Positions 1 to 64,000 of a DNA stretch of 64,000 bases are shown here, piece after piece (the first letter of the stretch is position 1; the number at the start of each line of letters is the position of its first letter). Under the pieces are notes generated by a model. That model ran no database searches. It was not told the DNA's origin and was given only the letters and a program-made list of their open reading frames with translations. The stretch lies in the NCBI GenBank assembly GCA_013696965.1, contig JACCXN010000035.1, positions 14,393 to 78,392 of the forward strand, given 5' to 3'. The translations under genes were made by a program, and so were the position numbers. This DNA is from Bacteroidota bacterium (lineage in GTDB: Bacteria; Bacteroidota; Bacteroidia; JACCXN01).

Positions 1-27
1 CTGTTAATATCCAAAACCAGAATCAAT

Positions 28-1026
28 TTGAATGTAAGCCTTTTAAAACTTATTAAAAGCCTAAAGGGCGGTGAAAAGCTGAAAATCAATAGACGATTTT
101 CGGCTTTTCTTATTTGTTTGATTGTGGCTGCTGTTTTTTGGTTTCTAATGGCATTGTCTAAAAATTACAATGCTTTGATCAGCTTACCAGTGGTTTATCA
201 AAACCTTCCTGAAAATAAAATAATAACCAGCAGATTGCCCAAAACCATTTCAATCGAATTAAATGCCCTGGGATTTCACCTTCTTGGATATCAACTCAAG
301 TTTTACAGTGATACTGTTTTTGTTGATGTTGAAAATTTAAGCTTAAAGGAAACAGAAGGAAATTATGAAGCCAAACTTAGTACCAGCTCCAAACTCCACC
401 GCATTTCCCGGCAGTTTTCCCAGGAAATAAGAGTAAACAGAATACTGCCTGATACTATTTACTTTACTTTTGGCGATAAAAAATCGAAAGAAGTACCTAT
501 AAACTTAAATAAAATTATAAGTTTTGAAAAACAATACCGGCTTAGAGACCGCATAATTTTTTCACCTGCCAGCATTAAAATAACCGGGCTTGATAAACTT
601 GTTGATGGTGTTGAGTTTTTCGACACGGATTCGCTTATACTTTATCAATTGAACCAAACCCTTACAATACAGTTACCCTTAAAAATTCCTGAAGGTTATT
701 CTTCACTTGAATTTTCTGCCAAATCGGTTAATGTTACAATTCCTGTTGAAAAATACACCGAAGCATCTGTGGAAATTCCAATAGAAATGGTTAATCTTCC
801 CAATGATATGGCTATAAAAATTTTCCCTGAAAAAGTGAAGATCAGTTATGTTGTGGGTTTTGGTGATTTTGATAAGGTAAATTCCCAAATGTTCAGCGCA
901 CAGGTGGATTATTTAAAAAGAGATAATACAAACAGACTTGCAGTAGAAATAAGCAGGCATCCGGATTTTGTCCAGGTACTCAAAAAACAGCCCTTAAAGG
1001 TTGAATATCTTATTTTGAAAAAATGA
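28..1026 (+). CDS. YbbR-like domain-containing protein, with an N-terminal membrane anchor
   Basis: 332-aa ORF with an N-terminal hydrophobic segment (FLICLIVAAVFWFLMAL) followed by repetitive beta-rich modules of the YbbR-like type. Its stop overlaps the coaE start by 4 nt, a conserved arrangement in Bacteroidota. Confidence 0.55.
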   Translation: MNVSLLKLIKSLKGGEKLKINRRFSAFLICLIVAAVFWFLMALSKNYNALISLPVVYQNLPENKIITSRLPKTISIELNALGFHLLGYQLKFYSDTVFVDVENLSLKETEGNYEAKLSTSSKLHRISRQFSQEIRVNRILPDTIYFTFGDKKSKEVPINLNKIISFEKQYRLRDRIIFSPASIKITGLDKLVDGVEFFDTDSLILYQLNQTLTIQLPLKIPEGYSSLEFSAKSVNVTIPVEKYTEASVEIPIEMVNLPNDMAIKIFPEKVKISYVVGFGDFDKVNSQMFSAQVDYLKRDNTNRLAVEISRHPDFVQVLKKQPLKVEYLILKK

Positions 1027-1610
1027 TAAAGCTTGGTATTACTGGCGGAATTGGTAGCGGAAAAACCCTGGTTTGTTCAGTTTTCCATCATTTGGGAATC
1101 CCTTTTTACAATGCCGATTTAGAAGCTAAACGTCTTGTGAATTCAAATAAAGAAATTTCGGATTTTATAAAAAAAGAATTCGGAAAGGATCTTTTTACAA
1201 CCCAGGGTTTAGACAGAAAAAAACTTGCTGAATTAATTTTCAACAATCCCTCGGCACTTTCAGCACTCAATGCAAAGGTACATCCTGAAGTGAAAAAAGA
1301 CTTTGAGCTTTGGGTGCAAAAACAAAATCAAGCCCCTTATGTAATTAAAGAAGCAGCAATATTATTTGAATCTGGCGCATACAAGCACGTGGATAAAATA
1401 ATTACTGTAGTAGCCCCAGAAAACATAAGAATAGAAAGAGCAATAAAAAGGGATAATGTAACTGAAAGCGAAGTGAGAAAGAGAATGTCTTTCCAGAGTT
1501 CTGATGAATTTAAAGTGCAGAAATCCGATTTTGTTATTTCCAATGATGGTGTTTCTTTACTACTTCCCCAAATCATTCGCATTCATGAAAATATGCTGAG
1601 TTTGCCCTAA
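1023..1610 (+). CDS. coaE: dephospho-CoA kinase
   Basis: P-loop GITGGIGSGKT at the N-terminus and a length of 195 aa, with CoaE-like overall order. Translationally coupled to the upstream ORF. Confidence 0.9.
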   Translation: MIKLGITGGIGSGKTLVCSVFHHLGIPFYNADLEAKRLVNSNKEISDFIKKEFGKDLFTTQGLDRKKLAELIFNNPSALSALNAKVHPEVKKDFELWVQKQNQAPYVIKEAAILFESGAYKHVDKIITVVAPENIRIERAIKRDNVTESEVRKRMSFQSSDEFKVQKSDFVISNDGVSLLLPQIIRIHENMLSLP

Positions 1611-1782
1611 GCACTGGTTAAAAATTAAACTTGTTATTCAGATTAAAATTAACTAATTTTAATTTCAATGGAATTCCAATAAAAAATTACAAACTTAGTT
1701 TACATTTGTATAAAAACAGGAGAAATCGGTATTAAAGGTTTAGCATAAATCACCGGCATTATCTCAGATTAAAATAAAAACC

Positions 1783-4515
1783 ATGAAAAAGAAAATCGTT
1801 TTAGGCCTTTTGGGTCTTTTTGTATTGTTAATTGGAATAACAGTTTCCCTGCCTTTTATTTTCAAGGATAAAATAATTGCAAAAATAAAAACTGAGGCAA
1901 ATAAAAACCTCAAAGCTAAAGTTGATTTCAGTAAAGTTGAGCTAACCCTTATAAGCAGTTTTCCCAATTTCACGCTGGATCTGTATGATTTTAGTCTTAT
2001 TGGGCTTGATGAATTTGAAAACGATACACTCGCTTCAATTAAAACCCTTGGAATTACTATTGATATAATGAGTATCATAAAAGGCGATCAAATTAAAATC
2101 GTTTCTTTTTTAATGGATCAACCCTCCATTTTAGCTAAAGTTCTGGCTGATGGAAAAGCAAACTGGGATATAGCCCTTGAGGATTCCACAACTCCAGTTG
2201 AATCAGAAGATCCTACAGAGTTTAAAGCTTCTTTAAATAGTTATGAAATAATCAATGGAAAAATTGTTTACGATGACATCCCTGGTAATATGTATGCCGA
2301 ATTAATTGGATTTAACCATAAGGGAAGCGGTGATTTTACCCAGGATAATTTTATTTTGGAAACCATCACTAACATTGATCAACTTACATACAAATCAGAT
2401 GGGGTAAAAATGTTAAACAAGGTTAAAACTACTTTTAAAGCCGATCTTGATATGGATATGAAGAACATGAAATTCACATTCAAAGAAAATGAAGTTCAGC
2501 TAAACGAGTTGTTTATGGGCTTTGACGGATGGGTTTCCATGCCAACAGATGATATTGACATGGATATTACATTTTTTGCTAAAAAGACTGAATTTAAAAA
2601 TATTCTTTCTCTTGTTCCTGCCGTTTATTCCAATGATTTTGCTTCGGTTAAAACATCAGGAACACTTTCCCTGGATGGTTTTGTGAAAGGAAAATACAAT
2701 GAAACTACTATGCCTGGATTTGGAACAAAATTGCTTGTTGAAAATGCCATGTTTCAATATCCTGATCTTCCTAAAGCAGTTACTAACATTAATATTAATC
2801 TAGTGGTTGATAATAAAACCGGGGTTCCTGATCATACTATCGTTAACTTAAAACGATTTTATATGGAAATGGCTGAAAATCCTTTTGAAATGAAAATGCT
2901 TGTAACCACTCCTGTTTCAGATGCCAATATTGATGGTGTAATTAAAGGAAAGGTACTTCTTAGCAGTATAAAAGATATTGTGCCTTTAGAGCAGGGCGAA
3001 AGCATGAATGGTACAATTGTGGCCGATATTACCATGAAAGGACGAATGTCTTCAATAGAAAAAGAGCAATATGACCAGTTTAACCTTGCCGGAACATTAA
3101 TGGCAGTTGACATGGAATATAAAAGCAACGATACACCTTATGATGTTTTTATCAATAAAGCTTATCTTAATTTCTCTCCAAAATTTGTTGAACTTTCCAC
3201 TTTTGAATCAAAAATTGGCAAGAGCGATATTAATGCAAGTGGTAAGATTACGCATTTCATTGAATACATGTTCAAAGATGAAACCCTGGATGGTGTATTT
3301 GCGATGAATTCCAGATTAATGGATCTTAATGAATTTATGGCAGAGAGTGAAACACCCACAGCTTCCCAACCAACAAAAACCCCAACAGAGCAAGTACCAA
3401 TGAGTGTTATTGAAGTGCCTGGTAATATTAATTTTTTGTTTACTGCTGCAATTTCTAAAATGCTATACGATAATATGGAAATGGAAAATGTAACTGGTTC
3501 TATTAAGATAGCAGATAAGATGGTGGATATGAATAACCTGCGCATGAATATGCTGGGTGGAGCAATGGTAGTGAATGGAAGTTATGAAACAAAAGACCTT
3601 ACTAAACCAGGTATTGCATTCTCCCTTGATATTCAAAATTTTGACATTCAAAAAACTGTTCTGACTTTTAATACTGTTGAAAAACTTGCCCCGGTTGCTA
3701 AAAACAGCCACGGTAAATTTTCAACCAGCATGACTGTAAAAGGTATACTAGACGATAAAATGGAACCTGTACTGAATACACTTAATGGCGGTGGTAAACT
3801 ATCTACAGGAAATGTGGTTGTTACCAATTTTGAGCCCATAAGTAAAATGGCTGATGCCCTGAAAATGGAGCAGTATAAGAAATTAGCCCTCAATGATGTT
3901 AATCTTTCCTTTGAATTTAAAGAGGGAAAGGTTGTAGTGGAACCCTTTGATATTAAAATAGGGAATACAAATGCAAGGGTAGGAGGGAGCACCGGTTTTG
4001 ACCAAACCATTAATTATACATGGAATCTTGATGTGCCTCGCTCTGAATTTGGTGGGGCTGCAAATACTGCTTTAGCCGGACTTGTTTCCCAGGCAAAAGC
4101 TAAAGGAGCAAATGTTGATTTAGGCGACAGGATAAAAGTTGATGTGCTTGTTGGTGGAACTGTAACTGCTCCTACAATTAAAGTTGGATTAAAAGATATG
4201 GCAGATAATCTTGCTTCAGGTTTAAAAGATAAAGCAAAAGAAGAATTGGATAAGAAAAAAGCAGAACTTGAAGCCAAAGCACGTGAAGAGGCTGATAAAC
4301 TTAAAAAGAACGCCCAAGACAAGGTAAATGCAGAAACCGACAAAGCCAAAGCAGCTGCCCAGGCAGAAGCAGACAAGGCTAAAACAGAGGCGGAAGCAAA
4401 AGTTAAAGCAGAGGCTGATAAAATTAAAGCAGAGGCTGATCGTAAAAAACAGGAAGCTGAAGACAAAGCCAAGGAGGAAGCAAAAAAGAAACTGAAAGGT
4501 TTAATTAAACCTTAA
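1783..4515 (+). CDS. AsmA family protein (large N-terminally anchored envelope protein) with a C-terminal K/A/E-rich charged repeat tail
   Basis: 910 aa. N-terminal signal/anchor segment followed by a long beta-rich region typical of AsmA-like proteins. The last ~110 aa form a low-complexity KAEAD repeat region (EADKAKTEAEAKVKAEADKIKAEAD). Confidence 0.7.
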   Translation: MKKKIVLGLLGLFVLLIGITVSLPFIFKDKIIAKIKTEANKNLKAKVDFSKVELTLISSFPNFTLDLYDFSLIGLDEFENDTLASIKTLGITIDIMSIIKGDQIKIVSFLMDQPSILAKVLADGKANWDIALEDSTTPVESEDPTEFKASLNSYEIINGKIVYDDIPGNMYAELIGFNHKGSGDFTQDNFILETITNIDQLTYKSDGVKMLNKVKTTFKADLDMDMKNMKFTFKENEVQLNELFMGFDGWVSMPTDDIDMDITFFAKKTEFKNILSLVPAVYSNDFASVKTSGTLSLDGFVKGKYNETTMPGFGTKLLVENAMFQYPDLPKAVTNININLVVDNKTGVPDHTIVNLKRFYMEMAENPFEMKMLVTTPVSDANIDGVIKGKVLLSSIKDIVPLEQGESMNGTIVADITMKGRMSSIEKEQYDQFNLAGTLMAVDMEYKSNDTPYDVFINKAYLNFSPKFVELSTFESKIGKSDINASGKITHFIEYMFKDETLDGVFAMNSRLMDLNEFMAESETPTASQPTKTPTEQVPMSVIEVPGNINFLFTAAISKMLYDNMEMENVTGSIKIADKMVDMNNLRMNMLGGAMVVNGSYETKDLTKPGIAFSLDIQNFDIQKTVLTFNTVEKLAPVAKNSHGKFSTSMTVKGILDDKMEPVLNTLNGGGKLSTGNVVVTNFEPISKMADALKMEQYKKLALNDVNLSFEFKEGKVVVEPFDIKIGNTNARVGGSTGFDQTINYTWNLDVPRSEFGGAANTALAGLVSQAKAKGANVDLGDRIKVDVLVGGTVTAPTIKVGLKDMADNLASGLKDKAKEELDKKKAELEAKAREEADKLKKNAQDKVNAETDKAKAAAQAEADKAKTEAEAKVKAEADKIKAEADRKKQEAEDKAKEEAKKKLKGLIKP

Positions 4516-4575
4516 ATTAATTAGGGAGCAATAATTTTTAAATTCCCTGAATAATTAAATTTGTTTTTCAAACAA

Positions 4576-4610
4576 AAGAGCCTGCAGGTTAAATTGCAGG
4601 CTCTTTTTTA
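4576..4610 (+). terminator. rho-independent terminator downstream of the AsmA-like gene
   Basis: GC-rich inverted repeat agagcctgcag(gttaaat)tgcaggctct followed by a T-run (ttttttat). Confidence 0.65.
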
Positions 4611-4915
4611 TAAAACTATTTTTACTTTTTATTTCAAGCTTCAACAGTCAAAGGTGCTGTTATAGTCAGTGCTTTATGTTTTATTCTATCAATAACTTTC
4701 CTGTTGCAATAACATTGCCAGAACCACCGTAGGTTTTTTGAAAAGTTGTCTGTGCATTGATTCTCAAGCCAACAAAGGCGAGCAAAATTGTCAAGAGTAG
4801 TTTTGTTTTCATCTTATTTTATTTTTAATTCTTGTCGTTGTCAAAATGTGACTAATTGTCTGCCGAGAAATTGTCTGCCTGTCTTTTTTAGCATTGGCTA
4901 TAACTAGTTAAATTT

Positions 4916-5893
4916 TCAACTTCCCTTCCTGGGGTTGAAAATCTCGGCCATCATACAGCGGGCGCTGCCTCCTCCATACTTTTCTATATGGCTGATGTCG
5001 GCATAAAATATGGTTGCTTGGGCTTCAATTTTATTTATTTGATCAACAGTCAATGATTCATAACCTTGTTTGGACATTACCAGCAAAGGTTTTCCTGTTG
5101 TGGTTTTTAATTCCAACATATTTCCTGCAAAATTCAGCATTTGTTTAAGGCTAATTTCAACAATTGTTTTTCCTGTGGCAAGTAAAGAATTAAGTAAATT
5201 TTCCTTTTCCTTTTCATTTGAAATAGATTCAAGGCAGGCAATAGCAATTTTTTCACCCACTGCCATTAAAACATTTGTATGGTAAATGGGAACATCATTT
5301 TGATCAAAAGCCTGGAAACAAATTGAAGTATAGCCCAAATGCGCACAAAATAATTCGAGTACCTCCGGACTGGTCCGTGTTGAAAGGCAGGCATAAACTA
5401 TTTTATTTTGCCTATCAAGAATCATACTCCCCGTTCCCTCTAAGTATTTATCTTGCTTTTCAAAATAACTGAGATCGATGATTTCTGAAATTTCAAAACC
5501 ATATTCAGATTCAAGTGCGCTAATGATTTGTGTTTTTCTTTCCAGCCGCCTGTTATGGGCTTCCATTGGATAAAGAACAATTCTTCCATCTTCATGAAAA
5601 GTAATCCAGTTATTTGGAAATATTGAATCCGGTGTGTAAGGCGAAGGGGTATCATTAAAAGTGATGACTTCCATACCTGATTTTTTTAATCCCTCCACAA
5701 AATCATCGAACTCCTGCAATGCTTTTTCCTGAATTGTTTTTGCCCCTTGTGGCTCGGGAGCAACCTGGAAAGCATTTGTTAACGCAGTTTGTTCATTGTA
5801 ACCAAAGTTTAGCGGGCGTATCATTAATACAGTAGATGTTGTCTGTCTTTGAAATCCCTTATCCTTTAATTCCTGCTTACCTTTGTAATTCAT
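4916..5893 (-). CDS. amidinotransferase-fold hydrolase of the guanidino-group modifying enzyme superfamily (citrulline-utilisation hydrolase CtlX / arginine-deiminase-related type)
   Basis: 325 aa. C-terminal ...YGGGSARCMMAEI contains the conserved catalytic Cys near the C-terminus that is typical of the amidinotransferase/DDAH/ADI superfamily. Length and order fit the arginine deiminase-related proteins of Bacteroidota. Confidence 0.65.
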   Translation of the reverse strand: MNYKGKQELKDKGFQRQTTSTVLMIRPLNFGYNEQTALTNAFQVAPEPQGAKTIQEKALQEFDDFVEGLKKSGMEVITFNDTPSPYTPDSIFPNNWITFHEDGRIVLYPMEAHNRRLERKTQIISALESEYGFEISEIIDLSYFEKQDKYLEGTGSMILDRQNKIVYACLSTRTSPEVLELFCAHLGYTSICFQAFDQNDVPIYHTNVLMAVGEKIAIACLESISNEKEKENLLNSLLATGKTIVEISLKQMLNFAGNMLELKTTTGKPLLVMSKQGYESLTVDQINKIEAQATIFYADISHIEKYGGGSARCMMAEIFNPRKGS

Positions 5894-5936
5894 TTTCTAT
5901 TGTTAAAATCGTGTTTTTCATTGGAGTTCATCTGAT

Positions 5937-7388
5937 TCAGGCCCGTTCAAGGTATTTTTTTATGCAATGCAAGGAACCTGAATTTTCAATAAAAGGATGA
6001 AAATCCCCAAGCGAAATTACTTTAAAACCTAAATCTTTCCATATTTTTTTATTGTAATCATCTGTTTTTTTTAATTCTTTCCAATTACCATAACCATAGG
6101 TGGGAAGCCAAACCGTTTTAATTTCATAATTAATTATTTCAACAAGTGCATTGTTGCTGGTTGCAAAGTACCAGGTTCTTAACTTTTCTTTTTCATCATC
6201 AAAATAAATCAAGGGCAGGGGATTACGAATTACTTCAAACCCGGCTTTTATAAGGTTATTTGCAATGTTATCAAATAGCTCTGTCATGGCATAAGAAAGA
6301 ACGGGTAAATTTATTAATTCTGAAGCCAGTTTTGGATCCCCAACTAATATTCTGTACTTTCCATTTTCTGATCTTCCCGCGAGTGTTAAAAACATATCTA
6401 TATGGAAAATTGGCTGAACAGTTCCTCCTTCATTTTTCCGGTAATAATATTGTTTCCACCGCTCACCTTTATACTCAAAGTCACTTTCCTTGCTGGATGG
6501 AACCGGAAGTGTACAGCCAACATAAATTATCTTTCGGGTTCTATCTAAATACTTCTTGTATAAACGTGTTATAAGTTTCGATTTGGATTCTCCTTTTTTA
6601 GAAATAACCATACTACTTATGTATTTCAGGGATATTATAGGATGATCAGCTCCTATTAAAAAAAAATCATCTCCCACAAGAATGTTTCCTCCCTCAAAAT
6701 ACAATGGAATCTGGGTTCTTCCCCATTTAAGGTCCTTTGCAACAAAGTCAGCAATAAAACCATCCTCCCAACGTGGAAAAGAATGAGGTTCTATAAAATA
6801 ACTTTTATTGCTTACAGCGTCCTTAACAATGGCGTAGGCATCCTCAGCCCAAATAGTGAAATTTATGTAATCCGGAAATTCAATTAATCTAACTTGCTTG
6901 CCCATTTTTTTTTCTAGCATCCAGGCATTTAAAAACGCATGACAACCGTTTTGGGCAAGGATAATAATTTCTGTATGTTCCGGAAGTTTTTGAAATAACT
7001 CACTATAAACTGCCCAGTGTGGATTATCATCTCCTTCAATAATATAGTAGGGTATTGTGAAAAGTATTTTTTTGATTTTTCCCTCTGCACTGCTAACCAA
7101 GCTTGGGTGCTTGGGTTTTTTATCCAGATATTCATCTAAAAACAACAAGGAAAAAGCTCTTTTTTCCAATGATTTTTCAGAAACGTCATGCCAGGTGTGT
7201 GAAACAACGGCATCAACATCTTTGAAATGGCGTATTTTTAGTGGTAGTTCCTCCATTTTTGTGTAATCAAGTTTTATAAACCTTAATTTACGAAAATACC
7301 AGAGGATAAAAAAGTGTTTAAAAACAAACAAGCTGCATTTGTCTTGCAGCTTGTCTGGAAGGATAAAAAAATAATTTTCGGGGTTCAT
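5937..7388 (-). CDS. agmatine deiminase / Porphyromonas-type peptidylarginine deiminase family-like protein; the true start is probably internal
   Basis: C-terminus ...ENSGSLHCIKKYLERA matches the GGxIHCIT catalytic-Cys motif that ends agmatine deiminase (PAD_porph) family proteins. FHIDMFLT resembles the conserved HxD block. The first ~44 codons of the longest ORF look like non-coding translation, so a start at MEELPLKIRHF (about nt 7256) is plausible. Confidence 0.5.
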   Translation of the reverse strand: MNPENYFFILPDKLQDKCSLFVFKHFFILWYFRKLRFIKLDYTKMEELPLKIRHFKDVDAVVSHTWHDVSEKSLEKRAFSLLFLDEYLDKKPKHPSLVSSAEGKIKKILFTIPYYIIEGDDNPHWAVYSELFQKLPEHTEIIILAQNGCHAFLNAWMLEKKMGKQVRLIEFPDYINFTIWAEDAYAIVKDAVSNKSYFIEPHSFPRWEDGFIADFVAKDLKWGRTQIPLYFEGGNILVGDDFFLIGADHPIISLKYISSMVISKKGESKSKLITRLYKKYLDRTRKIIYVGCTLPVPSSKESDFEYKGERWKQYYYRKNEGGTVQPIFHIDMFLTLAGRSENGKYRILVGDPKLASELINLPVLSYAMTELFDNIANNLIKAGFEVIRNPLPLIYFDDEKEKLRTWYFATSNNALVEIINYEIKTVWLPTYGYGNWKELKKTDDYNKKIWKDLGFKVISLGDFHPFIENSGSLHCIKKYLERA

Positions 7389-7410
7389 CTAGCCCCCTTT
7401 AAACATAAAA

Positions 7411-9840
7411 TTAGTAAATGGCGGGAAACTTTAAAGGGTTAACTTCACTCATCAAAGCATAAACAATATCAAAAACATCGTCAATACCAGGTTTTGAAAA
7501 ATAATCACCATCTGTACCATAAGCAGGCCTGTGATTTTTTGCTGTTAAGGTTCTTGGTGCTGAATCCAAAAATTTATAAGCCTCTTGTTTCTCTAAAATT
7601 TGTTGAAGAATAAAACCAGAGGCCCCACCTTCTACATCCTCATCCAATATTACAAGCCTGTTTGTTTTTTTAACCGATTCCACCAGGGATTGAGATATAT
7701 CAAAAGGCAACAAGGTTTGTACATCAATTACCTCTACTGATATTCCTGATTCTAAAAGGTTTTTAGCCGCATCCAGTGCAATTCTGCAACATGAACCATA
7801 AGTAACCAGGGTAACATCCGATCCTTCATTTAATACCTCGGGAACTCCAAGGGGAATTTTAAACTCACCAAAATTAGCAGGCTTATTTTCTTTTAACCTG
7901 TATCCATTAAGTGGTTCAATAACAATTGCAGGATCATCTCCTTGTAAAAGTGTGTTGTAAAATCCTGCTGCCTGAGTCATGTTTCTTGGTACACAAACAT
8001 AAATTCCTCTTAGTGCGCCAACAATCATTCCCATAGGAGAGCCGGAATGCCAAATGCCTTCCAGGCGATGTCCTCTGGTACGAATAATTAAAGGAGCTTT
8101 TTGTCCTCCCTTTGTTCTGTATTGAAGTGTGGCTAAATCATCACTTAATATTTGCAATGCATACAAAAGGTAGTCAAGGTATTGAATTTCTGCTATTGGG
8201 CGCAAACCACGCATGGCCATTCCTATACCCTGCCCAATAATAGTCGCTTCTCGTATTCCTGTATCAGAAACCCTTATTTCACCATACTTTGCCTGTAGTC
8301 CCTCTAATCCTTGATTAACACCTCCAATTTTACCTGCATCTTCACCAAAAATAAGCACTTCAGGATATTTTGTCAATATAGAGTCAAAGTTATCACGAAG
8401 AATTTCTCTTCCATCTACTTGTTCCGATTCATTGTATTCAACTTTCAGCGCTTTTACTTTTAAGGCAGAAGTTCCCGATTCGCTATACAAACAGGAGTTG
8501 TAGCGTTCATAGCAGTCCTGGTTTGCCTTTTTAAGCCAATGATTTAAATTAGCTCTATTGGAATTTGCGGATTCCTCCCGTGTTAATCGGAGCACCTTTC
8601 TTACTGCTGAAAATATATCTTTTCTGGAAGGATCAATACTTGATGCCAGCTCTTTTTTAATTTGTGAAATTGTATCCCCTTTTGAACTGGAGGTAATAAT
8701 TTGTTCAAGTAAGCCATTTACCTCCGTAACTTCATTTTTTATTGGTTCCAGGTAAGCCTGCCATGCTGCATTTTTAGCCTCTCTTACAACTTTTCTTGCT
8801 TCTGATTCTAGGGAGTCCAGAATTTGGGGTGTTGCAATGGACTGTTCAATCATCCATTCGCGCATTTTTTTAATGCAATCGTATTCAGCCTCCCATTGGA
8901 GTCTTTCTTTTGATTTGTATCTTTCGTGTGAACCGGAAGTAGAATGGCCCTGTGGTTGTGTTACTTCCTCCACATGGATTAATACAGGAACATGTTCATT
9001 CCTGCAAACATCTATGGCTTCCTCATAAGTATTAATTAAATCAGCATAATTCCATGCCTTTACTTTGAAAATTTCATATCCGTTGGTTCCTTGTTCACGC
9101 TGAAACCCCGATAGTATACCTGAAATGCTTTCTTTTGTAGTTTGGTATTTTTTAGGCACAGAAATTCCATGGCCATCATCCCAGACAGAGATAGCCATAG
9201 GCACTTGCAAAACACCAGCTGCATTAAATGTTTCCCAAAACAAGCCCTCCGAAGTGCTGGCATCACCAATGGTACCGAAAGCAACTTCATTTCCTCCTGT
9301 AGTAAATTTGCTGAAATCCTTAAGATCCTTGTTATTCCTGTATACCTTTGATGCCTGAGCCAGCCCTAATAACCGTGGCATTTGGCCAGCGGTAGGAGAA
9401 ATATCGGCAGATGAATTTTTCATTTTTGAAATTTCTTTCCAACTACCATCTGCATTAAGACTTCTGGTGGCATAATGTCCATTCATTTGTCTTCCGCCTG
9501 AGGCCGGTTCTGCTTCAATATCCGTATGTGCATAAAGTTGAGCAAAAAACTGTTGAAGAGTTAATTCTCCAATGGCCATCATAAAGGTTTGATCGCGGTA
9601 ATAACCAGAGCGAAAATCACCATTTTTGAATTGTTTTGCCATAGCAATTTGAGGAATTTCCTTGCCATCTCCGAATATTCCAAATTTTGCCTTTCCTGTA
9701 AGCACTTCCTTTCTTCCCATTAAACTAGCTTCACGACTTTCTATGGCTATCCTATAATCATTCAATATTATTTGTTGTAATTCCTCTCTTGAGAATTCTT
9801 TTACATCTGCTACGCTTTCTGTTGCTTTAGTTGTGGCCAT
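7411..9840 (-). CDS. fused alpha/beta E1 component of a thiamine-diphosphate-dependent 2-oxoacid dehydrogenase
   Basis: 809 aa. The N-terminal half has an E1-alpha-like ThDP-binding region (GGRQMNGHY..., GDASTSEG). The C-terminal half is a transketolase-like E1-beta (IRTRGHRLEGIWHSGSPMGMIVG..., VIEPLNGYR). Fused E1 alpha/beta proteins of about 800 aa are common in Bacteroidota. No E2 or E3 gene lies nearby. Confidence 0.85.
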   Translation of the reverse strand: MATTKATESVADVKEFSREELQQIILNDYRIAIESREASLMGRKEVLTGKAKFGIFGDGKEIPQIAMAKQFKNGDFRSGYYRDQTFMMAIGELTLQQFFAQLYAHTDIEAEPASGGRQMNGHYATRSLNADGSWKEISKMKNSSADISPTAGQMPRLLGLAQASKVYRNNKDLKDFSKFTTGGNEVAFGTIGDASTSEGLFWETFNAAGVLQVPMAISVWDDGHGISVPKKYQTTKESISGILSGFQREQGTNGYEIFKVKAWNYADLINTYEEAIDVCRNEHVPVLIHVEEVTQPQGHSTSGSHERYKSKERLQWEAEYDCIKKMREWMIEQSIATPQILDSLESEARKVVREAKNAAWQAYLEPIKNEVTEVNGLLEQIITSSSKGDTISQIKKELASSIDPSRKDIFSAVRKVLRLTREESANSNRANLNHWLKKANQDCYERYNSCLYSESGTSALKVKALKVEYNESEQVDGREILRDNFDSILTKYPEVLIFGEDAGKIGGVNQGLEGLQAKYGEIRVSDTGIREATIIGQGIGMAMRGLRPIAEIQYLDYLLYALQILSDDLATLQYRTKGGQKAPLIIRTRGHRLEGIWHSGSPMGMIVGALRGIYVCVPRNMTQAAGFYNTLLQGDDPAIVIEPLNGYRLKENKPANFGEFKIPLGVPEVLNEGSDVTLVTYGSCCRIALDAAKNLLESGISVEVIDVQTLLPFDISQSLVESVKKTNRLVILDEDVEGGASGFILQQILEKQEAYKFLDSAPRTLTAKNHRPAYGTDGDYFSKPGIDDVFDIVYALMSEVNPLKFPAIY

Positions 9841-10073
9841 ATAAAATAAAAGTATCTGTTATTTGCTTAATTTGCGAAGATACTAATTTATCAACTTTTT
9901 TTAAAAAAAAATTTCCCCCTCAATATAGGTTCATGCCTTAGGCCTGCATAAGTGATTATTTACAGATTGTTCAAAAGAACAATAATGGATATTTAATTTT
10001 TTTTTTGTTTTTTTTATTAGATGGTTTTTTGAAGAGCATTATTTTAATGTTTTTCTGTAAGTGTAATTAAAAT

Positions 10074-10418
10074 TTAGGGGTTATATACTCGGCTAAATGT
10101 TATAGGGCGTTTTCTATTTTTTTTTCGTTTAATCGTCCGTTTTTTCAAGAGCCTGTATGAATGATAAACAGTTAAATTTTCAATTCTCTCTTTAGTTAAA
10201 ACTCTATATAATATTCTGTATAATCCTACAATTATTTCTCTTATATTTTTATCGTTTAATTCTGGAACAATTCGACCTGCTTTAGGAAATTCTTCCAAAG
10301 TTCTTGCTGCTTCGAAAAAATCAGGGATCTGGATTTGAGCGTAATTTTCCGAATCCTTAGCTATGAGCAATGTTTTCGATGTCTTCGATAGATTGAATTG
10401 TCCAATTACTTCAACCAT
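10074..10418 (-). CDS. type II toxin-antitoxin system RelE/ParE family toxin
   Basis: Core ...IAKDSENYAQIQIPDFFEAARTLEEFPKAGRIVPELNDKNIREIIVGLYRILYRV...ENLTVYHSYRLL matches the conserved ParE/RelE toxin pattern (FPxxGRxVPE, YRIIYRI, IxxVxHxxR). The C-terminal basic tail is probably read-through. Confidence 0.7.
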   Translation of the reverse strand: MVEVIGQFNLSKTSKTLLIAKDSENYAQIQIPDFFEAARTLEEFPKAGRIVPELNDKNIREIIVGLYRILYRVLTKERIENLTVYHSYRLLKKRTIKRKKNRKRPITFSRVYNP

Positions 10419-10654
10419 TTCTTCAATCGAGTTTTTGCTTCAGAAGTTGTTAATGTTTCACCTTTTCGACTTTGTTCTATACCAATTTCTACTTTTTGAA
10501 GTAGAATAATACGCTCAATGACTTCTTCAGCGGAGAATGTGTCAGGTAAATCTTTTATTGTCTGTAAAACTTTTTTCTTGTCTAGTATAGCACAAAATTT
10601 AATTCCTACGCTGGGCGGGGTATGGGTATAATCCTGCTTTTCCTTGAAGGTTTT
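10406..10654 (-). CDS. putative antitoxin (addiction-module component) overlapping the toxin start; no canonical start codon
   Basis: Manual translation of the minus strand upstream of the toxin gives an open frame: ...ILDKKKVLQTIKDLPDTFSAEEVIERIILLQKVEIGIEQSRKGETLTTSEAKTRLKKWLK*. Its TAA stop lies 10 nt inside the toxin ORF, which is classic antitoxin-toxin overlap. The C-terminal ...E.KKRL.KW motif is typical of the small antitoxins paired with RelE/ParE in Bacteroidota. The frame is open for 82 codons back to a TAG at 10655-10657 but contains no ATG, GTG or TTG. Confidence 0.45.
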   Translation of the reverse strand, partial: KTFKEKQDYTHTPPSVGIKFCAILDKKKVLQTIKDLPDTFSAEEVIERIILLQKVEIGIEQSRKGETLTTSEAKTRLKKWLK

Positions 10655-10664
10655 CTAGATTTTT

Positions 10665-11609
10665 TCAGGATTTCACTATTTTCTGGTAATGCACCTGCAT
10701 ATCGTTTATTTTCAAGGAAACCCAATAAATTCCAGCAGGAAGGTCTTTTCCACCCTCCCACCTGAGTTTGCTTTTCTGAGGTTGGAGTTTGCCCTCATTA
10801 AAATCTTTTATCAAATTTCCCGACATATTAAAGATCTTTACCTCCACCCTTGCCGGCAGAAAAACTCCGTATTCAATCTCAATTGAATCATAAAAAGGGT
10901 TAGGAGAAACGCGATAGATCATTCCTTTTTCAAGGTGAGGGTTTCCCATTCCTGTTGAGCCGCTGCCATCGACCACTATGTCCCAGGTTCCTTCATATTT
11001 ACCATTTCCGTTCAATGTAATAGGAATAATCCTGTGGGTGGCATCATAGGTTCCGCTGCTGAGAGAAGCTGCCGCATCTTCGGAAATATCAGAATCGCCC
11101 TGAAAATACAATTGGGTTGTTAAGGTCGGGTGGCCAGAAGGCGTTATTTTAAAATGGATATGACGGGGACGGTATTTTGCACCGTTCAGGTATTTTCCGG
11201 GAAGTATGGTTTCAAACAAATAAAAACCCTGAGCATTTGAATAAACAACTCCCCTAAGATCAAAACTGGAGTTATAATATTGCCCTGAGTCATTTGCCTG
11301 CCAGATGTCTATTTTGGCATTGGCTATTGTTTGGGAACAATCAAGAGTTCTTACCACACCACTGATTACGAGCCTGGTTCCAGCTTCAGTGGCAGAAGCC
11401 AGTTGGCCATCTGTTAAAACTGGCGCATTGTTCAGGTAAAAGGGGCCCTGTCCGTAATAATCTAATGTGGAAGGATTGCAATTTAGCGGTTTATAAGGCC
11501 TGAAATCTGGTTTGGACAGTACAATTCCCGGAAATAAAGTGGCCGATAAAGTGGCTAGTGTGGAATTTCGTAAAAAATTCCTTCGGCTGTTTTCTTTGTT
11601 ATTTTCCAT
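10665..11609 (-). CDS. intradiol ring-cleavage dioxygenase-like secreted protein carrying both a Tat signal and a T9SS type A C-terminal sorting domain
   Basis: N-terminus SRRNFLRNSTLATLSATLF is a twin-arginine signal. The central region (IDIWQANDSGQYY...RPRHIHFKI) resembles the protocatechuate-dioxygenase beta-subunit fold. The last ~80 aa (YRVSPNPFYDSIEIEY...GIYWVSLKINDMQVHYQKIVKS) fit the Por secretion tail. Confidence 0.65.
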   Translation of the reverse strand: MENNKENSRRNFLRNSTLATLSATLFPGIVLSKPDFRPYKPLNCNPSTLDYYGQGPFYLNNAPVLTDGQLASATEAGTRLVISGVVRTLDCSQTIANAKIDIWQANDSGQYYNSSFDLRGVVYSNAQGFYLFETILPGKYLNGAKYRPRHIHFKITPSGHPTLTTQLYFQGDSDISEDAAASLSSGTYDATHRIIPITLNGNGKYEGTWDIVVDGSGSTGMGNPHLEKGMIYRVSPNPFYDSIEIEYGVFLPARVEVKIFNMSGNLIKDFNEGKLQPQKSKLRWEGGKDLPAGIYWVSLKINDMQVHYQKIVKS

Positions 11610-11721
11610 AGCAGTATTTATTTTAATGTTTTAAAAGATTTGTTTTAATACACTTCTTCCTTTAGGGATGTGGTGAAAACTTTTGATAATGTGAAGCAGT
11701 AAACTTAATTGGCAGCCCTCG

Positions 11722-14436
11722 TTAATTTTTCGTGATTATCAGTTTTACTTTTTCAGCCTGTTTTTCCAGCGAAATAAAATAAACCCCTGCATTAAGCATT
11801 GAAACATCTATCTTTTCTGAAATGACATTGTTTCCAGAGCTTATCCTTTTGTTTAGGACCTGCCTGCCCAAAACATCTGTAATGCTGATGGCTGAAGAAT
11901 CCGAAAAACCCCTTGCAACTACATTTAAAACTGAAGTTGCAGGATTAGGATAAACCTTTAAGGAGGATTTCTTTTCCGATTCATTAACAGAAATAATCTG
12001 GTCAGTAACTACCACACTTCCCGGAGTAACATTGGCATTTAAAGTATCTCCGTTAATTGAAATAATGGTAAGGTTAGAAATGCTCAGCGAAAAATCTTGA
12101 TAAATTCCGGTTTTTCCTGCCAAATTATCAGTAGTAACAATAGTGATTTTTGCAAGGGGGCCATAACCTGAAGTATTTGTTTGATTAATCCGGGTGATGG
12201 CTGCATCCAACCGGCCAAATGAATACATATCTTTTTGAAAACTTATCAGACTGATACCGTAATCCCCCATCCAGCAGGCTTCAGGGTCCATCCTGACAGA
12301 GCCGGAATCCACCAGTAAAGGATCATAATCAATTGAAAAGGCAATTCCATAAACATCTGTAACTTCATTTGTGGAAGTCCCAAAATACACCATTATTTCA
12401 ATTTCCTGGTTTTGGCCAATAGTATCAGAAGGAAACTCAAAATAAATTTCAGGATCCGAGGCGCTTCCAGAAGAAGATGCAGGCCATTTCTGGTGTATTA
12501 AACCGTAATTCTGGTAAATGGCAAGAGTATCATCGCTGTTGATGATTCCATCTCCGTTTGTATCTATGTGTTTAAAGTTCACACCAGTGCTTAAGGTATC
12601 CATCCAGTTTTCTGCAACTTGCCCTTCCCACAAAATGCTTGCTCCTGTTCTTACCGGCCCAGTTTCACCATAGGCAATACCAATGGGCAAGAGGTCATCG
12701 TTGTTGGCAATCATATCGTTATTTGCATCACCGGGCCAGATGGAATCGCAGTTAGAGGATGCAATTAAAGAATCAATAGCTTCGCATCCATCTGAATCAG
12801 TTACTGTTACAATAAAAGGGGAAACAATGTAACAAAATACCGCTGTTTGCCCTGTTTGAACAGGAATAGTATTCCAGGAGTAGAAATAAGGAGCTGTCCC
12901 TCCTGTTGGATAAACAGTTGCCAATCCATCGCATTGGCCACAGGAGGGTTGAATAGTTGTAAAAGAAATTAAAATCTGCGGTTGCTCATTTATAATTACA
13001 GTATCCATTTTTTGACAACCTTGTTCATCCGTAATTAATACCACATAAGTTCCCGAACAAGCACCCGAAATTTGAGGGGCATTCACCCCATTGTTCCATT
13101 GATAGGTATAAAGAGGATTTCCACCCGTTGGGTTTACTGCCGCTTGTCCATCACAAAAGCCAGAACAACTCACATCTGTTCCGCTGATATTGGAAACAAT
13201 GGGAGAAGGCCCATTTATAGTTATACTGTCCAATTTTTGACAACCTTGTACATCTGTAATTAATACCGTATAAGTTCCCATACAGATACCTGCAACAATC
13301 GAAGTCGTCATTCCAGCAGGACTCCATTGATAAGAATAAGGTAGATTCCCTCCTGTGGGAGAAACCGAAGCTTGCCCATCACAAAAGCCATAACAGCTCA
13401 CATCTGTTCCACTGATATTGGAAACAATAGCTAATGGTTCGCTAATAATTACAGATGCAGAATCTGTACAACCATTATCATCCGTTACAAACAAAGTTTT
13501 TATTCCAGGACATAAGTTTGAATAGTTTGGAACTGTAATTCCTCCTGGCATCCACAAATAAGTATAACTTCCTGAACCTCCTGAAACATTTGCTGAAACA
13601 CTCCCATTGCAATAGCCAATGCAACTGACATCTGATGAACTGGCATTAATTAAAATCTGCGGTGGCCCATTTATAGTTACACTATCCAATTTTTGACAAC
13701 CTTGTACATCCGTAATTAATACCGTATAAGTTCCCGGACAGATACCTGTAACAACCGCAGGCATTATTCCACCAGGATTCCATTCATAGGCATAAGGTGG
13801 TGTTCCACCTGAGGCAAAAACAGAAATTTCTCCATCACAAAGTCCAGGACAACTCACATGGGTGGCATTTACAGAAATATTTATGGCTGGTGCTACTGTT
13901 ACCGTAACATTTTCATTGTTTGTGCAACCTTCCAGTGAGGTAACCAATAATGTATAAGTGGTTGTGGAGGAAGGAAAAGCTGTTGGATTTGCTATTATCG
14001 TACCACTCAAGCCATCAGGGGGAGACCATACATAGGTCACCTGCATATTTACAGAGGGTATTAATGTAACAGAATCTCCAAAGCAAATTATCGGAGCAGA
14101 AGGGCTTATTGAAACAACAGGAGCAGGAAAAACTGTTATATAATTAAGCATTGTTTTTGTATCACTCCCGCTTGCATTGGTCGCGATTAAAGAAATTGTA
14201 TATGTTCCCGCAATTGCATAGCACTTTTGAGGGTTTTGTAAAGTGGAAACTGTGCCATCCCCAAAATCCCATTCCAAGGAGCCTGGTGCATTAGTGCTTA
14301 AATCTGTAAAATTTACACAGCCTCCTTCACAGGTGGTTGTATTGTTTGCAGTAAAGTCAGCCACTGGGGACTGGGCAAACAAATTTACCGAAACAAAAAT
14401 CAGTAAATGGAGCAGGTGGCTTATAATACTTTTCAT
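11722..14436 (-). CDS. large T9SS cargo protein with a PKD domain, multiple SprB-type repeats, a dockerin-like Ca-binding repeat region and a type A C-terminal sorting domain
   Basis: Signal peptide. PKD-like WDFGDGTVS block. At least six Cys-containing repeats of the form CxGxCDGxAxVxxxGGxxPYxYxW. A D/N-rich block, DANNDMIANNDDLL...DTNGDGIINSDD, is dockerin-like. The C-terminus KVYPNPATSVLNV...GVYFISLEKQAEKVKLIITKN is a Por secretion tail. Confidence 0.8.
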   Translation of the reverse strand: MKSIISHLLHLLIFVSVNLFAQSPVADFTANNTTTCEGGCVNFTDLSTNAPGSLEWDFGDGTVSTLQNPQKCYAIAGTYTISLIATNASGSDTKTMLNYITVFPAPVVSISPSAPIICFGDSVTLIPSVNMQVTYVWSPPDGLSGTIIANPTAFPSSTTTYTLLVTSLEGCTNNENVTVTVAPAINISVNATHVSCPGLCDGEISVFASGGTPPYAYEWNPGGIMPAVVTGICPGTYTVLITDVQGCQKLDSVTINGPPQILINASSSDVSCIGYCNGSVSANVSGGSGSYTYLWMPGGITVPNYSNLCPGIKTLFVTDDNGCTDSASVIISEPLAIVSNISGTDVSCYGFCDGQASVSPTGGNLPYSYQWSPAGMTTSIVAGICMGTYTVLITDVQGCQKLDSITINGPSPIVSNISGTDVSCSGFCDGQAAVNPTGGNPLYTYQWNNGVNAPQISGACSGTYVVLITDEQGCQKMDTVIINEQPQILISFTTIQPSCGQCDGLATVYPTGGTAPYFYSWNTIPVQTGQTAVFCYIVSPFIVTVTDSDGCEAIDSLIASSNCDSIWPGDANNDMIANNDDLLPIGIAYGETGPVRTGASILWEGQVAENWMDTLSTGVNFKHIDTNGDGIINSDDTLAIYQNYGLIHQKWPASSSGSASDPEIYFEFPSDTIGQNQEIEIMVYFGTSTNEVTDVYGIAFSIDYDPLLVDSGSVRMDPEACWMGDYGISLISFQKDMYSFGRLDAAITRINQTNTSGYGPLAKITIVTTDNLAGKTGIYQDFSLSISNLTIISINGDTLNANVTPGSVVVTDQIISVNESEKKSSLKVYPNPATSVLNVVARGFSDSSAISITDVLGRQVLNKRISSGNNVISEKIDVSMLNAGVYFISLEKQAEKVKLIITKN

Positions 14437-14528
14437 ATTTTGACTAATTTAGTTAATATTTCCTGACAGTTATTCACAATGCAAATATTCACCATTAAAT
14501 TTCCCTGAACAAATACAAAAAGCTACCT

Positions 14529-16010
14529 TTGTCGGAACAAATAAAATACTTTTTCTTTGTTAAGTTTCTGTATTTGTGTTTTTTATGGTTTGTTTTTTTT
14601 ATTTTTTGTCATATGTCCTATAAAACCATTCATTATTTAAGTGCTCTAAAGGAAAAAGAAATTGAAGAATTTTCTGCTTTTCTTTCATCAGGGCTTGCAG
14701 GGAATTTTCCCAATGCAGAAAAATTATTCAGCTATCTGAAAAAAATTCATCCAGATTTTTCTGCAGTAAAGCTAAAAAAAGAAACTATTTTTAAAAAAAC
14801 ATTTCCCGCACTGGAATATGAAGATTCTCTTTTAAGATATGCTATGAGCCATCTTAATAAACAACTGGAACTTTTCTTTAGCTGGAAAGAATTGAATCAA
14901 TCAGAAATACACAGCTTTAAACTAAGAGCACTTTCCACACGTAAACTTGATAAATATTTTCAGCAGGAATTAAACTCACAACACGAAAAAAATGAGCAGT
15001 CATTAAAAAGAGATTTCAAATTTTACAAGTCGGACCTTGAACTAAAGGAAATTTCCTATAACTATCATTCCATGCAAAAAAGCAGGACTTCTGTAGACCT
15101 CACTGAAAAAGTGATTTTGGCAATTGATAAGAATTATTTTTATAACCGCCTAAGGTATGTTTGTGAATTACTGAACAGGAGCTCTATTTTTTCTGAGCAT
15201 ACAAAACATTCATTTATAACACGTTTTATTCAACAGTTAAGTCCGGAAATCTTAAAAGAGGCTGCCATAAATTTATATTTCCTGATTTTCAAAATCCTTA
15301 CTAATGGTAAAGAAGAGGATTACAAAAATTTCAGCCAGGTGTTGAAGAAAATTTTCAATGCCTTCGATCCTGCAGAACAGAACGACCTCTTTGCCTATGC
15401 ACAGAATTTCTGCATAAGAAAAATCAATTCAGGAGATGAAAAATACCTTTCAGAATTATTTGAATGGTATTGTTTCCAGCTTGAAAATAAAACAATTTTT
15501 TCGGAAGGATTAATATCTCAATTTGATTTTAAGAATATCGTTTCTGTTGCTCTTAGGCTCAACCAATTGAATTGGACAGAAAACTTTATTGAAAAACAAA
15601 GCGAAAAACTTCAAAAAAATATAAGGGAGAATGCCTATAACTATAATAAAGCAAGGCTGGAATTTCAGCGAAAAGAATATAAGCGTTCCTTGAAATTGTT
15701 ACAGGAGGTAGAATTCACTGATATCGTATACCAGCTGGATTCAAAGGTACTCCTGATGAAAATTTATTTCGAAAATGCAGATACCGATGCCATTGAAAAT
15801 GCCTATAACAGCCTGAAAATTCTTGTACACAGAAAGGCCAACCTTTCTGTGTATCAAAAACAACTTTACATTAATTTCGGAAAAATATCAATAAATCTGA
15901 ATAGGGTAAAAGAAGGGTTTTCTTCAAAAATAAATTTAGAGGAGGCATTAAGTAAAAGCCCTGCCGCCGACATAGGATGGCTCAGGCAAAAATGGAAAGA
16001 ACTTAATTAG
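14529..16010 (+). CDS. hypothetical all-alpha cytoplasmic protein; the start is probably at MSYKTIHY (about nt 14613)
   Basis: 493-aa ORF with no recognisable motifs. K/E/L/F-rich and predicted helical. The first 28 codons are Phe-rich and look non-coding. Confidence 0.4.
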   Translation: MSEQIKYFFFVKFLYLCFLWFVFFIFCHMSYKTIHYLSALKEKEIEEFSAFLSSGLAGNFPNAEKLFSYLKKIHPDFSAVKLKKETIFKKTFPALEYEDSLLRYAMSHLNKQLELFFSWKELNQSEIHSFKLRALSTRKLDKYFQQELNSQHEKNEQSLKRDFKFYKSDLELKEISYNYHSMQKSRTSVDLTEKVILAIDKNYFYNRLRYVCELLNRSSIFSEHTKHSFITRFIQQLSPEILKEAAINLYFLIFKILTNGKEEDYKNFSQVLKKIFNAFDPAEQNDLFAYAQNFCIRKINSGDEKYLSELFEWYCFQLENKTIFSEGLISQFDFKNIVSVALRLNQLNWTENFIEKQSEKLQKNIRENAYNYNKARLEFQRKEYKRSLKLLQEVEFTDIVYQLDSKVLLMKIYFENADTDAIENAYNSLKILVHRKANLSVYQKQLYINFGKISINLNRVKEGFSSKINLEEALSKSPAADIGWLRQKWKELN

Positions 16011-16312
16011 AAAATGTTTATAAAGTCCGCTGAATCCGGTTAGCTTCCAAGGCTGCTCAACTGACTTTTCTTTCCTGATTTTTTGAGCAAATGGACAAAA
16101 ATTCCAGATATAACAGAAAACAATTCATAAATAATTATTAAACAAAATCACCGGCTTTAGAAACTCCCCTTGACTTCGTAAAATAGGAGGTGTTAATTTT
16201 TTCTGATTTTTGCTTTTTTAGCAGCATTGTTAATTATCCTTACAACAGAACCTCCGTGTGGTAAGCTGCAACTTGGGCTATATTAAACCCCATAAACAGT
16301 AGTAGAAATAAT

Positions 16313-16350
16313 AAATAAGGCTGTCTCAATTTAATGAAACAGCCTTATTA
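16313..16350 (-). terminator. hairpin terminator downstream of the porP/sprF-like gene
   Basis: Inverted repeat aaggctgt(ctcaatttaatgaa)acagcctt followed on the minus strand by a T-rich tract (tatttatt). Confidence 0.5.
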
Positions 16351-16391
16351 ACTTAATCGATTCGTGTATAAATTATTCTATTTGTTTTAAT

Positions 16392-17321
16392 TTATAATAA
16401 CCTTGGGTTTTTGTTGCTGCTGCTGCTTTTTTTCTTAACTATATCGTATCCCAATAAAATTTCATGAGAGCCATAAGAAAAATTTCTTATTCTTTTTAAG
16501 GTGTAATCGAAGGAGTAACCAATCCTTAAACCAAAATCAGTTTGGTATTCAGCAATTCCAACAATTGCTTCCCCAGTTCTGTATGAAACACCAGTCCAAA
16601 TCATATTGTAAAACAAGAAATTAACATTCAAATCAGCTTGAACTGGTGCCTCTGGTAAGTATTTAATTAAAACTGTTGGTTTTATTTTTACATCATCGTT
16701 AATTGTATGTACAATTCCAGAGTGTAAATAATAATGCCTGTGGTAGATAGATGATTTTTGCACATCCAAATTAAAAGATTCCTCTTTATCATAAGCAATT
16801 AAAGTGGGAATTGAAATTCCGGCAAAGTAATTAGAGGAATAATAGTAAGCGCCAAAACCAGCTTGAGGAACGAATTTGTTGTTAGTTGGATTGGTAAACA
16901 TTTCATCTTCAGAATCCCAAACTTTCAACGAACCAGCATCACTTCCATAAATTCCAAACCCGCCTCTTAATCCCAATGAAAGGTGACTGTTTGTACCTGT
17001 TTTTATATGGTAAGCATAATTTAAAAGCAGGTCACTTTGGCTTGTAACTCCAATTTTATCATGACTTAAAATAAGCCCCAAAGAATTCTTATTATCCTTA
17101 AGCATTCCGTCAACTGAAAGTATGCTTGTTTTTGGAGCACCATCAAACCCTGCCCATTGGCTTCGGTAATGTAAGTTGGTGCTTACTTTTCCATGGCTTC
17201 CTGTATAACCAGGGTTTAAGAATAAACCGTTAAACATATACTGGCTTACCATTGATTGCTGCTGTGCGAGCAAAACCCCTGTATAAATAACCAGTGTGAG
17301 AAGTAAAATTATTTTTTTCAT
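16392..17321 (-). CDS. type IX secretion system membrane protein, PorP/SprF family
   Basis: Signal peptide followed by the AQQQSMVSQYMFNGLFLNPGYTG start that is characteristic of the PorP/SprF family. About 310 aa and beta-barrel-like. Lies immediately downstream of a protein with a type B sorting domain, which is the canonical sprB-sprF arrangement. Confidence 0.9.
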   Translation of the reverse strand: MKKIILLLTLVIYTGVLLAQQQSMVSQYMFNGLFLNPGYTGSHGKVSTNLHYRSQWAGFDGAPKTSILSVDGMLKDNKNSLGLILSHDKIGVTSQSDLLLNYAYHIKTGTNSHLSLGLRGGFGIYGSDAGSLKVWDSEDEMFTNPTNNKFVPQAGFGAYYYSSNYFAGISIPTLIAYDKEESFNLDVQKSSIYHRHYYLHSGIVHTINDDVKIKPTVLIKYLPEAPVQADLNVNFLFYNMIWTGVSYRTGEAIVGIAEYQTDFGLRIGYSFDYTLKRIRNFSYGSHEILLGYDIVKKKSSSSNKNPRLL

Positions 17322-17368
17322 AGTTTTTATATTTTTTTAAATTATTGACTGTTTTTATTTTATATTAA

Positions 17369-20017
17369 TTATTTTCTTAAATCAACAAAACCTTTCAGCA
17401 TTGTATCTCCATTATTTATAATTAATAGAACAAAATAGGTTCCTGTGGGAAGAACTTCTCCTTTGTTATTGGTCCCGTTCCACTCATTCATGTAGTTTTC
17501 CATAGTATAAACTTCATTTCCCCATCTGTTAAAAACAGTAAAGTTATTGTTCGGGAATTCTTCAATTCCTTTAATAATAAAACTATCGTTTTTACCACTG
17601 TTGTTAGGGGAAAAGCCGGTTGGCATTTCAAGCATTAATGGTTCGTTTAGTACTGCGCTTGCTGTTGTTGTACAACCATTTGCATCGGTTATAGAAACTT
17701 CATAGATACCAGCCTTTAAATTACTTATATCAGAGGTAATAGCGCCTGTTGACCATTTATAAGAATATGGTTGAGCCCCTCCTGATGGATCAATATTTAT
17801 AGCTCCATCACTTCCATTGTATGCACTAATATTAAAAGTATTTGTAAAAACTGATGCTGTTAAGTTAACCGATAAAACCTCCGGTTGATTTATAGTTATT
17901 TGTCGCGTTGTTTTGCAATTGTCTTTATCCCTTATTGTTACTTCATAAGTGCCTGCTGATAAATCTGTTAATTGAGAAGTAGTTGCGCCATTGCTCCATT
18001 CAAACTCGTAGGGAGCAGCTCCATTGCTTACATTGATTAAGGCAGATCCATTGTTTAAGCCATTGCAACTAACATTTTCTGATTCTGCGCTTAATTGCAT
18101 TGCAGATATTTCATCTAAAGATATCATGAGTTGTTGTTCACAATTATTGTTATCAATAACTGTAACATTATACAACCCGCTGGTTAAATCAATAATTTCA
18201 CTTTCACTGCTACCATTATTCCAGGAATAGGAGTAGGGAGCGGTTCCGCCATTGACATTCACCGAAATTTTGCCACTGTTTTCATTGCATTTTGCAGGTT
18301 CTATGGAAGCAACCACATATAAGTTTTCAGGTTCGGTTATGTTTACCGATAAAGTGATCTTACTTTCACAACCATTGGTATCAGAGACCAAAACATTGTA
18401 TGAGCCTTCTGAAAGGCCATTAACCGTTGAAGTAAATTGAACGGGTGAAGTACTCCATTCATAATTATAATTTCCACTTCCACCTGTAGCCACAACCGTT
18501 GCCTCACCATTTAAATCACCTTTGCATAAAACATTTAGCTGAGTACCGATGTTAGCAGTTAACGAATTAGAAGGTTCAGTTATATTTACAGTAATATCTA
18601 TGGGTGTAAGGCAACCATTTGTATCAAAAACTTCAAGGGTATAATTACCAGATGTTAAATTGGTTATATGAGCAGTATTTTGGACAGGCGAAGTATTCCA
18701 CACGTAAGTGTAATTTCCGCTTCCCCCTGTAGTAAGAACAGCAATTTCTCCAATAGAATCTCCTTTACATTTATTGTTTTCCTGTAAAACAAGAGAAACA
18801 TTTAATGAATCTTCGGGTTCTGTTATAGTTACTGAAAGTTTAAGTGGGGTAGAACATTCATTACTATCATTAATAATAACTTCGTAATTTCCTGCTGATA
18901 AACCTGTTGCTGTATTTGAAGTTTGAACAGGGGAAGTATTCCATGAATAGGAATAAACCCCAATACCTCCGGTAACCTGTACTGCAGCAGAACCATTGTT
19001 CTCGCCTGTACATAATACCTTTTCAATATTTATTATCTCTGCTTCAATAGGAGTTGTTGTTGTTACAGGAACAGTAATTAACAATGAATTGCAACCGTCC
19101 TCACTTAATCCATCTTTTATTTCAAGCGTGTAATTTCCTGCAGCGGTTGCAAAATAATCAGAAGATGTGGAAACAATTGTTCCATTTGAGTCTCTCCAGC
19201 TATATGAATAATTACCATCGCCACCATTTGCAAAGCTAGAAATCATAGTTCCAGAGTTTCCTGGACAAAGCGCTGCATTGCTAGGAGAAATGGTTGCCGA
19301 TAACCCAGGTAAAATATAAATCCTGAAAGTATCACAAAGTGTTTGAGTAAAACCGCATTTATCGGCAATGGGATAACCACAAATTGAATAATCTATATAT
19401 TCTGGGGCCAAAGAATCGGGTGAAAAATAAATAGTAGAACAAGCACTGGTACAGCTTAGATAATGATTGTATTCCCCTGCTTCTCCTGGGTAAATGGAGT
19501 TTAAAGTAATTGTAGAATAATCTAAACCAAATGTTTTAATTTCCCTATTGCAAATAACTCTTGAGTAGTCATCAGGCGGAAAAGTTGGGATTGCTATTGA
19601 ACTAATCTTATATTTATTAACATTTGTGCCAGGTTTGCAAAATGTAATAAAATGAGGGCCAACCCCACTTATACAAATTTCTTCTCCTATCATCACATCA
19701 GGGCCGCAATTAATTTGATAATAAAGTGCTCCAGATGGCATTGCGCCCTCTATTATTTCTACTTTCACGGCTACCGCAAGAGTGTCAAGAGTTATCATGA
19801 AAGAAGTGCAAAGTTTTGAACCGGAAGCAGAACAACACAATCCTTTTCTACTGTGAGAAGGAGAAATCCAAGTTCCTTCTGGGTTTCCTGTAAAATCTAC
19901 TTCAAAATAAGGAACGGTAGAATCACATTGGGAAAATGATTTTTCCGTAGTGAACAAAGTAAAAATAGCCAAATACAGTAACAGCTGAAATTTACCATAG
20001 TAATTAGTTTTCTTCAT
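17369..20017 (-). CDS. SprB-repeat cell-surface protein with a T9SS type B (gliding-motility-associated) C-terminal domain
   Basis: Cys-rich N-terminal domain, then six or more SprB-type repeats (CxGxxNGSAxVxVTGGxGxYSYSWNTSP). The C-terminal ~85 aa (FSPNNSGKNDSFIIKGIEEF...TGTYFVLLII...GFVDLRK) match the gliding-motility-associated C-terminal domain (type B sorting domain). Confidence 0.85.
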   Translation of the reverse strand: MKKTNYYGKFQLLLYLAIFTLFTTEKSFSQCDSTVPYFEVDFTGNPEGTWISPSHSRKGLCCSASGSKLCTSFMITLDTLAVAVKVEIIEGAMPSGALYYQINCGPDVMIGEEICISGVGPHFITFCKPGTNVNKYKISSIAIPTFPPDDYSRVICNREIKTFGLDYSTITLNSIYPGEAGEYNHYLSCTSACSTIYFSPDSLAPEYIDYSICGYPIADKCGFTQTLCDTFRIYILPGLSATISPSNAALCPGNSGTMISSFANGGDGNYSYSWRDSNGTIVSTSSDYFATAAGNYTLEIKDGLSEDGCNSLLITVPVTTTTPIEAEIINIEKVLCTGENNGSAAVQVTGGIGVYSYSWNTSPVQTSNTATGLSAGNYEVIINDSNECSTPLKLSVTITEPEDSLNVSLVLQENNKCKGDSIGEIAVLTTGGSGNYTYVWNTSPVQNTAHITNLTSGNYTLEVFDTNGCLTPIDITVNITEPSNSLTANIGTQLNVLCKGDLNGEATVVATGGSGNYNYEWSTSPVQFTSTVNGLSEGSYNVLVSDTNGCESKITLSVNITEPENLYVVASIEPAKCNENSGKISVNVNGGTAPYSYSWNNGSSESEIIDLTSGLYNVTVIDNNNCEQQLMISLDEISAMQLSAESENVSCNGLNNGSALINVSNGAAPYEFEWSNGATTSQLTDLSAGTYEVTIRDKDNCKTTRQITINQPEVLSVNLTASVFTNTFNISAYNGSDGAINIDPSGGAQPYSYKWSTGAITSDISNLKAGIYEVSITDANGCTTTASAVLNEPLMLEMPTGFSPNNSGKNDSFIIKGIEEFPNNNFTVFNRWGNEVYTMENYMNEWNGTNNKGEVLPTGTYFVLLIINNGDTMLKGFVDLRK

Positions 20018-20295
20018 AATTATAGTTTTTTAAATATTTAATTGAATATTTAAAAACTAATGAATTATGTGCCACTTCTTAAATTATAAGTGGATTTAGG
20101 ATAGAGGTAGGAGATTAAATCTAAAACTTGAATTTAAAAGTTGTATCATCTTTTCCACTATCCATGAAGTTAGTTTCACAAATTTTCTTTAAGAAAAAAA
20201 TATGGCATGCAAGGGAGAGTTCAAAGAATAACTTTGAGGTAGTTGAATTGAAAATTCATGGAATAAAAAATACATTATTTTAAATAAGTTATGAG

Positions 20296-20329
20296 GTTGT
20301 TATGATGTTCTTAAGAACATCATAACAAC
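20296..20329 (-). terminator. perfect 34-bp palindrome immediately 3' of the PspC-domain gene; candidate terminator hairpin
   Basis: gttgttatgatgttcttaagaacatcataacaac is perfectly self-complementary and begins 11 nt after the stop of the 20340..21914 gene. Confidence 0.45.
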
Positions 20330-20339
20330 TTAAAAAACT

Positions 20340-21914
20340 TTAGCAATTCTCACATTTTAATCCATGGGGTGTCATTTTCCATCTTTTTCCAGCCATGTTT
20401 TTATCCTCAATATTATCTGTATTTTCAACATTGTAAAGCATTTTTTTAAGCAGGGGGTTTAACTCAACGGATTTTCCTTCTGGAACTCTTACAGTTATGT
20501 ATACTTGTTGCAACCTGTATTTATCTTCCTGTTCTATTTTATAAAAACCATCAAAAACAATAAGGGAATCAGCTTGTATATAATTATACCCTATTCTTTT
20601 GCTACGCTCTACGGCTTCTTTTTTATTAGATCCGAAACTTGTATTGGTAATATTAATTTTAAAACTATCTGATTCAGATGCAATAATATTTAATTTTGGA
20701 TAACCTACCAATACATGTTCATCCTCAATATGAAAAATACATGCTTTAGAATCGGCCTTGAATGTGAAATTTGGGCTGTTTAATTCGTTCATTCCAATAT
20801 ATAGGATATCGCTTGTTATTTGTGTGGGTGAAATTTCATTTACAAGTGAAGCCTTATTTGAAAAATCAGAAGACAATTTAAAGGCGCTGAAAATTAATAT
20901 TGCAATTCCTGCAAGCCAGAAAATAAAAAATACCGATCCCATTCCACTTATTTTTCTCTTTATATTAAATAGAATTTTAATACCTGCTATTAACAATGAA
21001 AAAAATGGAACAAACAAAACCAGGAACAATGCAATTTTCACTAATCTCATTTGCTCAGGGGAGCTGAAAAAATAAACAAAAACTTCATTGAATGAGAATC
21101 CGGAAACACTATCCAAACCTGCATCAATAAATACATTGCTTCCAACAAATAATACTATAATACTCACTAAAAATACGATAGAGAATAGGATTAATAGAAA
21201 TCCGAACAACTTTCCGATTGAAACAATTGCTAAGCGTAATATATTCAATATAAAATCAGTAAACCGATTTGCTGTATATTTTATCTTAGCGTAATTTTCA
21301 GATTTGTTTATGTTTTTAGCTTCGGTAGAAAATTCGTTGAATTTTTTTTTTATTCCTTCAAATTCTTCATGAACAGATTTGCTTATATTATTGATATTAA
21401 CTGGTTCGCCTTTCATTTCGAGCTTTTCAGCCGATGTTTTGGCTTGTGGAATAATTATCCAAAGAATAATATATAATAATGGGCCTGTTCCAAAAATAAA
21501 AAGCATCAATACAAATAAAAGACGTAACCAAATGGGGTCACTAATTCCAAAATAGGCAGATAATCCAGAACAAACTCCTCCAAATATCCTGTTGTCCGGA
21601 TCCCTGAATATCCTGTTTCTTGTTTGTTGGCCTTGTACAGGAGGGCTTTGACCATCCACAAATTCCTCTGGCTGTCCCATTATGGCAATTACTTCATCTA
21701 CATCCGAATCAGTTATTACCTGATTGGTTGCTGTAATTTTCGCTTTAAACATTTCTGCTATCCTGGCTTCAATATCAGCCATTATTTCTGCCTTGCCTTC
21801 GGAAGCATTAAAATAACTGCCTATTGTTTGCAAATAAACATTCAGTTTATCGTAAGCATCCTCATTTAAGTGAAAAATCATTCCACTAATATTACTAATT
21901 ACCGTTTTATTCAT
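20340..21914 (-). CDS. PspC domain-containing membrane protein
   Basis: A block around residues 100-150, RDPDNRIFGGVCSGLSAYFGISDPIWLRLLFVLMLF, is the PspC domain signature. It is followed by multiple TM segments and a C-terminal beta-rich domain. The 8-nt overlap with the upstream PadR gene matches the common PadR-PspC operon. Confidence 0.8.
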   Translation of the reverse strand: MNKTVISNISGMIFHLNEDAYDKLNVYLQTIGSYFNASEGKAEIMADIEARIAEMFKAKITATNQVITDSDVDEVIAIMGQPEEFVDGQSPPVQGQQTRNRIFRDPDNRIFGGVCSGLSAYFGISDPIWLRLLFVLMLFIFGTGPLLYIILWIIIPQAKTSAEKLEMKGEPVNINNISKSVHEEFEGIKKKFNEFSTEAKNINKSENYAKIKYTANRFTDFILNILRLAIVSIGKLFGFLLILFSIVFLVSIIVLFVGSNVFIDAGLDSVSGFSFNEVFVYFFSSPEQMRLVKIALFLVLFVPFFSLLIAGIKILFNIKRKISGMGSVFFIFWLAGIAILIFSAFKLSSDFSNKASLVNEISPTQITSDILYIGMNELNSPNFTFKADSKACIFHIEDEHVLVGYPKLNIIASESDSFKINITNTSFGSNKKEAVERSKRIGYNYIQADSLIVFDGFYKIEQEDKYRLQQVYITVRVPEGKSVELNPLLKKMLYNVENTDNIEDKNMAGKRWKMTPHGLKCENC

Positions 21915-22245
21915 TTTGTTTTTGATTTAAAATTGATTCAACTGCCTGTACAAGTTCTTTCCATGATTCTTTCAAACTGGCAAGGAAAGCTTCTCCAATT
22001 GAAGTTAATTCATAATATTTTCTTGGTGGCCCTGAAAGTGATTCCTCCCATCTGTATGAAAGTAAACCTTCGTTTTTTAATCTTGTTAAAAGGGGATATA
22101 AGGTTCCTTCAACCACAATTAATTTAGCTTCTTTTAATCTAGCGATTATTTCTGAGGGATAAGCATCCCCTCTTGACAAAATGGAAAGAATACAGAATTC
22201 CAGTATTCCTTTTCGCATTTGTTGCTTTACATTTTCCGGGTTCAT
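21907..22245 (-). CDS. PadR family transcriptional regulator
   Basis: 112 aa. Winged-helix block GILEFCILSILSRGDAYPSEIIARLKE...GTLYPLLTRLKNEGLL is the PadR signature. Confidence 0.9.
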   Translation of the reverse strand: MNPENVKQQMRKGILEFCILSILSRGDAYPSEIIARLKEAKLIVVEGTLYPLLTRLKNEGLLSYRWEESLSGPPRKYYELTSIGEAFLASLKESWKELVQAVESILNQKQNE

Positions 22246-22409
22246 TTCTTATTGGTTATTCATTTTGTTGCACCAAAGGTAAATAAAATATAGTACTATG
22301 CAATACAAAGTACTATATTTTTTTATTCGTGCTTATAACTGTAAAATAATTTATTCATCATTTTAACTCTTAAAACAAAATTCATATTACTTTTGATGAA
22401 AATTTATAA

Positions 22410-23126
22410 ATGGAATTTCTTTTTTCGCTGGAAGGGCTAATTAGCCTTTTGACTTTAACTGTTTTAGAAATAGTTTTAGGAATTGATAATATTATTTTTA
22501 TTTCCATAGTTGCTGGAAAACTACCGGCAGAAAAACAGTTTAAAGCAAGGTTAATTGGTTTGAGCCTTGCTTTAATAATGCGTATTGCTTTGCTTTTTGC
22601 CATAACATGGATTATAGGATTAACCAAACCCTTATTTACTCTTTTTGATTTTACTGCCAGTTGGAGAGATTTAATACTTTTTGCAGGAGGTCTTTTCCTT
22701 ATGGCAAAAAGCACTACTGAGATTCATAGTAAGGTAAGTGGGGATGAGGATGTAAAATCATTGATTAAAAAACAAATGAGTTTTTCAACAGCTGTTATTC
22801 AGATTGTTTTGCTTGATATTGTTTTTTCATTTGACTCTATTCTTACTGCAATAGGTCTTACAAAAGAATTTATTATTATGGTAATTGCCGTAGTAATTGC
22901 ATTGATTATAATGCTTGTTTTTTCTGGAAAGGTCAGTAATTTTGTCAACAATCATCCAACGGTTAAAATACTTGCCTTATCCTTTTTATTAATGATTGGA
23001 ATGTTGCTTGTTTTTGATTCATTTCACCTTCATGTTCCCAAAGGTTATGTTTATTTTTCACTGGCATTTTCAATGTTTATTGAAGTGCTGAATTTACGAA
23101 TGAGAAAAAATATTCAGAAAGAGTAG
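22410..23126 (+). CDS. TerC family integral membrane protein
   Basis: 238 aa, polytopic membrane protein. LGIDNIIFISIV and later DSILTAIGLT repeat motifs are characteristic of the TerC/YkoY family. Confidence 0.85.
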   Translation: MEFLFSLEGLISLLTLTVLEIVLGIDNIIFISIVAGKLPAEKQFKARLIGLSLALIMRIALLFAITWIIGLTKPLFTLFDFTASWRDLILFAGGLFLMAKSTTEIHSKVSGDEDVKSLIKKQMSFSTAVIQIVLLDIVFSFDSILTAIGLTKEFIIMVIAVVIALIIMLVFSGKVSNFVNNHPTVKILALSFLLMIGMLLVFDSFHLHVPKGYVYFSLAFSMFIEVLNLRMRKNIQKE

Positions 23127-23139
23127 AAATAGGTTTTTT

Positions 23140-23718
23140 TTATTTTCTTACCGGAAGAATTCTTCTGAAAAAAGAAACTTTTTTATCAAGAGCAGGAATA
23201 TAAATCTGGCTTGCTGATTTTACATCCTCCACAGAAAAGAAGGCGTTGGGGTTATATTCATTAATAAGGTCAATTACTTTACCAACATTTATTCTTTTTA
23301 CCGTTGTGAAAAGTATTTTAACGGGCCCTCTGGCACCTTGGGCATCCACAATGGTAAGGCCATATTTTTCCCTATCCAAGGCAGAGATAAGCTTTTCACA
23401 GCTTTGATTGGTTATTATTCTAACTACCTGTACACCCAAGGCTATTTTTTCTTCCAAAACCAATCCAATATAACTTCCCGTTGCATATCCTCCAGCCCAT
23501 GCGAAATAAAAAAGCCAGTTGTTGTTTAAATTTTGAAAAATTTGGCTGATTGCAGCCAGCCAAATCAACACTTCAAAAAATCCTATGAAAGGAACAATTT
23601 TTTTATGTCCTTTTGCGGCTAATACAGAACGTAAGGTACCCAGGCTAACATCACAAACCCTTGCAAAAAAAATCAGAAGTGGGAATAAAATCCAATTGTT
23701 ATAATCAAAACCTTCCAT
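23140..23718 (-). CDS. DUF2179 domain-containing membrane protein (UPF0316 family)
   Basis: 192 aa. N-terminal TM region with the DVSLGTLRSVL motif. C-terminal soluble domain ...GLTIVDAQGARGPVKILFTTVKRINVGKVIDLINEYNPNAFFSVEDVKS matches the UPF0316/DUF2179 pattern. Confidence 0.7.
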   Translation of the reverse strand: MEGFDYNNWILFPLLIFFARVCDVSLGTLRSVLAAKGHKKIVPFIGFFEVLIWLAAISQIFQNLNNNWLFYFAWAGGYATGSYIGLVLEEKIALGVQVVRIITNQSCEKLISALDREKYGLTIVDAQGARGPVKILFTTVKRINVGKVIDLINEYNPNAFFSVEDVKSASQIYIPALDKKVSFFRRILPVRK

Positions 23719-24026
23719 TGTATATATTATCTCTGTTTTATATTTATTTAATATATTAAAATAATCTGATGAAAAAAAACACCTTTTTATTTAAGAAAAC
23801 TTACATTTAGTAACTCGATTGTAATTTTTATTATTTTGCATTTTAAATACAAACACTATTAGTATAACAAATACAATAGGAATAAAGGTATTAGGTTATA
23901 GCCTTTTAAAAGACTACAAAATTACTGATAATTTTTCAAGCTTAAACAACAAAAAAAAATGTATTTAATAATGTAAACAAGCATTAATAGGATGTATTGC
24001 ATTAAATTTAGTTACTTTGTTTTACT

Positions 24027-26072
24027 ATGGAACTTATACTAAAGTGGTGGGAGGTAAATTTCCCCATTGTTGATCCGGTATTAATATTTTCTCTTGTACT
24101 GTTTATTATCCTGTTATCTCCAATTTTGCTTCAAAGATTCAGGGTTCCTGCTGTGGTGGGGCTTTTATTAGCGGGGGTTGTTATTGGTCCCCATGCTTTG
24201 AATCTTCTTGAAAGGGATAAGAGTTTTGAGTTGTTTGGAATGGTAGGCCTTTTGTATATCATGTTTTTGGCCGGCCTTGAGCTGGACCTTACACAATTCC
24301 GAAAGAATAAAAGTAAAAGTCTTGTATTTGGTTTCATTACTTTTTTAATTCCCCAGGCTCTTGGAATTTTGGTTGCCTTCTACATTCTGAATTTTAATAT
24401 TATATCTTCTGTATTATTGGCCAGTATGTTCGCCTCCCATACCTTAATTGCCTATCCGGTAGTTAGCAGGTTAGGGATTACCCGTACCCAGGTTGTAACC
24501 GTAATAATTGGTGGTACACTGGTAACAAATATCATAGCCCTTATGATTTTATCTGTGATTACTAGTATGTCCAGGGGAGAGTTAGAAACTTTGTTTTGGG
24601 TAGAATTTTTAGTTTCACTTTCGATTTATGGATTTATTGTTTTTTGGGGAATACCAAAAATTGGAAGGTGGTTTTTCAAAAACTTTGAAGGGCAGGGAGG
24701 AACTCATTATATTTTCGTTCTTGCTGTTGTTTTTGCTGCTTCTTATTTTGCCAATGCAGCTAAAATAGAGCCTATAATTGGGGCCTTTATTGCCGGGCTT
24801 GCAATGAATAAATTAATTCCAAACACCTCTCCTCTAATGAACAGGATAGATTTTATTGGAAACAATTTATTCATTCCATTTTTCCTTATTGGAGTTGGAA
24901 TGTTAATAAATTTGAGGGTGTTTTTTAATGGAACAGAGGCATTGAAAGTTGCAGCCCTTATGATTGTTGTTGCACTTCTAAGTAAATGGATCGCAGCATT
25001 TATTACTCAAAAAATATTTAATTATTCCAAAATTGAAAAAAATCTAATGTTTGGATTAAGTTCAGCACAGGCTGCCTCCACACTTGCTGCTGTAACTATT
25101 GGGTTTAACCTTGGCCTTTTAAATGAAAATGTATTGAATGGGACCATTTTAATGATCCTGTTTACATGTCTGATCAGTTCTTTTGTAACAGAGAAAGCAG
25201 GCCGGGAACTGGCAATTATTGAGGGTAACAAAGCCCCCGATCTGTGGGATATTCCAAATAGAGTATTAGTTCCTATTTCTAATCCTGCAACAATTGAAAA
25301 TCTAATGGATCTTGCCATTATGATAAAAAATGATATTTCAAATGAGCCAATTTTTGCACTGGCTGTGGTAAAGGATGATGTAGATGCAAAAGAGAAACTG
25401 GTTTTGAGTGAGAGGATGCTTGAAAAAGCAATTAGCCATGCCTCATCTACAGAAAATGCAGTTAGGGTTGTAACCCGGGTTGATTTAAATATTGCAAGCG
25501 GTGTAATTAGGGCCATTAGAGATTTAATGATTACTGAAGTTATAATTGGCTGGAACGCTAAAATAAGTGCTAAAAGCAATATTTTTGGTAACATTTTAGA
25601 TGTATTGCTTGAAAATTCGGAACAAATGATACTGGTTAGTAAAATCATTAATCCACTTAATACTATTGATAAAATAGTTGTACTTGTACCACCAAATGCA
25701 GAATATGAAAAAGGTTTTATTCATTGGGTGAGAACAATTAAAAAACTTTCAAAACAAACCGGAGCAAGTGTTGTGTTTTATTCTTCAGATTTTACAAAGG
25801 AAAAATTAATTGCTGCTACAAAAGCCACAAAGCCTGCAATTAGCTCTTCTTACAAAGAGTTTAATGAATGGGATGATTTTTCGTCTTTATCAAAGGAAAT
25901 TAAAGCTGATGATTTGCTGGTGATCATTAGTGCCCGTAAATCTACAGTTTCCTATAAGCATTTCCTTGATAATGTTCCAAAAAATCTTGCAAAATATTTT
26001 GAATCCTCTAACTTTATTATTGTGTTTCCAGAACAAACCCTGGAGCCAGATGTTTTTAAACATATGCAATAA
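24027..26072 (+). CDS. cation:proton antiporter (Na+/H+ exchanger family) with a C-terminal tandem universal-stress-protein-like domain
   Basis: 681 aa. N-terminal ~400 aa has 10-12 TM helices with Na_H_Exchanger-type motifs (LLLAGVVIGP, FLAGLELDL). The C-terminal ~250 aa soluble region has USP-like repeats. Confidence 0.85.
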   Translation: MELILKWWEVNFPIVDPVLIFSLVLFIILLSPILLQRFRVPAVVGLLLAGVVIGPHALNLLERDKSFELFGMVGLLYIMFLAGLELDLTQFRKNKSKSLVFGFITFLIPQALGILVAFYILNFNIISSVLLASMFASHTLIAYPVVSRLGITRTQVVTVIIGGTLVTNIIALMILSVITSMSRGELETLFWVEFLVSLSIYGFIVFWGIPKIGRWFFKNFEGQGGTHYIFVLAVVFAASYFANAAKIEPIIGAFIAGLAMNKLIPNTSPLMNRIDFIGNNLFIPFFLIGVGMLINLRVFFNGTEALKVAALMIVVALLSKWIAAFITQKIFNYSKIEKNLMFGLSSAQAASTLAAVTIGFNLGLLNENVLNGTILMILFTCLISSFVTEKAGRELAIIEGNKAPDLWDIPNRVLVPISNPATIENLMDLAIMIKNDISNEPIFALAVVKDDVDAKEKLVLSERMLEKAISHASSTENAVRVVTRVDLNIASGVIRAIRDLMITEVIIGWNAKISAKSNIFGNILDVLLENSEQMILVSKIINPLNTIDKIVVLVPPNAEYEKGFIHWVRTIKKLSKQTGASVVFYSSDFTKEKLIAATKATKPAISSSYKEFNEWDDFSSLSKEIKADDLLVIISARKSTVSYKHFLDNVPKNLAKYFESSNFIIVFPEQTLEPDVFKHMQ

Positions 26073-26443
26073 AGCATTTTGCAGGTTTTTCCTAAGCATT
26101 AAAAAATGTTTAAATTTAACTCGCATTTATTCTATATGCAGGAAAAATAATATTATAAATCCCTCGTTTTATATTTATACAAAAATGAAAACAGGCCCGT
26201 TAGCCTCATTTTTTATTATTTCTATAACACCCTACAAAAAGATATTTTTTTTCGAACAATTTTTTTTTAAATTTGTTATAGGTATTTTATTTATTTGTAT
26301 AATTGCATCCTCAAATCCGTTTTATAGCCTGAGATTCTTCAAAAAATAAACTATCCGGAAATTTTAGAGCATTTAATACAAATTTCTTTAATTGATTTTT
26401 AAATCAAACCCATTTTATAAAACAAACCTTTTTAAATAGTTGC

Positions 26444-28204
26444 ATGTACGATATAATTGAGTTGAATAGTAAACTTGTGAGTGAGCTTAGAGATATAGCA
26501 AAAAACTTAAACATTCCCAAATTCGATACCCTAAAAAAACAGGAATTGGTATATCAGATATTAGATTATCAAGCCATAAAATCCGTTAAAAAAGAAGACT
26601 TTACAGAATCAAAATCTGAAAAAAGACCAATAGAAAAGCCAAGAATTCCAAGAAAAAGTTTTGTTTCTAAAAGCACTCCAGATCACCATTCCCAGGTAAG
26701 TACAGAAACAAATGAAATTGAACGGGTTAAACCTCCTTCAGAAGTTGCCGACAATTCAGATTACAGGGATTTTGGAAATAAAGCAAAACCAGAATCTGAG
26801 AAACCTTTGGTGGAAATAGAAGCTCCATTGGAAATTGAAAGCAATAAAAATATTCCTCAAGAGATTGGTTCATCTGATGTGCAGAGAGAAAGAAAATTTC
26901 CTGAGCAAAAAAAACCGGGACAGTTTAAAAACCCGAACCAAAACCCGAACCAAAATTTAAACCTTAATCCAAACCAAAACCCTAATCCAAACCCAAACCA
27001 AAACCCAAATCCAAACCCAAACCAAAATCAAAACCAAAATCCAAACCAAAATCCAAACCAAAATCGCAGAAATGAACCTTTGTTTAATTTTGATGGGATC
27101 ATTATTAGTGAAGGAGTTCTAGAGATAATGCCGGATGGTTATGGATTTTTAAGGTCATCAGATTACAATTACCTGAATTCTCCAGATGATATTTATGTTT
27201 CCCAATCTCAAATTAAATTATTTGGTTTAAAAACCGGAGATACTGTAAAAGGAAGTGTACGCCCACCAAAAGAAGGTGAAAAATATTTTCCACTTATTAA
27301 AGTAGATAAAATAAATGGACAGGATCCTGCCATTGTGAGAGATCGTGTACCCTTTGATTACCTTACACCCTTGTTTCCAGAGCAAAGATTGCAACTGACT
27401 TCCAAAAGAAGTTCCCAGTCCATGCGCATAATGGATATGTTTACCCCTATTGGTAAAGGACAGCGTGGATTAATTGTTGCTCAACCTAAGACAGGAAAAA
27501 CGACTCTTCTGAAAGAGGTGGCTAATGCTATTGCTGAAAATCATCCTGAAGTTTATCTTATTATATTATTGATTGATGAGAGACCTGAAGAGGTTACTGA
27601 TATGGCAAGAAGCGTAAAGGCAGAAGTAATTTCTTCTACTTTTGATGAACCCGCAGAAAGGCATGTTAAGGTTGCAAACATTGTATTGGAAAAAGCAAAG
27701 AGATTGGTTGAATGTGGACATGATGTTGTTATCCTTTTGGATTCAATTACAAGGCTTGCCAGAGCTTATAACACTGTGTCTCCAGCCTCAGGAAAGGTTC
27801 TTTCGGGAGGTGTGGATGCCAATGCACTTCACAAACCAAAAAGATTTTTTGGCGCTGCAAGAAAAATTGAAAATGGAGGTTCCCTTACAATTCTTGCAAC
27901 TGCCCTTACCGATACTGGTTCAAAAATGGATGAAGTTATTTTTGAAGAGTTTAAAGGAACGGGTAATATGGAATTGCAGCTTGATCGTAAACTTTCCAAT
28001 AAGCGATTGTATCCTGCAATTGATATTAATATTTCAAGTACAAGAAGAGAAGATTTGCTTTTAGATAAGGAATCTCTTCAGAGAATTTGGGTTTTAAGAA
28101 ATCTGCTTTCTGATATGAATTCAGTTGAGGCTATGCAGTTCCTACAGGATAGAATGAGAAATACCAAGACTAATGAGGAGTTCCTAATCTCAATGAACGG
28201 ATAA
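26444..28204 (+). CDS. rho: transcription termination factor Rho with an N-terminal low-complexity insertion domain
   Basis: N-terminal Rho_N helix ([25 protein letters not shown]). OB-fold. Walker [16 protein letters not shown]. Conserved RLARAYN and C-terminal ...[29 protein letters not shown] motifs. Between Rho_N and the OB-fold lies an insertion of about 200 aa that includes NPNQ repeats. Confidence 0.95.
26928..27064 (+). repeat. imperfect hexanucleotide tandem repeat (AAYCCR/AAYCAA) inside rho, encoding an N/P/Q repeat tract
   Basis: The DNA aacccgaaccaaaacccgaaccaaaat...ccaaaccaaaatccaaaccaaaatcgc translates to [45 protein letters not shown]. Confidence 0.9.
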
Positions 28205-28208
28205 TATA

Positions 28209-28721
28209 GTGAGGCAACTTGTTTTTAAATATGCTTTAGCCGTTTCTGCAGCTTCAATTTCTTTAAAATTGGTAATATTTTTCACCGAAAATCAGTTCTC
28301 CAAAATGGGCGATTATTCAAGCTATTTGATTTTCTTGTTTATTCTAATTGGGGTTTATTTTGGAATGCGCAATGCCAGGACCTTAAACAGCAGCCATACT
28401 CAGAGTTTTAGGGAAAACATAAATACAGGCTGTAAAATAGCTGCAATGAATGCGCTCGTTATGGGTGTTTTTATTTATGTTTATTATAATTTTATAGATT
28501 CAGCATATTTTACCGAAAAAATAAGGAATACCCTTTCCCTTATGACGGAAAATAATTATACTAAAGAGCAAATGAAGGAATATTACCTAAATGCTCGACT
28601 GTTATTTTTTGCTGCAGATAAAGTAGCCTCTTTTACTCTTTTTGGTTATTTACTTCTTGGATGTTTTTATGCTGTTGTTTCTGGCTTTGTTTTAAGAAAG
28701 AATGCAGTTTCAGGTATTTGA
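28209..28721 (+). CDS. DUF4199-like small membrane protein
   Basis: 170 aa with four predicted TM segments. Starts 5 nt after the rho stop. The position and topology resemble the DUF4199 proteins frequently encoded next to rho in Bacteroidota. The family assignment is from memory, not a search. Confidence 0.45.
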   Translation: MRQLVFKYALAVSAASISLKLVIFFTENQFSKMGDYSSYLIFLFILIGVYFGMRNARTLNSSHTQSFRENINTGCKIAAMNALVMGVFIYVYYNFIDSAYFTEKIRNTLSLMTENNYTKEQMKEYYLNARLLFFAADKVASFTLFGYLLLGCFYAVVSGFVLRKNAVSGI

Positions 28722-28856
28722 TTTCTCAATTTTAATCCGTTAATGAAATACAATATTCAGTCAGAAAGGATAAATACGCCTTACTCAATACCTGCTTAGA
28801 ATTGATAATTCATTGTATGAATTTCAAAAAGGCAAAACACTCTAAAAAAAACAACA

Positions 28857-30818
28857 TTAGGCTTTTTCTGAGCTTTTTCCAAAAAAGTGAACAATCAGGA
28901 AGAGGATCAAAAAGCCAAAAGGGAATGTAATATAGGAGGAAACTCCCATTGCTCCGGGAATGGTTCCAAAAACCATGGCAACAGCTCCAACAGTTAAAGC
29001 ATAGGGCAATTGTGTTCTTACATGTTCAATATGGTTGCATGAGGAAGCAAGGGAACTTAAAATAGTTGTGTCTGATATAGGAGAGCTGTGATCCCCCAGA
29101 ACAGAACCAGCTAAAACTGTAGACACTACATTATAAAATATCATTAGCGTTGTTTCCTCTGAAAGACCTGTTTCCATACAAATATACCAGGTTGCAGGCA
29201 GCATGAGTGGATATAGGATTGCCATTGTACCCCAGGAAGAGCCAGTGGAAAAAGCTACCAAAGCCGCAAGAATAAAAGTGATTGCAGGAATAAAAATTGG
29301 GTTAACATCAACAGAAAGCATAATGCCGGTAATAAAATTTGCGGTGTGCATATCCTCTGTTACTAGTGCCAGAGACCAAGCAAGAACAAGTATCATTACT
29401 GCCCCAAGCATTGTTTTAAAACCCTTCATCATAGATTCCATTGTGGCATGAATATCCATAATTCTTTGTGAAAGGGTAAGTATAACAGCCGTTGCCAGCC
29501 CTGAAAGCGAGGACCACAATAATGCATGGTAGGAATTAGCATTTCCAATAATATGGGAAATTTTTCTGGCTAAACTAATGGCAGGATCATTCCAAATTTC
29601 CGTATCCCACCCTGTATATAACAGACCAGCTATTGTTCCAAATATAACAACCAAAACGGGAATAACAGCATTGTACCATTTTGCTGTTATTCCTTTTACA
29701 GGTTCAAGCGATGCAAGTTCTTCATTATCCCCTGAAAGAGTATTGTGGATACTATTTCCTGCAATTCCTCTTGCTCTTCGTTCGGCTTTTAGCATGGGGC
29801 CAAAATCTCTGGCTTTTAAAATAAGCACTAAAATAAAAAACAAAGTAAAAATAGGATAAAATGCAAACTGCAAGGAATTGATAAAAACAGAATAAGCGCT
29901 TTCATCTAATCCGTCAATTACTCCAATACTATCTTTAATGTAACCCAATTGAGCCCCAATCCAAGTAGTTACAAATGCAATAGCTGCAATAGGGGCTGCT
30001 GTAGAATCAACAATATAGCTTAATTTTTCCCGTGAAATATTTAATCTGTCTGTTACAGGCCTCATCGTATTTCCAACCACAAGTGTATTGGCATAATCAT
30101 CAAAAAATATCACGATTCCTAAAAAATAAGTTGTAATTTGTCCTGAAAGAGCGGTTTTGGCATAAACAGAAATTTTATCCACAACGCCTTGCATACCCCC
30201 ATTCTTTGAAATAACGGTTACCATGGAACCTATTATCATAGAAAAGATGATAATGGAAAGGTGATCCCAATTTTCCAATGACTTTAAAATGTAGGTGTCA
30301 AGAACGGCCAGAAATCCACTAAATATTCCGGTTATTCCATGTAAATAAAAGTGAATAATTCCAGTTCCAATAAAAATACCCAGAAATAATGAACTTATTA
30401 CTTCTCTAAAAAAAAGCGCCATCAGTATGGCCACCAGGGGTGGAAGTATTGACATCCATAATGGGATGGGAGAAACCTTTTTTTGAAAAATAAAACCTTC
30501 GGAATGAATATTAAATTCACTTTCTTCCGAAAAAGTATAGGGTAAAATTCCTAAACCTTCAATTATATTTACTTGTATTTCGGCTCCATTTACAAAAATA
30601 TTAGCCTTGCCATTAATTTGAGAATCAAATTTAATCTTGATTTCTGATTCAACACCACTTACAATTATAGTTGGAAATATTACCTCTGCTTTGGAAAAAT
30701 CAGGTTGTATTTGATTTGCAGTTTGCTGCGAGACTATTGATAAGGAATCAGCAATAGCTGATTGCAGAAAACATACATTTACGATTAAAAAAAGTAAAAG
30801 ATATAAATGGTATCTCAC
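28857..30818 (-). CDS. Na+/H+ antiporter NhaC family protein with an N-terminal periplasmic extension
   Basis: 653 aa. Signal peptide plus an N-terminal beta-rich domain of about 110 aa, then a polytopic core of about 12 TM helices with NhaC-like blocks (GMQGVVDKI, TAAPIAAIAFVTTWIGAQ). Confidence 0.8.
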   Translation of the reverse strand: MRYHLYLLLFLIVNVCFLQSAIADSLSIVSQQTANQIQPDFSKAEVIFPTIIVSGVESEIKIKFDSQINGKANIFVNGAEIQVNIIEGLGILPYTFSEESEFNIHSEGFIFQKKVSPIPLWMSILPPLVAILMALFFREVISSLFLGIFIGTGIIHFYLHGITGIFSGFLAVLDTYILKSLENWDHLSIIIFSMIIGSMVTVISKNGGMQGVVDKISVYAKTALSGQITTYFLGIVIFFDDYANTLVVGNTMRPVTDRLNISREKLSYIVDSTAAPIAAIAFVTTWIGAQLGYIKDSIGVIDGLDESAYSVFINSLQFAFYPIFTLFFILVLILKARDFGPMLKAERRARGIAGNSIHNTLSGDNEELASLEPVKGITAKWYNAVIPVLVVIFGTIAGLLYTGWDTEIWNDPAISLARKISHIIGNANSYHALLWSSLSGLATAVILTLSQRIMDIHATMESMMKGFKTMLGAVMILVLAWSLALVTEDMHTANFITGIMLSVDVNPIFIPAITFILAALVAFSTGSSWGTMAILYPLMLPATWYICMETGLSEETTLMIFYNVVSTVLAGSVLGDHSSPISDTTILSSLASSCNHIEHVRTQLPYALTVGAVAMVFGTIPGAMGVSSYITFPFGFLILFLIVHFFGKSSEKA

Positions 30819-30956
30819 CTTGGTATTGTTTTTTATTAAGAATTCCCTTAAAGAGGTTTATTTCAAGTAAAGCATTGAAATAAATCCGAACAGTGGTTAC
30901 TTAGGCGGTAAAAATAATAAAAAAGTTATGCCTTTGATGATTTAGATAGGAATTCT

Positions 30957-32150
30957 TTAATCTAATTTATTAAAGCATTCTTTTATTTTACTGTATGTTC
31001 TCTCAATATCATTGTCCAAACCAATTGACATTCTCACCAAACCTTCAGAGACTCCTGTTTCTGTTCTTTCATCCTCTGGTATTTCAGATGATGTACTACT
31101 TCCCGGAGCGCTGAATAAAGTTTTGTAAAATCCAAGACTAACGGCTAAATAACCAATTTTTTCCTCCTGCATCATTTCCATTAGCTGATATGCCCTTTTT
31201 TTAGAACCTACATCCATTAAAAGCATTCCGCTATAACCAAATTCGGTATTCATCATATTGGTTAAAAGTTCATGTTGTGGGTGTTCTGTCATTCCTGGAT
31301 AAACAACTTTTATACCTAGTGTTTTCAACCGCTCGGATAAAAATTGGGCATTTTTACTGTGTTGTTTAACTCGTATGTGAAGTGTTCTTAAATTTTTCAA
31401 GATGCTTGCTGCACGCATGCTATCCATTACAGGGCCCAATAACATTGAAGCTCCATTATTAACATCGCTCAAACTGGTAATAAATTCATTGTTTGCGCAT
31501 ATTACTCCCGCAACAGTATCGCTTGAACCGTTAATGTATTTGGTTAAACTATGTATTACAATATCAGCTCCCAAATTAACAGGAGTAACTATCATTGGAG
31601 TGAAGGTATTATCCACTACTAATTTTAGATTATGTGCCTTCGCAATTTTAGATAAGGCAGCAATATCTGCAACTTCAAGCAAAGGATTGCTCAGAGTTTC
31701 ACAATAAAGTATTTTAGTTTTTGGAGTAATGGCTTTTTTTACCTCTTCAAGATTTATAATATTTACAAAAGTGGTATGGACATTAAATTTGGGCAAAAAG
31801 TTTTTAAATAATGCATAAGTTCCCCCATATACAGTTCTTGCGCTAACTATTTCATCCCCGCTACTACATATTTGCATTACTGTACAACTAATAGCTCCCA
31901 TTCCAGAGGAAGCAACCTGAGCTGATTCTGTGTTTTCTAGAGCAGCAAGTGTATCTGAAAGATATTTATTTGTTGGGTTCCAATGTCTGGAATAAAGGTA
32001 ACATCCTTCAAGAGAAGTTTCGAAAATTTCCTCCATTTTATCTGCCTTTAAAAAAGTATAGGTAGATGAATCTTCAATTGAGGGATTTACCCCTCCAAAT
32101 TCTCCAAAATATTGATGGTCCTGAACACTGCTTGCTGGATCAAACTTCAT
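30957..32150 (-). CDS. PLP-dependent Cys/Met-metabolism enzyme, methionine gamma-lyase-like
   Basis: 397 aa. The PLP-lysine motif IHSLTKYINGSSD fits the cystathionine gamma-synthase/gamma-lyase family. A TActTTTG -7-like element sits about 25 nt upstream of the ATG. Confidence 0.75.
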   Translation of the reverse strand: MKFDPASSVQDHQYFGEFGGVNPSIEDSSTYTFLKADKMEEIFETSLEGCYLYSRHWNPTNKYLSDTLAALENTESAQVASSGMGAISCTVMQICSSGDEIVSARTVYGGTYALFKNFLPKFNVHTTFVNIINLEEVKKAITPKTKILYCETLSNPLLEVADIAALSKIAKAHNLKLVVDNTFTPMIVTPVNLGADIVIHSLTKYINGSSDTVAGVICANNEFITSLSDVNNGASMLLGPVMDSMRAASILKNLRTLHIRVKQHSKNAQFLSERLKTLGIKVVYPGMTEHPQHELLTNMMNTEFGYSGMLLMDVGSKKRAYQLMEMMQEEKIGYLAVSLGFYKTLFSAPGSSTSSEIPEDERTETGVSEGLVRMSIGLDNDIERTYSKIKECFNKLD

Positions 32151-32799
32151 AATGCTTCTGTATAAGATTAATTTGCAAAAGTACCAATTAGAATTGATTT
32201 TTGATGCTGCAAGATTATTTTATACAGAATATTTATTTTGATTTGCAAATGGGATTTACTAGATAAAGCCACCCAAAAATAGGAGAATCGGATAAGTATA
32301 TAACAAAATTATTTCTTGCATTATTTCTTAAGGATTTATCTATAGCATTTCTGCTACAATCTTTCCTCTCGGACCTTTTCTGCTAAAATATTTTTTTCAA
32401 AAAAACCTTTCTCCCAAAACCTTTTCTCATAGAATATCACCAAGAATCTTGATCAATCAATGATGATACTTTTAGCGTAATGCTTCATTAAACTTTATGC
32501 ATTTCGGTTTACCTTGAATTCGTGTTTCATATTTGATTTGAGCTTATTTTGATTTATATATACCGCTCCGTGCATCGCAATTACGCTTGATTTCGCTATA
32601 AACCACTGATATATCAACTCTGATTATTTTTGCAATAGAAGATTTTGATTCTCTTTCTTGTAACAATACCTCATTTTTACACCTTTGCTCTTGTGAAAGA
32701 TGTGACATTACAACTTTATTTTTGGCGATTTATCGGGGTAAAATAACTACTTTCCAAGAAACAGAGAGGGAAATTTTATAATTTTCCTCCTGTTTTTAT

Positions 32800-32926
32800 A
32801 TTTATTTTACCTCGCAATCTAAAAGTTGCATTTGTTAGTTGAATCTAATTATTTATTTTACCTCGCAATCTAAAAGTTGCATTTGTTAATTGAATCTAAT
32901 GTTACAATTGTTAATTGAATCTAATT
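32800..32926. repeat. 51-bp direct tandem repeat, two full copies plus a partial third, in the long intergenic region
   Basis: atttattttacctcgcaatctaaaagttgcatttgtta(g/a)ttgaatctaat occurs at 32800 and at 32851. The 3' part, ttgttaattgaatctaat, recurs a third time at 32909. Confidence 0.85.
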
Positions 32927-32943
32927 TTTAAAAAGAACGCCTG

Positions 32944-34587
32944 TCATTTTTCTTTTCTAATTTGCGCATGAATTTTTTCATAGACCATAAAACTTTCCGG
33001 GATTTTTTCCAATGAAAGGTCGGAGTTAGCAGGTCCATTGACAACTTTTCCATAACAGCTGAACCTGGAACCATGACAGGGACAATCAAAAGTTTTTTCA
33101 TCATTATTCCAATGCACAACACATTTCAGGTGCGGACAAATAGCATTGTAGGCATGAATTTCACCGAATTCGTCCTTGTAAACCGCTAATCGACTCATTC
33201 CATTTCGAATAATTGCACCTTCACCTTTCATAAGAAAGTCTTCGTTTTCAACTTTATCTCCTTTTAAAAAATCACCGTATTGTTTTATGACATTTGCATT
33301 TTCTTCAATAAACTCTTTTGTTGATTCTAAATGAATGCGAGAAGGATCGTATATTTTTGCCCAGTCGTTTTTTCTGCCATGAATAAGGTCAGTAATTAAA
33401 ATGCCGGCTATTGTTCCATGAGTCATTCCATTACCTGAGTCTCCAGTTACAATGTAAATATTTTTGCTATCCATTGGATTTCTTCCAATAAATGCCAAGT
33501 AGTCAACAGGTTCTATTACTTGCCCTGACCATTTATATATAATTTCCTCAATTGGAAATCTTTTTAAAGCCCATTTCTTAAGTCTTTGGAATCGGTCAAT
33601 TACTTGTTCCTCATCCTGCCCGGTTTTATGATCTTCACCACCTATGATTAGTAGATCATATTTATGATCATAGGACTGTAACCTAACGTAATGATATGGA
33701 TTTGTATGCCATTTTGAATTCTGCTCACCTGTATCCCACCATAATGCTTTTGGTAATGAATTTTTAGGAATTTTTGCACCTATTACATAAGTACGATAAG
33801 GAGCCTGCTTGGTGTGAATTGCCACTTTATTATTTACCGGGGAATTTGTTGCTACCACAATTTGTTTTGCCTTTACACGATAACCATGTGAAGTAACAAT
33901 ACCATTTTTATCAATTGTTTTGGCATGAGTTCCTGTAAATATCATTCCTCCAAATGAAATTATTACATCACACAATCCTTTAAGATACTTCATTGGATGG
34001 AATTGCGCCTGATCTTTAAATTTAAGACAAGGGCCTTGTTCTGTTGGTATTCCAGGAATATGGTTTATGATTTCAGTATTTATACCAGCTCTTTGCGTTG
34101 CTTCATATTCTTCAATTATGGATTCCTCCTTATCTGAGGAATGTAAAAATAAATATCCGTTAAGTCTTTCAAAATCACATGGAATTGCTTCTTCCAATAC
34201 AATTTTTTCTATCATTTCAATAGCAGCTGTATGACTTTGAGCTGCAAGCCGAGCTCCCTCATGTCCAAAAACCTTTTCAATTTCAAAATATCTGTCATCT
34301 AGGGCATTTACAATGTGTGCAGTAGTTCGTCCTGTTTCCCCACTTCCAATATAACCATCTTCAATAATAGCAACTGTTTTCCCTTCTTTAACTAACATAT
34401 ATGCAGTTGTTACACCAGCAATTCCTCCGCCAACTATTACCACATCTACACTTATGTCTTGTTGTAGTTCGGAATAACTAACTGGAACGGAAGAATTTAT
34501 CCAAAAAGTGTTGTTTTGTCCCGAAGTTATATCACCACTTGCATCAGATAAGTCAAAATTATTTTCATTGTTATTTATAATGGTCAT
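32944..34587 (-). CDS. FAD-dependent oxidoreductase fused to a C-terminal Rieske [2Fe-2S] domain
   Basis: 547 aa. The dinucleotide-binding motif VVIVGGGIAGVTTAY sits near the N-terminus. The C-terminal CPHLKCVVHW...CPCHGSRF has the Rieske CxH...CxxH ligand pattern. Confidence 0.85.
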   Translation of the reverse strand: MTIINNNENNFDLSDASGDITSGQNNTFWINSSVPVSYSELQQDISVDVVIVGGGIAGVTTAYMLVKEGKTVAIIEDGYIGSGETGRTTAHIVNALDDRYFEIEKVFGHEGARLAAQSHTAAIEMIEKIVLEEAIPCDFERLNGYLFLHSSDKEESIIEEYEATQRAGINTEIINHIPGIPTEQGPCLKFKDQAQFHPMKYLKGLCDVIISFGGMIFTGTHAKTIDKNGIVTSHGYRVKAKQIVVATNSPVNNKVAIHTKQAPYRTYVIGAKIPKNSLPKALWWDTGEQNSKWHTNPYHYVRLQSYDHKYDLLIIGGEDHKTGQDEEQVIDRFQRLKKWALKRFPIEEIIYKWSGQVIEPVDYLAFIGRNPMDSKNIYIVTGDSGNGMTHGTIAGILITDLIHGRKNDWAKIYDPSRIHLESTKEFIEENANVIKQYGDFLKGDKVENEDFLMKGEGAIIRNGMSRLAVYKDEFGEIHAYNAICPHLKCVVHWNNDEKTFDCPCHGSRFSCYGKVVNGPANSDLSLEKIPESFMVYEKIHAQIRKEK

Positions 34588-34602
34588 TGTTTTTTATAAG
34601 TG

Positions 34603-34884
34603 TTAGTGTGAGTTATTATTTTTTGAGTTATTCGGTTTGTTTGTATTGTTTTTTAAAATACTTTTAGTGGAATTAATGTTTGGGTTTCGTAAGTTGGGCT
34701 TAGGCATGTTTGGATTGTTTTTTCTTTTATTGTCCTCCCTAAAAAACAAATAAAGCGCAACTAATAAGGCTATTCCAAGTATGAAATAAATTGGCCATGT
34801 TGGTATAATTAAAAATACAACAACAACCCATGCAATTAGGATTATTATTATTAGAATCAGAAAAATTCTTCTTGCTGTTCCCAC
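34603..34884 (-). CDS. small membrane protein with two TM helices and an N/K/P-rich tail (hypothetical)
   Basis: 93 aa with two strongly hydrophobic helices, then NNPNMPKPNLRNPNINSTK. Ends 15 bp upstream of the oxidoreductase gene and is co-directional with it. Confidence 0.35.
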   Translation of the reverse strand: MGTARRIFLILIIIILIAWVVVVFLIIPTWPIYFILGIALLVALYLFFREDNKRKNNPNMPKPNLRNPNINSTKSILKNNTNKPNNSKNNNSH

Positions 34885-35079
34885 TATGTTTTTTTTGTTT
34901 TAATAGTTAATAAAATATCCTGCCAGTTTTATTGAAGTTGATAAAACAGACCATTCAGCCTCGAAATCTTGTTAAGAATGAAAATATTGAATGGGAATTT
35001 TAATGTTATTCGAATTTCTGAACTTAAAATATTGTGATTTTTTGTAGAAGGTTTTCTACAAACTGAGAAAATTCCCACT

Positions 35080-35445
35080 CTATTCCAGAAGGTTTTTTAC
35101 TGTTTTAATAAGCAATTGCGGAGAAAAAGGTTTTAACAGGCAGGCATCAGCCTGGGTAATAGTTGCTTGTAATATTTCTTTTTCCATTCCACTTAGAATA
35201 ATTACAGGAACAGGTTTTTTATACAAATGATTTTTAACGTGGTCAATTATTTCAAATCCTCCTGAGAAAGGAAGCATAATGTCTGTTATTACTAAATCAA
35301 AATCATCATCATTAAATTTATGGATGGCTTTTTTTACGGTTTGTACAGCACTTACTTTATAGTTTTCAAGTTCAAGAAAGCTTACTATTGATTGTCGAAT
35401 AAAAGGCTCATCCTCAATGACTAAAATATTTTTTATTTTCCCCAT
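35080..35445 (-). CDS. single-domain response regulator (receiver only)
   Basis: 121 aa. VIEDEP with the acidic pair. Phospho-acceptor Asp context LVITDIMLP. Conserved Lys at LLKPF. Confidence 0.85.
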   Translation of the reverse strand: MGKIKNILVIEDEPFIRQSIVSFLELENYKVSAVQTVKKAIHKFNDDDFDLVITDIMLPFSGGFEIIDHVKNHLYKKPVPVIILSGMEKEILQATITQADACLLKPFSPQLLIKTVKNLLE

Positions 35446-36131
35446 TAAATTATAATATTTACACTGGTTCCTAATATATAATGAGTGGCAGGTACATTAA
35501 TGTTTTGAATGGTGCGCAACATATAATAGACCGAAATACTGGTGTATTTATTAAATGAATAATCCATCCCTAATTTAAATCTTTGCTGAACCCATTTTGT
35601 ATCGGGAAATTCATCCATAGTATTAAAAAATTCAACTGCAGCGTATGGAGTCCATTGCTTATTTAATTCAACATTAGCCTGAATTTTATGTCTTAAAAAT
35701 TGTTGTGGAATCCTTCCATTTTCTGATGAAAACATATCCTTATAATTCATCTGGTATCTCAACCTATAACTTAATTCTATTGGCTTCCATTCATTTTTTA
35801 AAATCAAATCAGTTACTAACCTGTGTCTTGAGCTAAATGCAAAGTCTCTTTGAACATTTTGGCTGTTTCGGTAACTCATTCCTATTCTCAAATGCTTATT
35901 GAATTTATAGGCAATACCAACATCAATAAATCCTTTCTGAACTTCTGTGGCGTTGTTTCTAAGCCTTATTTCCTGCCTAATATTTATACTTGTTCCAGGG
36001 GCTATTTCTTTCTTTAATTTCAATCCAGACCAAATAAGAAAGTCTTGTGTGTTTTGACTTTTTACTTGATCTGGCCCCAACCAAAAAAACAAGAGCAAAA
36101 TGAGAATTATTACTGTTTCTTTTTTCATCAA
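35445..36131 (-). CDS. secreted beta-rich protein, DUF2490-like predicted outer-membrane protein
   Basis: 228 aa with a signal peptide. Alternating hydrophobic Y/F-rich strands (GIAYKF, IGMSYRN, LSYRLRYQMNY, GMDYSF, ISVYYML) typical of a small beta-barrel. The DUF2490 assignment is from memory. Its start overlaps the receiver gene's stop. Confidence 0.4.
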   Translation of the reverse strand: MMKKETVIILILLLFFWLGPDQVKSQNTQDFLIWSGLKLKKEIAPGTSINIRQEIRLRNNATEVQKGFIDVGIAYKFNKHLRIGMSYRNSQNVQRDFAFSSRHRLVTDLILKNEWKPIELSYRLRYQMNYKDMFSSENGRIPQQFLRHKIQANVELNKQWTPYAAVEFFNTMDEFPDTKWVQQRFKLGMDYSFNKYTSISVYYMLRTIQNINVPATHYILGTSVNIII

Positions 36132-36155
36132 TGTTTATGTTTTAAGTAACACATC

Positions 36156-36848
36156 TTAATTTTGTAAAGAAGATTGTGACGCTGCTTTTATACTTGTTTT
36201 TTCCACCAAAACTTTTTGCTGTTTAGTATCCAAATAATATATTTTTACACTTGCACTATCTTTCATGAAATTGATTTTACTAATTGAAATTCTGTGGATA
36301 TTAAGTCCAGTTCTTGCTTTTAAGTCTTCAATTAATAGGGCATGATTTTCTGGTTTTATCATTTCTATGTTTTCATACTGCACCTTTTGCGTATTCTCAT
36401 TTTTCATAAATAGATTCCCATCAAGAAAATAAGCGCAAGTCAATATAATTGAATTGATTAAAATAGTTTCGAAATATGTTCCTTTGGCAACAGCACTAAT
36501 TAGTCCTATTGCAATAACAATAAACAAATAGGTCATATCCTTTGCTGAAATATTGACAGTACGATATCTTAACAAAGAAAAAACAGCGAATAGTCCGAAG
36601 GCAGCTCCCATAGAAAGTTCAACCTTATTTAACAGATAGGTAATGATAAATATCACCACATTAAAAAGAAAGTAGGTGAAAAAATAATCTTTTTTCTTAT
36701 AAATGGGATAGTAAATTAGCCTGATGAGTATTAGTACAGAAAGGAAATTAATTGCTAACCGTAAAAAAAATTTTGCTCCTATTTTGTCAAATAGTTCAAA
36801 ATTTGGAAATACATCATTGGTTTGAGTAATAACTTCAAGAAGTAACAT
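36156..36848 (-). CDS. DUF4956 domain-containing membrane protein
   Basis: 230 aa. N-terminal four-TM region, then a soluble C-terminal domain. Overlaps the upstream VTC-domain gene by 14 nt. VTC-DUF4956 pairing is a recurring arrangement in Bacteroidota. Confidence 0.65.
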   Translation of the reverse strand: MLLLEVITQTNDVFPNFELFDKIGAKFFLRLAINFLSVLILIRLIYYPIYKKKDYFFTYFLFNVVIFIITYLLNKVELSMGAAFGLFAVFSLLRYRTVNISAKDMTYLFIVIAIGLISAVAKGTYFETILINSIILTCAYFLDGNLFMKNENTQKVQYENIEMIKPENHALLIEDLKARTGLNIHRISISKINFMKDSASVKIYYLDTKQQKVLVEKTSIKAASQSSLQN

Positions 36849-37632
36849 ACATTATTTTTTTTAAGGTTAATAATTTGGGTTTGAATAGGTTTTGTTTTAT
36901 TTTGGGGAATAATTGTGTAATTCCAAAACAATATTTGCTTATTGATATTTTTCTTATTTTGTTTTTATTCATTACTTGATGAAAAAATGATTTAATAGAA
37001 TTACCGTCTTGTTTCAATTCAGCAATTACCAGGAATTCAAATGTTTTTTCACCCTGCTCATTTTTCATTGTTAAATCAATATCAAGGGTTACTCTTTCAG
37101 TTAAATCGTTATTGACTAATGTAATGCGAGAATAGTTTATCCAGCAGACGGGCTTAAGACTTTCAGCCTTGATATTTGCAATAGATCGTAGAAATTTTTT
37201 AGCAGCTTTGCTTAAAGACTGTTCAATACTTTCTAGCTTAATTCTGTTTTTTATTGTTCTGGATTTATTGTTTTTAAACTTGATTTCAAAAAAATTCAGA
37301 TTTGACTCAACATATTTTCTACATCTTATTTTATACCGGTTTGATTTTCCATTGTGATGATTCAGGTATAAATCATATTTTTCCGTATCAAAATACAGTG
37401 TCTCGTAATTTGAGATTCTGTTATTCATAATTTCCAAAACTTTATAATTTTCTTTTAAATTTTGAAGAACTATTTTCAATTTATCCAAATGAAAAACAAA
37501 TTTTATATCAGTTCTATTCATTAACTTGACATTGTCCATTTCATTTAAATTTAAAGACCTGAAATCCTTTAATTCTTGCATAATTTGTTCAAAGAGGACT
37601 GAATCATTTGTCATAATCGAGCGGGTTTGCAT
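36835..37632 (-). CDS. VTC-domain (CYTH-like) protein, annotated in databases as polyphosphate polymerase domain-containing protein
   Basis: 265 aa. Block ...TDIKFVFHLDKL...ETLYFDTEKYDLYLNHHNGKSNRYKIRCRKYVESNLNFFEIKFK fits the triphosphate-tunnel VTC/CYTH beta-strand pattern (alternating K/R and E on strands, the YFDT motif). Confidence 0.7.
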   Translation of the reverse strand: MQTRSIMTNDSVLFEQIMQELKDFRSLNLNEMDNVKLMNRTDIKFVFHLDKLKIVLQNLKENYKVLEIMNNRISNYETLYFDTEKYDLYLNHHNGKSNRYKIRCRKYVESNLNFFEIKFKNNKSRTIKNRIKLESIEQSLSKAAKKFLRSIANIKAESLKPVCWINYSRITLVNNDLTERVTLDIDLTMKNEQGEKTFEFLVIAELKQDGNSIKSFFHQVMNKNKIRKISISKYCFGITQLFPKIKQNLFKPKLLTLKKIMYVTS

Positions 37633-37846
37633 ATAGTTAAGTGCCTTTTCATTATATACCTTTCCTTTTTCTAAAGCTCTATTTACATGGATTTATACTA
37701 ACTTTTTTACTTGCTTTAATTATTATCAAGCTTAAATTTATTAAATTTTACCAGCTATACTTTTCTTTTCAATTGTAGATGTTTTTTATCATCAATTGTA
37801 TATTTGCATTACCATTTCTTCCTTTTTAAAAGCATCAAAAGACATA

Positions 37847-38587
37847 CTAATTAAAAATAACTAAGTTGTTTAATTGTAAAATTTGATCTCTACTATTAAT
37901 TTCTGCTTTATGCTTTACCATAATAGTTCCTGATGGTGATAATTGGGCAGAATCTTTAGAATAGGTATAAATTTCATATTTGCCTTTTCTTAGGTTTTTG
38001 AATTCAAATGATCCATCGTAACTTGTTCTTATTCTCTCGCTGTAGGATACTTCATTTCCGCATTTTAAATATACAGTCTCATCCTGAGCACCATACTCTC
38101 CTTTTAGTTCAGTGAAACTTGCATTGTAATTTTTCACCCAAATTTTTCCTCTAATTGAAGCGCTTCCGCCTTTATTTGCTGGCTGATAAATTATTAAATC
38201 ATTTATTTCAACATTTTGCTTTTTATCGCTTATTTCGAAATTTCGTAAAACTGGGGTTTTAGGTGAAGATGAAACTTTGGAAGTATCCATCCCATAGGCA
38301 AAAATTTTATAATTTCCTTTTCTTAAGTATTTGAATTCAAATGAACCATCATGATTTGTCCTTATATCATCACCAAAGCCATCTTGCTCATTATCATAAA
38401 CCAAAAAGACCCTTTCTTCAGGTTCAACATCCTCTTGAGAAACAATAAATTCGGGGGAATGGTAATTTCCTGCATACAATTTACCTTTTACAATTGCTTT
38501 TCCACCTGTTCCTGCCTCTTTTTTGCAGGATGTGAAAATTATGAGGGCAATAGAAAATAGTATAAATAGTGTAAATTTTTTTTTCAT
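37847..38587 (-). CDS. lipoprotein with two tandem carboxypeptidase-regulatory-like beta-sandwich repeats
   Basis: Lipobox LIIFTSC. Two internal repeats: IRTNHDGSFEFKYLRKGNYKIFAYG and IRTSYDGSFEFKNLRKGKYEIYTYS. Confidence 0.5.
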   Translation of the reverse strand: MKKKFTLFILFSIALIIFTSCKKEAGTGGKAIVKGKLYAGNYHSPEFIVSQEDVEPEERVFLVYDNEQDGFGDDIRTNHDGSFEFKYLRKGNYKIFAYGMDTSKVSSSPKTPVLRNFEISDKKQNVEINDLIIYQPANKGGSASIRGKIWVKNYNASFTELKGEYGAQDETVYLKCGNEVSYSERIRTSYDGSFEFKNLRKGKYEIYTYSKDSAQLSPSGTIMVKHKAEINSRDQILQLNNLVIFN

Positions 38588-38869
38588 TGTTATTATTTTA
38601 TAAACAATTAATTAAATAGTTTAAATCAGGAATAATTATCAAAAGACCTTGCCATAATAATTAAATATAAAAGTGCTGGAAGATGGCTTGTTAAGCTATT
38701 GGTTAACAAGCAATTTTTATATATTGATTTATTAATCTTGGCAATTAATGAAATTCAATGAGAAAAATTTTCTACATTATGTGAAATATATTCAGGTGAG
38801 TGCGAAAATAATATGGCCATCTTGAAAAAATATTTTCAAGACGGCCAAAATTTAAAAAATCAAGGAATT

Positions 38870-39544
38870 TTATATATCCCTTTGCGCATTATTTTCGCTG
38901 TTTCCTTCTGTGTCAAAGGCATCTCCTTCCAAAACTCCTTTTTCACTATCCTTTAATTGTTCTTCAATACTCTCCACTTTTTCAAGTTGGGTTCTTAGTC
39001 TGGGTAGTGTATTCAGAGCAAATTCTCTAATTTCAGGAATATCAGTTTCACGGGCAAGACTTTCAAAATCATTTATTTTGTCCTGATAGTTACTTTTTAT
39101 TTCATCTACATATTCCTTGTCGAAATCAATGCCTTCATTATCAGTTACACTGTTTATTTTGTCTTGGTGATCATCTGACATAGTTCCAGGTAATACGACT
39201 GGTTCTTTTTGAGCAAGGGCCTCGAGTTCACTTTGAATTTCACGGTGTTCTGTTGCAATATCCTTTGCAAATTGCTGAACTTCAGGAGTAACAGCTTTTT
39301 CTTCTGCTATCCTTGATAATTCCATATTCATCATGTTCATACTTGCTGTTTCAGTTAGTATTTCAGCTGTCTTATCATCCATTATTCTTTCCTCTGTTCT
39401 TTCTTGTGCTTTTTCTACCGGGTCCTCATTTTTTGTTCCCGTTTCACATGCTATATTTAGCATTAAACCAAAAGCGCATAGTCCTATAAAAAATTTTGTT
39501 TTCATTTTTTTAAGTTTTAATGTTTGTGGTTTTATCTTGTCCAA
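38870..39544 (-). CDS. DUF4142 domain-containing lipoprotein; the start is probably at MKTKFF (about nt 39505)
   Basis: Lipobox LNIAC. Helical domain with the paired pattern ...MNMMNMELSRIAEEKAVTPEVQQFAKDIATEHREIQSELEALAQ... and ...LPRLRTQLEKV, typical of DUF4142. Confidence 0.6.
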   Translation of the reverse strand: MDKIKPQTLKLKKMKTKFFIGLCAFGLMLNIACETGTKNEDPVEKAQERTEERIMDDKTAEILTETASMNMMNMELSRIAEEKAVTPEVQQFAKDIATEHREIQSELEALAQKEPVVLPGTMSDDHQDKINSVTDNEGIDFDKEYVDEIKSNYQDKINDFESLARETDIPEIREFALNTLPRLRTQLEKVESIEEQLKDSEKGVLEGDAFDTEGNSENNAQRDI

Positions 39545-39886
39545 TATCTGTGCTATCCAAAAAGCATTTTCTTTTGAATACTTTCCATTGCTTATAATTT
39601 GAATTTTAAGTCATTCATTTATAATAATATACCTTGTTTTAATTTTTATTTTAACTGATTATTTCGTGGTTTTTTTTCATCGGATGTTTGCTTAACTGAT
39701 CCATTTTGGGAAACTTATATCCAAATTGATTTTGTTTTTGAGTACTTTAAAAAATCAAAGGATTTTGAAACTTAGTTTATTCCTTTTTTTGAGTAATTCA
39801 CTGGAAAAATGGCTTTTTAGCAATAATCTTACAAAAGCAATGTTTTTTTAGTTTTAGTATATTACTTTTATCTGAAATTAATCAAG

Positions 39887-40867
39887 ATGAGCATTACCCT
39901 TCAGGAAATAAAAGAATCCTTCACAAGTAATTTCAGTTTTTATCTTGATTCTTTTTTTTATCTTTTAAAAAACCCCAGTTGGGATAATCCCTTTTACATT
40001 ATTCTTTGTATCTATTTCATAACATTTTCTCTTGAAGTAATTCTGCCAAAAAAAGAAAAGTATCCCCTATTGGAGCGCAAAGGATTTAAACTTGATATTT
40101 TTTATCTGTTTTTTATTGATTTTTTGTTAATGGCCATTGGATTTTATGCAATGGTTAGTGTTGTTGAGAAAATATTTTTAGGTTCTCTTTTGTTCTTTGG
40201 AATAAGTACTCCAATATTGAATATCGAAGTTCTTCCGGAACTTGTTCAATTTTTGATCTTTTTTATTCTTGTAGATTTTGTCCAATTTCTGGGGCATTAC
40301 CTTCTTCACAGAATTGATTTTTTATGGGAATTTCATAAGATTCACCATGCACAGGAACAACTTGGTTTTGCTTCAACCCGGCATTTTCATTGGTTTGAAT
40401 ATATTGTGTTTAAGCCTCTTTTATATATTCCTTTTGGTTTACTTGGATTTGGGGTTAAATATTATGTTGTTTATTATTTATGGATCGGCTTGTTTTTTAC
40501 TTTTTTATCGCATTGCAATGTTAAAATTAATTGGGGATTTTCGAATTATATCTTTATTAATCCAGATACTCATTTTTGGCATCATTCAAAAAATGGACCT
40601 GGGAAATTCGGGGTTAATTTCGCCTCTGTTTTAAATGTTTGGGATTTGCTTTTCGGTACCTTTTATTTACCTGAAAATAAAAAGCCACAACTGGGTGTAC
40701 ATGATATTAAAGAAATCCCAAATGGTTTTTTGGGACAAATGATTCATCCATTTAAATCTGTTTTCAGGAAAAAGCCCCAAACTCCTCAAAGTGAAATTGT
40801 AAGTACAACTATGATGAACAAAGAAAAAATAAAAAAATCAATCAAAAAGGGCACAATTAAAAAGTAG
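39887..40867 (+). CDS. sterol desaturase / fatty-acid hydroxylase family membrane protein
   Basis: Histidine boxes HYLLHRIDFLWEFHKIHH and HFWHH within a polytopic membrane protein. Confidence 0.85.
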   Translation: MSITLQEIKESFTSNFSFYLDSFFYLLKNPSWDNPFYIILCIYFITFSLEVILPKKEKYPLLERKGFKLDIFYLFFIDFLLMAIGFYAMVSVVEKIFLGSLLFFGISTPILNIEVLPELVQFLIFFILVDFVQFLGHYLLHRIDFLWEFHKIHHAQEQLGFASTRHFHWFEYIVFKPLLYIPFGLLGFGVKYYVVYYLWIGLFFTFLSHCNVKINWGFSNYIFINPDTHFWHHSKNGPGKFGVNFASVLNVWDLLFGTFYLPENKKPQLGVHDIKEIPNGFLGQMIHPFKSVFRKKPQTPQSEIVSTTMMNKEKIKKSIKKGTIKK

Positions 40868-41085
40868 GATTTTCTTATCCTTTTGGAATAATTTTAAAGG
40901 TTGGTTAACTCTATTATCTCCTATTCCCCTTAATTATTGCATTAAATGTTTGTTAGCATTAATTCTTAGGGCAACCCGAAACGACCTGACAATAATTCAA
41001 AATCCCGTTCACGGCAGACAATTATTTCGACAAATATTTGGTCAGTTCAGATCTATATCGTAATATTGCAATATAATTATACAAA

Positions 41086-41418
41086 ATGGGTGCAACAAAG
41101 ACCGAACATTTTACCGACAAACAAAATTCCATTGCGACACTTATCAAAGCTCTCGGACATCCTGCAAGGATTGCTATCGTAGAGTATTTAATGAAAGTGG
41201 ATGCTTGTATTTGTGGCGACATTGTAAACGAACTTCCTCTTTCACAGCCGACAGTTTCGCAGCACTTGAAAGAACTCAAGACGGCTGGACTGATTAAAGG
41301 AAGTGTCGAGGGCAATTCAATTTGTTACTGCATAGACGAGAATGCAATCGGTAAACTTCAAGACTACTTCGCAAACATTTCAGACAAATTAGAAAAAAAG
41401 AAAGATAATTGTTGCTAA
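41086..41418 (+). CDS. arsR: ArsR/SmtB family metalloregulator
   Basis: 110 aa. HTH LGHPARIAIVEYL... and the metal-site CICGD. The region is visibly GC-richer than its flanks. Confidence 0.9.
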   Translation: MGATKTEHFTDKQNSIATLIKALGHPARIAIVEYLMKVDACICGDIVNELPLSQPTVSQHLKELKTAGLIKGSVEGNSICYCIDENAIGKLQDYFANISDKLEKKKDNCC

Positions 41419-41434
41419 TTTAAAATTAAACAAA

Positions 41435-41905
41435 ATGAAACTATCTCAATTCAAAAAACATCTTGCCACTATTTCGGCTGTAAACTTTGTTCAGCCCAAC
41501 GGGACTTTTGTTCCCCGACACTTCCACGTCACCGAAGCGGGTTTAACAACCAAACATTTCATTGACTGCGGTGGGACAGTGAGAACTGAAAAGACCATTA
41601 ACTTTCAAGTTTGGGTTGCACAAGACTTTAATCACCGACTTGAACCTAACAAACTTCAAAAAATCATTTCATTATCTGAAAACCTTTTCGGCAACGAAGA
41701 CTTGGAAGTTGAAGTGGAATATCAAACGGAAACCATTGGCAGGTATGGCTTAGACACAAACGGAGAAAACTTTATGCTAACTGCAAAAGCAACCGACTGT
41801 TTGGCAAAAGACAACTGCGGAGTTCCCGAAGCAAAACATAAATTAGAATTATCAGAACTGCCAACCGAAAAATCCTGTTGCTCTCCTGGCGGAGGGTGCT
41901 GTTAA
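41435..41905 (+). CDS. ars-operon-associated protein of unknown function (DUF6428-like) with a Cys-rich C-terminus
   Basis: 156 aa. Lies between arsR and arsC and ends ...KSCCSPGGGCC. The DUF6428 name is from memory. Confidence 0.5.
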   Translation: MKLSQFKKHLATISAVNFVQPNGTFVPRHFHVTEAGLTTKHFIDCGGTVRTEKTINFQVWVAQDFNHRLEPNKLQKIISLSENLFGNEDLEVEVEYQTETIGRYGLDTNGENFMLTAKATDCLAKDNCGVPEAKHKLELSELPTEKSCCSPGGGCC

Positions 41906-42043
41906 TATATGAAAGCGTTTATCATCAAATATAAAAAGCCAATCATCATCACAACTTCCATAACAGTTTTGCAACTCATTTTCGGCTTTGACCCAAAGTT
42001 TTGCATCATCAACATTGTTTGGCTGTTTGTATAAAATTAAACT

Positions 42044-42473
42044 ATGACACAGACAAAAGTGTTATTTCTCTGCATACACAATTCGGCACGAAGCCAAATG
42101 GCAGAAGCGTATCTGAAAAAATTCGGTGGCGACAAGTTCTTAGTAGAAAGTGCAGGACTTGAAGCGGGTAAACTCAATCCACTAGCAGTAGAAGTTTTCG
42201 AAAGAGGACGGAATTGACATTTCAAACAACCAGACAAAAGACGTGTTCGACTTTTTCAAAGAAGGGCGACTGTATCAATATGTGGTGACCGTTTGCGATG
42301 AAGCAAGTGCAGCTCGTTGCCCAATCTTTCCCGGACTACACAAAAAAATTAATTGGAGTTTTGCAGACCCTTCCGCATTGACAGGCACACACGAAGAAAA
42401 ACTTGCAGCGACAAGAGTCGTTCGTGACAAAATTAAAAATGCGGTTCAGACTTTCATAAAAGAGTTAAATTAA
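42044..42473 (+). pseudogene. arsC: arsenate reductase (LMW-PTP / thioredoxin-coupled type) interrupted by a +1 frameshift in a T-run
   Basis: Frame 1 (42044..42217) gives [24 protein letters not shown]...[14 protein letters not shown], with the CX5R P-loop. Frame +1 continues as ...[45 protein letters not shown]... through to 42473. The join is in gttttcg at 42194-42200, consistent with one extra T. Confidence 0.8.
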
Positions 42474-42742
42474 CCAGACAGAAAAAAGAGCTACTGCTAA
42501 CAGTAGTTAAAATTAACCAAACTTCTATTTTTTATTTTTCAAAAATTCGTTTTTGATTTTCCTCCTGTTTTCCAAATCTTGTTTTCCTATTTATTGTAAT
42601 TAATTGTAACCTTCTTGTGGAATAAAATCAGCATCTTTTTTATAAGATTCCATTTTTTAATAAAACCATTGAAGCAAAAGCATATAATTTAAGTTAGGCA
42701 AGAAATTTTCATTCTACATAATTCAAATAATACATTTTTAGA

Positions 42743-43006
42743 ATGGAAATATTAAGAACATCAAATTTATTATTTCTTACAGGCGAAGGCAAATCAGAAG
42801 TTTTTTCAGGTGTATATTATAATGGCACAATGTATTACGACTTTGCAAATGTGAAATTTATAAATAATTCTGGAATTGCAGATCTTATTGACCTGGTAAA
42901 GTTGTGGATGGAAATGGGAACAGATGTGAAATTTATTCATGTTAATGAAGAGATTCAAAAGAAATTTAAGGATTCTGGGCTCGATCAAATAATTTGTTGT
43001 GAATAA
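42743..43006 (+). CDS. short STAS-like (anti-sigma-factor-antagonist-like) protein
   Basis: 87 aa. ...ANVKFINNSGIADLIDLVKLWMEMGTDVKFIHVNEEIQKKFKDSGLDQI resembles the C-terminal two-thirds of a STAS domain (DLSxVxFIDSSGLxxL...G..L.L.xV...V...F...GL). An in-frame stop immediately upstream prevents any N-terminal extension. Confidence 0.35.
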   Translation: MEILRTSNLLFLTGEGKSEVFSGVYYNGTMYYDFANVKFINNSGIADLIDLVKLWMEMGTDVKFIHVNEEIQKKFKDSGLDQIICCE

Positions 43007-43027
43007 TTTATCTGAACAATTCATATT

Positions 43028-44914
43028 TTGAAAACATACTATTTCAGCAGATTTGAAAATCGAAAACCTTACCCTGAAATTAAGAACAATAAATACAGGA
43101 CGTTTTTCTTTCAATTTTTTGCAATTCTAACAATAGGATTTGGTTTGACTTATTTGAATTGGAGATGGCAATACTCCCTTAATTATGATGCGCTTTGGTT
43201 TGCATTACCACTTGTTGTTGCCGAAACCTTGAGTTTTGTTGGTACTTGTCTTATTATTTATAATATGTGGTCAAACAAAGATCCAATAAAGCATGCTCCT
43301 GTTCATTTTTTATCTGAAATTGAAGACTTACATGGCCGTTTAGATAGACCTGTTAAAATTGATGTACATATAGCAACTTATAATGAGGAAGTTGAAATTG
43401 TCCGATACAGCATCAGAGATGCCAAAAATATGGTTTATCCTTTTGCTGATGTGCCTATTAACATTTATATACTTGATGATGGAAGACGTGATGGCAGGAA
43501 TGCTAATCAGGAAAACATGAAAAAAGTTGCAGAAGAGGAGGGGGCCGGATACATAATAAGAGATAATAATGAGGGTTATAAAGCAGGTAATTTAAAGAAT
43601 GGACTTGAAAAGACAAATGGAGATATTTTCGTTATTCTTGATGCTGATACACGTCCATTTCCTGATTTTTTGGTGAATACCATAGGATATTTCCGGAATA
43701 AAAAAGTTGCATGGGTACAAACCCCACAGTGGTTTTATGATACCACTCCTGGAAAAAATATTAGTACTGTACTTGCTCAAAAATTTGGAAAAACAGGAGC
43801 ATTTTTAGGCAAGGTGTCTGATAAATTATTTGGTAAAATTAAAACAGGAGAAGATATTTTTGGGAATGATCCTCGAATGTTTTATGATGTTTTACTTAGA
43901 AGAAGAAATAATTACAATGCTGCATTTTGTTGTGGTGCAGGTTCTATCCATAGACGAGAGGCAGTTATGAGCCTTGCCGTAAGCGGATATGGTGAGGAGG
44001 TAAATCAAGGGATTAAAAATGTTCTGAAAAAAAACAAAATTATTGCAAAACAGGAATACAGAGAACATAAAAAATCTTTAATTATAGAAAAACATCTTAT
44101 CCCTTTTAAGTTCCATGCTTCAGAGGATATTTATACCTCAATGATGTTGCATGCAGACCGTAAAAATGATTGGCAAAGTATTCAGCATCATAAGGTAGAA
44201 TGTAAAATGTTGTCTCCTCAGGATATCGATACAAGTGTGAAACAAAGAACCAGGTATGCTGCAGGGTCACTGGATATTGCTTTTAAAGATAATCCTTTAG
44301 TTTTTAAAGGATTAACGATTTGGCAACGATTGGCATATTTTTCTACAATTTGGTCATATATTTCTCCAACATGGATTATTGTTTTTTTATTGAGTCCCAT
44401 AGTGTTTTTTTTCACCCAAGCATTACCTGTAGCTGCCTATAGTTTTGATTTTTTTAAATTTTTTATACCTTTTCAAATTCTCAATACAATTTCTATGTCA
44501 ATTGCATGCTGGGGCATTAATAATTCCAGAGGCGATCAGTATTATATATCTTGTTTTTGGTTAATGTTACTTGCTTTATATTCAGCAATTCGTGGAGAAA
44601 ATGTGAAATTTAACGTAACCCCAAAAATAAGGCAAGGAGCAAATCAATATATAAAGCATATATGGCCTCATATTGCTATAATTTTGCTCACTTTGCTTGG
44701 CATTTTTTATAATGTATTTCTTTTGGGTATTGACGCTCATCCTACAGCTTCTGGCTTTGTTTCCAATGCTTTTTGGGGAATGTTTAATATCTACAATTTA
44801 AGCATAATGATAAGAGCGGCTTTTTGGACTGAAAAAGAAGCCGAATTGGAAAGCGGAACAATTTTAGAAAACAAAATTGAAAATTCAGTTGTTTCTAATG
44901 TCTCTATGGATTGA
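43028..44914 (+). CDS. processive family-2 glycosyltransferase, cellulose-synthase-like, lacking a PilZ domain
   Basis: 628 aa. Two N-terminal TM helices, then a GT-A domain with IYILDDGRRD and VILDADTRP (D, DxD), SEDIYTSMMLH (TED-like) and QRTRYAAG (a QxxRW variant), then four or more C-terminal TM helices. Confidence 0.85.
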   Translation: MKTYYFSRFENRKPYPEIKNNKYRTFFFQFFAILTIGFGLTYLNWRWQYSLNYDALWFALPLVVAETLSFVGTCLIIYNMWSNKDPIKHAPVHFLSEIEDLHGRLDRPVKIDVHIATYNEEVEIVRYSIRDAKNMVYPFADVPINIYILDDGRRDGRNANQENMKKVAEEEGAGYIIRDNNEGYKAGNLKNGLEKTNGDIFVILDADTRPFPDFLVNTIGYFRNKKVAWVQTPQWFYDTTPGKNISTVLAQKFGKTGAFLGKVSDKLFGKIKTGEDIFGNDPRMFYDVLLRRRNNYNAAFCCGAGSIHRREAVMSLAVSGYGEEVNQGIKNVLKKNKIIAKQEYREHKKSLIIEKHLIPFKFHASEDIYTSMMLHADRKNDWQSIQHHKVECKMLSPQDIDTSVKQRTRYAAGSLDIAFKDNPLVFKGLTIWQRLAYFSTIWSYISPTWIIVFLLSPIVFFFTQALPVAAYSFDFFKFFIPFQILNTISMSIACWGINNSRGDQYYISCFWLMLLALYSAIRGENVKFNVTPKIRQGANQYIKHIWPHIAIILLTLLGIFYNVFLLGIDAHPTASGFVSNAFWGMFNIYNLSIMIRAAFWTEKEAELESGTILENKIENSVVSNVSMD

Positions 44915-44942
44915 TTTTGTTACTTAATTTAAAAATTATACT

Positions 44943-46292
44943 ATGTCTGGGGAAAGTCAGGAAAAGCAAAATCAGATGAAGTTCCTTTTTAAACCCTTGT
45001 TTTTTATTTTTGCACTACTTACTGTAACTTATATAGTTCTTTATGTAGAAAAATTGAAACCTTCCGATTTAAAGCCTTTCGGAGATTTATTTGTAAAGGA
45101 TGATGTAATACTTAAATCTCAAAGATATCCTATTAAATCTGCCTCTGGTTACCTTACCAGAGAAGAATTTATTTACGCGAATATTGCATGGAAATATTTT
45201 GAAAATAATTACGATCAAAAGACAGGTTTTGTAAATGGAAAAGATACCAGCTCAATATTTACTATTAAAGATCTTACCAGTTATTTGATGGGTATGTTCT
45301 GCGCCCTTGAAATTGGAATTGTGGATTCAACAGAAGTGGATAGTAGGATGAATAAACTGTTTATATCTCTTGATAAAATACCACTTTATGAAAATAAACT
45401 TCCAAATAAAAAATATAACACAGGATCATTAAAAATGCTTGATGAAAATGGAAATACCTCTGAAAATGGATTTGGTTGGTCGGCTCTTGATATAGGAAGG
45501 TTTTTTAATTTTGTAAATAAAGTAAATCTACAATATCCACAATACCAGCCAAAAATCAGAAAAATTATTAAACGGTGGAAAATGCATGAAATGATTGAAA
45601 ATGGAAACCTTAAAGGAATGGTTTTCCAGAGCAACAAAAGAAAATATAAATTAATCCAGGAGGGTCGCTTAGGATATGAGGAGTATTGTGGCAAAGCTTT
45701 ATATAAATCAGGCTTTGATGTTACCGAAGCCATTAGCTACAGGGACTTTATAAAGTTCATTGACATTTATGGATACAGGATAGCAGCAGACACCAGGGAA
45801 GTAAGAAAAAAAAATTCACACAACTATGTACTTAGTGATCCCTATTATTTAGATGGATTAGAAAACGGCTGGGACATAAATTCCCGGGAACTTGCATTTA
45901 GGGTTTTTATGGTGCAAAAAGCAAGATATATTGATACAGGAATTTTAACAGCAACAGGAGAAGATTATACAGATAATACTGCTAATTATGTTTATAACTC
46001 TATTTATGCGGATTTTAGAACCTGGACCTGCTATGATGAAATGGGTAAGAAAAGGAACGATTTAAAAATGCTTAGCACAAAAACTTCTTTTGCATGGTAT
46101 GTTTTATATGAGGATGAATATGCAAATTTATTGTTTAACAATGTTAAGGATTTATATGATCCTCAGAGAGGATGGTATTCGGGAAGGTACGAAGTTTCGG
46201 GAAAAATAAACAAATCCATTTCTGCTTCTACCAATGCAATAGTATTGGAAGCATTAAATTATAAAATGAACGGAACTATTATTCAGTTTTAA
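44943..46292 (+). CDS. DUF3131-like membrane-anchored protein with a predicted (alpha/alpha)6 glycosidase-like fold
   Basis: 449 aa. N-terminal TM anchor (LFFIFALLTVTYIVL). Remainder W/Y/G-rich with a GFGWSALDIGRF block. Lies 28 bp downstream of the GT2 gene. The DUF3131 assignment and its association with beta-1,2-glucan enzymes are from memory. Confidence 0.5.
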   Translation: MSGESQEKQNQMKFLFKPLFFIFALLTVTYIVLYVEKLKPSDLKPFGDLFVKDDVILKSQRYPIKSASGYLTREEFIYANIAWKYFENNYDQKTGFVNGKDTSSIFTIKDLTSYLMGMFCALEIGIVDSTEVDSRMNKLFISLDKIPLYENKLPNKKYNTGSLKMLDENGNTSENGFGWSALDIGRFFNFVNKVNLQYPQYQPKIRKIIKRWKMHEMIENGNLKGMVFQSNKRKYKLIQEGRLGYEEYCGKALYKSGFDVTEAISYRDFIKFIDIYGYRIAADTREVRKKNSHNYVLSDPYYLDGLENGWDINSRELAFRVFMVQKARYIDTGILTATGEDYTDNTANYVYNSIYADFRTWTCYDEMGKKRNDLKMLSTKTSFAWYVLYEDEYANLLFNNVKDLYDPQRGWYSGRYEVSGKINKSISASTNAIVLEALNYKMNGTIIQF

Positions 46293-46364
46293 ATAAAAGT
46301 AAATGTTTTTGCACATTTTGTGCAAAGGCTTTCTCAAATGTAATTTAATTCAAGCATTTTTTAT

Positions 46365-46775
46365 TTGAAAAAAAATGGCCGGATTTTTCATTCTCTTATT
46401 GAGATCAATGAAAACACAATGAAAAAAAGCCTGATTATTTTCACTATACTTATCCCATTAATTGTAATGGTAATTGCATTTAATTGTAGAAATAAAAAAC
46501 CTGATTCGATCAAGAATATAAATCCATTTAAATATGCTGCTCTAAGTGTAGAAACCTTTCATATAAAGGATAAAGGATGGGGATTTGATATTTATGTAAA
46601 TGGCAAAGCATTTATTCATCATGAAAAACCCCAGTTAAGTTCTCTTGAGGGATATGCAAATGAACAAGATGCTGTAAAAGTTTCAAAACTTGTAATAAGC
46701 AAAATCAGATCAAACAAGTTACCACCTGTTATTTCCTTTTATGAATTAGATAGTTTAGACATTAGGTATAAATAA
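46365..46775 (+). CDS. DUF4907-like small membrane-anchored protein; probable start at MKKSLIIF (about nt 46419)
   Basis: Single TM anchor, then ...HIKDKGWGFDIYVNGKAFIHHEKPQ...GYANEQDAVKVSKLVISKI, which resembles the conserved GWGYDIY...G...FATKEDAEKVGKLVI core of DUF4907. Confidence 0.5.
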   Translation: MKKNGRIFHSLIEINENTMKKSLIIFTILIPLIVMVIAFNCRNKKPDSIKNINPFKYAALSVETFHIKDKGWGFDIYVNGKAFIHHEKPQLSSLEGYANEQDAVKVSKLVISKIRSNKLPPVISFYELDSLDIRYK

Positions 46776-46952
46776 AGAATAAAACAAAGAAATATAAAGG
46801 GTTAGGAATAAGTATTTTCTATAGCTGTTGCTAGTATACTAATAATTTGAAGATAATTGCAATAATTGAATTTAGGATGAACTAATGAAAGAGGAATTTA
46901 CTAACAATGTCCCAACGATATTTTTTTTTAAAAAAAATTTAATTCGAACTAT

Positions 46953-47363
46953 CTATTTAAAATTTTCTGTCTTAATATCATGCCTAGCAATTTTATAGTT
47001 GCCATCTTCCTTAATAATGGAAAATTTTTCAATTGAAGTGACTCTTGCATACTTAATTTTATAAGTAAGGTTCAATTTAACCTGTTCGGCAAATTCAGCT
47101 GTTTGTTCCGCTTCAATTAGCTCATAGGATTTTAAAATCCCCATTGCATTTCTTAGCATTTTTAATTTTTCGGTTCTATCTTCTAATGATTCACCCGAAT
47201 TTAAAGAAACAGTGTATAAATTCGAAACATTTTCATATTCTTCTAATTTAATAAAATTAATAAGAGTTTCAACGGCCTGTTCAGCCTTGGGTTGATCTAT
47301 ATTTTCTGTTTCACAAGCAACAATTGAAAAGGCAATTAAAATAACAACAAGTAATTTTTTCAT
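46953..47363 (-). CDS. hypothetical lipoprotein
   Basis: 136 aa, lipobox SIVAC. No recognisable family. Confidence 0.35.
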   Translation of the reverse strand: MKKLLVVILIAFSIVACETENIDQPKAEQAVETLINFIKLEEYENVSNLYTVSLNSGESLEDRTEKLKMLRNAMGILKSYELIEAEQTAEFAEQVKLNLTYKIKYARVTSIEKFSIIKEDGNYKIARHDIKTENFK

Positions 47364-47464
47364 AGGAACAAGAGTTGAATATGTTAGATAAAATGTAATT
47401 AATCTGAATTTAATAAAAAATTATTAAACTTTAATGAACCAATTACACGCAATGTATTTTAAAT

Positions 47465-47803
47465 CTAATCCTGGTTCTGTTTTAGAATAATGTTTTCTTC
47501 CTGGGAATGTTTTCTATCCAATAAAAATGGACCGAATGGAACCAGAGAAGCCAAAACAGCTAAAATTCCTTTTAACAAAGACCATTTATTAGCAAAAAAA
47601 ACATGGGTTAAAGCAGCAAGATACAAAACGAACAAAATTCCATGAATCCATCCCGTATACTTTACTGCTAAAGGTATATCAGCATAATATTTTAGGGGCA
47701 TGGCAATAAAAAGGAGCAGCAGAAAGGAGATACCCTCCAGTAGGGCAATCAAACGAAACCTGCCAATTGAAGTATTTGAAAATTCAAATTTCATGCATTC
47801 CAT
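47465..47803 (-). CDS. DUF3817-like integral membrane protein
   Basis: 112 aa with three TM helices. FRLIALLEGISFLLLLFIAMPLKY...GWIHGILFVLY fits the DUF3817 pattern. Confidence 0.55.
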   Translation of the reverse strand: MECMKFEFSNTSIGRFRLIALLEGISFLLLLFIAMPLKYYADIPLAVKYTGWIHGILFVLYLAALTHVFFANKWSLLKGILAVLASLVPFGPFLLDRKHSQEENIILKQNQD

Positions 47804-48077
47804 ATTTTTACTTTTATTTATAACTAATAGGTATTTAAAATAGAAGATTCTATTTTAAATTACCATTAATTAAAGAGGATTGTGTAAAGTTAATGTTTTT
47901 AGAAAGGAAACGAAAAAACCGAAAATGTATTTAAAGAGAAATTAAAGCATTTCTTGGGCTGTCACCTTAACTTATAATAGAGTTGAGAATTGAGTTTGTT
48001 ATATTTTTCCTTCTTTAAACCTTTTTGATAAAGGGTTTATCCAACCAATTTTAAATATTTCACTTTTCTTTTGCTAT

Positions 48078-48353
48078 TCATTTGGGTAAGTCATCTGACT
48101 TTGTTTTGCCCATCTCCTTTGTTTTCAGCGTAATAATCTTATCCTCTTTTCTGTTTTTTTCTGTTTTTATAACAGAATTTTCAATGGATCCGATTTTACC
48201 TATGTAGTTTTCCTTTTTCATTATTACAGCAGTTGTAATAAAAAGTACTATTAAAATGAATCCTAGAATTAAAATAATTGCTTCCATGGATAAATTTATT
48301 TGTGCTATTTCACCTGAAATTTTAGAATAACTTTTGTCCTGATATATAAACAT
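48078..48353 (-). CDS. hypothetical small single-TM protein
   Basis: 91 aa with one TM helix (AIILILGFILIVLFITTAVIM). Weak evidence that it is coding. Confidence 0.25.
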   Translation of the reverse strand: MFIYQDKSYSKISGEIAQINLSMEAIILILGFILIVLFITTAVIMKKENYIGKIGSIENSVIKTEKNRKEDKIITLKTKEMGKTKSDDLPK

Positions 48354-49004
48354 CCGATTGATTTTAAGTTGAATAGCTAATGTGTATTTTTAATTTACAG
48401 GATACTAATAAGGTTAATGAAGGATAGTTTAAAATAATTTGTCAAATATACTTTTGCCAACAGTAATCTTGAATTTTTCCCCTGAAATGTTATATTTTGA
48501 TCGCAACTTATTTGTAAAAATTGAAAAATCAGAGATAATATCCTTCAGAATTAGTTCGTCTAATTGACCATCGTAATTTTCGATTTCAAATCTGATTAAT
48601 TTTTTAAAGGAGTGATTATTTTCCTTATCCATAATTGCATTTTTTTTAATTGTTGTTACAAATTCAGTACTAAAAACAAAAATTCATATTAAATGCTTGT
48701 TTTGGAAGGCCAAAGAGTTCTAATGGTGGAAAAATATCCGCAAGTAGTGGAATTTATTCCGCACAAATTTTAACTCTTGAATTTTCTATTTCTACTTAAA
48801 ATGAAATTTAATCATCACTAAATCAATTTATTAGCGATAATTGCAAGGTTTTTATTACATGGGAATGGATATTGACCTTCCCTATTTTGAATTGCTAAAC
48901 CTCATATTGCAAAAATCATCAAGGTTTTTACGTCTAAAAAAAAACTGAGTAATGGTTTTTTAAGCAATTTGTATTAATACGGAAGCAATAAATAAATAGG
49001 ACTA

Positions 49005-50435
49005 ATGAAAACTAAGAAAAATAAGCTTACTGATTCTTTTCAGTTGCTAAATCCAACTGAGCGCCTAATAAATAAGAAAAAGGCAGAAATGATGGGAAAG
49101 GCCAATAGAGGCAATCTGGATATGCTTATCCATGAATTGCATGTATATCAAGTTGAACTTGAAATTCAGAATGAGGAATTGAAAAGGGCAAAAAAAGAGA
49201 TCGAAATTTCTAGAAATAAATATGCCGATTTATATGATTTTTCTCCTATTGGATATTTTACTTTTGATCAGGAAGGGTTTATTCAGGAGGTAAATTTGGC
49301 TGCCAGTAAAATTCTTAGAATAAACAGAGATTTTTTAATTCATAAAATGTTTCACATTTACATTGTTCCTGAATTTTGGGATGATTTCAATGATTTTTTA
49401 AAAGAAACCATGCAAAGTGATGTAAAGCAGACTTGTGAAATCCAGATGCTAAATAAAGATGGTGAGGTTTTCCATGCTCAATTAGAAGGAATTAAAATTA
49501 GTGGAAATGGAAATAATCCCGATTGCTTCAGGGCTGCACTTATCGATATTACGGATAGAAAAATAGCTGAGAAAGCATTGAAAAAAAACACCCATGAATT
49601 GCTATTTAATAAAAAACTACTTGAACGAAAATCCCTTGAACTTGCTCAGGTATTTATTCAACTCGCAAAGTCTGAAAGGGATTTAAGGGAATTGAATGTT
49701 AACAAGGATAAGTTTTTTGCAATCATAGCCCATGATTTAAGAAATCCCTTCTCAGTTATGCTTGGTCTAACAAATATCCTTGTCAATGATTATGAACAAA
49801 TGGATAAAAGGCAGGTATTAGAGATTCATCAAAAATTAGATTTAACAGTAAACAGAGTTTATTCATTGTTGAATAATTTATTAAAATGGTCAGTTATTCA
49901 GTTTGGAAAAATAGATTATAAGCCAGAAGAAATAAATCTTAATGAATTAATAGTAGAAAGTTTAAAATTACTGCAACATTATGCTGAGAACAAGCAAATA
50001 ACAGTTAAAACCACGGTTGATGAAAATATTGCTGTAGTCGCAGATAAGAATATGTTGGAATCCGTGATTCAAAATTTAATAACAAATGCCATAAAATTCA
50101 CAGCCATTGGAGGTGACGTTCGAATTGAGGCAACTGAGAAAGAAAAATTCACTAAAATAAGTGTTTTGGATACAGGGGAGGGCCTGGATAAAAAAACCTT
50201 AATTAATTTATTTAGAATAGATAAGAAAAACAGTACCAATGGCACTTCAAATGAATCAGGTACAGGTTTAGGTTTGATTTTATGCAAAGAGCTAATAGAA
50301 ATACAGGGTGGAAAGATTTGGGCAGAAAGTGAACCAGGAAAGGGTGGAAAGTTTTCTTTCACATTGCCCAAGAGTGATGAAATACCCAAAATAACTAAGG
50401 AGTTAAAGGCTAAAATAAACAAAAAAACAATTTGA
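49005..50435 (+). CDS. cytoplasmic PAS-domain sensor histidine kinase
   Basis: 476 aa with no TM segment. Coiled-coil. PAS block (YDFSPIGYFTFDQEGFIQEVNLAASKIL). HisKA H-box FFAIIAHDLRNP. HATPase_c N, G1 and G2 boxes (LITNAIKFT, DTGEGL, GTGLGL). Confidence 0.85.
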   Translation: MKTKKNKLTDSFQLLNPTERLINKKKAEMMGKANRGNLDMLIHELHVYQVELEIQNEELKRAKKEIEISRNKYADLYDFSPIGYFTFDQEGFIQEVNLAASKILRINRDFLIHKMFHIYIVPEFWDDFNDFLKETMQSDVKQTCEIQMLNKDGEVFHAQLEGIKISGNGNNPDCFRAALIDITDRKIAEKALKKNTHELLFNKKLLERKSLELAQVFIQLAKSERDLRELNVNKDKFFAIIAHDLRNPFSVMLGLTNILVNDYEQMDKRQVLEIHQKLDLTVNRVYSLLNNLLKWSVIQFGKIDYKPEEINLNELIVESLKLLQHYAENKQITVKTTVDENIAVVADKNMLESVIQNLITNAIKFTAIGGDVRIEATEKEKFTKISVLDTGEGLDKKTLINLFRIDKKNSTNGTSNESGTGLGLILCKELIEIQGGKIWAESEPGKGGKFSFTLPKSDEIPKITKELKAKINKKTI

Positions 50436-50653
50436 AAAAGACATAAATTTTACTTAGTTGTTTTCCCCACATTGTTCTTATTTTACACATCTTGAGGAGT
50501 TTTTTTCCCATAAAATGCAGGCATTGATTCTTTGTTTAAATGCATTTGAAAAATGTAACTTCTTATTTGATAGAATCTTAAAAATTAGTTTAAAGGATAG
50601 TTTAAAAAGGCATAGTATTGTAATAAAAAAGAACTTAATCTAGAAAAACATTA

Positions 50654-53191
50654 ATGGTGTATAAATCCCAGGAGGAAATAGAAATGAATAAAGATATTAT
50701 TCTTGAAAAAGTGCTTGAAGAAAGCATGGTTGAAGTTTTAGAAAAAACTATTTTAAACAATTCAAACAATTCAATTACTTCATTAAAAAAAGAAAAAACA
50801 CATGCCCCGGGTTGGCCAGGCATTGCTCCAAGATGGACATCAGCAGATAAAAACGGAGTAGGTACATCCCTAAACGTTGCCAGTAAAGTTTGGTTTACCA
50901 TGAGCCATGGAACCATTAATGAAATTTATTATCCCCAAGTTGATCAAGCTTGCACCAGAGATATGGAATTTATTGTAACTGATGGTAAAAAATTCTTTTC
51001 TGAAGAAAAAAGAAATACAAGCCATCATATTGAGTATCTAGCAGAAGGTGTTCCTGGTTTTCGTTTAATTAACACTTGTCATGAAGGTAATTACAGAATT
51101 GAGAAAGAAATTATTACTGATCCTTACAGGGATACTTTTTTACAACGAATAAAATTCGTGCCTTTAAAAAAAGATATTTCTGATTATAAACTATTTATTT
51201 TATTAGCTCCACATATCGGGAATTATGGTTCAGGTAATACCGGGTGGACTGGGGATTATAAAGGCATGCCAATGTTGTTTGCCGAAAGAGGTAATGCTCT
51301 TGCCCTTGCGTGCTCAATTCCTTGGTTGAATTATTCTGTTGGTTTTGTGGGAACCTCTGATGGCTGGCAGGACCTTAAAAGCCATAAGTTTATGAAATGG
51401 ATCTACAAGCGGGCAGAAAATGGAAATATCGCCATGATAGCTGAAATTGATTTAAAAGAATCTGAAAAAAGCGAAAGCGAAATCATCATTGCTATAGGAT
51501 TTGGCAGGAATAGCGCTGAAGCAGGACTAAGAGCCAGGTCAAGTATTTTAGAGGGTTTTGATACAGCAAAAAAAGTATATATAAAGGAATGGCTTAACTG
51601 GCAAAAAGATCTTTTTAATTTTAAAACAGCCAAAATATCGGCAAGAGATTTATACCGTGTGAGTACTTCTATTTTAAGAATTCATGAATCAAAAAGACAT
51701 CCAGGAGGTTTTATTGCAAGCTTGTCAATTCCTTGGGGCCATTCACGTGGAGACGATGATTTGGGAGGCTATCATTTGGTCTGGCCAAGAGATTTGGTTC
51801 ATACGGCAGGAGGTTTATTAGCAGCAAAAGCGGATACTGATGCAAGAAGAGTTCTAACTTATTTAATGGTTACGCAGGAGGAAGACGGTCATTGGCCACA
51901 GAATATGTGGATGGATGGTTTTCCCTATTGGACAGGTGTGCAAATGGATCAGGCAGCGAGTCCAATCCTTCTTATAGATTTATCTATTAGAGAAGGCGCT
52001 CTTCAATTAGGAGATTTAAAAAGCCTTTGGCCTATGGTTAAAAAAGCAGCTTCCTATCTTGTTTCTCATGGCCCCACTACCGATCAGTGCAGATGGGAAG
52101 AAAACGCAGGTTACACTCCCTACACACTCGCGGTTGAAATAGCGGCCCTACTAATAGCAGCCGACTGTGCAGAAGTCAATCACCATCCTGAAATAGCAAT
52201 TTATTTACGTGAAACAGCTGATTATTGGAATGAAAGCATAGAAAGATGGACTTATGTTACTGATACTCCATTATCAAGAAGAGTAGGAGTTGAGGGTTAT
52301 TACATTCGTGTTTCCACGGCTGAGAATGGGGATGGTAAATTCCCAAAGGAAGATATAATTACAATAACCAACCGTCCTAAGGGTGCCAATAAAATAAATT
52401 CTAGGGATCTTGTAAGTGTTGATGCACTTGCCTTGGTAAGATTTGGATTAAGGGATGCAAAAGATCAAAGGATACTTAATACTATTAAGGTTATTGATTC
52501 ATTATTAAAAAAGGAAACACCAAGTGGCCCCTGTTGGTACAGATATAATAATGATGGTTATGGAGAGCAAAGTGATGGAACTCCATTTAATGGAACTGGA
52601 ATAGGAAGACCTTGGCCTTTATTATCAGGTGAAAGGGCTCATTACGAAGTAGCAGCAGGAAATTATAAGGGTGCTTATAAATTATTAAAAACCATGGAAA
52701 GTTTCGCAAATGAAGGCGGTATGCTCCCTGAACAAATTTGGGATAGCGAGGATATTCCTTCTAAAGAACTTTTCTTTGGAAAAGCTACCGGTTCTGCCAT
52801 GCCTCTTGCATGGGCGCATGCAGAATACATTAAGCTTTGTCGTTCCATAACCATGAAAAAGGTTTTTGATATGCCCCCACAAACCAAGGAAAGATACATT
52901 GATGAAAAAACAAAATCAACATTTGTAGTGTTCAAATTTAACAGCAAATGTAAAAGAATACCTGCAGGTAAAAATTTCAGGATTGAATCAATGGCCAAAA
53001 TGAAAATAAGATGGACTAATGACAACTGGCAAACTTCAATGGATTCTTATTCATTTGATACGGGACTAAAGGTTCATGTTGTTGATTTAATAACAAATGA
53101 ATTACCAAAAGGAGCAAAAATAATTTTTACATTTTATTGGACAGAATGCAATAAGTGGGAAGGTAAAGATTTTGAAGTGAAAATAGTTTGA
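50654..53191 (+). CDS. glycoside hydrolase family 15 protein (bacterial glucoamylase / glucodextranase type) with N- and C-terminal beta-sandwich extensions
   Basis: 845 aa. Central (alpha/alpha)6 domain with GH15 blocks: GGYHLVWPRDLVHTAG, RWEENAGYTPYTLAVE, LPEQIWDSEDIPS. Confidence 0.85.
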   Translation: MVYKSQEEIEMNKDIILEKVLEESMVEVLEKTILNNSNNSITSLKKEKTHAPGWPGIAPRWTSADKNGVGTSLNVASKVWFTMSHGTINEIYYPQVDQACTRDMEFIVTDGKKFFSEEKRNTSHHIEYLAEGVPGFRLINTCHEGNYRIEKEIITDPYRDTFLQRIKFVPLKKDISDYKLFILLAPHIGNYGSGNTGWTGDYKGMPMLFAERGNALALACSIPWLNYSVGFVGTSDGWQDLKSHKFMKWIYKRAENGNIAMIAEIDLKESEKSESEIIIAIGFGRNSAEAGLRARSSILEGFDTAKKVYIKEWLNWQKDLFNFKTAKISARDLYRVSTSILRIHESKRHPGGFIASLSIPWGHSRGDDDLGGYHLVWPRDLVHTAGGLLAAKADTDARRVLTYLMVTQEEDGHWPQNMWMDGFPYWTGVQMDQAASPILLIDLSIREGALQLGDLKSLWPMVKKAASYLVSHGPTTDQCRWEENAGYTPYTLAVEIAALLIAADCAEVNHHPEIAIYLRETADYWNESIERWTYVTDTPLSRRVGVEGYYIRVSTAENGDGKFPKEDIITITNRPKGANKINSRDLVSVDALALVRFGLRDAKDQRILNTIKVIDSLLKKETPSGPCWYRYNNDGYGEQSDGTPFNGTGIGRPWPLLSGERAHYEVAAGNYKGAYKLLKTMESFANEGGMLPEQIWDSEDIPSKELFFGKATGSAMPLAWAHAEYIKLCRSITMKKVFDMPPQTKERYIDEKTKSTFVVFKFNSKCKRIPAGKNFRIESMAKMKIRWTNDNWQTSMDSYSFDTGLKVHVVDLITNELPKGAKIIFTFYWTECNKWEGKDFEVKIV

Positions 53192-53234
53192 AAGACAATC
53201 AATAAATATAAATAGCTGCTTTAAAAAAGTAATA

Positions 53235-54524
53235 ATGAAAATACCTGAGGTTTTGATGTTAGGGTGGGAATTTCCACCTGTTATAAATGGCGGTTTAGGC
53301 ATTGCTTGTCATGATTTGTCCATCGCTATGGCTGAATTTGCAAATGTTACAATGATTATACCCAAAGCAATACCCGGATTTAATACTGGGAAACTTAATG
53401 TAATTGGATTAAATAACATAGATGTTAATTCATTTGAGGATATTTCAAGGCAAAATGAATATGGTTCTCTCAATGAGATTTACAAAATACCAATGGATCT
53501 TGACCCTTATTATTCTACTGATTACACTTCAGAGAGGAAAACAGGTTATATAAACGAGGTAATAATTCAAGGCAAGAAATACAGTATTTTTGATATTGAC
53601 AACCTTTATGGTGGAGATGTAATCCATAAAGTTATTCAGTTTGGAAATATTGCTGCAAAGTTATCCGAAAGATTGAATTTCGATATCATTCATACCCATG
53701 ATTGGATGACAATGGTAGCAGGTATGGAAATAAAAGCGCGTAGTGGAAAACCACTGGTTATGCATATTCATTCCCTTGAAGTGGACAGGAGCGGGCCCGA
53801 AAGCAAAGGATGGATGTATGATATAGAAAAGCAAGGTATGGAGGCTGCAGATTTGCTAATGCCTGTGAGTAGATTTACTGCTGAAAATATTGTGAAGTAT
53901 TATGGGATTGATCCTGCCAAAATTGTACCAGTTCATAATGGAATAAGACCAGTAGTTCCATTTAAATCTGTAAGACCATATAAGGAGAAAACAGTTTTAT
54001 TTATTGGCAGATTAACCAGGCAGAAAGGTCCAGAATATTTTCTTCAGATTGCCTCTAAAATTTTAAAACACAACCCAGATGTACGTTTTGTTGTGGCAGG
54101 AGCAGGGGAGAGTTTTAGAAAAATGTTGTTGGATAGTTCATATAGCAAAATTGGTAACAGATTTCATTTAACTGGATTTATCAATCAGCAGGAAATAAAA
54201 CATTTACTTTCTATTTCAGATGTGTATTTAATGCCCTCTGTTTCTGAACCATTTGGACTTTCTGCAGTTGAAGCAGCTCAATTTCAGATTCCCTGCGTAA
54301 TTTCCAAGCAGTCCGGAGTTGCTGAGGTTTTATCCGGCTCACTGAAATTTGATTTCTGGGATGTTGACAGAGCTGCTGATTATGTTTTAAATCTAATTGA
54401 TAATCCTATGTTAAATTCAAAGGTTGTTGATGATGCAAATAAAAATCTTAAACTCATAAGTTGGAATTTAACAGCCAAAAAAGTTGTTCAGACTTACCGG
54501 GATTATAAATTTTGCAACAATTAA
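53235..54524 (+). CDS. GT-B glycosyltransferase, glycogen/alpha-glucan synthase-like (GT4/GT5)
   Basis: 429 aa. N-terminal MLGWEFPPVINGGLGIA resembles the glycogen-synthase ExxPxxKxGGLGDV start. The C-terminal Rossmann half carries E...E motifs (PSVSEPFGLSAVEAA). Confidence 0.75.
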   Translation: MKIPEVLMLGWEFPPVINGGLGIACHDLSIAMAEFANVTMIIPKAIPGFNTGKLNVIGLNNIDVNSFEDISRQNEYGSLNEIYKIPMDLDPYYSTDYTSERKTGYINEVIIQGKKYSIFDIDNLYGGDVIHKVIQFGNIAAKLSERLNFDIIHTHDWMTMVAGMEIKARSGKPLVMHIHSLEVDRSGPESKGWMYDIEKQGMEAADLLMPVSRFTAENIVKYYGIDPAKIVPVHNGIRPVVPFKSVRPYKEKTVLFIGRLTRQKGPEYFLQIASKILKHNPDVRFVVAGAGESFRKMLLDSSYSKIGNRFHLTGFINQQEIKHLLSISDVYLMPSVSEPFGLSAVEAAQFQIPCVISKQSGVAEVLSGSLKFDFWDVDRAADYVLNLIDNPMLNSKVVDDANKNLKLISWNLTAKKVVQTYRDYKFCNN

Positions 54525-54567
54525 ATAATAAATAACAGAAATTTTATAACCATTTAATCCAGAACCT

Positions 54568-55803
54568 ATGCCTTCAGTATGTTTTTATTTTCAAGTGCAC
54601 CAACCCTTCAGGTTAAAAAGATATTCGTTTTTTAATATAGGAAATACCCCTATGTATGAAGATGATAAATTAAACAAAGAGGTTCTTGACAAAGTCTCGG
54701 CTAAATGCTATATAAAGACAAATCAGAAAATGCTTGAATTAATTGAGCGTCATAATGGGAAGTTTAAGATCAGTTATTCCATTAGTGGTATGGCTATTGA
54801 ACAATTTGAAAGATACAGACCCGATGTTTTAGAATCCTTTGTAGCCTTGGCTAAAACAGGATGCGTTGAATTTTTAGCTGAAACCTATAACCATTCCCTG
54901 AGTTATTTGTTTTCAAAGGATGAGTTCAAAAGACAGGTTCAAAAACATGAGAAGAAAATTAAAAAATATTTCGGACAAACTCCTAAGGTGTTCAGAAATA
55001 CTGAATTAATCTTTAATAATGAACTTGCAGTTGATATTGAAAAAATGGGTTATAAGGGTATTATTTGTGAAGGAGTTGATAGATTATTAAATGGAAGGTC
55101 TGCAAATTTCCTTTACCAACCTATTGGTACAAGTAAGATAAAAGCATTATTGAAAAATTATAAGCTTTCCGATGATATAGCTTTTCGCTTCTCTGACAAG
55201 AATTGGAGCGAATTTCCATTAACGGCTGATAAATTCAGTCAATGGGCACATACAATTGCAGGGAATGGAGAAGTTATTAATCTTTTTATGGATTATGAAA
55301 CCTTCGGAGAACATCAATGGGAATCCACTGGAGTTTTTGACTTTTTGAATTATATGCCTGAATTCATTTTGAAACACCCTGATTTCGATTTTAAAACTCC
55401 CTCAGAAGTTATTAGCCAGTATCCAGTTAGAGGAGATTACGATGCTCATGATTTTATTTCATGGGCAGATACCGAAAGGGATTTGTCAGCATGGTTAAGT
55501 AATTCATTGCAAGAGGAAGCAATGCAAAGAATTTTTTCTCTGGAGCATTTAGTTAAGGAAGCAGATGATCAGGATCTACTCAATGTTTGGGAAAAACTTC
55601 AAACATCTGACCATTTCTATTATATGTGTACTAAATTTTGGAATGATGGGGATGTACATAAATATTTCAGCCCCTATGATTCTCCCTATGATGCTTACAT
55701 CTATTACATGAATGTGTTTTGCGATTTCGAAACCAGGGTAAAAAATTCAAGCAAGAATAAACTGGTAATGATTCCGCAAGAATTTGAACTTGAACTTGTT
55801 TGA
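54568..55803 (+). CDS. glycoside hydrolase family 57 protein
   Basis: 411 aa. Starts CFYFQVHQPFRLKRY, which is GH57 region I with HQP. Later EFLAETYNH and DYETFGEHQW match the GH57 catalytic regions (the E-x-F-G-E-H nucleophile region). Confidence 0.8.
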   Translation: MPSVCFYFQVHQPFRLKRYSFFNIGNTPMYEDDKLNKEVLDKVSAKCYIKTNQKMLELIERHNGKFKISYSISGMAIEQFERYRPDVLESFVALAKTGCVEFLAETYNHSLSYLFSKDEFKRQVQKHEKKIKKYFGQTPKVFRNTELIFNNELAVDIEKMGYKGIICEGVDRLLNGRSANFLYQPIGTSKIKALLKNYKLSDDIAFRFSDKNWSEFPLTADKFSQWAHTIAGNGEVINLFMDYETFGEHQWESTGVFDFLNYMPEFILKHPDFDFKTPSEVISQYPVRGDYDAHDFISWADTERDLSAWLSNSLQEEAMQRIFSLEHLVKEADDQDLLNVWEKLQTSDHFYYMCTKFWNDGDVHKYFSPYDSPYDAYIYYMNVFCDFETRVKNSSKNKLVMIPQEFELELV

Positions 55804-55915
55804 GAAATGGTTTTAGAATAAGCTTAAAGGATATTTAAAGCACATTTTGAATAAGAATCCTGAATGAAAATCTTAAGAACAATTAATAATATAAACTTTA
55901 TGGGGAGGAAAAATA

Positions 55916-57670
55916 ATGATTTATGATTTTTACAATCAAACAAGCGAATTAGAGCGTTATATGCCCAAATTTAAACTTGGGAAATATCAGAAAAAAATTG
56001 ATATGAGGCTTAGCCAGATTGAGGAGCAACAATATGTGCTAAGGCTATGGAGCAAAGATGCAAGTTTATGGGGTGAAAACAAGGGTGAAAAAACTATTAC
56101 ACAATCCCTAGGATGGTTAAATATAGTGGAAAAAACAATTGCTGCACTTCCCATGCTTTTGAAATTTGAATCGGATATACATTCTTCTGGTTTTAAGCAT
56201 ATAGTTATTTTAGGAATGGGCGGAAGCAGCCTTTCTTCTTTTGTTTACAAAAAAATTATCCAAAAAGAAAATCAAGGTATTCCATTTACAGTGCTGGATA
56301 CAACTGATCCAGAAATAATTTTGGAAACAGAAAAGTTAATTCCTTTAGAAAACACGCTGTTTATTCTTGCCAGCAAATCAGGGACTACAGTGGAGCCACA
56401 AGCACTTTTTGAATATTTTTATGACAAACTAAAACAAATTAAAGGTGAATCTGCTGGCGAAAATTTTGTTGCTATTACAGATCCAGGAACAATGTTAGTG
56501 AAACAAGCTAAAGAACTGAACTTCCGACAGATTTTTTTGAATTATTCAGATATTGGTGGCAGATATTCAATTTTTACTTATTTTGGTATTATACCAGCTA
56601 TTTTAATGGGTGTTAATGTAGGTGAATTGCTTGAGCGAACCCTGTTAATGGTACATGAATGTTCAGCAGGTGTTCCTCTCAGGAAAAACCCTGGAGCTGT
56701 TCTTGGCGGAGTACTAGCTGAACTGGTTAAACAAGGTAGAAACAAACTTACATTTTTCATGCCTGAGGAAATTTCTCCAATGAAAATGTGGTTTGAGCAA
56801 TTAATAGCCGAAAGTACAGGAAAAAAAGGTGTAGGGATTTTGCCTGTTTCTGGCGATATAACTAGTGGAAATACATTTTACGGAAATGATAGAATTTTTG
56901 TATTTATTAACTATGCAGGAGTTTTTGACCAAGAATGGTCGGATAAAATTAATTCTCTAGAAGAAGAGGGGCATCCAGTTATAATTATTGAGTTGGATGA
57001 TATTCATGATTTTGGGATGGAATTTTTCAGGTGGCAATTTGCTACAGCTATTTCAGGTGCCATACTAAATATTAACCCATTCGATCAACCAAATGTCCAG
57101 CAAAATAAAGAGAATACAGAGAAAATTTTAAAAACCATTGAATCTAAGGGACTGCTCAAAGAGGATAAGCCTCTTTTCATTGATAAAGGATTACGTTTTT
57201 CTGGTACTACAAACGGTTCCGTTACCGCTGAAGCTTTTTTAGATGATTTCTTTTCACTTGCAGTAACAGGTGATTATATTGGTATTCAGGCTTATATTCC
57301 AGAAACAATCAAAACAACGAGTGAAATAGAAAAACTCAGAAAATTTCTTGAAGAAAATTTACATTTAGCCTCTACCTCAGGTTTTGGACCCAGGTATTTA
57401 CATTCAACCGGTCAATTTCATAAAGGAGGACCCAACAATGGATTATTTATTTTATTGACGGGGGGAAATTCAGTTGATATTGATGTACCAGGAAAGCCTT
57501 ATACTTTTGGCATGTTGAAGAATTCTCAAGCTATAGGAGATTTTAAAGCCTTACAGGATCATAAAAGAAGAGTAATTAAGATTGATTTAGGCGAAGATGT
57601 TTCAAAAGGCTTATATAACTTAAGAGAAACAATAAAAACCTCCCTTACTTTGCAAGTAAAATTTGTTTAA
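55916..57670 (+). CDS. pgi: glucose-6-phosphate isomerase (SIS-domain PGI)
   Basis: 584 aa. GMGGSSL, SKSGTTVEP and DIGGRYS blocks are the PGI SIS-domain signatures. Confidence 0.8.
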   Translation: MIYDFYNQTSELERYMPKFKLGKYQKKIDMRLSQIEEQQYVLRLWSKDASLWGENKGEKTITQSLGWLNIVEKTIAALPMLLKFESDIHSSGFKHIVILGMGGSSLSSFVYKKIIQKENQGIPFTVLDTTDPEIILETEKLIPLENTLFILASKSGTTVEPQALFEYFYDKLKQIKGESAGENFVAITDPGTMLVKQAKELNFRQIFLNYSDIGGRYSIFTYFGIIPAILMGVNVGELLERTLLMVHECSAGVPLRKNPGAVLGGVLAELVKQGRNKLTFFMPEEISPMKMWFEQLIAESTGKKGVGILPVSGDITSGNTFYGNDRIFVFINYAGVFDQEWSDKINSLEEEGHPVIIIELDDIHDFGMEFFRWQFATAISGAILNINPFDQPNVQQNKENTEKILKTIESKGLLKEDKPLFIDKGLRFSGTTNGSVTAEAFLDDFFSLAVTGDYIGIQAYIPETIKTTSEIEKLRKFLEENLHLASTSGFGPRYLHSTGQFHKGGPNNGLFILLTGGNSVDIDVPGKPYTFGMLKNSQAIGDFKALQDHKRRVIKIDLGEDVSKGLYNLRETIKTSLTLQVKFV

Positions 57671-57691
57671 TTTATTGCAATCAAATTATTG

Positions 57692-57723
57692 CGGCCGTTC
57701 AATTTGAATGGCCGTTTTAATTT
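57692..57723 (+). terminator. rho-independent terminator after pgi
   Basis: Hairpin cggccgttcaa(ttt)gaatggccg followed by ttttaattt. Confidence 0.6.
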
Positions 57724-57995
57724 AAACAACTTTCAAAATATAAATTTCAAAATTAATATACAAGCTATTATAATCAGTTAAAATACTTCCTTATAAATAC
57801 TTATGTAAGAAATTACTGCTAATTTCCATTGGTAATTATGAATAAATCGTTGTTTCAACTTTTTGGTTTTTATTTCGGAAAAAAAGTATTCTCCAAATAA
57901 AATTTAGTTTTGTACTTGGGTAAATTTGTATTTAAAATAAGTTTAATTTAACCGCATTTAATTCAGTTAAAGAAATTTATATTTTTATAAAAGTA

Positions 57996-58682
57996 ATGTC
58001 AGTGGATTTTATGGCCAAACAACTACTTATTGAAGCGGAGGAAAAAGCAACTTATTTATTTGATAAAATTCAAGAGCTTGGAATTATTATTGAGGGTAAA
58101 ACAGAATACCAGTTAAATAAGGAAGTTTTTAATTTAGCATTTGAACTCTTTAATATTAAGAAATACTGGCATAAAAGGATCGTTCGTTCTGGAAAAAACA
58201 CTTTGTTTCCCTACAAAGAAAATCCACCTGATTTGGTTTTACAGAGGGATGATATTGTTTTTTTTGATTTTGGCCCTGTTTTCGAAAATTGGGAAGCGGA
58301 TATTGGAAGAACTTATGTATTAGGCAATGACCAAAATAAACTGAAATTAAAAAAGGATGTAGAACTTGCCTGGTACGAAGGCAAGGATTATTTTGAAAAA
58401 AACAAACAAAATTTATCAGGAGCAGATTTTTTCAACTATACGAAAAAACTTGCTGAAAAATTTGGGTGGCAATTCGGAAATATACACTGTGGTCATTTAA
58501 TTGGAAATTTTCCTCATGAAAAATTATGTGGGGAAGAAATTGTTAATTATATCCATCCTGATAATAATAAACTAATGAGTGATAAGGATAAAAATGGGAA
58601 TGAAAGGTTTTGGATTTATGAAATTCATTTTATTGATAAAGAATTAGAAATAGGAGGCTTTTACGAACAGCTTTTATCTTAA
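57996..58682 (+). CDS. M24-like (pita-bread fold) metallopeptidase-family protein, short form
   Basis: 228 aa. DDIVFFDFGPVFENWEADIGRTY (DxD...D), HCGHLIG and E...E residues are spaced as in the creatinase/aminopeptidase-P catalytic domain. Confidence 0.45.
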   Translation: MSVDFMAKQLLIEAEEKATYLFDKIQELGIIIEGKTEYQLNKEVFNLAFELFNIKKYWHKRIVRSGKNTLFPYKENPPDLVLQRDDIVFFDFGPVFENWEADIGRTYVLGNDQNKLKLKKDVELAWYEGKDYFEKNKQNLSGADFFNYTKKLAEKFGWQFGNIHCGHLIGNFPHEKLCGEEIVNYIHPDNNKLMSDKDKNGNERFWIYEIHFIDKELEIGGFYEQLLS

Positions 58683-58865
58683 TGGATTTCAATATTTAAT
58701 GATTAAGCCAAACTAAATTAACTCCCAAAATACATACACATAGAAGTATTCACAATTAAAAGTCAACATGAGTCTATTGATTGCTTATAAATACAACTTA
58801 TTGTTCTCCATTTAAAGTAATAAGGATTAGATTTGAATGTTTATTTTTTCAAAATCAACTGTATT

Positions 58866-60560
58866 TTATTGATTTAGAATTTCAGTTTCATTTTCAATAT
58901 TAGTCTTTAAAAGATTTTTCTTGTTGTTTTTTAAATCCAAAACCAGACGGGCAATTAAATAATTTATTGCAGCAAAATCCGAAATGCTTGGTAGGAGTTT
59001 GTTTTCAGAAATTCCATCAAAACAAATGTCAAATTCCGGATAATGAATTGCTGTTTTTATGTTGTTATAGCCGGAGTACCAATTGAATGCGGTTTTTATA
59101 TACCTTAAGTATAGATCATCATCAAAAACTTCATAAAATAAGCTCAGGGTAATTATAGTCTCTGTAACTTCTGCAGGTTTATAATCAAAATAGTTTTTTG
59201 AAGTTCCAAATGTTGTATTAGAAACGCAATTCAGGTAGCCCTCTCTAAATGAGTTTGCAATTATCCAATCGAAAGTTACAATTGCAATTACCTTATATAT
59301 TTCAACCCCCGATAATAGATATGCATACAAAAGGGCTTCTGATAATTTTGAGTTCGCAGAATGATAGGAATTTTCAATCCACTTTTGTTCCTCCTCAATT
59401 TGAACCTCTTGATAATATTTTTCAATTAACTTATCTGCAATGATTAGTGCATTTTCTTTTATCCTTTCTTCTGGAAATATAGTATAATAGATATATAGGC
59501 CTTTTAATAGCCCGGCATGGGCAGAAAAGCTGGTAAATGTTTCTGATAATTTTAGAATATTTTGGTAATTGGTTTTTGCCTGGGAATAAAGTTGTACTGG
59601 GATTTTGTCATCTTTTATTGACAATAAGATTGCCATTGCCGAAAATGCAGAAACCATATCTTTTTCTTCTTTTCCCTCCAGGCTTTTATGCATATTTATA
59701 TGCTCCATGTTTTTACAAATGCAGTCATTTATTTCCATAAGAAGTAATTCAATCACTTTAAGACCATAAACAACATTTGTTAGCTTATGATATAAACATA
59801 TTGCATGAATTACTTCTGAATTATGTAATATGGAATTTTCAGAAATAGTATGTTTTTTATTTTGCTCATAGTCCAATGCTTTTCTTAGAATTTCCAAGGA
59901 CAGTGGTGGAACTGTAAATTCAATATTTTTATTTACGGAATATCTAAGAAATAAATCAGCATAAATTAATGCTTCTTTATCTATGGATATTGAGGTGAAA
60001 TTATTTGCTGTAACGCCAATTAAATTCTCATCAAAATTTATTTTTTCATTTACCAATTCAATTTTATCACAAATAATTTCATACTGATTTATTAGGATCT
60101 CTTTATGAAATTTGTTGCCAACAAGGATTACATTTGCCCTTGAAGTAATACTTTTCAATAGTTCTTTAAATCGGTAATCTGCTTTTTCTGGTACTTCATT
60201 TAAAAATAGTAGAATTGGCTTTTTTACCGAATATAAAAGAAACAATAGGTTATCACCATTTTCTCTACCATATAAATTTATATTATGTTGTATAAGCACT
60301 GATGAAATTTGCCCATCCTTATTTATGTTATCGGCTAAATTAAAATACTCCTGCCTTTTTAGAGGATTTAAAACATATTGCACTTCTTTATAATTATCAT
60401 AGGTGAAATTTTCTGAAGTAACGGCACATATTTTAAGTTTAAATGGAGTATTAATTTTTTTATTAAACACATCAAATAAAGTTGCAGAATATTGAGCAAT
60501 TTTATCCTCAGAAGGAGAATAAGGACTAATTAGAAGGATATGTTGATCGAAATTATTCAT
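58866..60560 (-). CDS. hypothetical two-domain protein: N-terminal Rossmann/glycosyltransferase-like region and C-terminal all-alpha (alpha/alpha toroid-like) region
   Basis: 564 aa with no confident motif. The N-terminal part alternates beta-alpha (HILLISPY..., KKPILLFLNEV..., ANVILVGNKF). The C-terminal ~300 aa are helical with spaced aromatic/Gly blocks (FSAHAGLLKGLYIYY, FDWIIANSF). Its start overlaps the upstream alpha/beta hydrolase stop by 8 nt. Confidence 0.35.
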   Translation of the reverse strand: MNNFDQHILLISPYSPSEDKIAQYSATLFDVFNKKINTPFKLKICAVTSENFTYDNYKEVQYVLNPLKRQEYFNLADNINKDGQISSVLIQHNINLYGRENGDNLLFLLYSVKKPILLFLNEVPEKADYRFKELLKSITSRANVILVGNKFHKEILINQYEIICDKIELVNEKINFDENLIGVTANNFTSISIDKEALIYADLFLRYSVNKNIEFTVPPLSLEILRKALDYEQNKKHTISENSILHNSEVIHAICLYHKLTNVVYGLKVIELLLMEINDCICKNMEHINMHKSLEGKEEKDMVSAFSAMAILLSIKDDKIPVQLYSQAKTNYQNILKLSETFTSFSAHAGLLKGLYIYYTIFPEERIKENALIIADKLIEKYYQEVQIEEEQKWIENSYHSANSKLSEALLYAYLLSGVEIYKVIAIVTFDWIIANSFREGYLNCVSNTTFGTSKNYFDYKPAEVTETIITLSLFYEVFDDDLYLRYIKTAFNWYSGYNNIKTAIHYPEFDICFDGISENKLLPSISDFAAINYLIARLVLDLKNNKKNLLKTNIENETEILNQ

Positions 60561-61437
60561 TTGCTGTTTTGCTTAATTTTTCCATTAAAATTTCTATGGG
60601 GTTTGAAATGATTATTTGGTTAAAATTTTTTGTGAGAAATGCTTTGATTAGCCTGTTAAATTCATTGGGATTCTCAAGGTTGGATAAATAAAAAGCATGT
60701 TTTATAATATGCAATTGAGAACCAGTAATAAAGTAATTAAGATATTGTGAATCTACAGGTGGGGAATCATTGTCCTTTTCTCCTGCAAGGATTAAAGTTG
60801 GTATTTTAATATTTTTAAGACTCTCGCTGCTGTCCATTCTAGAGGCCAGCGCAAGCATAGTACCACATATACCCAATAGGGAGTTAGATTCTAAATTTTC
60901 CCTTGTTTTTATTAATATATCCTTATGGTTATCATTTGACTCAATGCTTAATAGCCCTTCTAATATGTTATCCGAGAAGAATTCCTCGCCTTTTGCTTTC
61001 ACATTTTTAATGAACTCAAATCTTTTAATTTTTTCCTTATTGCTATCTGCATAACTTTTAGTATCACAAAGAATGAGACCTTGTATTCTTTCAGGAAACA
61101 ACTCAACTGCTCTTATCGCAATGTATCCACCCATAGATATTCCACAAAGGATTACCTTTTGTATCTTCAGATGATCCATGAGTGCAATAAGATCATCCAC
61201 AAAAAGATCAATATTGTACAATCCATCTGAAACTCCACTCGATCCATGCCCTCTTATATCATAGGATACTACTTGATAATCCTTCGATAAAAACTCAATC
61301 TGTTCATTCCACATGGATTTGTTCAAACCAAGGGTGTGAATTAATACAAGGGGCGGAAATGAATCCCTGCCTGTAATTGAATAACAGAGAAGATTGTTAT
61401 TGATCTGCACATAATTTTCTGTAACAATTGTATTCAT
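60553..61437 (-). CDS. alpha/beta-fold hydrolase
   Basis: 294 aa. LVLIHTLG. Nucleophile elbow GISMGG. C-terminal His/Asp region typical of the esterase/haloperoxidase-like family. Confidence 0.85.
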   Translation of the reverse strand: MNTIVTENYVQINNNLLCYSITGRDSFPPLVLIHTLGLNKSMWNEQIEFLSKDYQVVSYDIRGHGSSGVSDGLYNIDLFVDDLIALMDHLKIQKVILCGISMGGYIAIRAVELFPERIQGLILCDTKSYADSNKEKIKRFEFIKNVKAKGEEFFSDNILEGLLSIESNDNHKDILIKTRENLESNSLLGICGTMLALASRMDSSESLKNIKIPTLILAGEKDNDSPPVDSQYLNYFITGSQLHIIKHAFYLSNLENPNEFNRLIKAFLTKNFNQIIISNPIEILMEKLSKTANE

Positions 61438-61481
61438 AAGCTGATTTTTATTAGGTCATTGTTAAATATTGTTTTATATAT

Positions 61482-61685
61482 TTTCATATGTATATAATTT
61501 GTTTTTTAATAGTCATCCCGATTTATCGGGAGCCAGGTTATCTTCATTAGTGTTTGTGCACTGTTCGGTGCATGGCTATTTCATATGTATATAATTTGTT
61601 TTTTAATTGACATCCCGATTTATCGGGATAGCCATGTTATATTCATTAGCGTTTGTGAACGGTTCGTGCATGGCTATTTCATATT
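61482..61685. repeat. 97-bp direct tandem repeat (two copies plus the start of a third), each copy carrying a perfect 16-bp palindrome TCCCGATTTATCGGGA
   Basis: Copy 1 begins tttcatatgtatataatttgttttttaat at 61482 and copy 2 at 61579. The palindromes lie at 61516..61531 and 61613..61628. A second short inverted repeat, gcacNgttcgGtgc, occurs in each copy. Confidence 0.85.
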
Positions 61686-62301
61686 ATGATTTGCCAATCT
61701 TAATAAGGTTTATTGCCAGAAAAATTTGCCAAACTGAATTTTTCGCTTCGGCTATGTTGTATAATTTTCCTGCAAGCCTATAATCATCAATGATTGGTAC
61801 TACTCCCCAATTATGCCTTAAACCCAGGCTAAATCTTTTAAAGTCAGCGGAAGTACCTGCAGAGAATCCATAATCAAAGAATTTAAAACTGTTTATTGTT
61901 ATGTTCTCTCGAAATCCTGGAATGATTGAAGTTATTTGACCATCGGAAAGTATTGAAGCGTAGGGGCCAAAGTGCAAATTAACGGTATTTGTAATATTCA
62001 AAACAAGGTATACTGGCAGCTCAATATAATTTAGGTGATAATCAAAATATTCACTTGAATGCCCCTTTGTATTGTATAACAGTTCTGGTTGAAGCGCTAA
62101 AAATCCGAAAATATTCAGTTTGGCAAAAACACCGGCATTGTAACCTGCATTGAATTGATTAATCCTTAGGTTTTCAATGCCAATATTAAAATGAGTCAGA
62201 TTAAATCCTCCCTTAATTCCAAGTTGTAATTGCCCATAACCTATTTGGATGGTTAGTAAAAAAAATAGTACAATAAGGCTTGCAAAGGGAATTTTTTTCA
62301 T
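61684..62301 (-). CDS. outer-membrane beta-barrel protein (porin-family / OmpW-PorT-like small barrel)
   Basis: 205 aa. Signal peptide ending ...GYGQ. Alternating amphipathic strands. C-terminal ...WQIFLAINLIKIGKS lacks a strict terminal Phe, but the overall pattern fits the small OMP beta-barrel families of Bacteroidota. Confidence 0.65.
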   Translation of the reverse strand: MKKIPFASLIVLFFLLTIQIGYGQLQLGIKGGFNLTHFNIGIENLRINQFNAGYNAGVFAKLNIFGFLALQPELLYNTKGHSSEYFDYHLNYIELPVYLVLNITNTVNLHFGPYASILSDGQITSIIPGFRENITINSFKFFDYGFSAGTSADFKRFSLGLRHNWGVVPIIDDYRLAGKLYNIAEAKNSVWQIFLAINLIKIGKS

Positions 62302-62677
62302 TTTTAAATATTCTTAATGTTTTTACCTCTTGAAAATTTTCTGCCAATATTAACAAAGCCCTTATGCTCACTTATTAAGGTTGGGATATGAAAATGCATA
62401 ATGTTTTCTGTGAAAATTTATCCTCATTGTTAGCTAAAGATTCCACAAGATGAAATTTGGCTAAAAAGCCTTCTGTGATATTTACAGCAATGATTTACAC
62501 ATATTGTGGAATTCATTTCACCTTCTTTACACAATATGAATAGCAAGGATTGATGCAAGATTTCTTTCAACACCCCTTAAAATGAATGTTAAAAGGTCTT
62601 GTATTAGTTTGTGAAAAAAGTTTGGCAGTAAATTTCAAGCATAAACAAAGTGATTAGCATTTAATGCAATAAGCTTT

Positions 62678-63163
62678 ATGTCCTTAAAAAGAAGAATCAG
62701 TGTGTTTTATATAGAAGATTCAACAATAAGTTCGGTAATAACTGACCATAAACTTCGTGAAATAGCTGATTTTAGGATTTATCCTTATTGTTCTGCCGAG
62801 GTGGCTTTTAAAGATTTATACTTTAATCCTGATGTAATAATCCTAGATTATATTCTTCCGGGAATGAATGGTTTACAGGCCATTCAAAAATTCAAACAAA
62901 CTTATCCGGAAATTCCAATAATTATGCTTTCTGGTCAACAAAACATTGATGTGATAATTGATGTAATGCGTGCTGGAGCCTGTGAATACATGAGTAAGAA
63001 AAATTTTTCTGCAAGAGAATTGTATGAAAAAATTTGTAGCATTTATGATCAAAAACAACATGAAAAGAAAAAGCATTTGTTGGAAATGGCAATCAAAAAA
63101 ATACTGTTTTTAAGTTTTTTTATTTTGCTTTTTTCAGTAATTGTATGGTATAAATTAAAATAA
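62678..63163 (+). CDS. receiver-domain protein with a C-terminal TM helix
   Basis: 161 aa. IILDYILPGMNG (phospho-acceptor Asp), IIMLSGQQ and conserved K. Ends with a hydrophobic helix ILFLSFFILLFSVIVWY. Confidence 0.7.
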   Translation: MSLKRRISVFYIEDSTISSVITDHKLREIADFRIYPYCSAEVAFKDLYFNPDVIILDYILPGMNGLQAIQKFKQTYPEIPIIMLSGQQNIDVIIDVMRAGACEYMSKKNFSARELYEKICSIYDQKQHEKKKHLLEMAIKKILFLSFFILLFSVIVWYKLK

Positions 63164-63167
63164 GTAA

Positions 63168-63554
63168 GTGATGAAAATACTAATAGTAGATGATGATCCG
63201 ATAATTCTGGAAACCTTAAGCAGAATATTGACGGCTGATGGATTTGAGGTAATTACGGCAAGTGATGGGGTAAAAGCATTTGATTTGTTGGAGGAAAAAA
63301 AAATCGACATGGTAATTAGCGATATAATGATGCCTAATATGTCAGGCCTGGGACTGCTAAAAATACTCAAAGAGCACTACCTTAAAAGGATTCCGGTAAT
63401 TCTTATTTCTTCACTTGACAAATGTGAAATTATTCTATCAGCATTAAAAATGGGAGCAGATGATTTTGTGCTTAAACCTGTGAATTTTCTTGAATTAAAG
63501 ATTAGAATAGAAAAGCAAATAAATGCCAAAGCAAGAGTTTTTCAGGATAAATAA
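63168..63554 (+). CDS. single-domain response regulator (CheY-like)
   Basis: 128 aa. ILIVDDDP, MVISDIMMPNMSG and LKPV are classic receiver motifs. Confidence 0.85.
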   Translation: MMKILIVDDDPIILETLSRILTADGFEVITASDGVKAFDLLEEKKIDMVISDIMMPNMSGLGLLKILKEHYLKRIPVILISSLDKCEIILSALKMGADDFVLKPVNFLELKIRIEKQINAKARVFQDK

Positions 63555-63603
63555 AATAGCTTTTTTTCAAGCTTAAAATTAATGGTAACATAACTATATA
63601 GTG

Positions 63604-64000
63604 ATGAGATGGATAATTAATAATATCAATAGAAAATGGCACATAAAAAAAATTGTGGGACTTGGTTTTGGGTTCGCCCTATTGATATCCGTTTTAAGCA
63701 GTATTGTTTCTTACTTAAGCACTAATCAGGTTTTAAAAGCCACTAATGAACTCTCCAATTCACATTTGTCCTATGGGATATTAAAAGAAATATTATCTGT
63801 TATTACCTATGCTGAGAGCTGTGAAAGAGCCTATGTAATTACTTCAAGTGATGAATACCTAAACTCTTATCACGAATCGGCACTAGTTGTTAAGTTAAAA
63901 ATTCAAGAACTAAAAGAATTAACAAAGGACCATTCCAGGCAATTTGGGAAAATAGAATTACTCGAACCTTTAATTAGTGAACGATTTGATATAATGGAGG
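63604..64000 (+). CDS. sensor histidine kinase N-terminus with a CHASE3-like periplasmic domain; partial, continuing beyond the window
   Basis: An ATG at 63604 opens a frame to the window end. TM helix IVGLGFGFALLISVLSSIVSY, then ...TNQVLKATNELSNSHLSYGILKEILSVITYAESCERAYVITSSDEYLNSY..., which is the CHASE3 helical pattern (threshold, ExxxRGYLLT-like). Confidence 0.55.
   Translation, partial: MRWIINNINRKWHIKKIVGLGFGFALLISVLSSIVSYLSTNQVLKATNELSNSHLSYGILKEILSVITYAESCERAYVITSSDEYLNSYHESALVVKLKIQELKELTKDHSRQFGKIELLEPLISERFDIME

Follow-up and report, generated by a model that had tools for sequence, protein, structure and literature searches.

The locus described here lies in a window of 64,000 nucleotides (the whole stretch of DNA analysed) from a Bacteroidota bacterium, and it encodes a predicted polyphosphate polymerase of the VTC type together with a DUF4956 membrane protein, a DUF2490 putative outer-membrane barrel and a receiver-only response regulator. 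It is a variant of a cluster that is already known but biochemically uncharacterised, the receiver being the novelty of one sub-clade. Tentatively, we favour reading the core of this cluster as the bacterial equivalent, divided among separate proteins, of the eukaryotic VTC polyphosphate synthase-translocase, which may synthesize and export its product across the cell envelope, with the receiver as an add-on of the sub-clade. This reading draws on the match of the VTC protein to tunnel enzymes, the division of transmembrane (TM) helices between two proteins (none in VTC, five predicted in DUF4956), the adjacency and overlap of the genes, the basic character of the barrel, and the envelope proteins encoded nearby. 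The locus appears to be mainly an envelope machine, a description that the "signalling module" label of the initial annotation does not fit.

Gene organization of the locus

All four open reading frames of the proposed minus-strand cluster are present at the positions first given for them, and each has a strong Pfam match (Table 1). The 14-nt overlap claimed for the VTC and DUF4956 genes can be read from the sequence (ATGTTACTTCTTGA), as can the 1-nt overlap between the DUF2490 and receiver genes (TAATG). The junction of DUF4956 and DUF2490, on the other hand, had been described as 0 nt, and this was incorrect: the ATG abutting the DUF4956 stop opens a dead-end frame of 9 codons, and the DUF2490 gene begins at an ATG at 36128 or a TTG at 36131, leaving a gap of 24–27 nt. 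The publicly deposited gene annotation matches a DUF2490 start that leaves a gap after DUF4956; for the VTC protein, the public record begins at M7, giving 259 aa rather than 265 aa.

No terminator-like hairpin was found within the cluster, and the one located between a DUF4142 gene and the lipoprotein gene is likely the upstream boundary of the transcription unit. A scan for sigma-70-type promoters gave fewer sites than in shuffled sequences, and in a motif scan the Bacteroidetes promoter motif TTTG...TAnnTTTG was unenriched, with none near the cluster.

Table 1. Features of the VTC locus and its surroundings (positions are those of the window).
Feature	Position	Strand	Remarks
VTC-domain protein	36835..37632	-	265 aa; Pfam VTC
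DUF4956 inner-membrane protein	36156..36848	-	230 aa; Pfam DUF4956
DUF2490 putative outer-membrane beta-barrel	35445..36128	-	227 aa; Pfam DUF2490
Receiver-only response regulator	35080..35445	-	121 aa; Pfam Response_reg, no output domain
Lipoprotein	37847..38587	-	246 aa; lipobox FTSC; two CarboxypepD_reg/transthyretin-like beta-sandwich domains
Small membrane protein	34603..34884	-	93 aa; Pro/Asn-rich tail; just after receiver in receiver-bearing sub-clade
FAD oxidoreductase (DAO) fused to Rieske domain	32944..34587	-	Pfam DAO and Rieske
Orphan PAS-HisKA-HATPase kinase	49005-50435	opposite to cluster	only kinase found in window
Terminator-like hairpin	38814..38847	-	15-bp stem and T-rich tail; between DUF4142 gene and lipoprotein gene

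The lipoprotein gene, 214 nt upstream of VTC, is an accessory gene whose position is conserved: 54 of 67 loci have a homologue on the upstream side of VTC, usually a single-domain protein of ~135 aa. Its Pfam matches (SdrD_B, fn3_3 and CarboxypepD_reg) are sub-threshold or near-threshold. Downstream of the receiver, the small membrane protein has counterparts by tblastn in loci L083, L084 and L085 (50–57% identity, E 1e-8 to 5e-10), and L090 has a small open reading frame at the matching position. The position of the DAO-Rieske gene is shared by L003, L083, L084, L085 and L090, other genes being found there in L091; the gene is syntenic in most of the sub-clade, and its functional membership is uncertain.

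Predicted functions of the core proteins

The VTC protein matches Pfam PF09359 over the full length of the family (1–235 of 235; E 7.6e-32, 111.2 bits against a gathering cutoff of 23); this is its sole Pfam domain, there is no SPX domain, and neither a TM segment nor a signal peptide is predicted. The AF2 model (pLDDT 85.6, pTM 0.84) has an eight-stranded beta-tunnel fold, for which the best Foldseek matches in the PDB are yeast Vtc4 (3g3r and 8i6v; E 3.5e-12, TM ~0.6), and all of the top 12 are entries of the yeast VTC complex, comprising Vtc4 and other VTC chains (E 3.5e-12 to 3.7e-10). In the HMMER alignment to 3g3q (chain offset +185), residues K44, R103, R105 and E116 align with K200, R264, R266 and E279 of Vtc4, and K118, Y167, R169 and R180 with K281, Y359, R361 and R373. 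The aligned tunnel residues are invariant in 29 homologues, except for Y167, which is nearly invariant (90% or more). These tunnel and catalytic residues reportedly matter in Vtc4, as the work of Hothorn et al. in 2009 is said to have found, and K200 is said in a study of Vtc4 to be the polymerase-specific residue. Towards the C-terminus, where the local alignment stops short, two invariant stretches, E205-x-K207 and S232-K233-Y234, may plausibly correspond, by position only, to Vtc4 E426, S457 and K458. The mean net charge of the homologues is +14.9. The VTC assignment of the initial annotation is therefore upheld by a protein that keeps the basic tunnel residues in a fold closest to that of Vtc4, the aligned residues being conserved in the family. 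Model and alignment together predict a cytosolic Vtc4-type triphosphate-tunnel polyphosphate polymerase, and it is from this resemblance that we infer polymerase activity.

The DUF4956 protein (Pfam PF16316; E 1.5e-51, 174.9 bits) has five predicted TM helices followed by a cytoplasmic C-terminal beta-alpha-beta-beta (ACT-like) domain, in an AF2 model of low confidence (pLDDT 60). Hydropathy analysis agrees with this multi-pass topology, and the loops KKK (50–52) and RYRT...K (94–103) follow the positive-inside pattern. The family has an invariant core, GAAFGLFAVFS-LRYRT-I-KDM, and in TM1 R30 is invariant and R43 nearly so. For the soluble domain, Foldseek returned only weak, non-significant matches to ACT domains over ~60 residues (E>0.07, from the low-confidence model). 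We propose that DUF4956 works with the VTC enzyme at the membrane, as its partner or conduit.

The protein previously described as beta-barrel-like is a member of DUF2490 (Pfam PF10677; E 3e-25, 89.5 bits), with sub-threshold matches to KdgM, porin and FadL families, and DUF2490 is listed in TCDB as putative porin family 1.B.81 (PMC4827864). It has an N-terminal hydrophobic segment (signal peptide) and ~10–12 amphipathic beta segments, with conserved alternating Arg/Lys residues and a net charge of +12.6 ± 4.0 in 59 homologues, compared with means of +1.4 for the lipoprotein and +1.9 for DUF4956. Pseudomonas OprP and OprO are phosphate- and diphosphate-selective outer-membrane porins, and by analogy the many conserved basic residues seen in both cases may form an anion path, but no sequence relationship to them was detected for DUF2490 with Pfam, and DUF2490 is much smaller (~200 aa mature). 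From these sequence features, DUF2490 is proposed as a putative outer-membrane conduit for an anionic product.

A different account of the same three proteins, unlikely in our view but deserving of attention, is that the VTC protein is a triphosphatase or a polyphosphate-binding (sensor) tunnel protein, that together with an MgtC-like DUF4956 it adjusts phosphate/ATP or cation homeostasis at the inner membrane, and that the barrel takes up phosphate-type anions as a porin and is no export channel. Hydrolysis is the activity of most of the bacterial and archaeal tunnel enzymes characterised so far (YgiF, SaTTM), and these also give significant structural matches, but YgiF ranks below the yeast VTC entries (2e-8), and entries for Vtc4, Vtc2 and Vtc3 beat every hydrolase-type tunnel enzyme by two orders of magnitude or more in E-value. 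Strand 1 carries an acidic residue (the invariant D42 of RTDTK) where Vtc4 has Thr, which fits a hydrolase or sensor, whereas the invariance of the K200 equivalent, reportedly specific to polymerases, speaks against one. The basic barrel would fit phosphate uptake as well as export, yet the genes nearby encode secreted proteins of the matrix or surface, and phosphate transport or Pho genes are not among them. A DUF4956 homologue has been described as an MgtC-like TM protein with an ACT domain (PMC12345266), but among 28 DUF4956 members there is no Pfam match to MgtC or ACT at E ≤ 10, the search for an MgtC homologue at the sequence level having returned DUF4956 alone.

Conservation of the cluster and association with CotH

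The VTC family comprises ~5,900 bacterial clusters at 50% identity. At least 586 genome matches exist; the survey sample consisted of 80 species-level Bacteroidota loci. The conserved core of these loci is made up of the lipoprotein, a YD/MORN-like repeat protein, VTC, DUF4956 and DUF2490, and the conserved neighbours are mostly secreted or envelope proteins. In the window, no remnant of the YD/MORN-like repeat gene was found in the gap upstream of VTC. Of 72 loci, 67 have DUF4956 directly 3' of VTC, and 90% of 73 loci show an overlap between the two genes (median -20 nt), although these overlaps may be somewhat overestimated because start codons were those of the longest open reading frame. 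Spacing between DUF4956 and DUF2490 is 30 nt or less in 91% of 44 loci.

That the VTC-DUF4956 pair is recurrent and uncharacterised, as first suggested, is borne out by these counts and by the literature, in which only comparative or genetic mentions of the proteins were found (bioRxiv 10.1101/768473; PMC12345266; PMC2879425). The beta-barrel gene, by contrast, had been taken as a peculiarity of this locus, but it is typical of the family because DUF2490 belongs to the conserved core across the 80 loci: it accompanies the pair in 46 of the 55 Bacteroidota loci with enough flank, and the same DUF4956/DUF2490 pairing occurs in Bacteroides thetaiotaomicron BT3498-99 (PMC10434189), next to which there is a VTC gene. 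The barrel is nevertheless not obligatory, since the pair in L091 has no adjoining DUF2490 and Gram-positive versions of the cluster necessarily lack it.

The association of the pair with CotH-family kinases is real, but the view that CotH is usually present is too strong, given that CotH, with a T9SS sorting domain, lies within 10 kb in just 12 of 44 Bacteroidota loci (~27%). No CotH was found in the window by phmmer on the open reading frames or by tblastn, and a search by tblastn for a remnant, including in the 790-bp gap at 32151–32943 where relatives have their CotH gene, was empty. The absence of CotH here was thus correctly noted, but to state that the receiver and barrel occur "instead" of it is misleading because the closest receiver-bearing relatives (L083, L084 and L085) carry CotH as well as a receiver, with CotH 2.3 kb from the receiver gene.

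These observations bear on another possibility, which we judge to be unlikely, that the module provides secreted CotH-family kinases, which phosphorylate surface proteins or exopolysaccharide, with an extracytoplasmic phosphoryl donor (polyphosphate or a nucleotide/triphosphate), the CotH of the window lineage having moved elsewhere in the genome. Such a role would agree with the T9SS-sorted CotH proteins near some Bacteroidota loci and with the proximity of CotH to the receiver in the three relatives. In about three quarters of the Bacteroidota loci, however, no CotH gene lies within 10 kb, and the 64-kb window has none; nor do we know of any kinase that uses polyphosphate outside the cell. 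Gram-positive evidence also fits this idea: genes for CotH, VTC and DUF4956 stand side by side in Clostridium, Streptococcus and Bifidobacterium (PMC2879425; 10.1101/768473), and S. intermedius mutants in the CotH and DUF4956 homologues share a phenotype (PMC12345266).

The receiver as a clade-specific gene

The receiver (Pfam PF00072; E 7.5e-22, 78 bits) is a single domain without an output domain, and its phospho-acceptor set (E11/D12, D55, S85 and K105-P106) is conserved, with D12, D55 and K105 invariant and S/T85 kept. A Cys occupies the position of CheY Y106 in 9 of 10 cluster-linked homologues. The best NCBIfam matches, to PhoB and others, score far under their cutoffs and show the similarity common to receivers in general; NCBIfam holds no model for VTC, DUF4956 or DUF2490. 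The subfamily is rare, with 10 matches at E ≤ 1e-10 and identities of 42–90%, and all examined homologues of at least 42% identity sit in VTC clusters of one sub-clade, whether or not the flanks differ. In L003, L083, L086 and L090 the receiver gene lies within ~5 nt of DUF2490, and in L091 it is directly 3' of DUF4956, with different flanks.

The claim that the four genes are conserved together holds within this sub-clade (the window, L003, L083, L086, L090 and L091), but not family-wide, because the receiver is absent from 76 of the 80 species-level loci. For the same reason the receiver appears dispensable for the machine, and the phosphorelay input suggested at first is plausible only for the sub-clade, where the four genes are co-conserved. 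No histidine kinase or Hpt gene was found within ±10 kb of the cluster; the orphan kinase of the window is 11 kb from VTC and 13.5 kb from the receiver. The best reading is that the receiver is a clade-specific regulatory add-on. That it is instead a passenger from an insertion accident, with a role in some other phosphorelay (such as that of a phosphate sink for the orphan PAS kinase) and no action on the VTC machinery, seems improbable: its absence from most loci, the lack of a cognate kinase in the operon, and the finding of two-component genes adjoining VTC clusters in 4 lineages of the 80 loci (L003, L044, L064 and L072), only mildly above our own rough expectation of ~1–2, would allow it, but the retention of this rare subfamily in VTC clusters, L091 included, its overlap or close abutment with DUF2490, and its clade-own signature residues, such as the Cys at the switch position, argue against it.

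A proposed model for the cluster

In the split synthase-translocase that we favour, the cytosolic VTC protein would polymerise phosphate from ATP in its triphosphate tunnel, and the chain would then be taken up and moved across the inner membrane by DUF4956, which may be translationally coupled to VTC and is predicted to have the helices and cytoplasmic ACT-like domain described above. The basic DUF2490 barrel would pass the chain through the outer membrane, or anchor it there, where it could serve surface or matrix proteins such as the lipoprotein and, in relatives, the YD/MORN-like repeat protein and T9SS-secreted CotH kinases. Translocation, and its outward direction, are what we infer from this arrangement. 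A Gram-positive parallel favours the model: pel exopolysaccharide loci there are accompanied by cotH, a polyphosphate polymerase gene and DUF4956 (10.1101/768473), and S. intermedius mutants in the DUF4956 and CotH homologues have lower Pel levels and aggregate less (PMC12345266). In the sub-clade, the receiver would be phosphorylated by an unlinked kinase and most likely binds VTC or the cytoplasmic domain of DUF4956, which would switch synthesis on or off in a manner functionally comparable to the SPX-domain gating of eukaryotic VTC. A stricter version, in which polyphosphate is threaded by a Vtc4-type polymerase through an inner-membrane DUF4956 channel and on through an arginine-lined DUF2490 barrel to the cell surface, with the receiver gating synthesis by signal in the role of SPX, is rather unlikely as a whole.

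Several points weigh against the model. Enzymatic or transport assays were found for no bacterial VTC, DUF4956 or DUF2490 protein, and no VTC-DUF4956 fusion occurs among the top 150 representatives. The alignment to Vtc4 did not extend to its C-terminal catalytic residues E426 and K458. DUF4956 was considered as a relative of Vtc1/DUF202 and this was rejected, as Pfam at E ≤ 10 gave only DUF4956 and a PDB profile search only a chance match to SecG (E 0.15); its structural model is also poor. The absence of DUF2490 next to the pair in L091 and from Gram-positive versions, the limited distribution of the receiver and the lack of a linked kinase or Hpt gene likewise count against it.

Comparison with known systems

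The catalytic domain resembles that of the yeast VTC complex (Vtc4/Vtc3/Vtc1; 3g3r, 8i6v, 7ytj) in Pfam family, fold and tunnel residues, and in both systems the tunnel enzyme is cytosolic, has a membrane component as its partner and comes with a signal-receiving module attached to the enzyme system. They differ in that the enzyme here is a stand-alone protein of 265 aa without fused TM helices, its membrane partner is unrelated in sequence to Vtc1/DUF202, and the input, where present, is a two-component receiver rather than SPX. The locus also adds an outer-membrane barrel, so the destination of the product would be the periplasm or surface, not the vacuole lumen.

The set of accessory genes that goes with Gram-positive pel loci (Whitfield et al., 10.1101/768473; S. 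intermedius SIR_1592-1594, PMC12345266; C. perfringens NELoc-2, PMC2879425) has an identical VTC-DUF4956 order. Like the Bacteroidota clusters it is tied to secreted CotH and to surface or matrix functions, and both are biochemically uncharacterised, but the window lacks CotH, pel genes and DUF4832, and adds DUF2490, the CarboxypepD_reg-like lipoprotein and the receiver. The receiver is, like CheY, DivK and CpdR, a lone domain with the D-D-S/T-K set intact that presumably acts by protein-protein contact. Unlike them, it has no linked kinase, Hpt or chemotaxis genes; a Cys replaces the aromatic residue at the switch position, and the gene forms part of an operon of envelope or biosynthetic type.

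Implications

In reviews (for example PMC12526157), polyphosphate synthesis is assigned to VTC in eukaryotes and to PPK in bacteria, a view with which the ~5,900 bacterial clusters of the VTC family, with the Vtc4 tunnel residues apparently intact, contrast. If the favoured reading is true, bacteria would gain a second, membrane-coupled polyphosphate pathway, and extracellular or surface polyphosphate would gain a mechanism. To our knowledge, no export route for such polyphosphate has been reported. Should the stricter threading version be true, it would be the first defined bacterial polyphosphate secretion route, and one independent of PPK. Regulation could be approached through the sub-clade that has the receiver, and B. 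thetaiotaomicron, with BT3498-99, is a tractable organism. The favoured reading, if true, might also account for the linkage of VTC-DUF4956 genes to secreted CotH kinases and exopolysaccharide loci.

Organization of the VTC Cluster

Four ORFs follow one another on the minus strand between 37632 and 35080, encoding a VTC protein, a DUF4956 membrane protein, a putative DUF2490 outer-membrane barrel and a receiver-only response regulator. Contig JAITZC010000044 of the metagenome-assembled Bacteroidota genome GCA_020063705.1 carries the VTC protein with identical neighbors. Read from the sequence, VTC and DUF4956 overlap by 14 nt and DUF2490 and the receiver by 1 nt (TAATG), as initially annotated, but the 0-nt junction claimed between DUF4956 and DUF2490 is a gap of 24–27 nt; the ATG abutting the DUF4956 stop opens a dead-end frame of nine codons, and 36128 is the DUF2490 start in the public annotation. 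No terminator-like hairpin was found within the cluster, and a strong one (15-bp stem) lies upstream of the lipoprotein gene, between the cluster and a DUF4142 gene. The latter recurs near the VTC cluster in several loci (L090, L091, L030, and L078) whose flanks otherwise differ.

Features of the window
Feature	Coordinates	Strand	Remarks
Two SprB-repeat T9SS cargo proteins	11722–20017	-	One Por_Secre_tail, one CHU_C sorting domain
PorP/SprF	16392–17321		Flanked by the two cargo proteins
DAO-Rieske oxidoreductase	32944–34587	-	Downstream of receiver in most of sub-clade
Small membrane protein	34603–34884	-	93 aa, Pro/Asn-rich tail; after receiver in most of sub-clade
Receiver	35080–35445	-	Response_reg, E 7.5e-22; without output domain
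DUF2490	35445–36128	-	Pfam, E 3e-25
DUF4956	36156–36848	-	Pfam, E 1.5e-51
VTC	36835–37632	-	Pfam, E 7.6e-32
Lipoprotein	37847–38587	-	214 nt before VTC
Hairpin	38847–38814
DUF4142	38870–39544	-
ArsR-type regulator, DUF6428, low-molecular-weight phosphatase/ArsC-like fragment	41086–42473	+	Fragment: 76-aa ORF, 57 aa in public call
GT2 glycosyltransferase (628 aa), DUF3131, DUF4907	43028–46775	+	About 5–9 kb from VTC cluster
PAS-HisKA-HATPase histidine kinase	49005–50435	+	476 aa, orphan

Elsewhere in the window, the genes beginning with the ArsR-type regulator may be a decayed arsenic-resistance operon, and the GT2 set looks like one for glucan-type synthesis and turnover.

The VTC Protein and Its Proposed Membrane Partner

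The interpretation that best fits the cluster makes it a bacterial version, in separate proteins, of the VTC synthase-translocase of eukaryotes, spanning a Gram-negative envelope. The basic tunnel residues, whose loss the initial annotation had named as evidence against its polyphosphate proposal, are intact. R40, D42, and K44 (motif RTDxK), R99, K101, R103, R105, E116, K118, K120, R169, R180, E205, K207, S232, K233, and Y234 are invariant in an alignment of 29 sequences. When PDB sequences were searched with a profile, the alignment to yeast Vtc4 (3g3q, with 185 added to the chain numbers) paired K44 with K200, R103 with R264, R105 with R266, E116 with E279, K118 with K281, Y167 with Y359, R169 with R361, and R180 with R373. 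In the 2009 Vtc4 study by Hothorn et al., these Vtc4 residues are reported to line the polymerase tunnel. Putative equivalents of the C-terminal ligands E426 and K458 fall outside the alignment and are placed by position. AF2 models the protein with confidence (pLDDT 85.6), Vtc4 structures are the best PDB matches (E 3.5e-12, TM about 0.6), and we infer polymerase activity. No transmembrane segment or signal peptide was predicted in the protein, and in its family (5,923 cluster representatives at 50% identity, E ≤ 1e-3) the best 150 are all stand-alone, at about 230–320 aa.

One main alternative is that the tunnel protein is a hydrolase or sensor, working with a homeostatic, MgtC-like partner. 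Hydrolase-type tunnel enzymes rank below Vtc4 for the model (YgiF 2e-8, SaTTM 1.5e-7). As to the partner, a 2025 study described the Streptococcus intermedius DUF4956 homologue as MgtC-like plus ACT (PMC12345266); for the window protein, no sequence similarity to MgtC or to Vtc1/DUF202 was found, and fold matches to ACT domains were not significant. The DUF4956 model is poor (pLDDT 60) but has five transmembrane helices and a C-terminal beta-alpha-beta-beta domain, which hydropathy and positive-inside loops (KKK at 50–52; RYRT...K at 94–103) place in the cytoplasm. The core GAAFGLFAVFS-LRYRT-I-KDM is invariant, as is R30 in TM1, with R43 nearly so.

Conservation of the Cluster

A scan of species-representative genomes returned at least 586 relatives, of which 80 loci, almost all from Bacteroidota, were kept; their ORFs were annotated by comparison with proteins from the window and with others recognized in the loci themselves, and denominators count loci with enough flank. 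DUF4956 lies immediately 3' of VTC in 67/72, and DUF2490 near VTC in 46/55 and immediately after DUF4956 in 43/70. Bacteroidota clusters thus normally include the barrel. DUF4956 and DUF2490 are paired in this way in Bacteroides thetaiotaomicron as well (BT3498-99; PMC10434189). The module first proposed is partly supported: its enzymology and VTC-DUF4956 pair are sound, but its barrel is not peculiar to this locus.

TCDB lists DUF2490 as a putative porin family with function unassigned (PMC4827864). The window protein has a signal-like N-terminus and about 10–12 amphipathic beta segments. Mean net charge is +12.6 (SD 4.0) across 59 cluster-linked homologues, far above the neighboring lipoprotein (+1.4) and DUF4956 (+1.9), and alternating basic residues (Arg/Lys/His) are retained (R-H-R, RxRxQ, RxK). 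This charge pattern fits a conduit for a polyanion, and we infer translocation and its direction. OprP/OprO offer an analogy, with no relationship implied.

Upstream of VTC, a CarboxypepD_reg-like lipoprotein is present in 54/67 loci; in the window and its nearest relative, L003, it has two beta-sandwich domains (246 aa, vs about 135 aa). A secreted YD/MORN-like repeat protein of 160–200 aa often abuts VTC (immediately upstream in 62/72) and is also present in L090. It has been lost in the window and L003, with no gene or remnant at window 37633–37846. A T9SS-sorted repeat protein of about 550 aa occurs in 18/64.

CotH proteins, which here carry Lamin-tail and T9SS sorting domains, are encoded within 10 kb of VTC in 12 of 44 loci. 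S. intermedius mutants of CotH and of the DUF4956 homologue have reduced Pel levels and aggregation (PMC12345266). A second main alternative is a module dedicated to supplying phosphoryl donor for CotH kinases. The receiver, read initially as taking the place of CotH, does not replace it: no CotH gene was found in the window, but three loci (L083, L084, and L085) carry both, convergent and about 2.3 kb apart. The T9SS cargo and PorP/SprF genes of the window indicate that this genome has the T9SS that the relatives' CotH proteins would use.

The Receiver

The receiver directly follows DUF2490 in only 2/60 loci (L003 and L072), and its subfamily is rare (10 database matches at E ≤ 1e-10). A third main alternative is that it is a passenger. 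Homologues of 56–90% identity with readable context all lie directly 3' of DUF2490 in a VTC cluster (L083, L086, and L090); in L084 and L085 the contig ends too near for upstream genes, and the downstream genes are those common to the sub-clade. In L091, an orthologue (42% identity, same signature motifs) directly follows DUF4956, despite a missing DUF2490 and quite different flanking genes, which argues for a functional tie to the VTC cluster rather than inherited synteny. The 93-aa protein downstream, with no Pfam family above threshold, shares 50–57% identity with its counterparts in L083, L084, and L085; L090 has a small ORF in the same position.

Cluster-linked receivers retain D12, D55, S/T85, and K105, and nine of ten have Cys at the CheY Y106 switch position (residue 102 of the receiver encoded here), where Hpt-linked outgroup receivers have Tyr or Phe. 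At about 40% identity, the next nearest receivers belong to Hpt-receiver-HEAT_2-GT2(chitin-synthase-like)-sulfatase clusters (L087/L088 6612–12087; P0248 locus). HEAT-repeat and glycosyltransferase genes also lie beside VTC-DUF4956-CotH in Clostridium perfringens NELoc-2 (PMC2879425), which hints at exopolymers as a common theme.

No kinase or Hpt gene was found within 10 kb of the cluster. The PAS kinase, the sole kinase found in the window, is on the opposite strand, 13.5 kb from the orphan receiver. It lacks a neighboring response regulator and is a candidate partner, although nothing links the pair. Two-component genes lie independently beside VTC clusters in L072 (OmpR-type regulator and kinase), L064 (hybrid kinase) and L044, a modest enrichment over chance by our own rough estimate. 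The L044 pairing (9586–10777) is of a different, minimal kind: the VTC gene stands alone, with no DUF4956 or DUF2490 nearby, and its start shares 22 nt with a gene for a 143-aa receiver-only protein. The phosphorelay input suggested initially is credible for the sub-clade, where it would act on a presumed target, but the family as a whole can do without the receiver.

Comparative studies of pel loci in Gram-positive bacteria had already remarked on the VTC-DUF4956(-CotH) set (10.1101/768473; PMC12345266), and the cluster type is known though uncharacterized. No literature account was found of its extension by DUF2490 or of the variant with a receiver. As a split synthase-translocase, the VTC cluster would act in surface or matrix functions, with the receiver as a regulatory subunit specific to the sub-clade.

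Follow-up and report, generated by a model that had tools for sequence, protein, structure and literature searches.

The spacer between an outer-membrane beta-barrel (OMP) gene and an alpha/beta-fold hydrolase gene in the window (the whole 64,000-nt stretch of Bacteroidota DNA analyzed here) probably holds two adjacent copies, alpha and beta, of a dispersed, structured, non-coding repeat of Bacteroidota, which lies in one orientation and docks on start codons. The unit recurs at scattered loci, keeps a fixed orientation, coincides with start codons, fills a site that is empty in relatives, has hairpin arms that covary, carries a 16-nt palindrome only as an option, and lies here in a gap devoid of the promoter motifs searched for. 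Since it brings its own stop codon and leader and sets a new ATG exactly on the start codon, it is read as a dispersed repeat element and not as a regulator-binding site.

The array and the architecture of its units

A preliminary description of this DNA had placed two and a bit copies of a 97-bp tandem repeat in the gap between the OMP gene and the minus-strand hydrolase gene starting at 61437. The repeat is real and the flanking genes stand as described. Positions 61485-61682 are taken up by two units arranged head to tail, 100-101 nt long and with 90% identity in a global alignment (Table 1), and a repeat search resolved three blocks: 50 nt with 96% identity (61482-61531 and 61579-61628, spacing 97), 37 nt with 86% identity (spacing 99), and 19 nt with 100% identity (spacing 98). 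The array is absent from the Tandem Repeats Finder listing of the window because of small indels between the units. Two copies were thus correctly counted, but the additional partial copy amounts to 2 extra flank bases past the shared ATG, and the repeat does not fill the whole gap as had been claimed, 47 nt (61438-61484) being left free before the hydrolase ATG. This spacer was also considered as a decayed third unit and rejected, since it does not score as a degenerate one.

Unit alpha begins 1 nt past the OMP stop codon TAA, and the ATG at 61582-61584 is both the last of unit alpha and the first of unit beta. Against the family profile (nhmmer), unit alpha scored 54.4 bits over the full length 1-93 (E 1e-14) and unit beta 53.0 bits (E 2.7e-14). 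The terminal ATG of the array (61485-61487), which is the last ATG of the beta leader, opens a 17-codon ORF and not the hydrolase gene; the TGA of this ORF overlaps the hydrolase ATG as ATGA. The window locus is atypical in this respect, because elsewhere, at most loci, the gene itself begins with the terminal ATG. The hydrolase and OMP genes probably share a transcript, and a Pfam search with the 564-aa ORF next after it gave no match.

Table 1. Features of the array and of the flanking genes (positions in the window)
Feature	Position	Strand	Basis or remark
Upstream gene, OMP_b-brl_2 outer-membrane beta-barrel protein, 205 aa	61684-62301	-	Pfam 2.7e-14
Unit alpha, adjoining the OMP gene	61582-61682	-	101 nt, ATG to ATG
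ATG AAA TAG, 5' start-Lys-stop of unit alpha	61674-61682	-	sequence
5' arm TAGCCATG, long hairpin of unit alpha	61669-61676	-	RNA fold, arm covariation
3' arm CATGGCTA, long hairpin of unit alpha	61629-61636	-	pairs with TAGCCATG
16-nt palindrome TCCCGATTTATCGGGA in unit alpha	61613-61628		exact match
32-nt leader module of unit alpha, ATGTCAATTAAAAAACAAATTATATACATATG	61582-61613	-	predicted unpaired, ATG at end
Unit beta	61485-61584	-	100 nt
ATG AAA TAG, start-Lys-stop of unit beta	61576-61584	-	sequence
5' arm AGCCATG, long hairpin of unit beta	61571-61577	-	RNA fold
3' arm CCTGGCT, long hairpin of unit beta	61531-61537	-	RNA fold
16-nt palindrome TCCCGATTTATCGGGA in unit beta	61516-61531		exact match
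32-nt leader module of unit beta, ATGACTATTAAAAAACAAATTATATACATATG	61485-61516	-	
17-codon ORF (MKIYKTIFNNDLIKISL) opened by the terminal ATG of the array	61434-61487	-	
Downstream gene, alpha/beta-fold hydrolase, 294 aa	60553-61437	-	
564-aa ORF overlapping the hydrolase gene	58866-60560		

Read on the gene strand, the unit is built of up to four parts. A short start-Lys-stop at the 5' end, ATG AAA followed by TAG, TGA or TAA, caps the old start codon; codon 3 is a stop in 25/33 distinct family units. Behind it come a long imperfect hairpin with arms covarying between loci, then, in some lineages including that of the window, a small GC hairpin corresponding to the 16-nt palindrome, and finally an A-rich 32-nt leader, predicted to be unstructured, with a new ATG at its end. 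Family units are about 80-120 nt long. By RNA minimum-free-energy folding, unit alpha reaches -19.2 kcal/mol (z -2.8), and unit beta, the arms of which pair with one mismatch, -17.1 kcal/mol (z -2.9).

In the leader of unit alpha, A is found at -6, -11, -12, and -13 and no AUG occurs from -21 to -1, and the family leader module has A at 0, -6, -12, and -13 and is AUG-free over the same interval. Such A positions and an AUG-free stretch from -21 to -1 are measured determinants of efficient initiation in F. johnsoniae (PMC6847099). The module resembles the Shine-Dalgarno-independent initiation regions of Bacteroidetes (Baez et al., 2019, PMC6847099) in its A at 0, -6, -12, and -13, its predicted lack of pairing, and its AUG-free stretch, but it has C, not A, at -3, and it is a fixed 32-nt sequence across orders and part of a repeat, not a loose consensus. 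The leader of 22/33 units can be read as an ORF of 10 codons, with its stop and the start codon overlapping in ATGA. Solo leader modules without the hairpin exist, and therefore the leader may have a life of its own.

Dispersal of the family and docking on start codons

The same contig carries a second array about 1.8-2.3 kb beyond the window end, with three good units and one degenerate unit in the order alpha-beta-alpha-degenerate, between the genes for a hybrid histidine kinase and a response regulator. The ATG AAA TAG of the element itself terminates the kinase ORF, and the last ATG of the array is the ATG of the response regulator. A stretch of about 68 kb on the source contig contains six units in two arrays. 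Units of the same subtype are 94% identical across the two arrays, while neighbors within an array share 86-90%; unit beta is 94% identical to a beta-type unit of the second array versus 90% to unit alpha.

The family extends well beyond this contig. A genome scan detected the unit on three contigs of one related Bacteroidota MAG and a short unit in a Rikenellaceae MAG, and a metagenome scan yielded 55 loci, 15 of them on 11 contigs of assembly OLLH01, in which at least 8 full and at least 7 partial copies were counted. Further copies were found in Chryseobacterium, in Cytophagales, and in many metagenomes. Most loci were recruited with a 22-mer that includes ATGA, so the sample is biased toward the leader; pattern-independent copies behave alike, and a profile search of the 672 kb of sequence around the loci gave 63 matches, some of which had not been selected by the search pattern. 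All arrays are head to tail, and copies are alike within a genome and different between genomes. The 22-mer had three solo matches on viral contigs, with no full unit among them, and no match on plasmids. Most genome-scan matches to CCCGATAAATCGGG were discarded as unrelated hairpins or terminators, and so was a different 71-nt repeat in Elusimicrobia. The literature, searched by topic and by core sequence, yielded no description of the element.

Most array-terminal units (42/46) lie upstream of a same-strand gene. The terminal ATG opens an ORF of at least 60 aa, or one running off the contig, in 35/45 array-terminal units, against 18.5% for random ATGs; seven further array-terminal units have a same-strand gene 50-206 nt downstream, and only 4 face a convergent gene. 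The ORFs tested, including those for Dps, BshB1, a bleomycin-hydrolase cluster, and a response regulator, are without exception (10/10) called genes with exactly that start. No common function links the downstream genes, which comprise Dps, BshB1, a response regulator, an L25/Ctc-like protein, a hydrolase, and many secreted proteins. The left flanks carry the A-rich signature at -13 to -8 of native initiation regions, and a single orientation relative to the ATG is kept in all filled sites.

The closest homologue of the hydrolase has 53% identity, and there is thus no close orthologous promoter to compare; a syntenic relative and the Chryseobacterium dps site were used instead. At dps, Chryseobacterium sp. 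G0162 (CP033922.1) has an empty site, ...gataaactt ATG AAAAACGCT, and four other Chryseobacterium-type contigs have a filled one, ...aataaactt ATG (84 nt) ATG AAAAACGCT; the site is also empty in Epilithonimonas, Bergeyella, and other Chryseobacterium. The comparison shows a precise insertion at the start codon. The ATG on both sides of the insert fits a 3-nt duplication and, equally, insertion beside the ATG of an element that itself ends in ATG. The OMP-hydrolase gap measures 246 nt in the window versus 10 nt in the syntenic relative, where gaps of 10 nt and 45 nt contain no unit, and the window array has pushed apart two genes that nearly abut in that relative.

Hairpin fold, palindrome, and rival explanations

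Misaligned 3' arms in a plain MAFFT alignment kept RNAalifold from predicting any pairs, and an own-versus-swapped arm test and a fixed-register count were used in its place. In the alignment-free arm test, pairing between own arms gave -6.67 kcal/mol versus -3.97 kcal/mol for arms swapped between units (0/20,000 permutations). In the fixed-register count with trimmed arms, 69.6% of cells were paired in the true register versus at most 45% in slid registers, and 18 cells had changed on both sides in the true register, a number reached in 0/500 shuffles. An A.C mismatch in the basal stem is conserved in 25/27 units and would be G.U on the opposite strand; the G.U versus A.C counts set neither the folding strand nor RNA versus single-stranded DNA. 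The covariance models of Rfam 15, run at permissive thresholds on the window and nine canonical-unit loci, gave nothing credible over any unit, the best match overlapping a window unit being M-box with 14.1 bits versus a threshold of 44. A conserved internal RATGAAT was considered as hammerhead-like or C/D-box-like; both readings were dropped, since by eye the flanking helices and motifs that they require were not seen and no Rfam ribozyme family matched.

Each copy contains the perfect palindrome TCCCGATTTATCGGGA that had been described, and it occurs exactly twice in the 64 kb. With up to 3 mismatches five matches were obtained (0.32 expected by chance; 0/100 shuffles reach 5), four of which are the two palindromic sites on both strands; the near-match at 32723 is unrelated. 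In the RNA fold the palindrome forms 5-6 base pairs around a 4-nt loop, and it stands in place of the ATTCCAT of canonical units, which is the 3' strand of the basal stem. On the gene strand it runs into TGACTATTAAAAAAC and on the other strand into GCCAGGTTATC, without a direct T run, and an intrinsic terminator scan did not flag it. Most family units lack it, and at one locus of the same family (L082) it takes 16 nt, not 14 nt, between the same arms, with a center of 4 nt versus 2 nt in most copies, while the copy at another (L012) is displaced and also flipped. The palindrome is an optional GC hairpin module. The weaker inverted repeat gcacNgttcgGtgc does exist, though just one of the two units has it, and it forms the top of the longer hairpin, not a conserved second site. 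A Bacteroidetes TAnnTTTG box was found on neither strand of 61380-61760, and no sigma-70-like promoter was found in the OMP-hydrolase gap, the one sigma-70-like site in 61300-62500 (6.4 expected by chance) lying inside the OMP gene.

The preliminary description had interpreted the palindromes as duplicated operators of a dimeric transcription factor for the hydrolase operon, with the 97-bp spacing serving cooperative binding or looping. Such operators are very unlikely, even though the palindrome is perfect (7-2-7), is confined to this array within the 64 kb, and lies upstream of a gene. What unrelated loci conserve is the entire 100-nt unit and not the palindrome alone, and dozens of unrelated sites carry the unit in front of genes that have no relation to one another, an outcome that the description itself had named as contrary to its proposal. 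The other such outcome, absence of the palindrome from the orthologous locus, was also found: this locus in another sample (L005) has ATACCAT where the window has the palindrome, and the syntenic relative (L087), with OMP and hydrolase 10 nt apart, has none. The palindrome is missing in most units, and its center of 2 or 4 nt and its flipping and displacement are variations that a hairpin tolerates and a two-half-site operator does not. The gap has neither of the promoter motifs, and the hydrolase gene is probably transcribed together with the OMP gene. A small repetitive extragenic element, offered as a fallback, was right as to kind but missed the docking on start codons. A purely local tandem duplication of the OMP-hydrolase spacer by replication slippage would account for adjacent copies being 90% identical, but each unit finds its closer counterpart in the other array (94%) and not in its neighbor, homologous units exist in other genomes, and the spacer of the relative has just 10 nt. 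The chance of this reading is vanishingly small, and it is refuted by the profile matches, the second array, and the 94% cross-array identity.

Two further readings were weighed. In one, the unit is an immobile cis-regulatory leader RNA, a translational switch or stabilizer conserved by gene-by-gene selection, and the arrays are local duplications. Arm covariation indicates selection for the fold, the element at dps lies in the transcribed leader downstream of the TAACTTTG-type box of the empty site, ATTCCAT overlaps a CATATG able to pair with the CATATG of the start codon so that two exclusive folds are possible, and the leader ORF with its ATGA overlap recurs in two thirds of the units (22/33). 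Even so, this reading is unlikely, since the downstream genes share no function, copies resemble each other within a genome and differ between genomes, the element is present or absent at dps among close relatives, assemblies break at it, and Rfam has no matching family; nor is it exclusive, as a mobile element can act in RNA too. In the other, the functional strand is the plus strand of the window, and each unit encodes a small antisense RNA or a terminator of antisense transcription across gene starts. The basal-stem A.C mismatch (25/27 units), which is G.U on that strand, and a plus-strand hairpin with a T-rich tail at 61554-61575 (terminator scan) speak for it; however, neither strand has a promoter motif, the terminator-like site is seen in one unit only with 0.9 expected by chance, and the tight link to the ATG, the stop codon, and the leader of the sense strand is left unexplained. 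We regard it as very unlikely.

Known element classes and a possible mode of mobility

The dispersed repeat recalls several known classes without coinciding with any of those compared. REPs of Proteobacteria, which are mobilized by RAYT Y1 transposases, stabilize upstream mRNA and affect translation. Like REPs and BIMEs, the present units are short, non-coding, hairpin-forming, multicopy, often clustered, and located between genes of one operon, with copies homogeneous within a genome and a hairpin just past a stop codon. In contrast, they measure 80-120 nt versus 20-40 nt for REPs, are arranged head to tail where BIME orientation alternates, begin with ATGAAAT, none of the 33 aligned ones showing a GTAG/CGTC head, and are fixed to the nucleotide on a start codon while carrying a leader and an ATG; we know of no RAYT for them. 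Miniature derivatives of IS200/IS605 (PATE) likewise have no terminal inverted repeats and a hairpin near one end, and the 'peel and paste' mode of that family similarly gives strictly oriented insertion beside a short fixed sequence (here ATG), with the element's own end resembling the target. However, IS200/IS605-type elements have subterminal hairpins at both ends, which TnpA recognizes, whereas the present units have one near the 5' end alone and 32 nt at the 3' end that are predicted to be unpaired, and to our knowledge a start codon in its initiation context is unreported as a target for this family.

Correia elements of Neisseria, ERIC, BOX of Streptococcus pneumoniae, and RUP are also repeats of about 100 nt, co-transcribed with their neighbors, with stable RNA hairpins and modular, optional or repeated sub-modules. 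They differ in having terminal inverted repeats and/or TA target duplications, and in being inserted at variable distances from genes and in both orientations; none of them regenerates a start codon. A MITE does not fit either, as the 5' end ATGAAATAGCC is by eye unrelated to the reverse-complemented 3' end CATATGTATAT, and there are thus no terminal inverted repeats. A CRISPR array was rejected because similarity spans the whole unit at 90% with no unrelated spacers; the only Rfam CRISPR match is at chance level and elsewhere (20 bits versus a threshold of 35).

It is a tentative possibility, which we would put somewhat below even, that the repeat represents an undescribed class of small mobile element that recognizes the translation-initiation context and inserts exactly at the start codon, and that it acts as a portable intercistronic insulator with add-on GC hairpins. 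As the element brings its own stop codon, hairpin, and ready leader with ATG, little harm would be done to the host gene. On the favored reading as a docking repeat, an insertion provides its gene with a start codon and with a leader fit for Shine-Dalgarno-free translation, and puts a stop codon and a hairpin into the intercistronic RNA. The 3' end of the element recreates an A-rich leader followed by ATG, on which new copies could settle head to tail; the arrays would be explained in this way. The element may be, or may have been, mobilized in trans by an enzyme. A single-strand transposase of the HUH/Y1 type would be our guess, because terminal inverted repeats are absent, a hairpin is present, and insertion is strictly oriented beside a short fixed sequence. 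No transposase or other mobilizing gene was found in the 672 kb of copy neighborhoods, where an approximate IS200-type TnpA probe gave a best E of 0.56 by tblastn, a weak test given this scope. Within mRNA the element would form an intercistronic stop-hairpin-restart cassette, which could stabilize the upstream message and uncouple or retune downstream translation.

If confirmed, such an element would mean that selfish DNA can live in compact genomes by sitting on the start codon and replacing what it disrupts. It would also provide a natural, repeatedly tested cassette for Shine-Dalgarno-free initiation in Bacteroidota, and since it occurs in cultured Chryseobacterium, the rules of this poorly understood initiation become directly testable. 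It may alter expression inside operons; in the source genome it lies between a sensor kinase and its response regulator as well as between the OMP and hydrolase genes. The decoy ATGs that it creates could mislead start-codon calls. Short-read assemblies break at the element: eight k-mer-assembled contigs of the window locus end inside the array, six on the hydrolase side and two on the OMP side.

Arrays at the window locus

The repeat between the OMP and hydrolase genes belongs to a structured repeat family that docks on start codons and is spread over several Bacteroidota orders, which upholds and refines the fallback suggestion of the preliminary description, a repetitive element. Two units, alpha and beta, lie head-to-tail there with 90% global identity. 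A repeat search of the window gave three collinear blocks (50 nt, 96%; 37 nt, 86%; 19 nt, 100%) at spacings of 97-99 nt, and the palindrome TCCCGATTTATCGGGA has two exact matches in the 64 kb, at 61516 and 61613 only; the tandem repeat with perfect palindromes first noticed here is therefore real. Of the "two and a bit" copies then counted, exactly two units were found and no extra partial one, and the weaker second inverted repeat ascribed to each copy is present in one unit and absent from the other. Tandem Repeats Finder does not list the array in the window because of its small indels. The hydrolase start is not the array-terminal ATG, which instead opens a 17-codon ORF (MKIYKTIFNNDLIKISL); the TGA of this ORF shares an ATGA overlap with the hydrolase ATG, and the ORF may represent either a leader peptide or a remnant. 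Scoring of the 47 nt between array and hydrolase did not identify them as a decayed unit.

A second array of three good units and one degenerate unit is found on the same contig, about 1.8-2.3 kb beyond the right end of the window, flanked by a hybrid histidine kinase and by a response regulator of 169 aa; without the array, the two would stand in one reading frame. Two subtypes alternate in both arrays alike, and identity reaches 94% between same-subtype units of the two arrays but no more than 86-90% between neighbours within one array, so that the arrays are not simple local duplications.

Features of the two arrays and of other repeat-bearing regions
Feature	Position	Strand	Remark
OMP_b-brl_2 gene	61684-62301	-	one flank of array
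Alpha unit	61582-61682	-	ATG to ATG
Beta unit	61485-61584	-	ATG to ATG
Leaders of beta and alpha	61485-61516, 61582-61613	-	32-nt modules
17-codon ORF	61434-61487	-	opened by array-terminal ATG
Alpha/beta-hydrolase gene	60553-61437	-	other flank of array
Second array	L001 (window's own contig):5170-5602, window ~65836-66268		alpha, beta, alpha and degenerate 143-nt unit; profile search
Rho gene	26444-28204	+	
12-nt tandem repeat in Rho gene	26928-27063		11 copies
Gap without long ORFs	32151-32943		800 nt
54-codon ORF	32547-32708	-	weak HTH_38 match
51-nt tandem repeat	32799-32925		2.0-2.4 copies, 98%

Other repeats occur in the window. Translated, the 12-nt repeat AAAACCCAAACC gives a low-complexity NPNQ stretch inserted in Rho between its Rho_N and RNA-binding domains. 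The 51-nt repeat lies within a gap that also contains a 54-codon ORF, probably an IS30-type transposase remnant as judged from its HTH_38 match (23.1 bits, below cut-off).

Dispersal and insertion sites

The unit is dispersed, not local, copies beyond the window array having been found by genome, metagenome and profile HMM searches. A scan of one genome per species with the palindrome plus A-run recovered true homologues from one Bacteroidota MAG, where they lie on three contigs (L012, L015, L026), and from a Rikenellaceae MAG, which has a short unit (L027); the remaining matches were rejected as unrelated hairpins. In metagenomes, a 22-mer taken from the conserved end of the unit matched at 55 loci, 15 of them on 11 contigs of one assembly, OLLH01; most loci were recovered via a pattern containing the leader. 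A profile HMM of 33 distinct full units (alignment A1) had 63 matches in the 672 kb of collected loci, including some copies picked by no search pattern. Eight contigs of the window locus from k-mer assemblies of other samples end within the array (six on the hydrolase side, two on the OMP side), as multicopy repeats cause assembly graphs to do. The element is not described in the literature covered by topic searches and a core-sequence search, and no Rfam family matches it. An unrelated repeat family around CGCCCGATAAATCGGGCAAYTAC was also seen (L016:2257-2500; also L011, L013, L020 and L030); an Elusimicrobia MAG contains a four-copy 71-nt tandem array of it, and MAGs of Nitrospinota and Deltaproteobacteria have similar sites.

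Comparison of filled and empty dps sites shows that the insert coincides with the start codon to the nucleotide and is flanked by ATG at either end: the empty site of Chryseobacterium sp. G0162 (CP033922.1) reads ...gagatatataaaaagataaactt ATG AAAAACGCT, and four other Chryseobacterium-type contigs read ...agagatatcaaaaataaactt ATG, 84 nt of element, ATG AAAAACGCT. The site is also empty in Epilithonimonas, Bergeyella and other Chryseobacterium. For the window locus one syntenic relative was compared (hydrolase 53% identical), in which 10 nt separate the OMP stop from the hydrolase ATG and 45 nt the kinase from the response regulator, with no unit anywhere in 18.6 kb.

Hairpin, leader and start codon

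On the gene strand (the minus strand of the window), a unit consists of ATGAAAT, a variable 5′ stem arm, an apical region with conserved RATGAAT, the 3′ arm, ATTCCAT and ATGACCWTTAAAAAACAAATTATATACATATG in this order, and 25/33 units have a stop (TAG, TGA or TAA) as their third codon. The 5′ ATGAAAT pairs with ATTCCAT, with a conserved A.C mismatch in 25/27 units, and the arms show compensatory changes across loci (AGC/GCT, CGC/GCG, CAC/GTG, CCCGCA/TGCGGG, ACTCATG/CATGAGT, AACC/GGTT). In an alignment-free test of the variable arm parts, mean binding was -6.67 kcal/mol for own arms against -3.97 for arms swapped between units, a mean reached by 0 of 20,000 permutations. With trimmed arms in fixed register, 69.6% of cells were paired in the true register against at most 45% in slid ones, and 18 cells were altered on both sides of the stem, a number reached by 0 of 500 shuffles. 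RNA folding found several single units more stable than shuffles (z about -2.8 to -4.1) and predicted the final 32 nt of the window units to be unpaired. By this covariation, the hairpin is under selection.

The last ATG of the element is, from the ORFs it opens, evidently a start codon. Among array-terminal or solo units, 35 of 45 lead into an ORF that is 60 aa or longer or continues past the contig end, against 18.5% of random ATGs in the same DNA; seven of the remainder have a same-strand gene 50-206 nt downstream, and only four face a convergent gene. All ten tested ORFs have entries in the protein collection that begin at precisely this residue, among them Dps of cultured Chryseobacterium, BshB1, a bleomycin-hydrolase cluster and the response regulator that follows the second array. 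In the 15 nt that precede the first ATG, positions -13 to -8 are rich in A, the signature of native initiation regions in Bacteroidota (PMC6847099). The leader itself has A at 0, -6, -12 and -13 and no AUG from -21 to -1, features that experimentally favour initiation in Flavobacterium johnsoniae (PMC6847099), and C rather than the favoured A at -3. In 22 of the 33 units of A1, the 32-nt leader forms a 10-codon ORF, M-T/S-x-K-K-Q-I-I-Y-I, whose TGA overlaps the gene start codon as ATGA, which suggests termination-reinitiation coupling. The 3′ leader alone (about 22-32 nt), without the hairpin part, stands directly 5′ of start codons at L032, L033, L047, L055, L071, L099-L101 and other loci, in two cases immediately 3′ of a TAnnTTTG promoter box; it may thus spread or persist separately from the full element.

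The palindrome and a putative mode of spread

The palindromes had been proposed as duplicated operators of a dimeric regulator. In canonical units the 3′ strand of the basal stem, ATTCCAT, stands in their place; the window subfamily has CCCGATAAATCGGG instead. The form in L082, A[CCCGATAGCTATCGGG]TCCAT, is intermediate, and its centre measures 4 nt. In L012 a second copy, flipped, stands at another place in the unit, and the OLLH01 units have another GC hairpin, TCCGCCTSAGGCGGA, which lies upstream by a few bases. At the window locus in sample SRR35767030 (L005:1-60), a beta-unit variant has ATACCAT instead of the palindrome, and AAAA in the leader where the window has AAAAAA. That the centre length, position and orientation vary, and that the palindrome can be missing altogether, agrees with an optional hairpin module and not with a two-half-site operator. 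Neither a Bacteroidetes -7 box nor a sigma-70-like promoter was found in the OMP-hydrolase gap, and the operator reading was rejected.

As far as sequence can tell, the comparisons show that a structured repeat has inserted at the exact site of start codons, in a single orientation, and brings a stop codon, a selected hairpin and a leader. It would be mobilised in trans; a single-strand HUH/Y1-type mechanism is the best guess because the element lacks inverted repeats, has a single hairpin and inserts in strict orientation next to a fixed short sequence. An approximate IS200-type TnpA probe found no HUH/Y1-type transposase gene in 672 kb of loci around copies. Arrays would grow because the 3′ end of the element recreates the target. 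On the mRNA, the stop-hairpin-restart arrangement would terminate translation arriving from upstream, as at the second array, where ATG AAA TAG of the element supplies the end of the kinase ORF (...CMK*). Protection of the message upstream and renewed initiation of translation at the new leader may be further effects.

The element differs from REP in lacking a GTAG head and alternating orientation in clusters, from MITEs in lacking terminal inverted repeats, from IS200/IS605 derivatives in having only one structured end, and from CRISPR in having arrays without unrelated spacers. It is closest to transcribed intergenic repeats (REP/BIME, Correia, ERIC and BOX) in its working and to IS200/IS605-type elements in its insertion logic.
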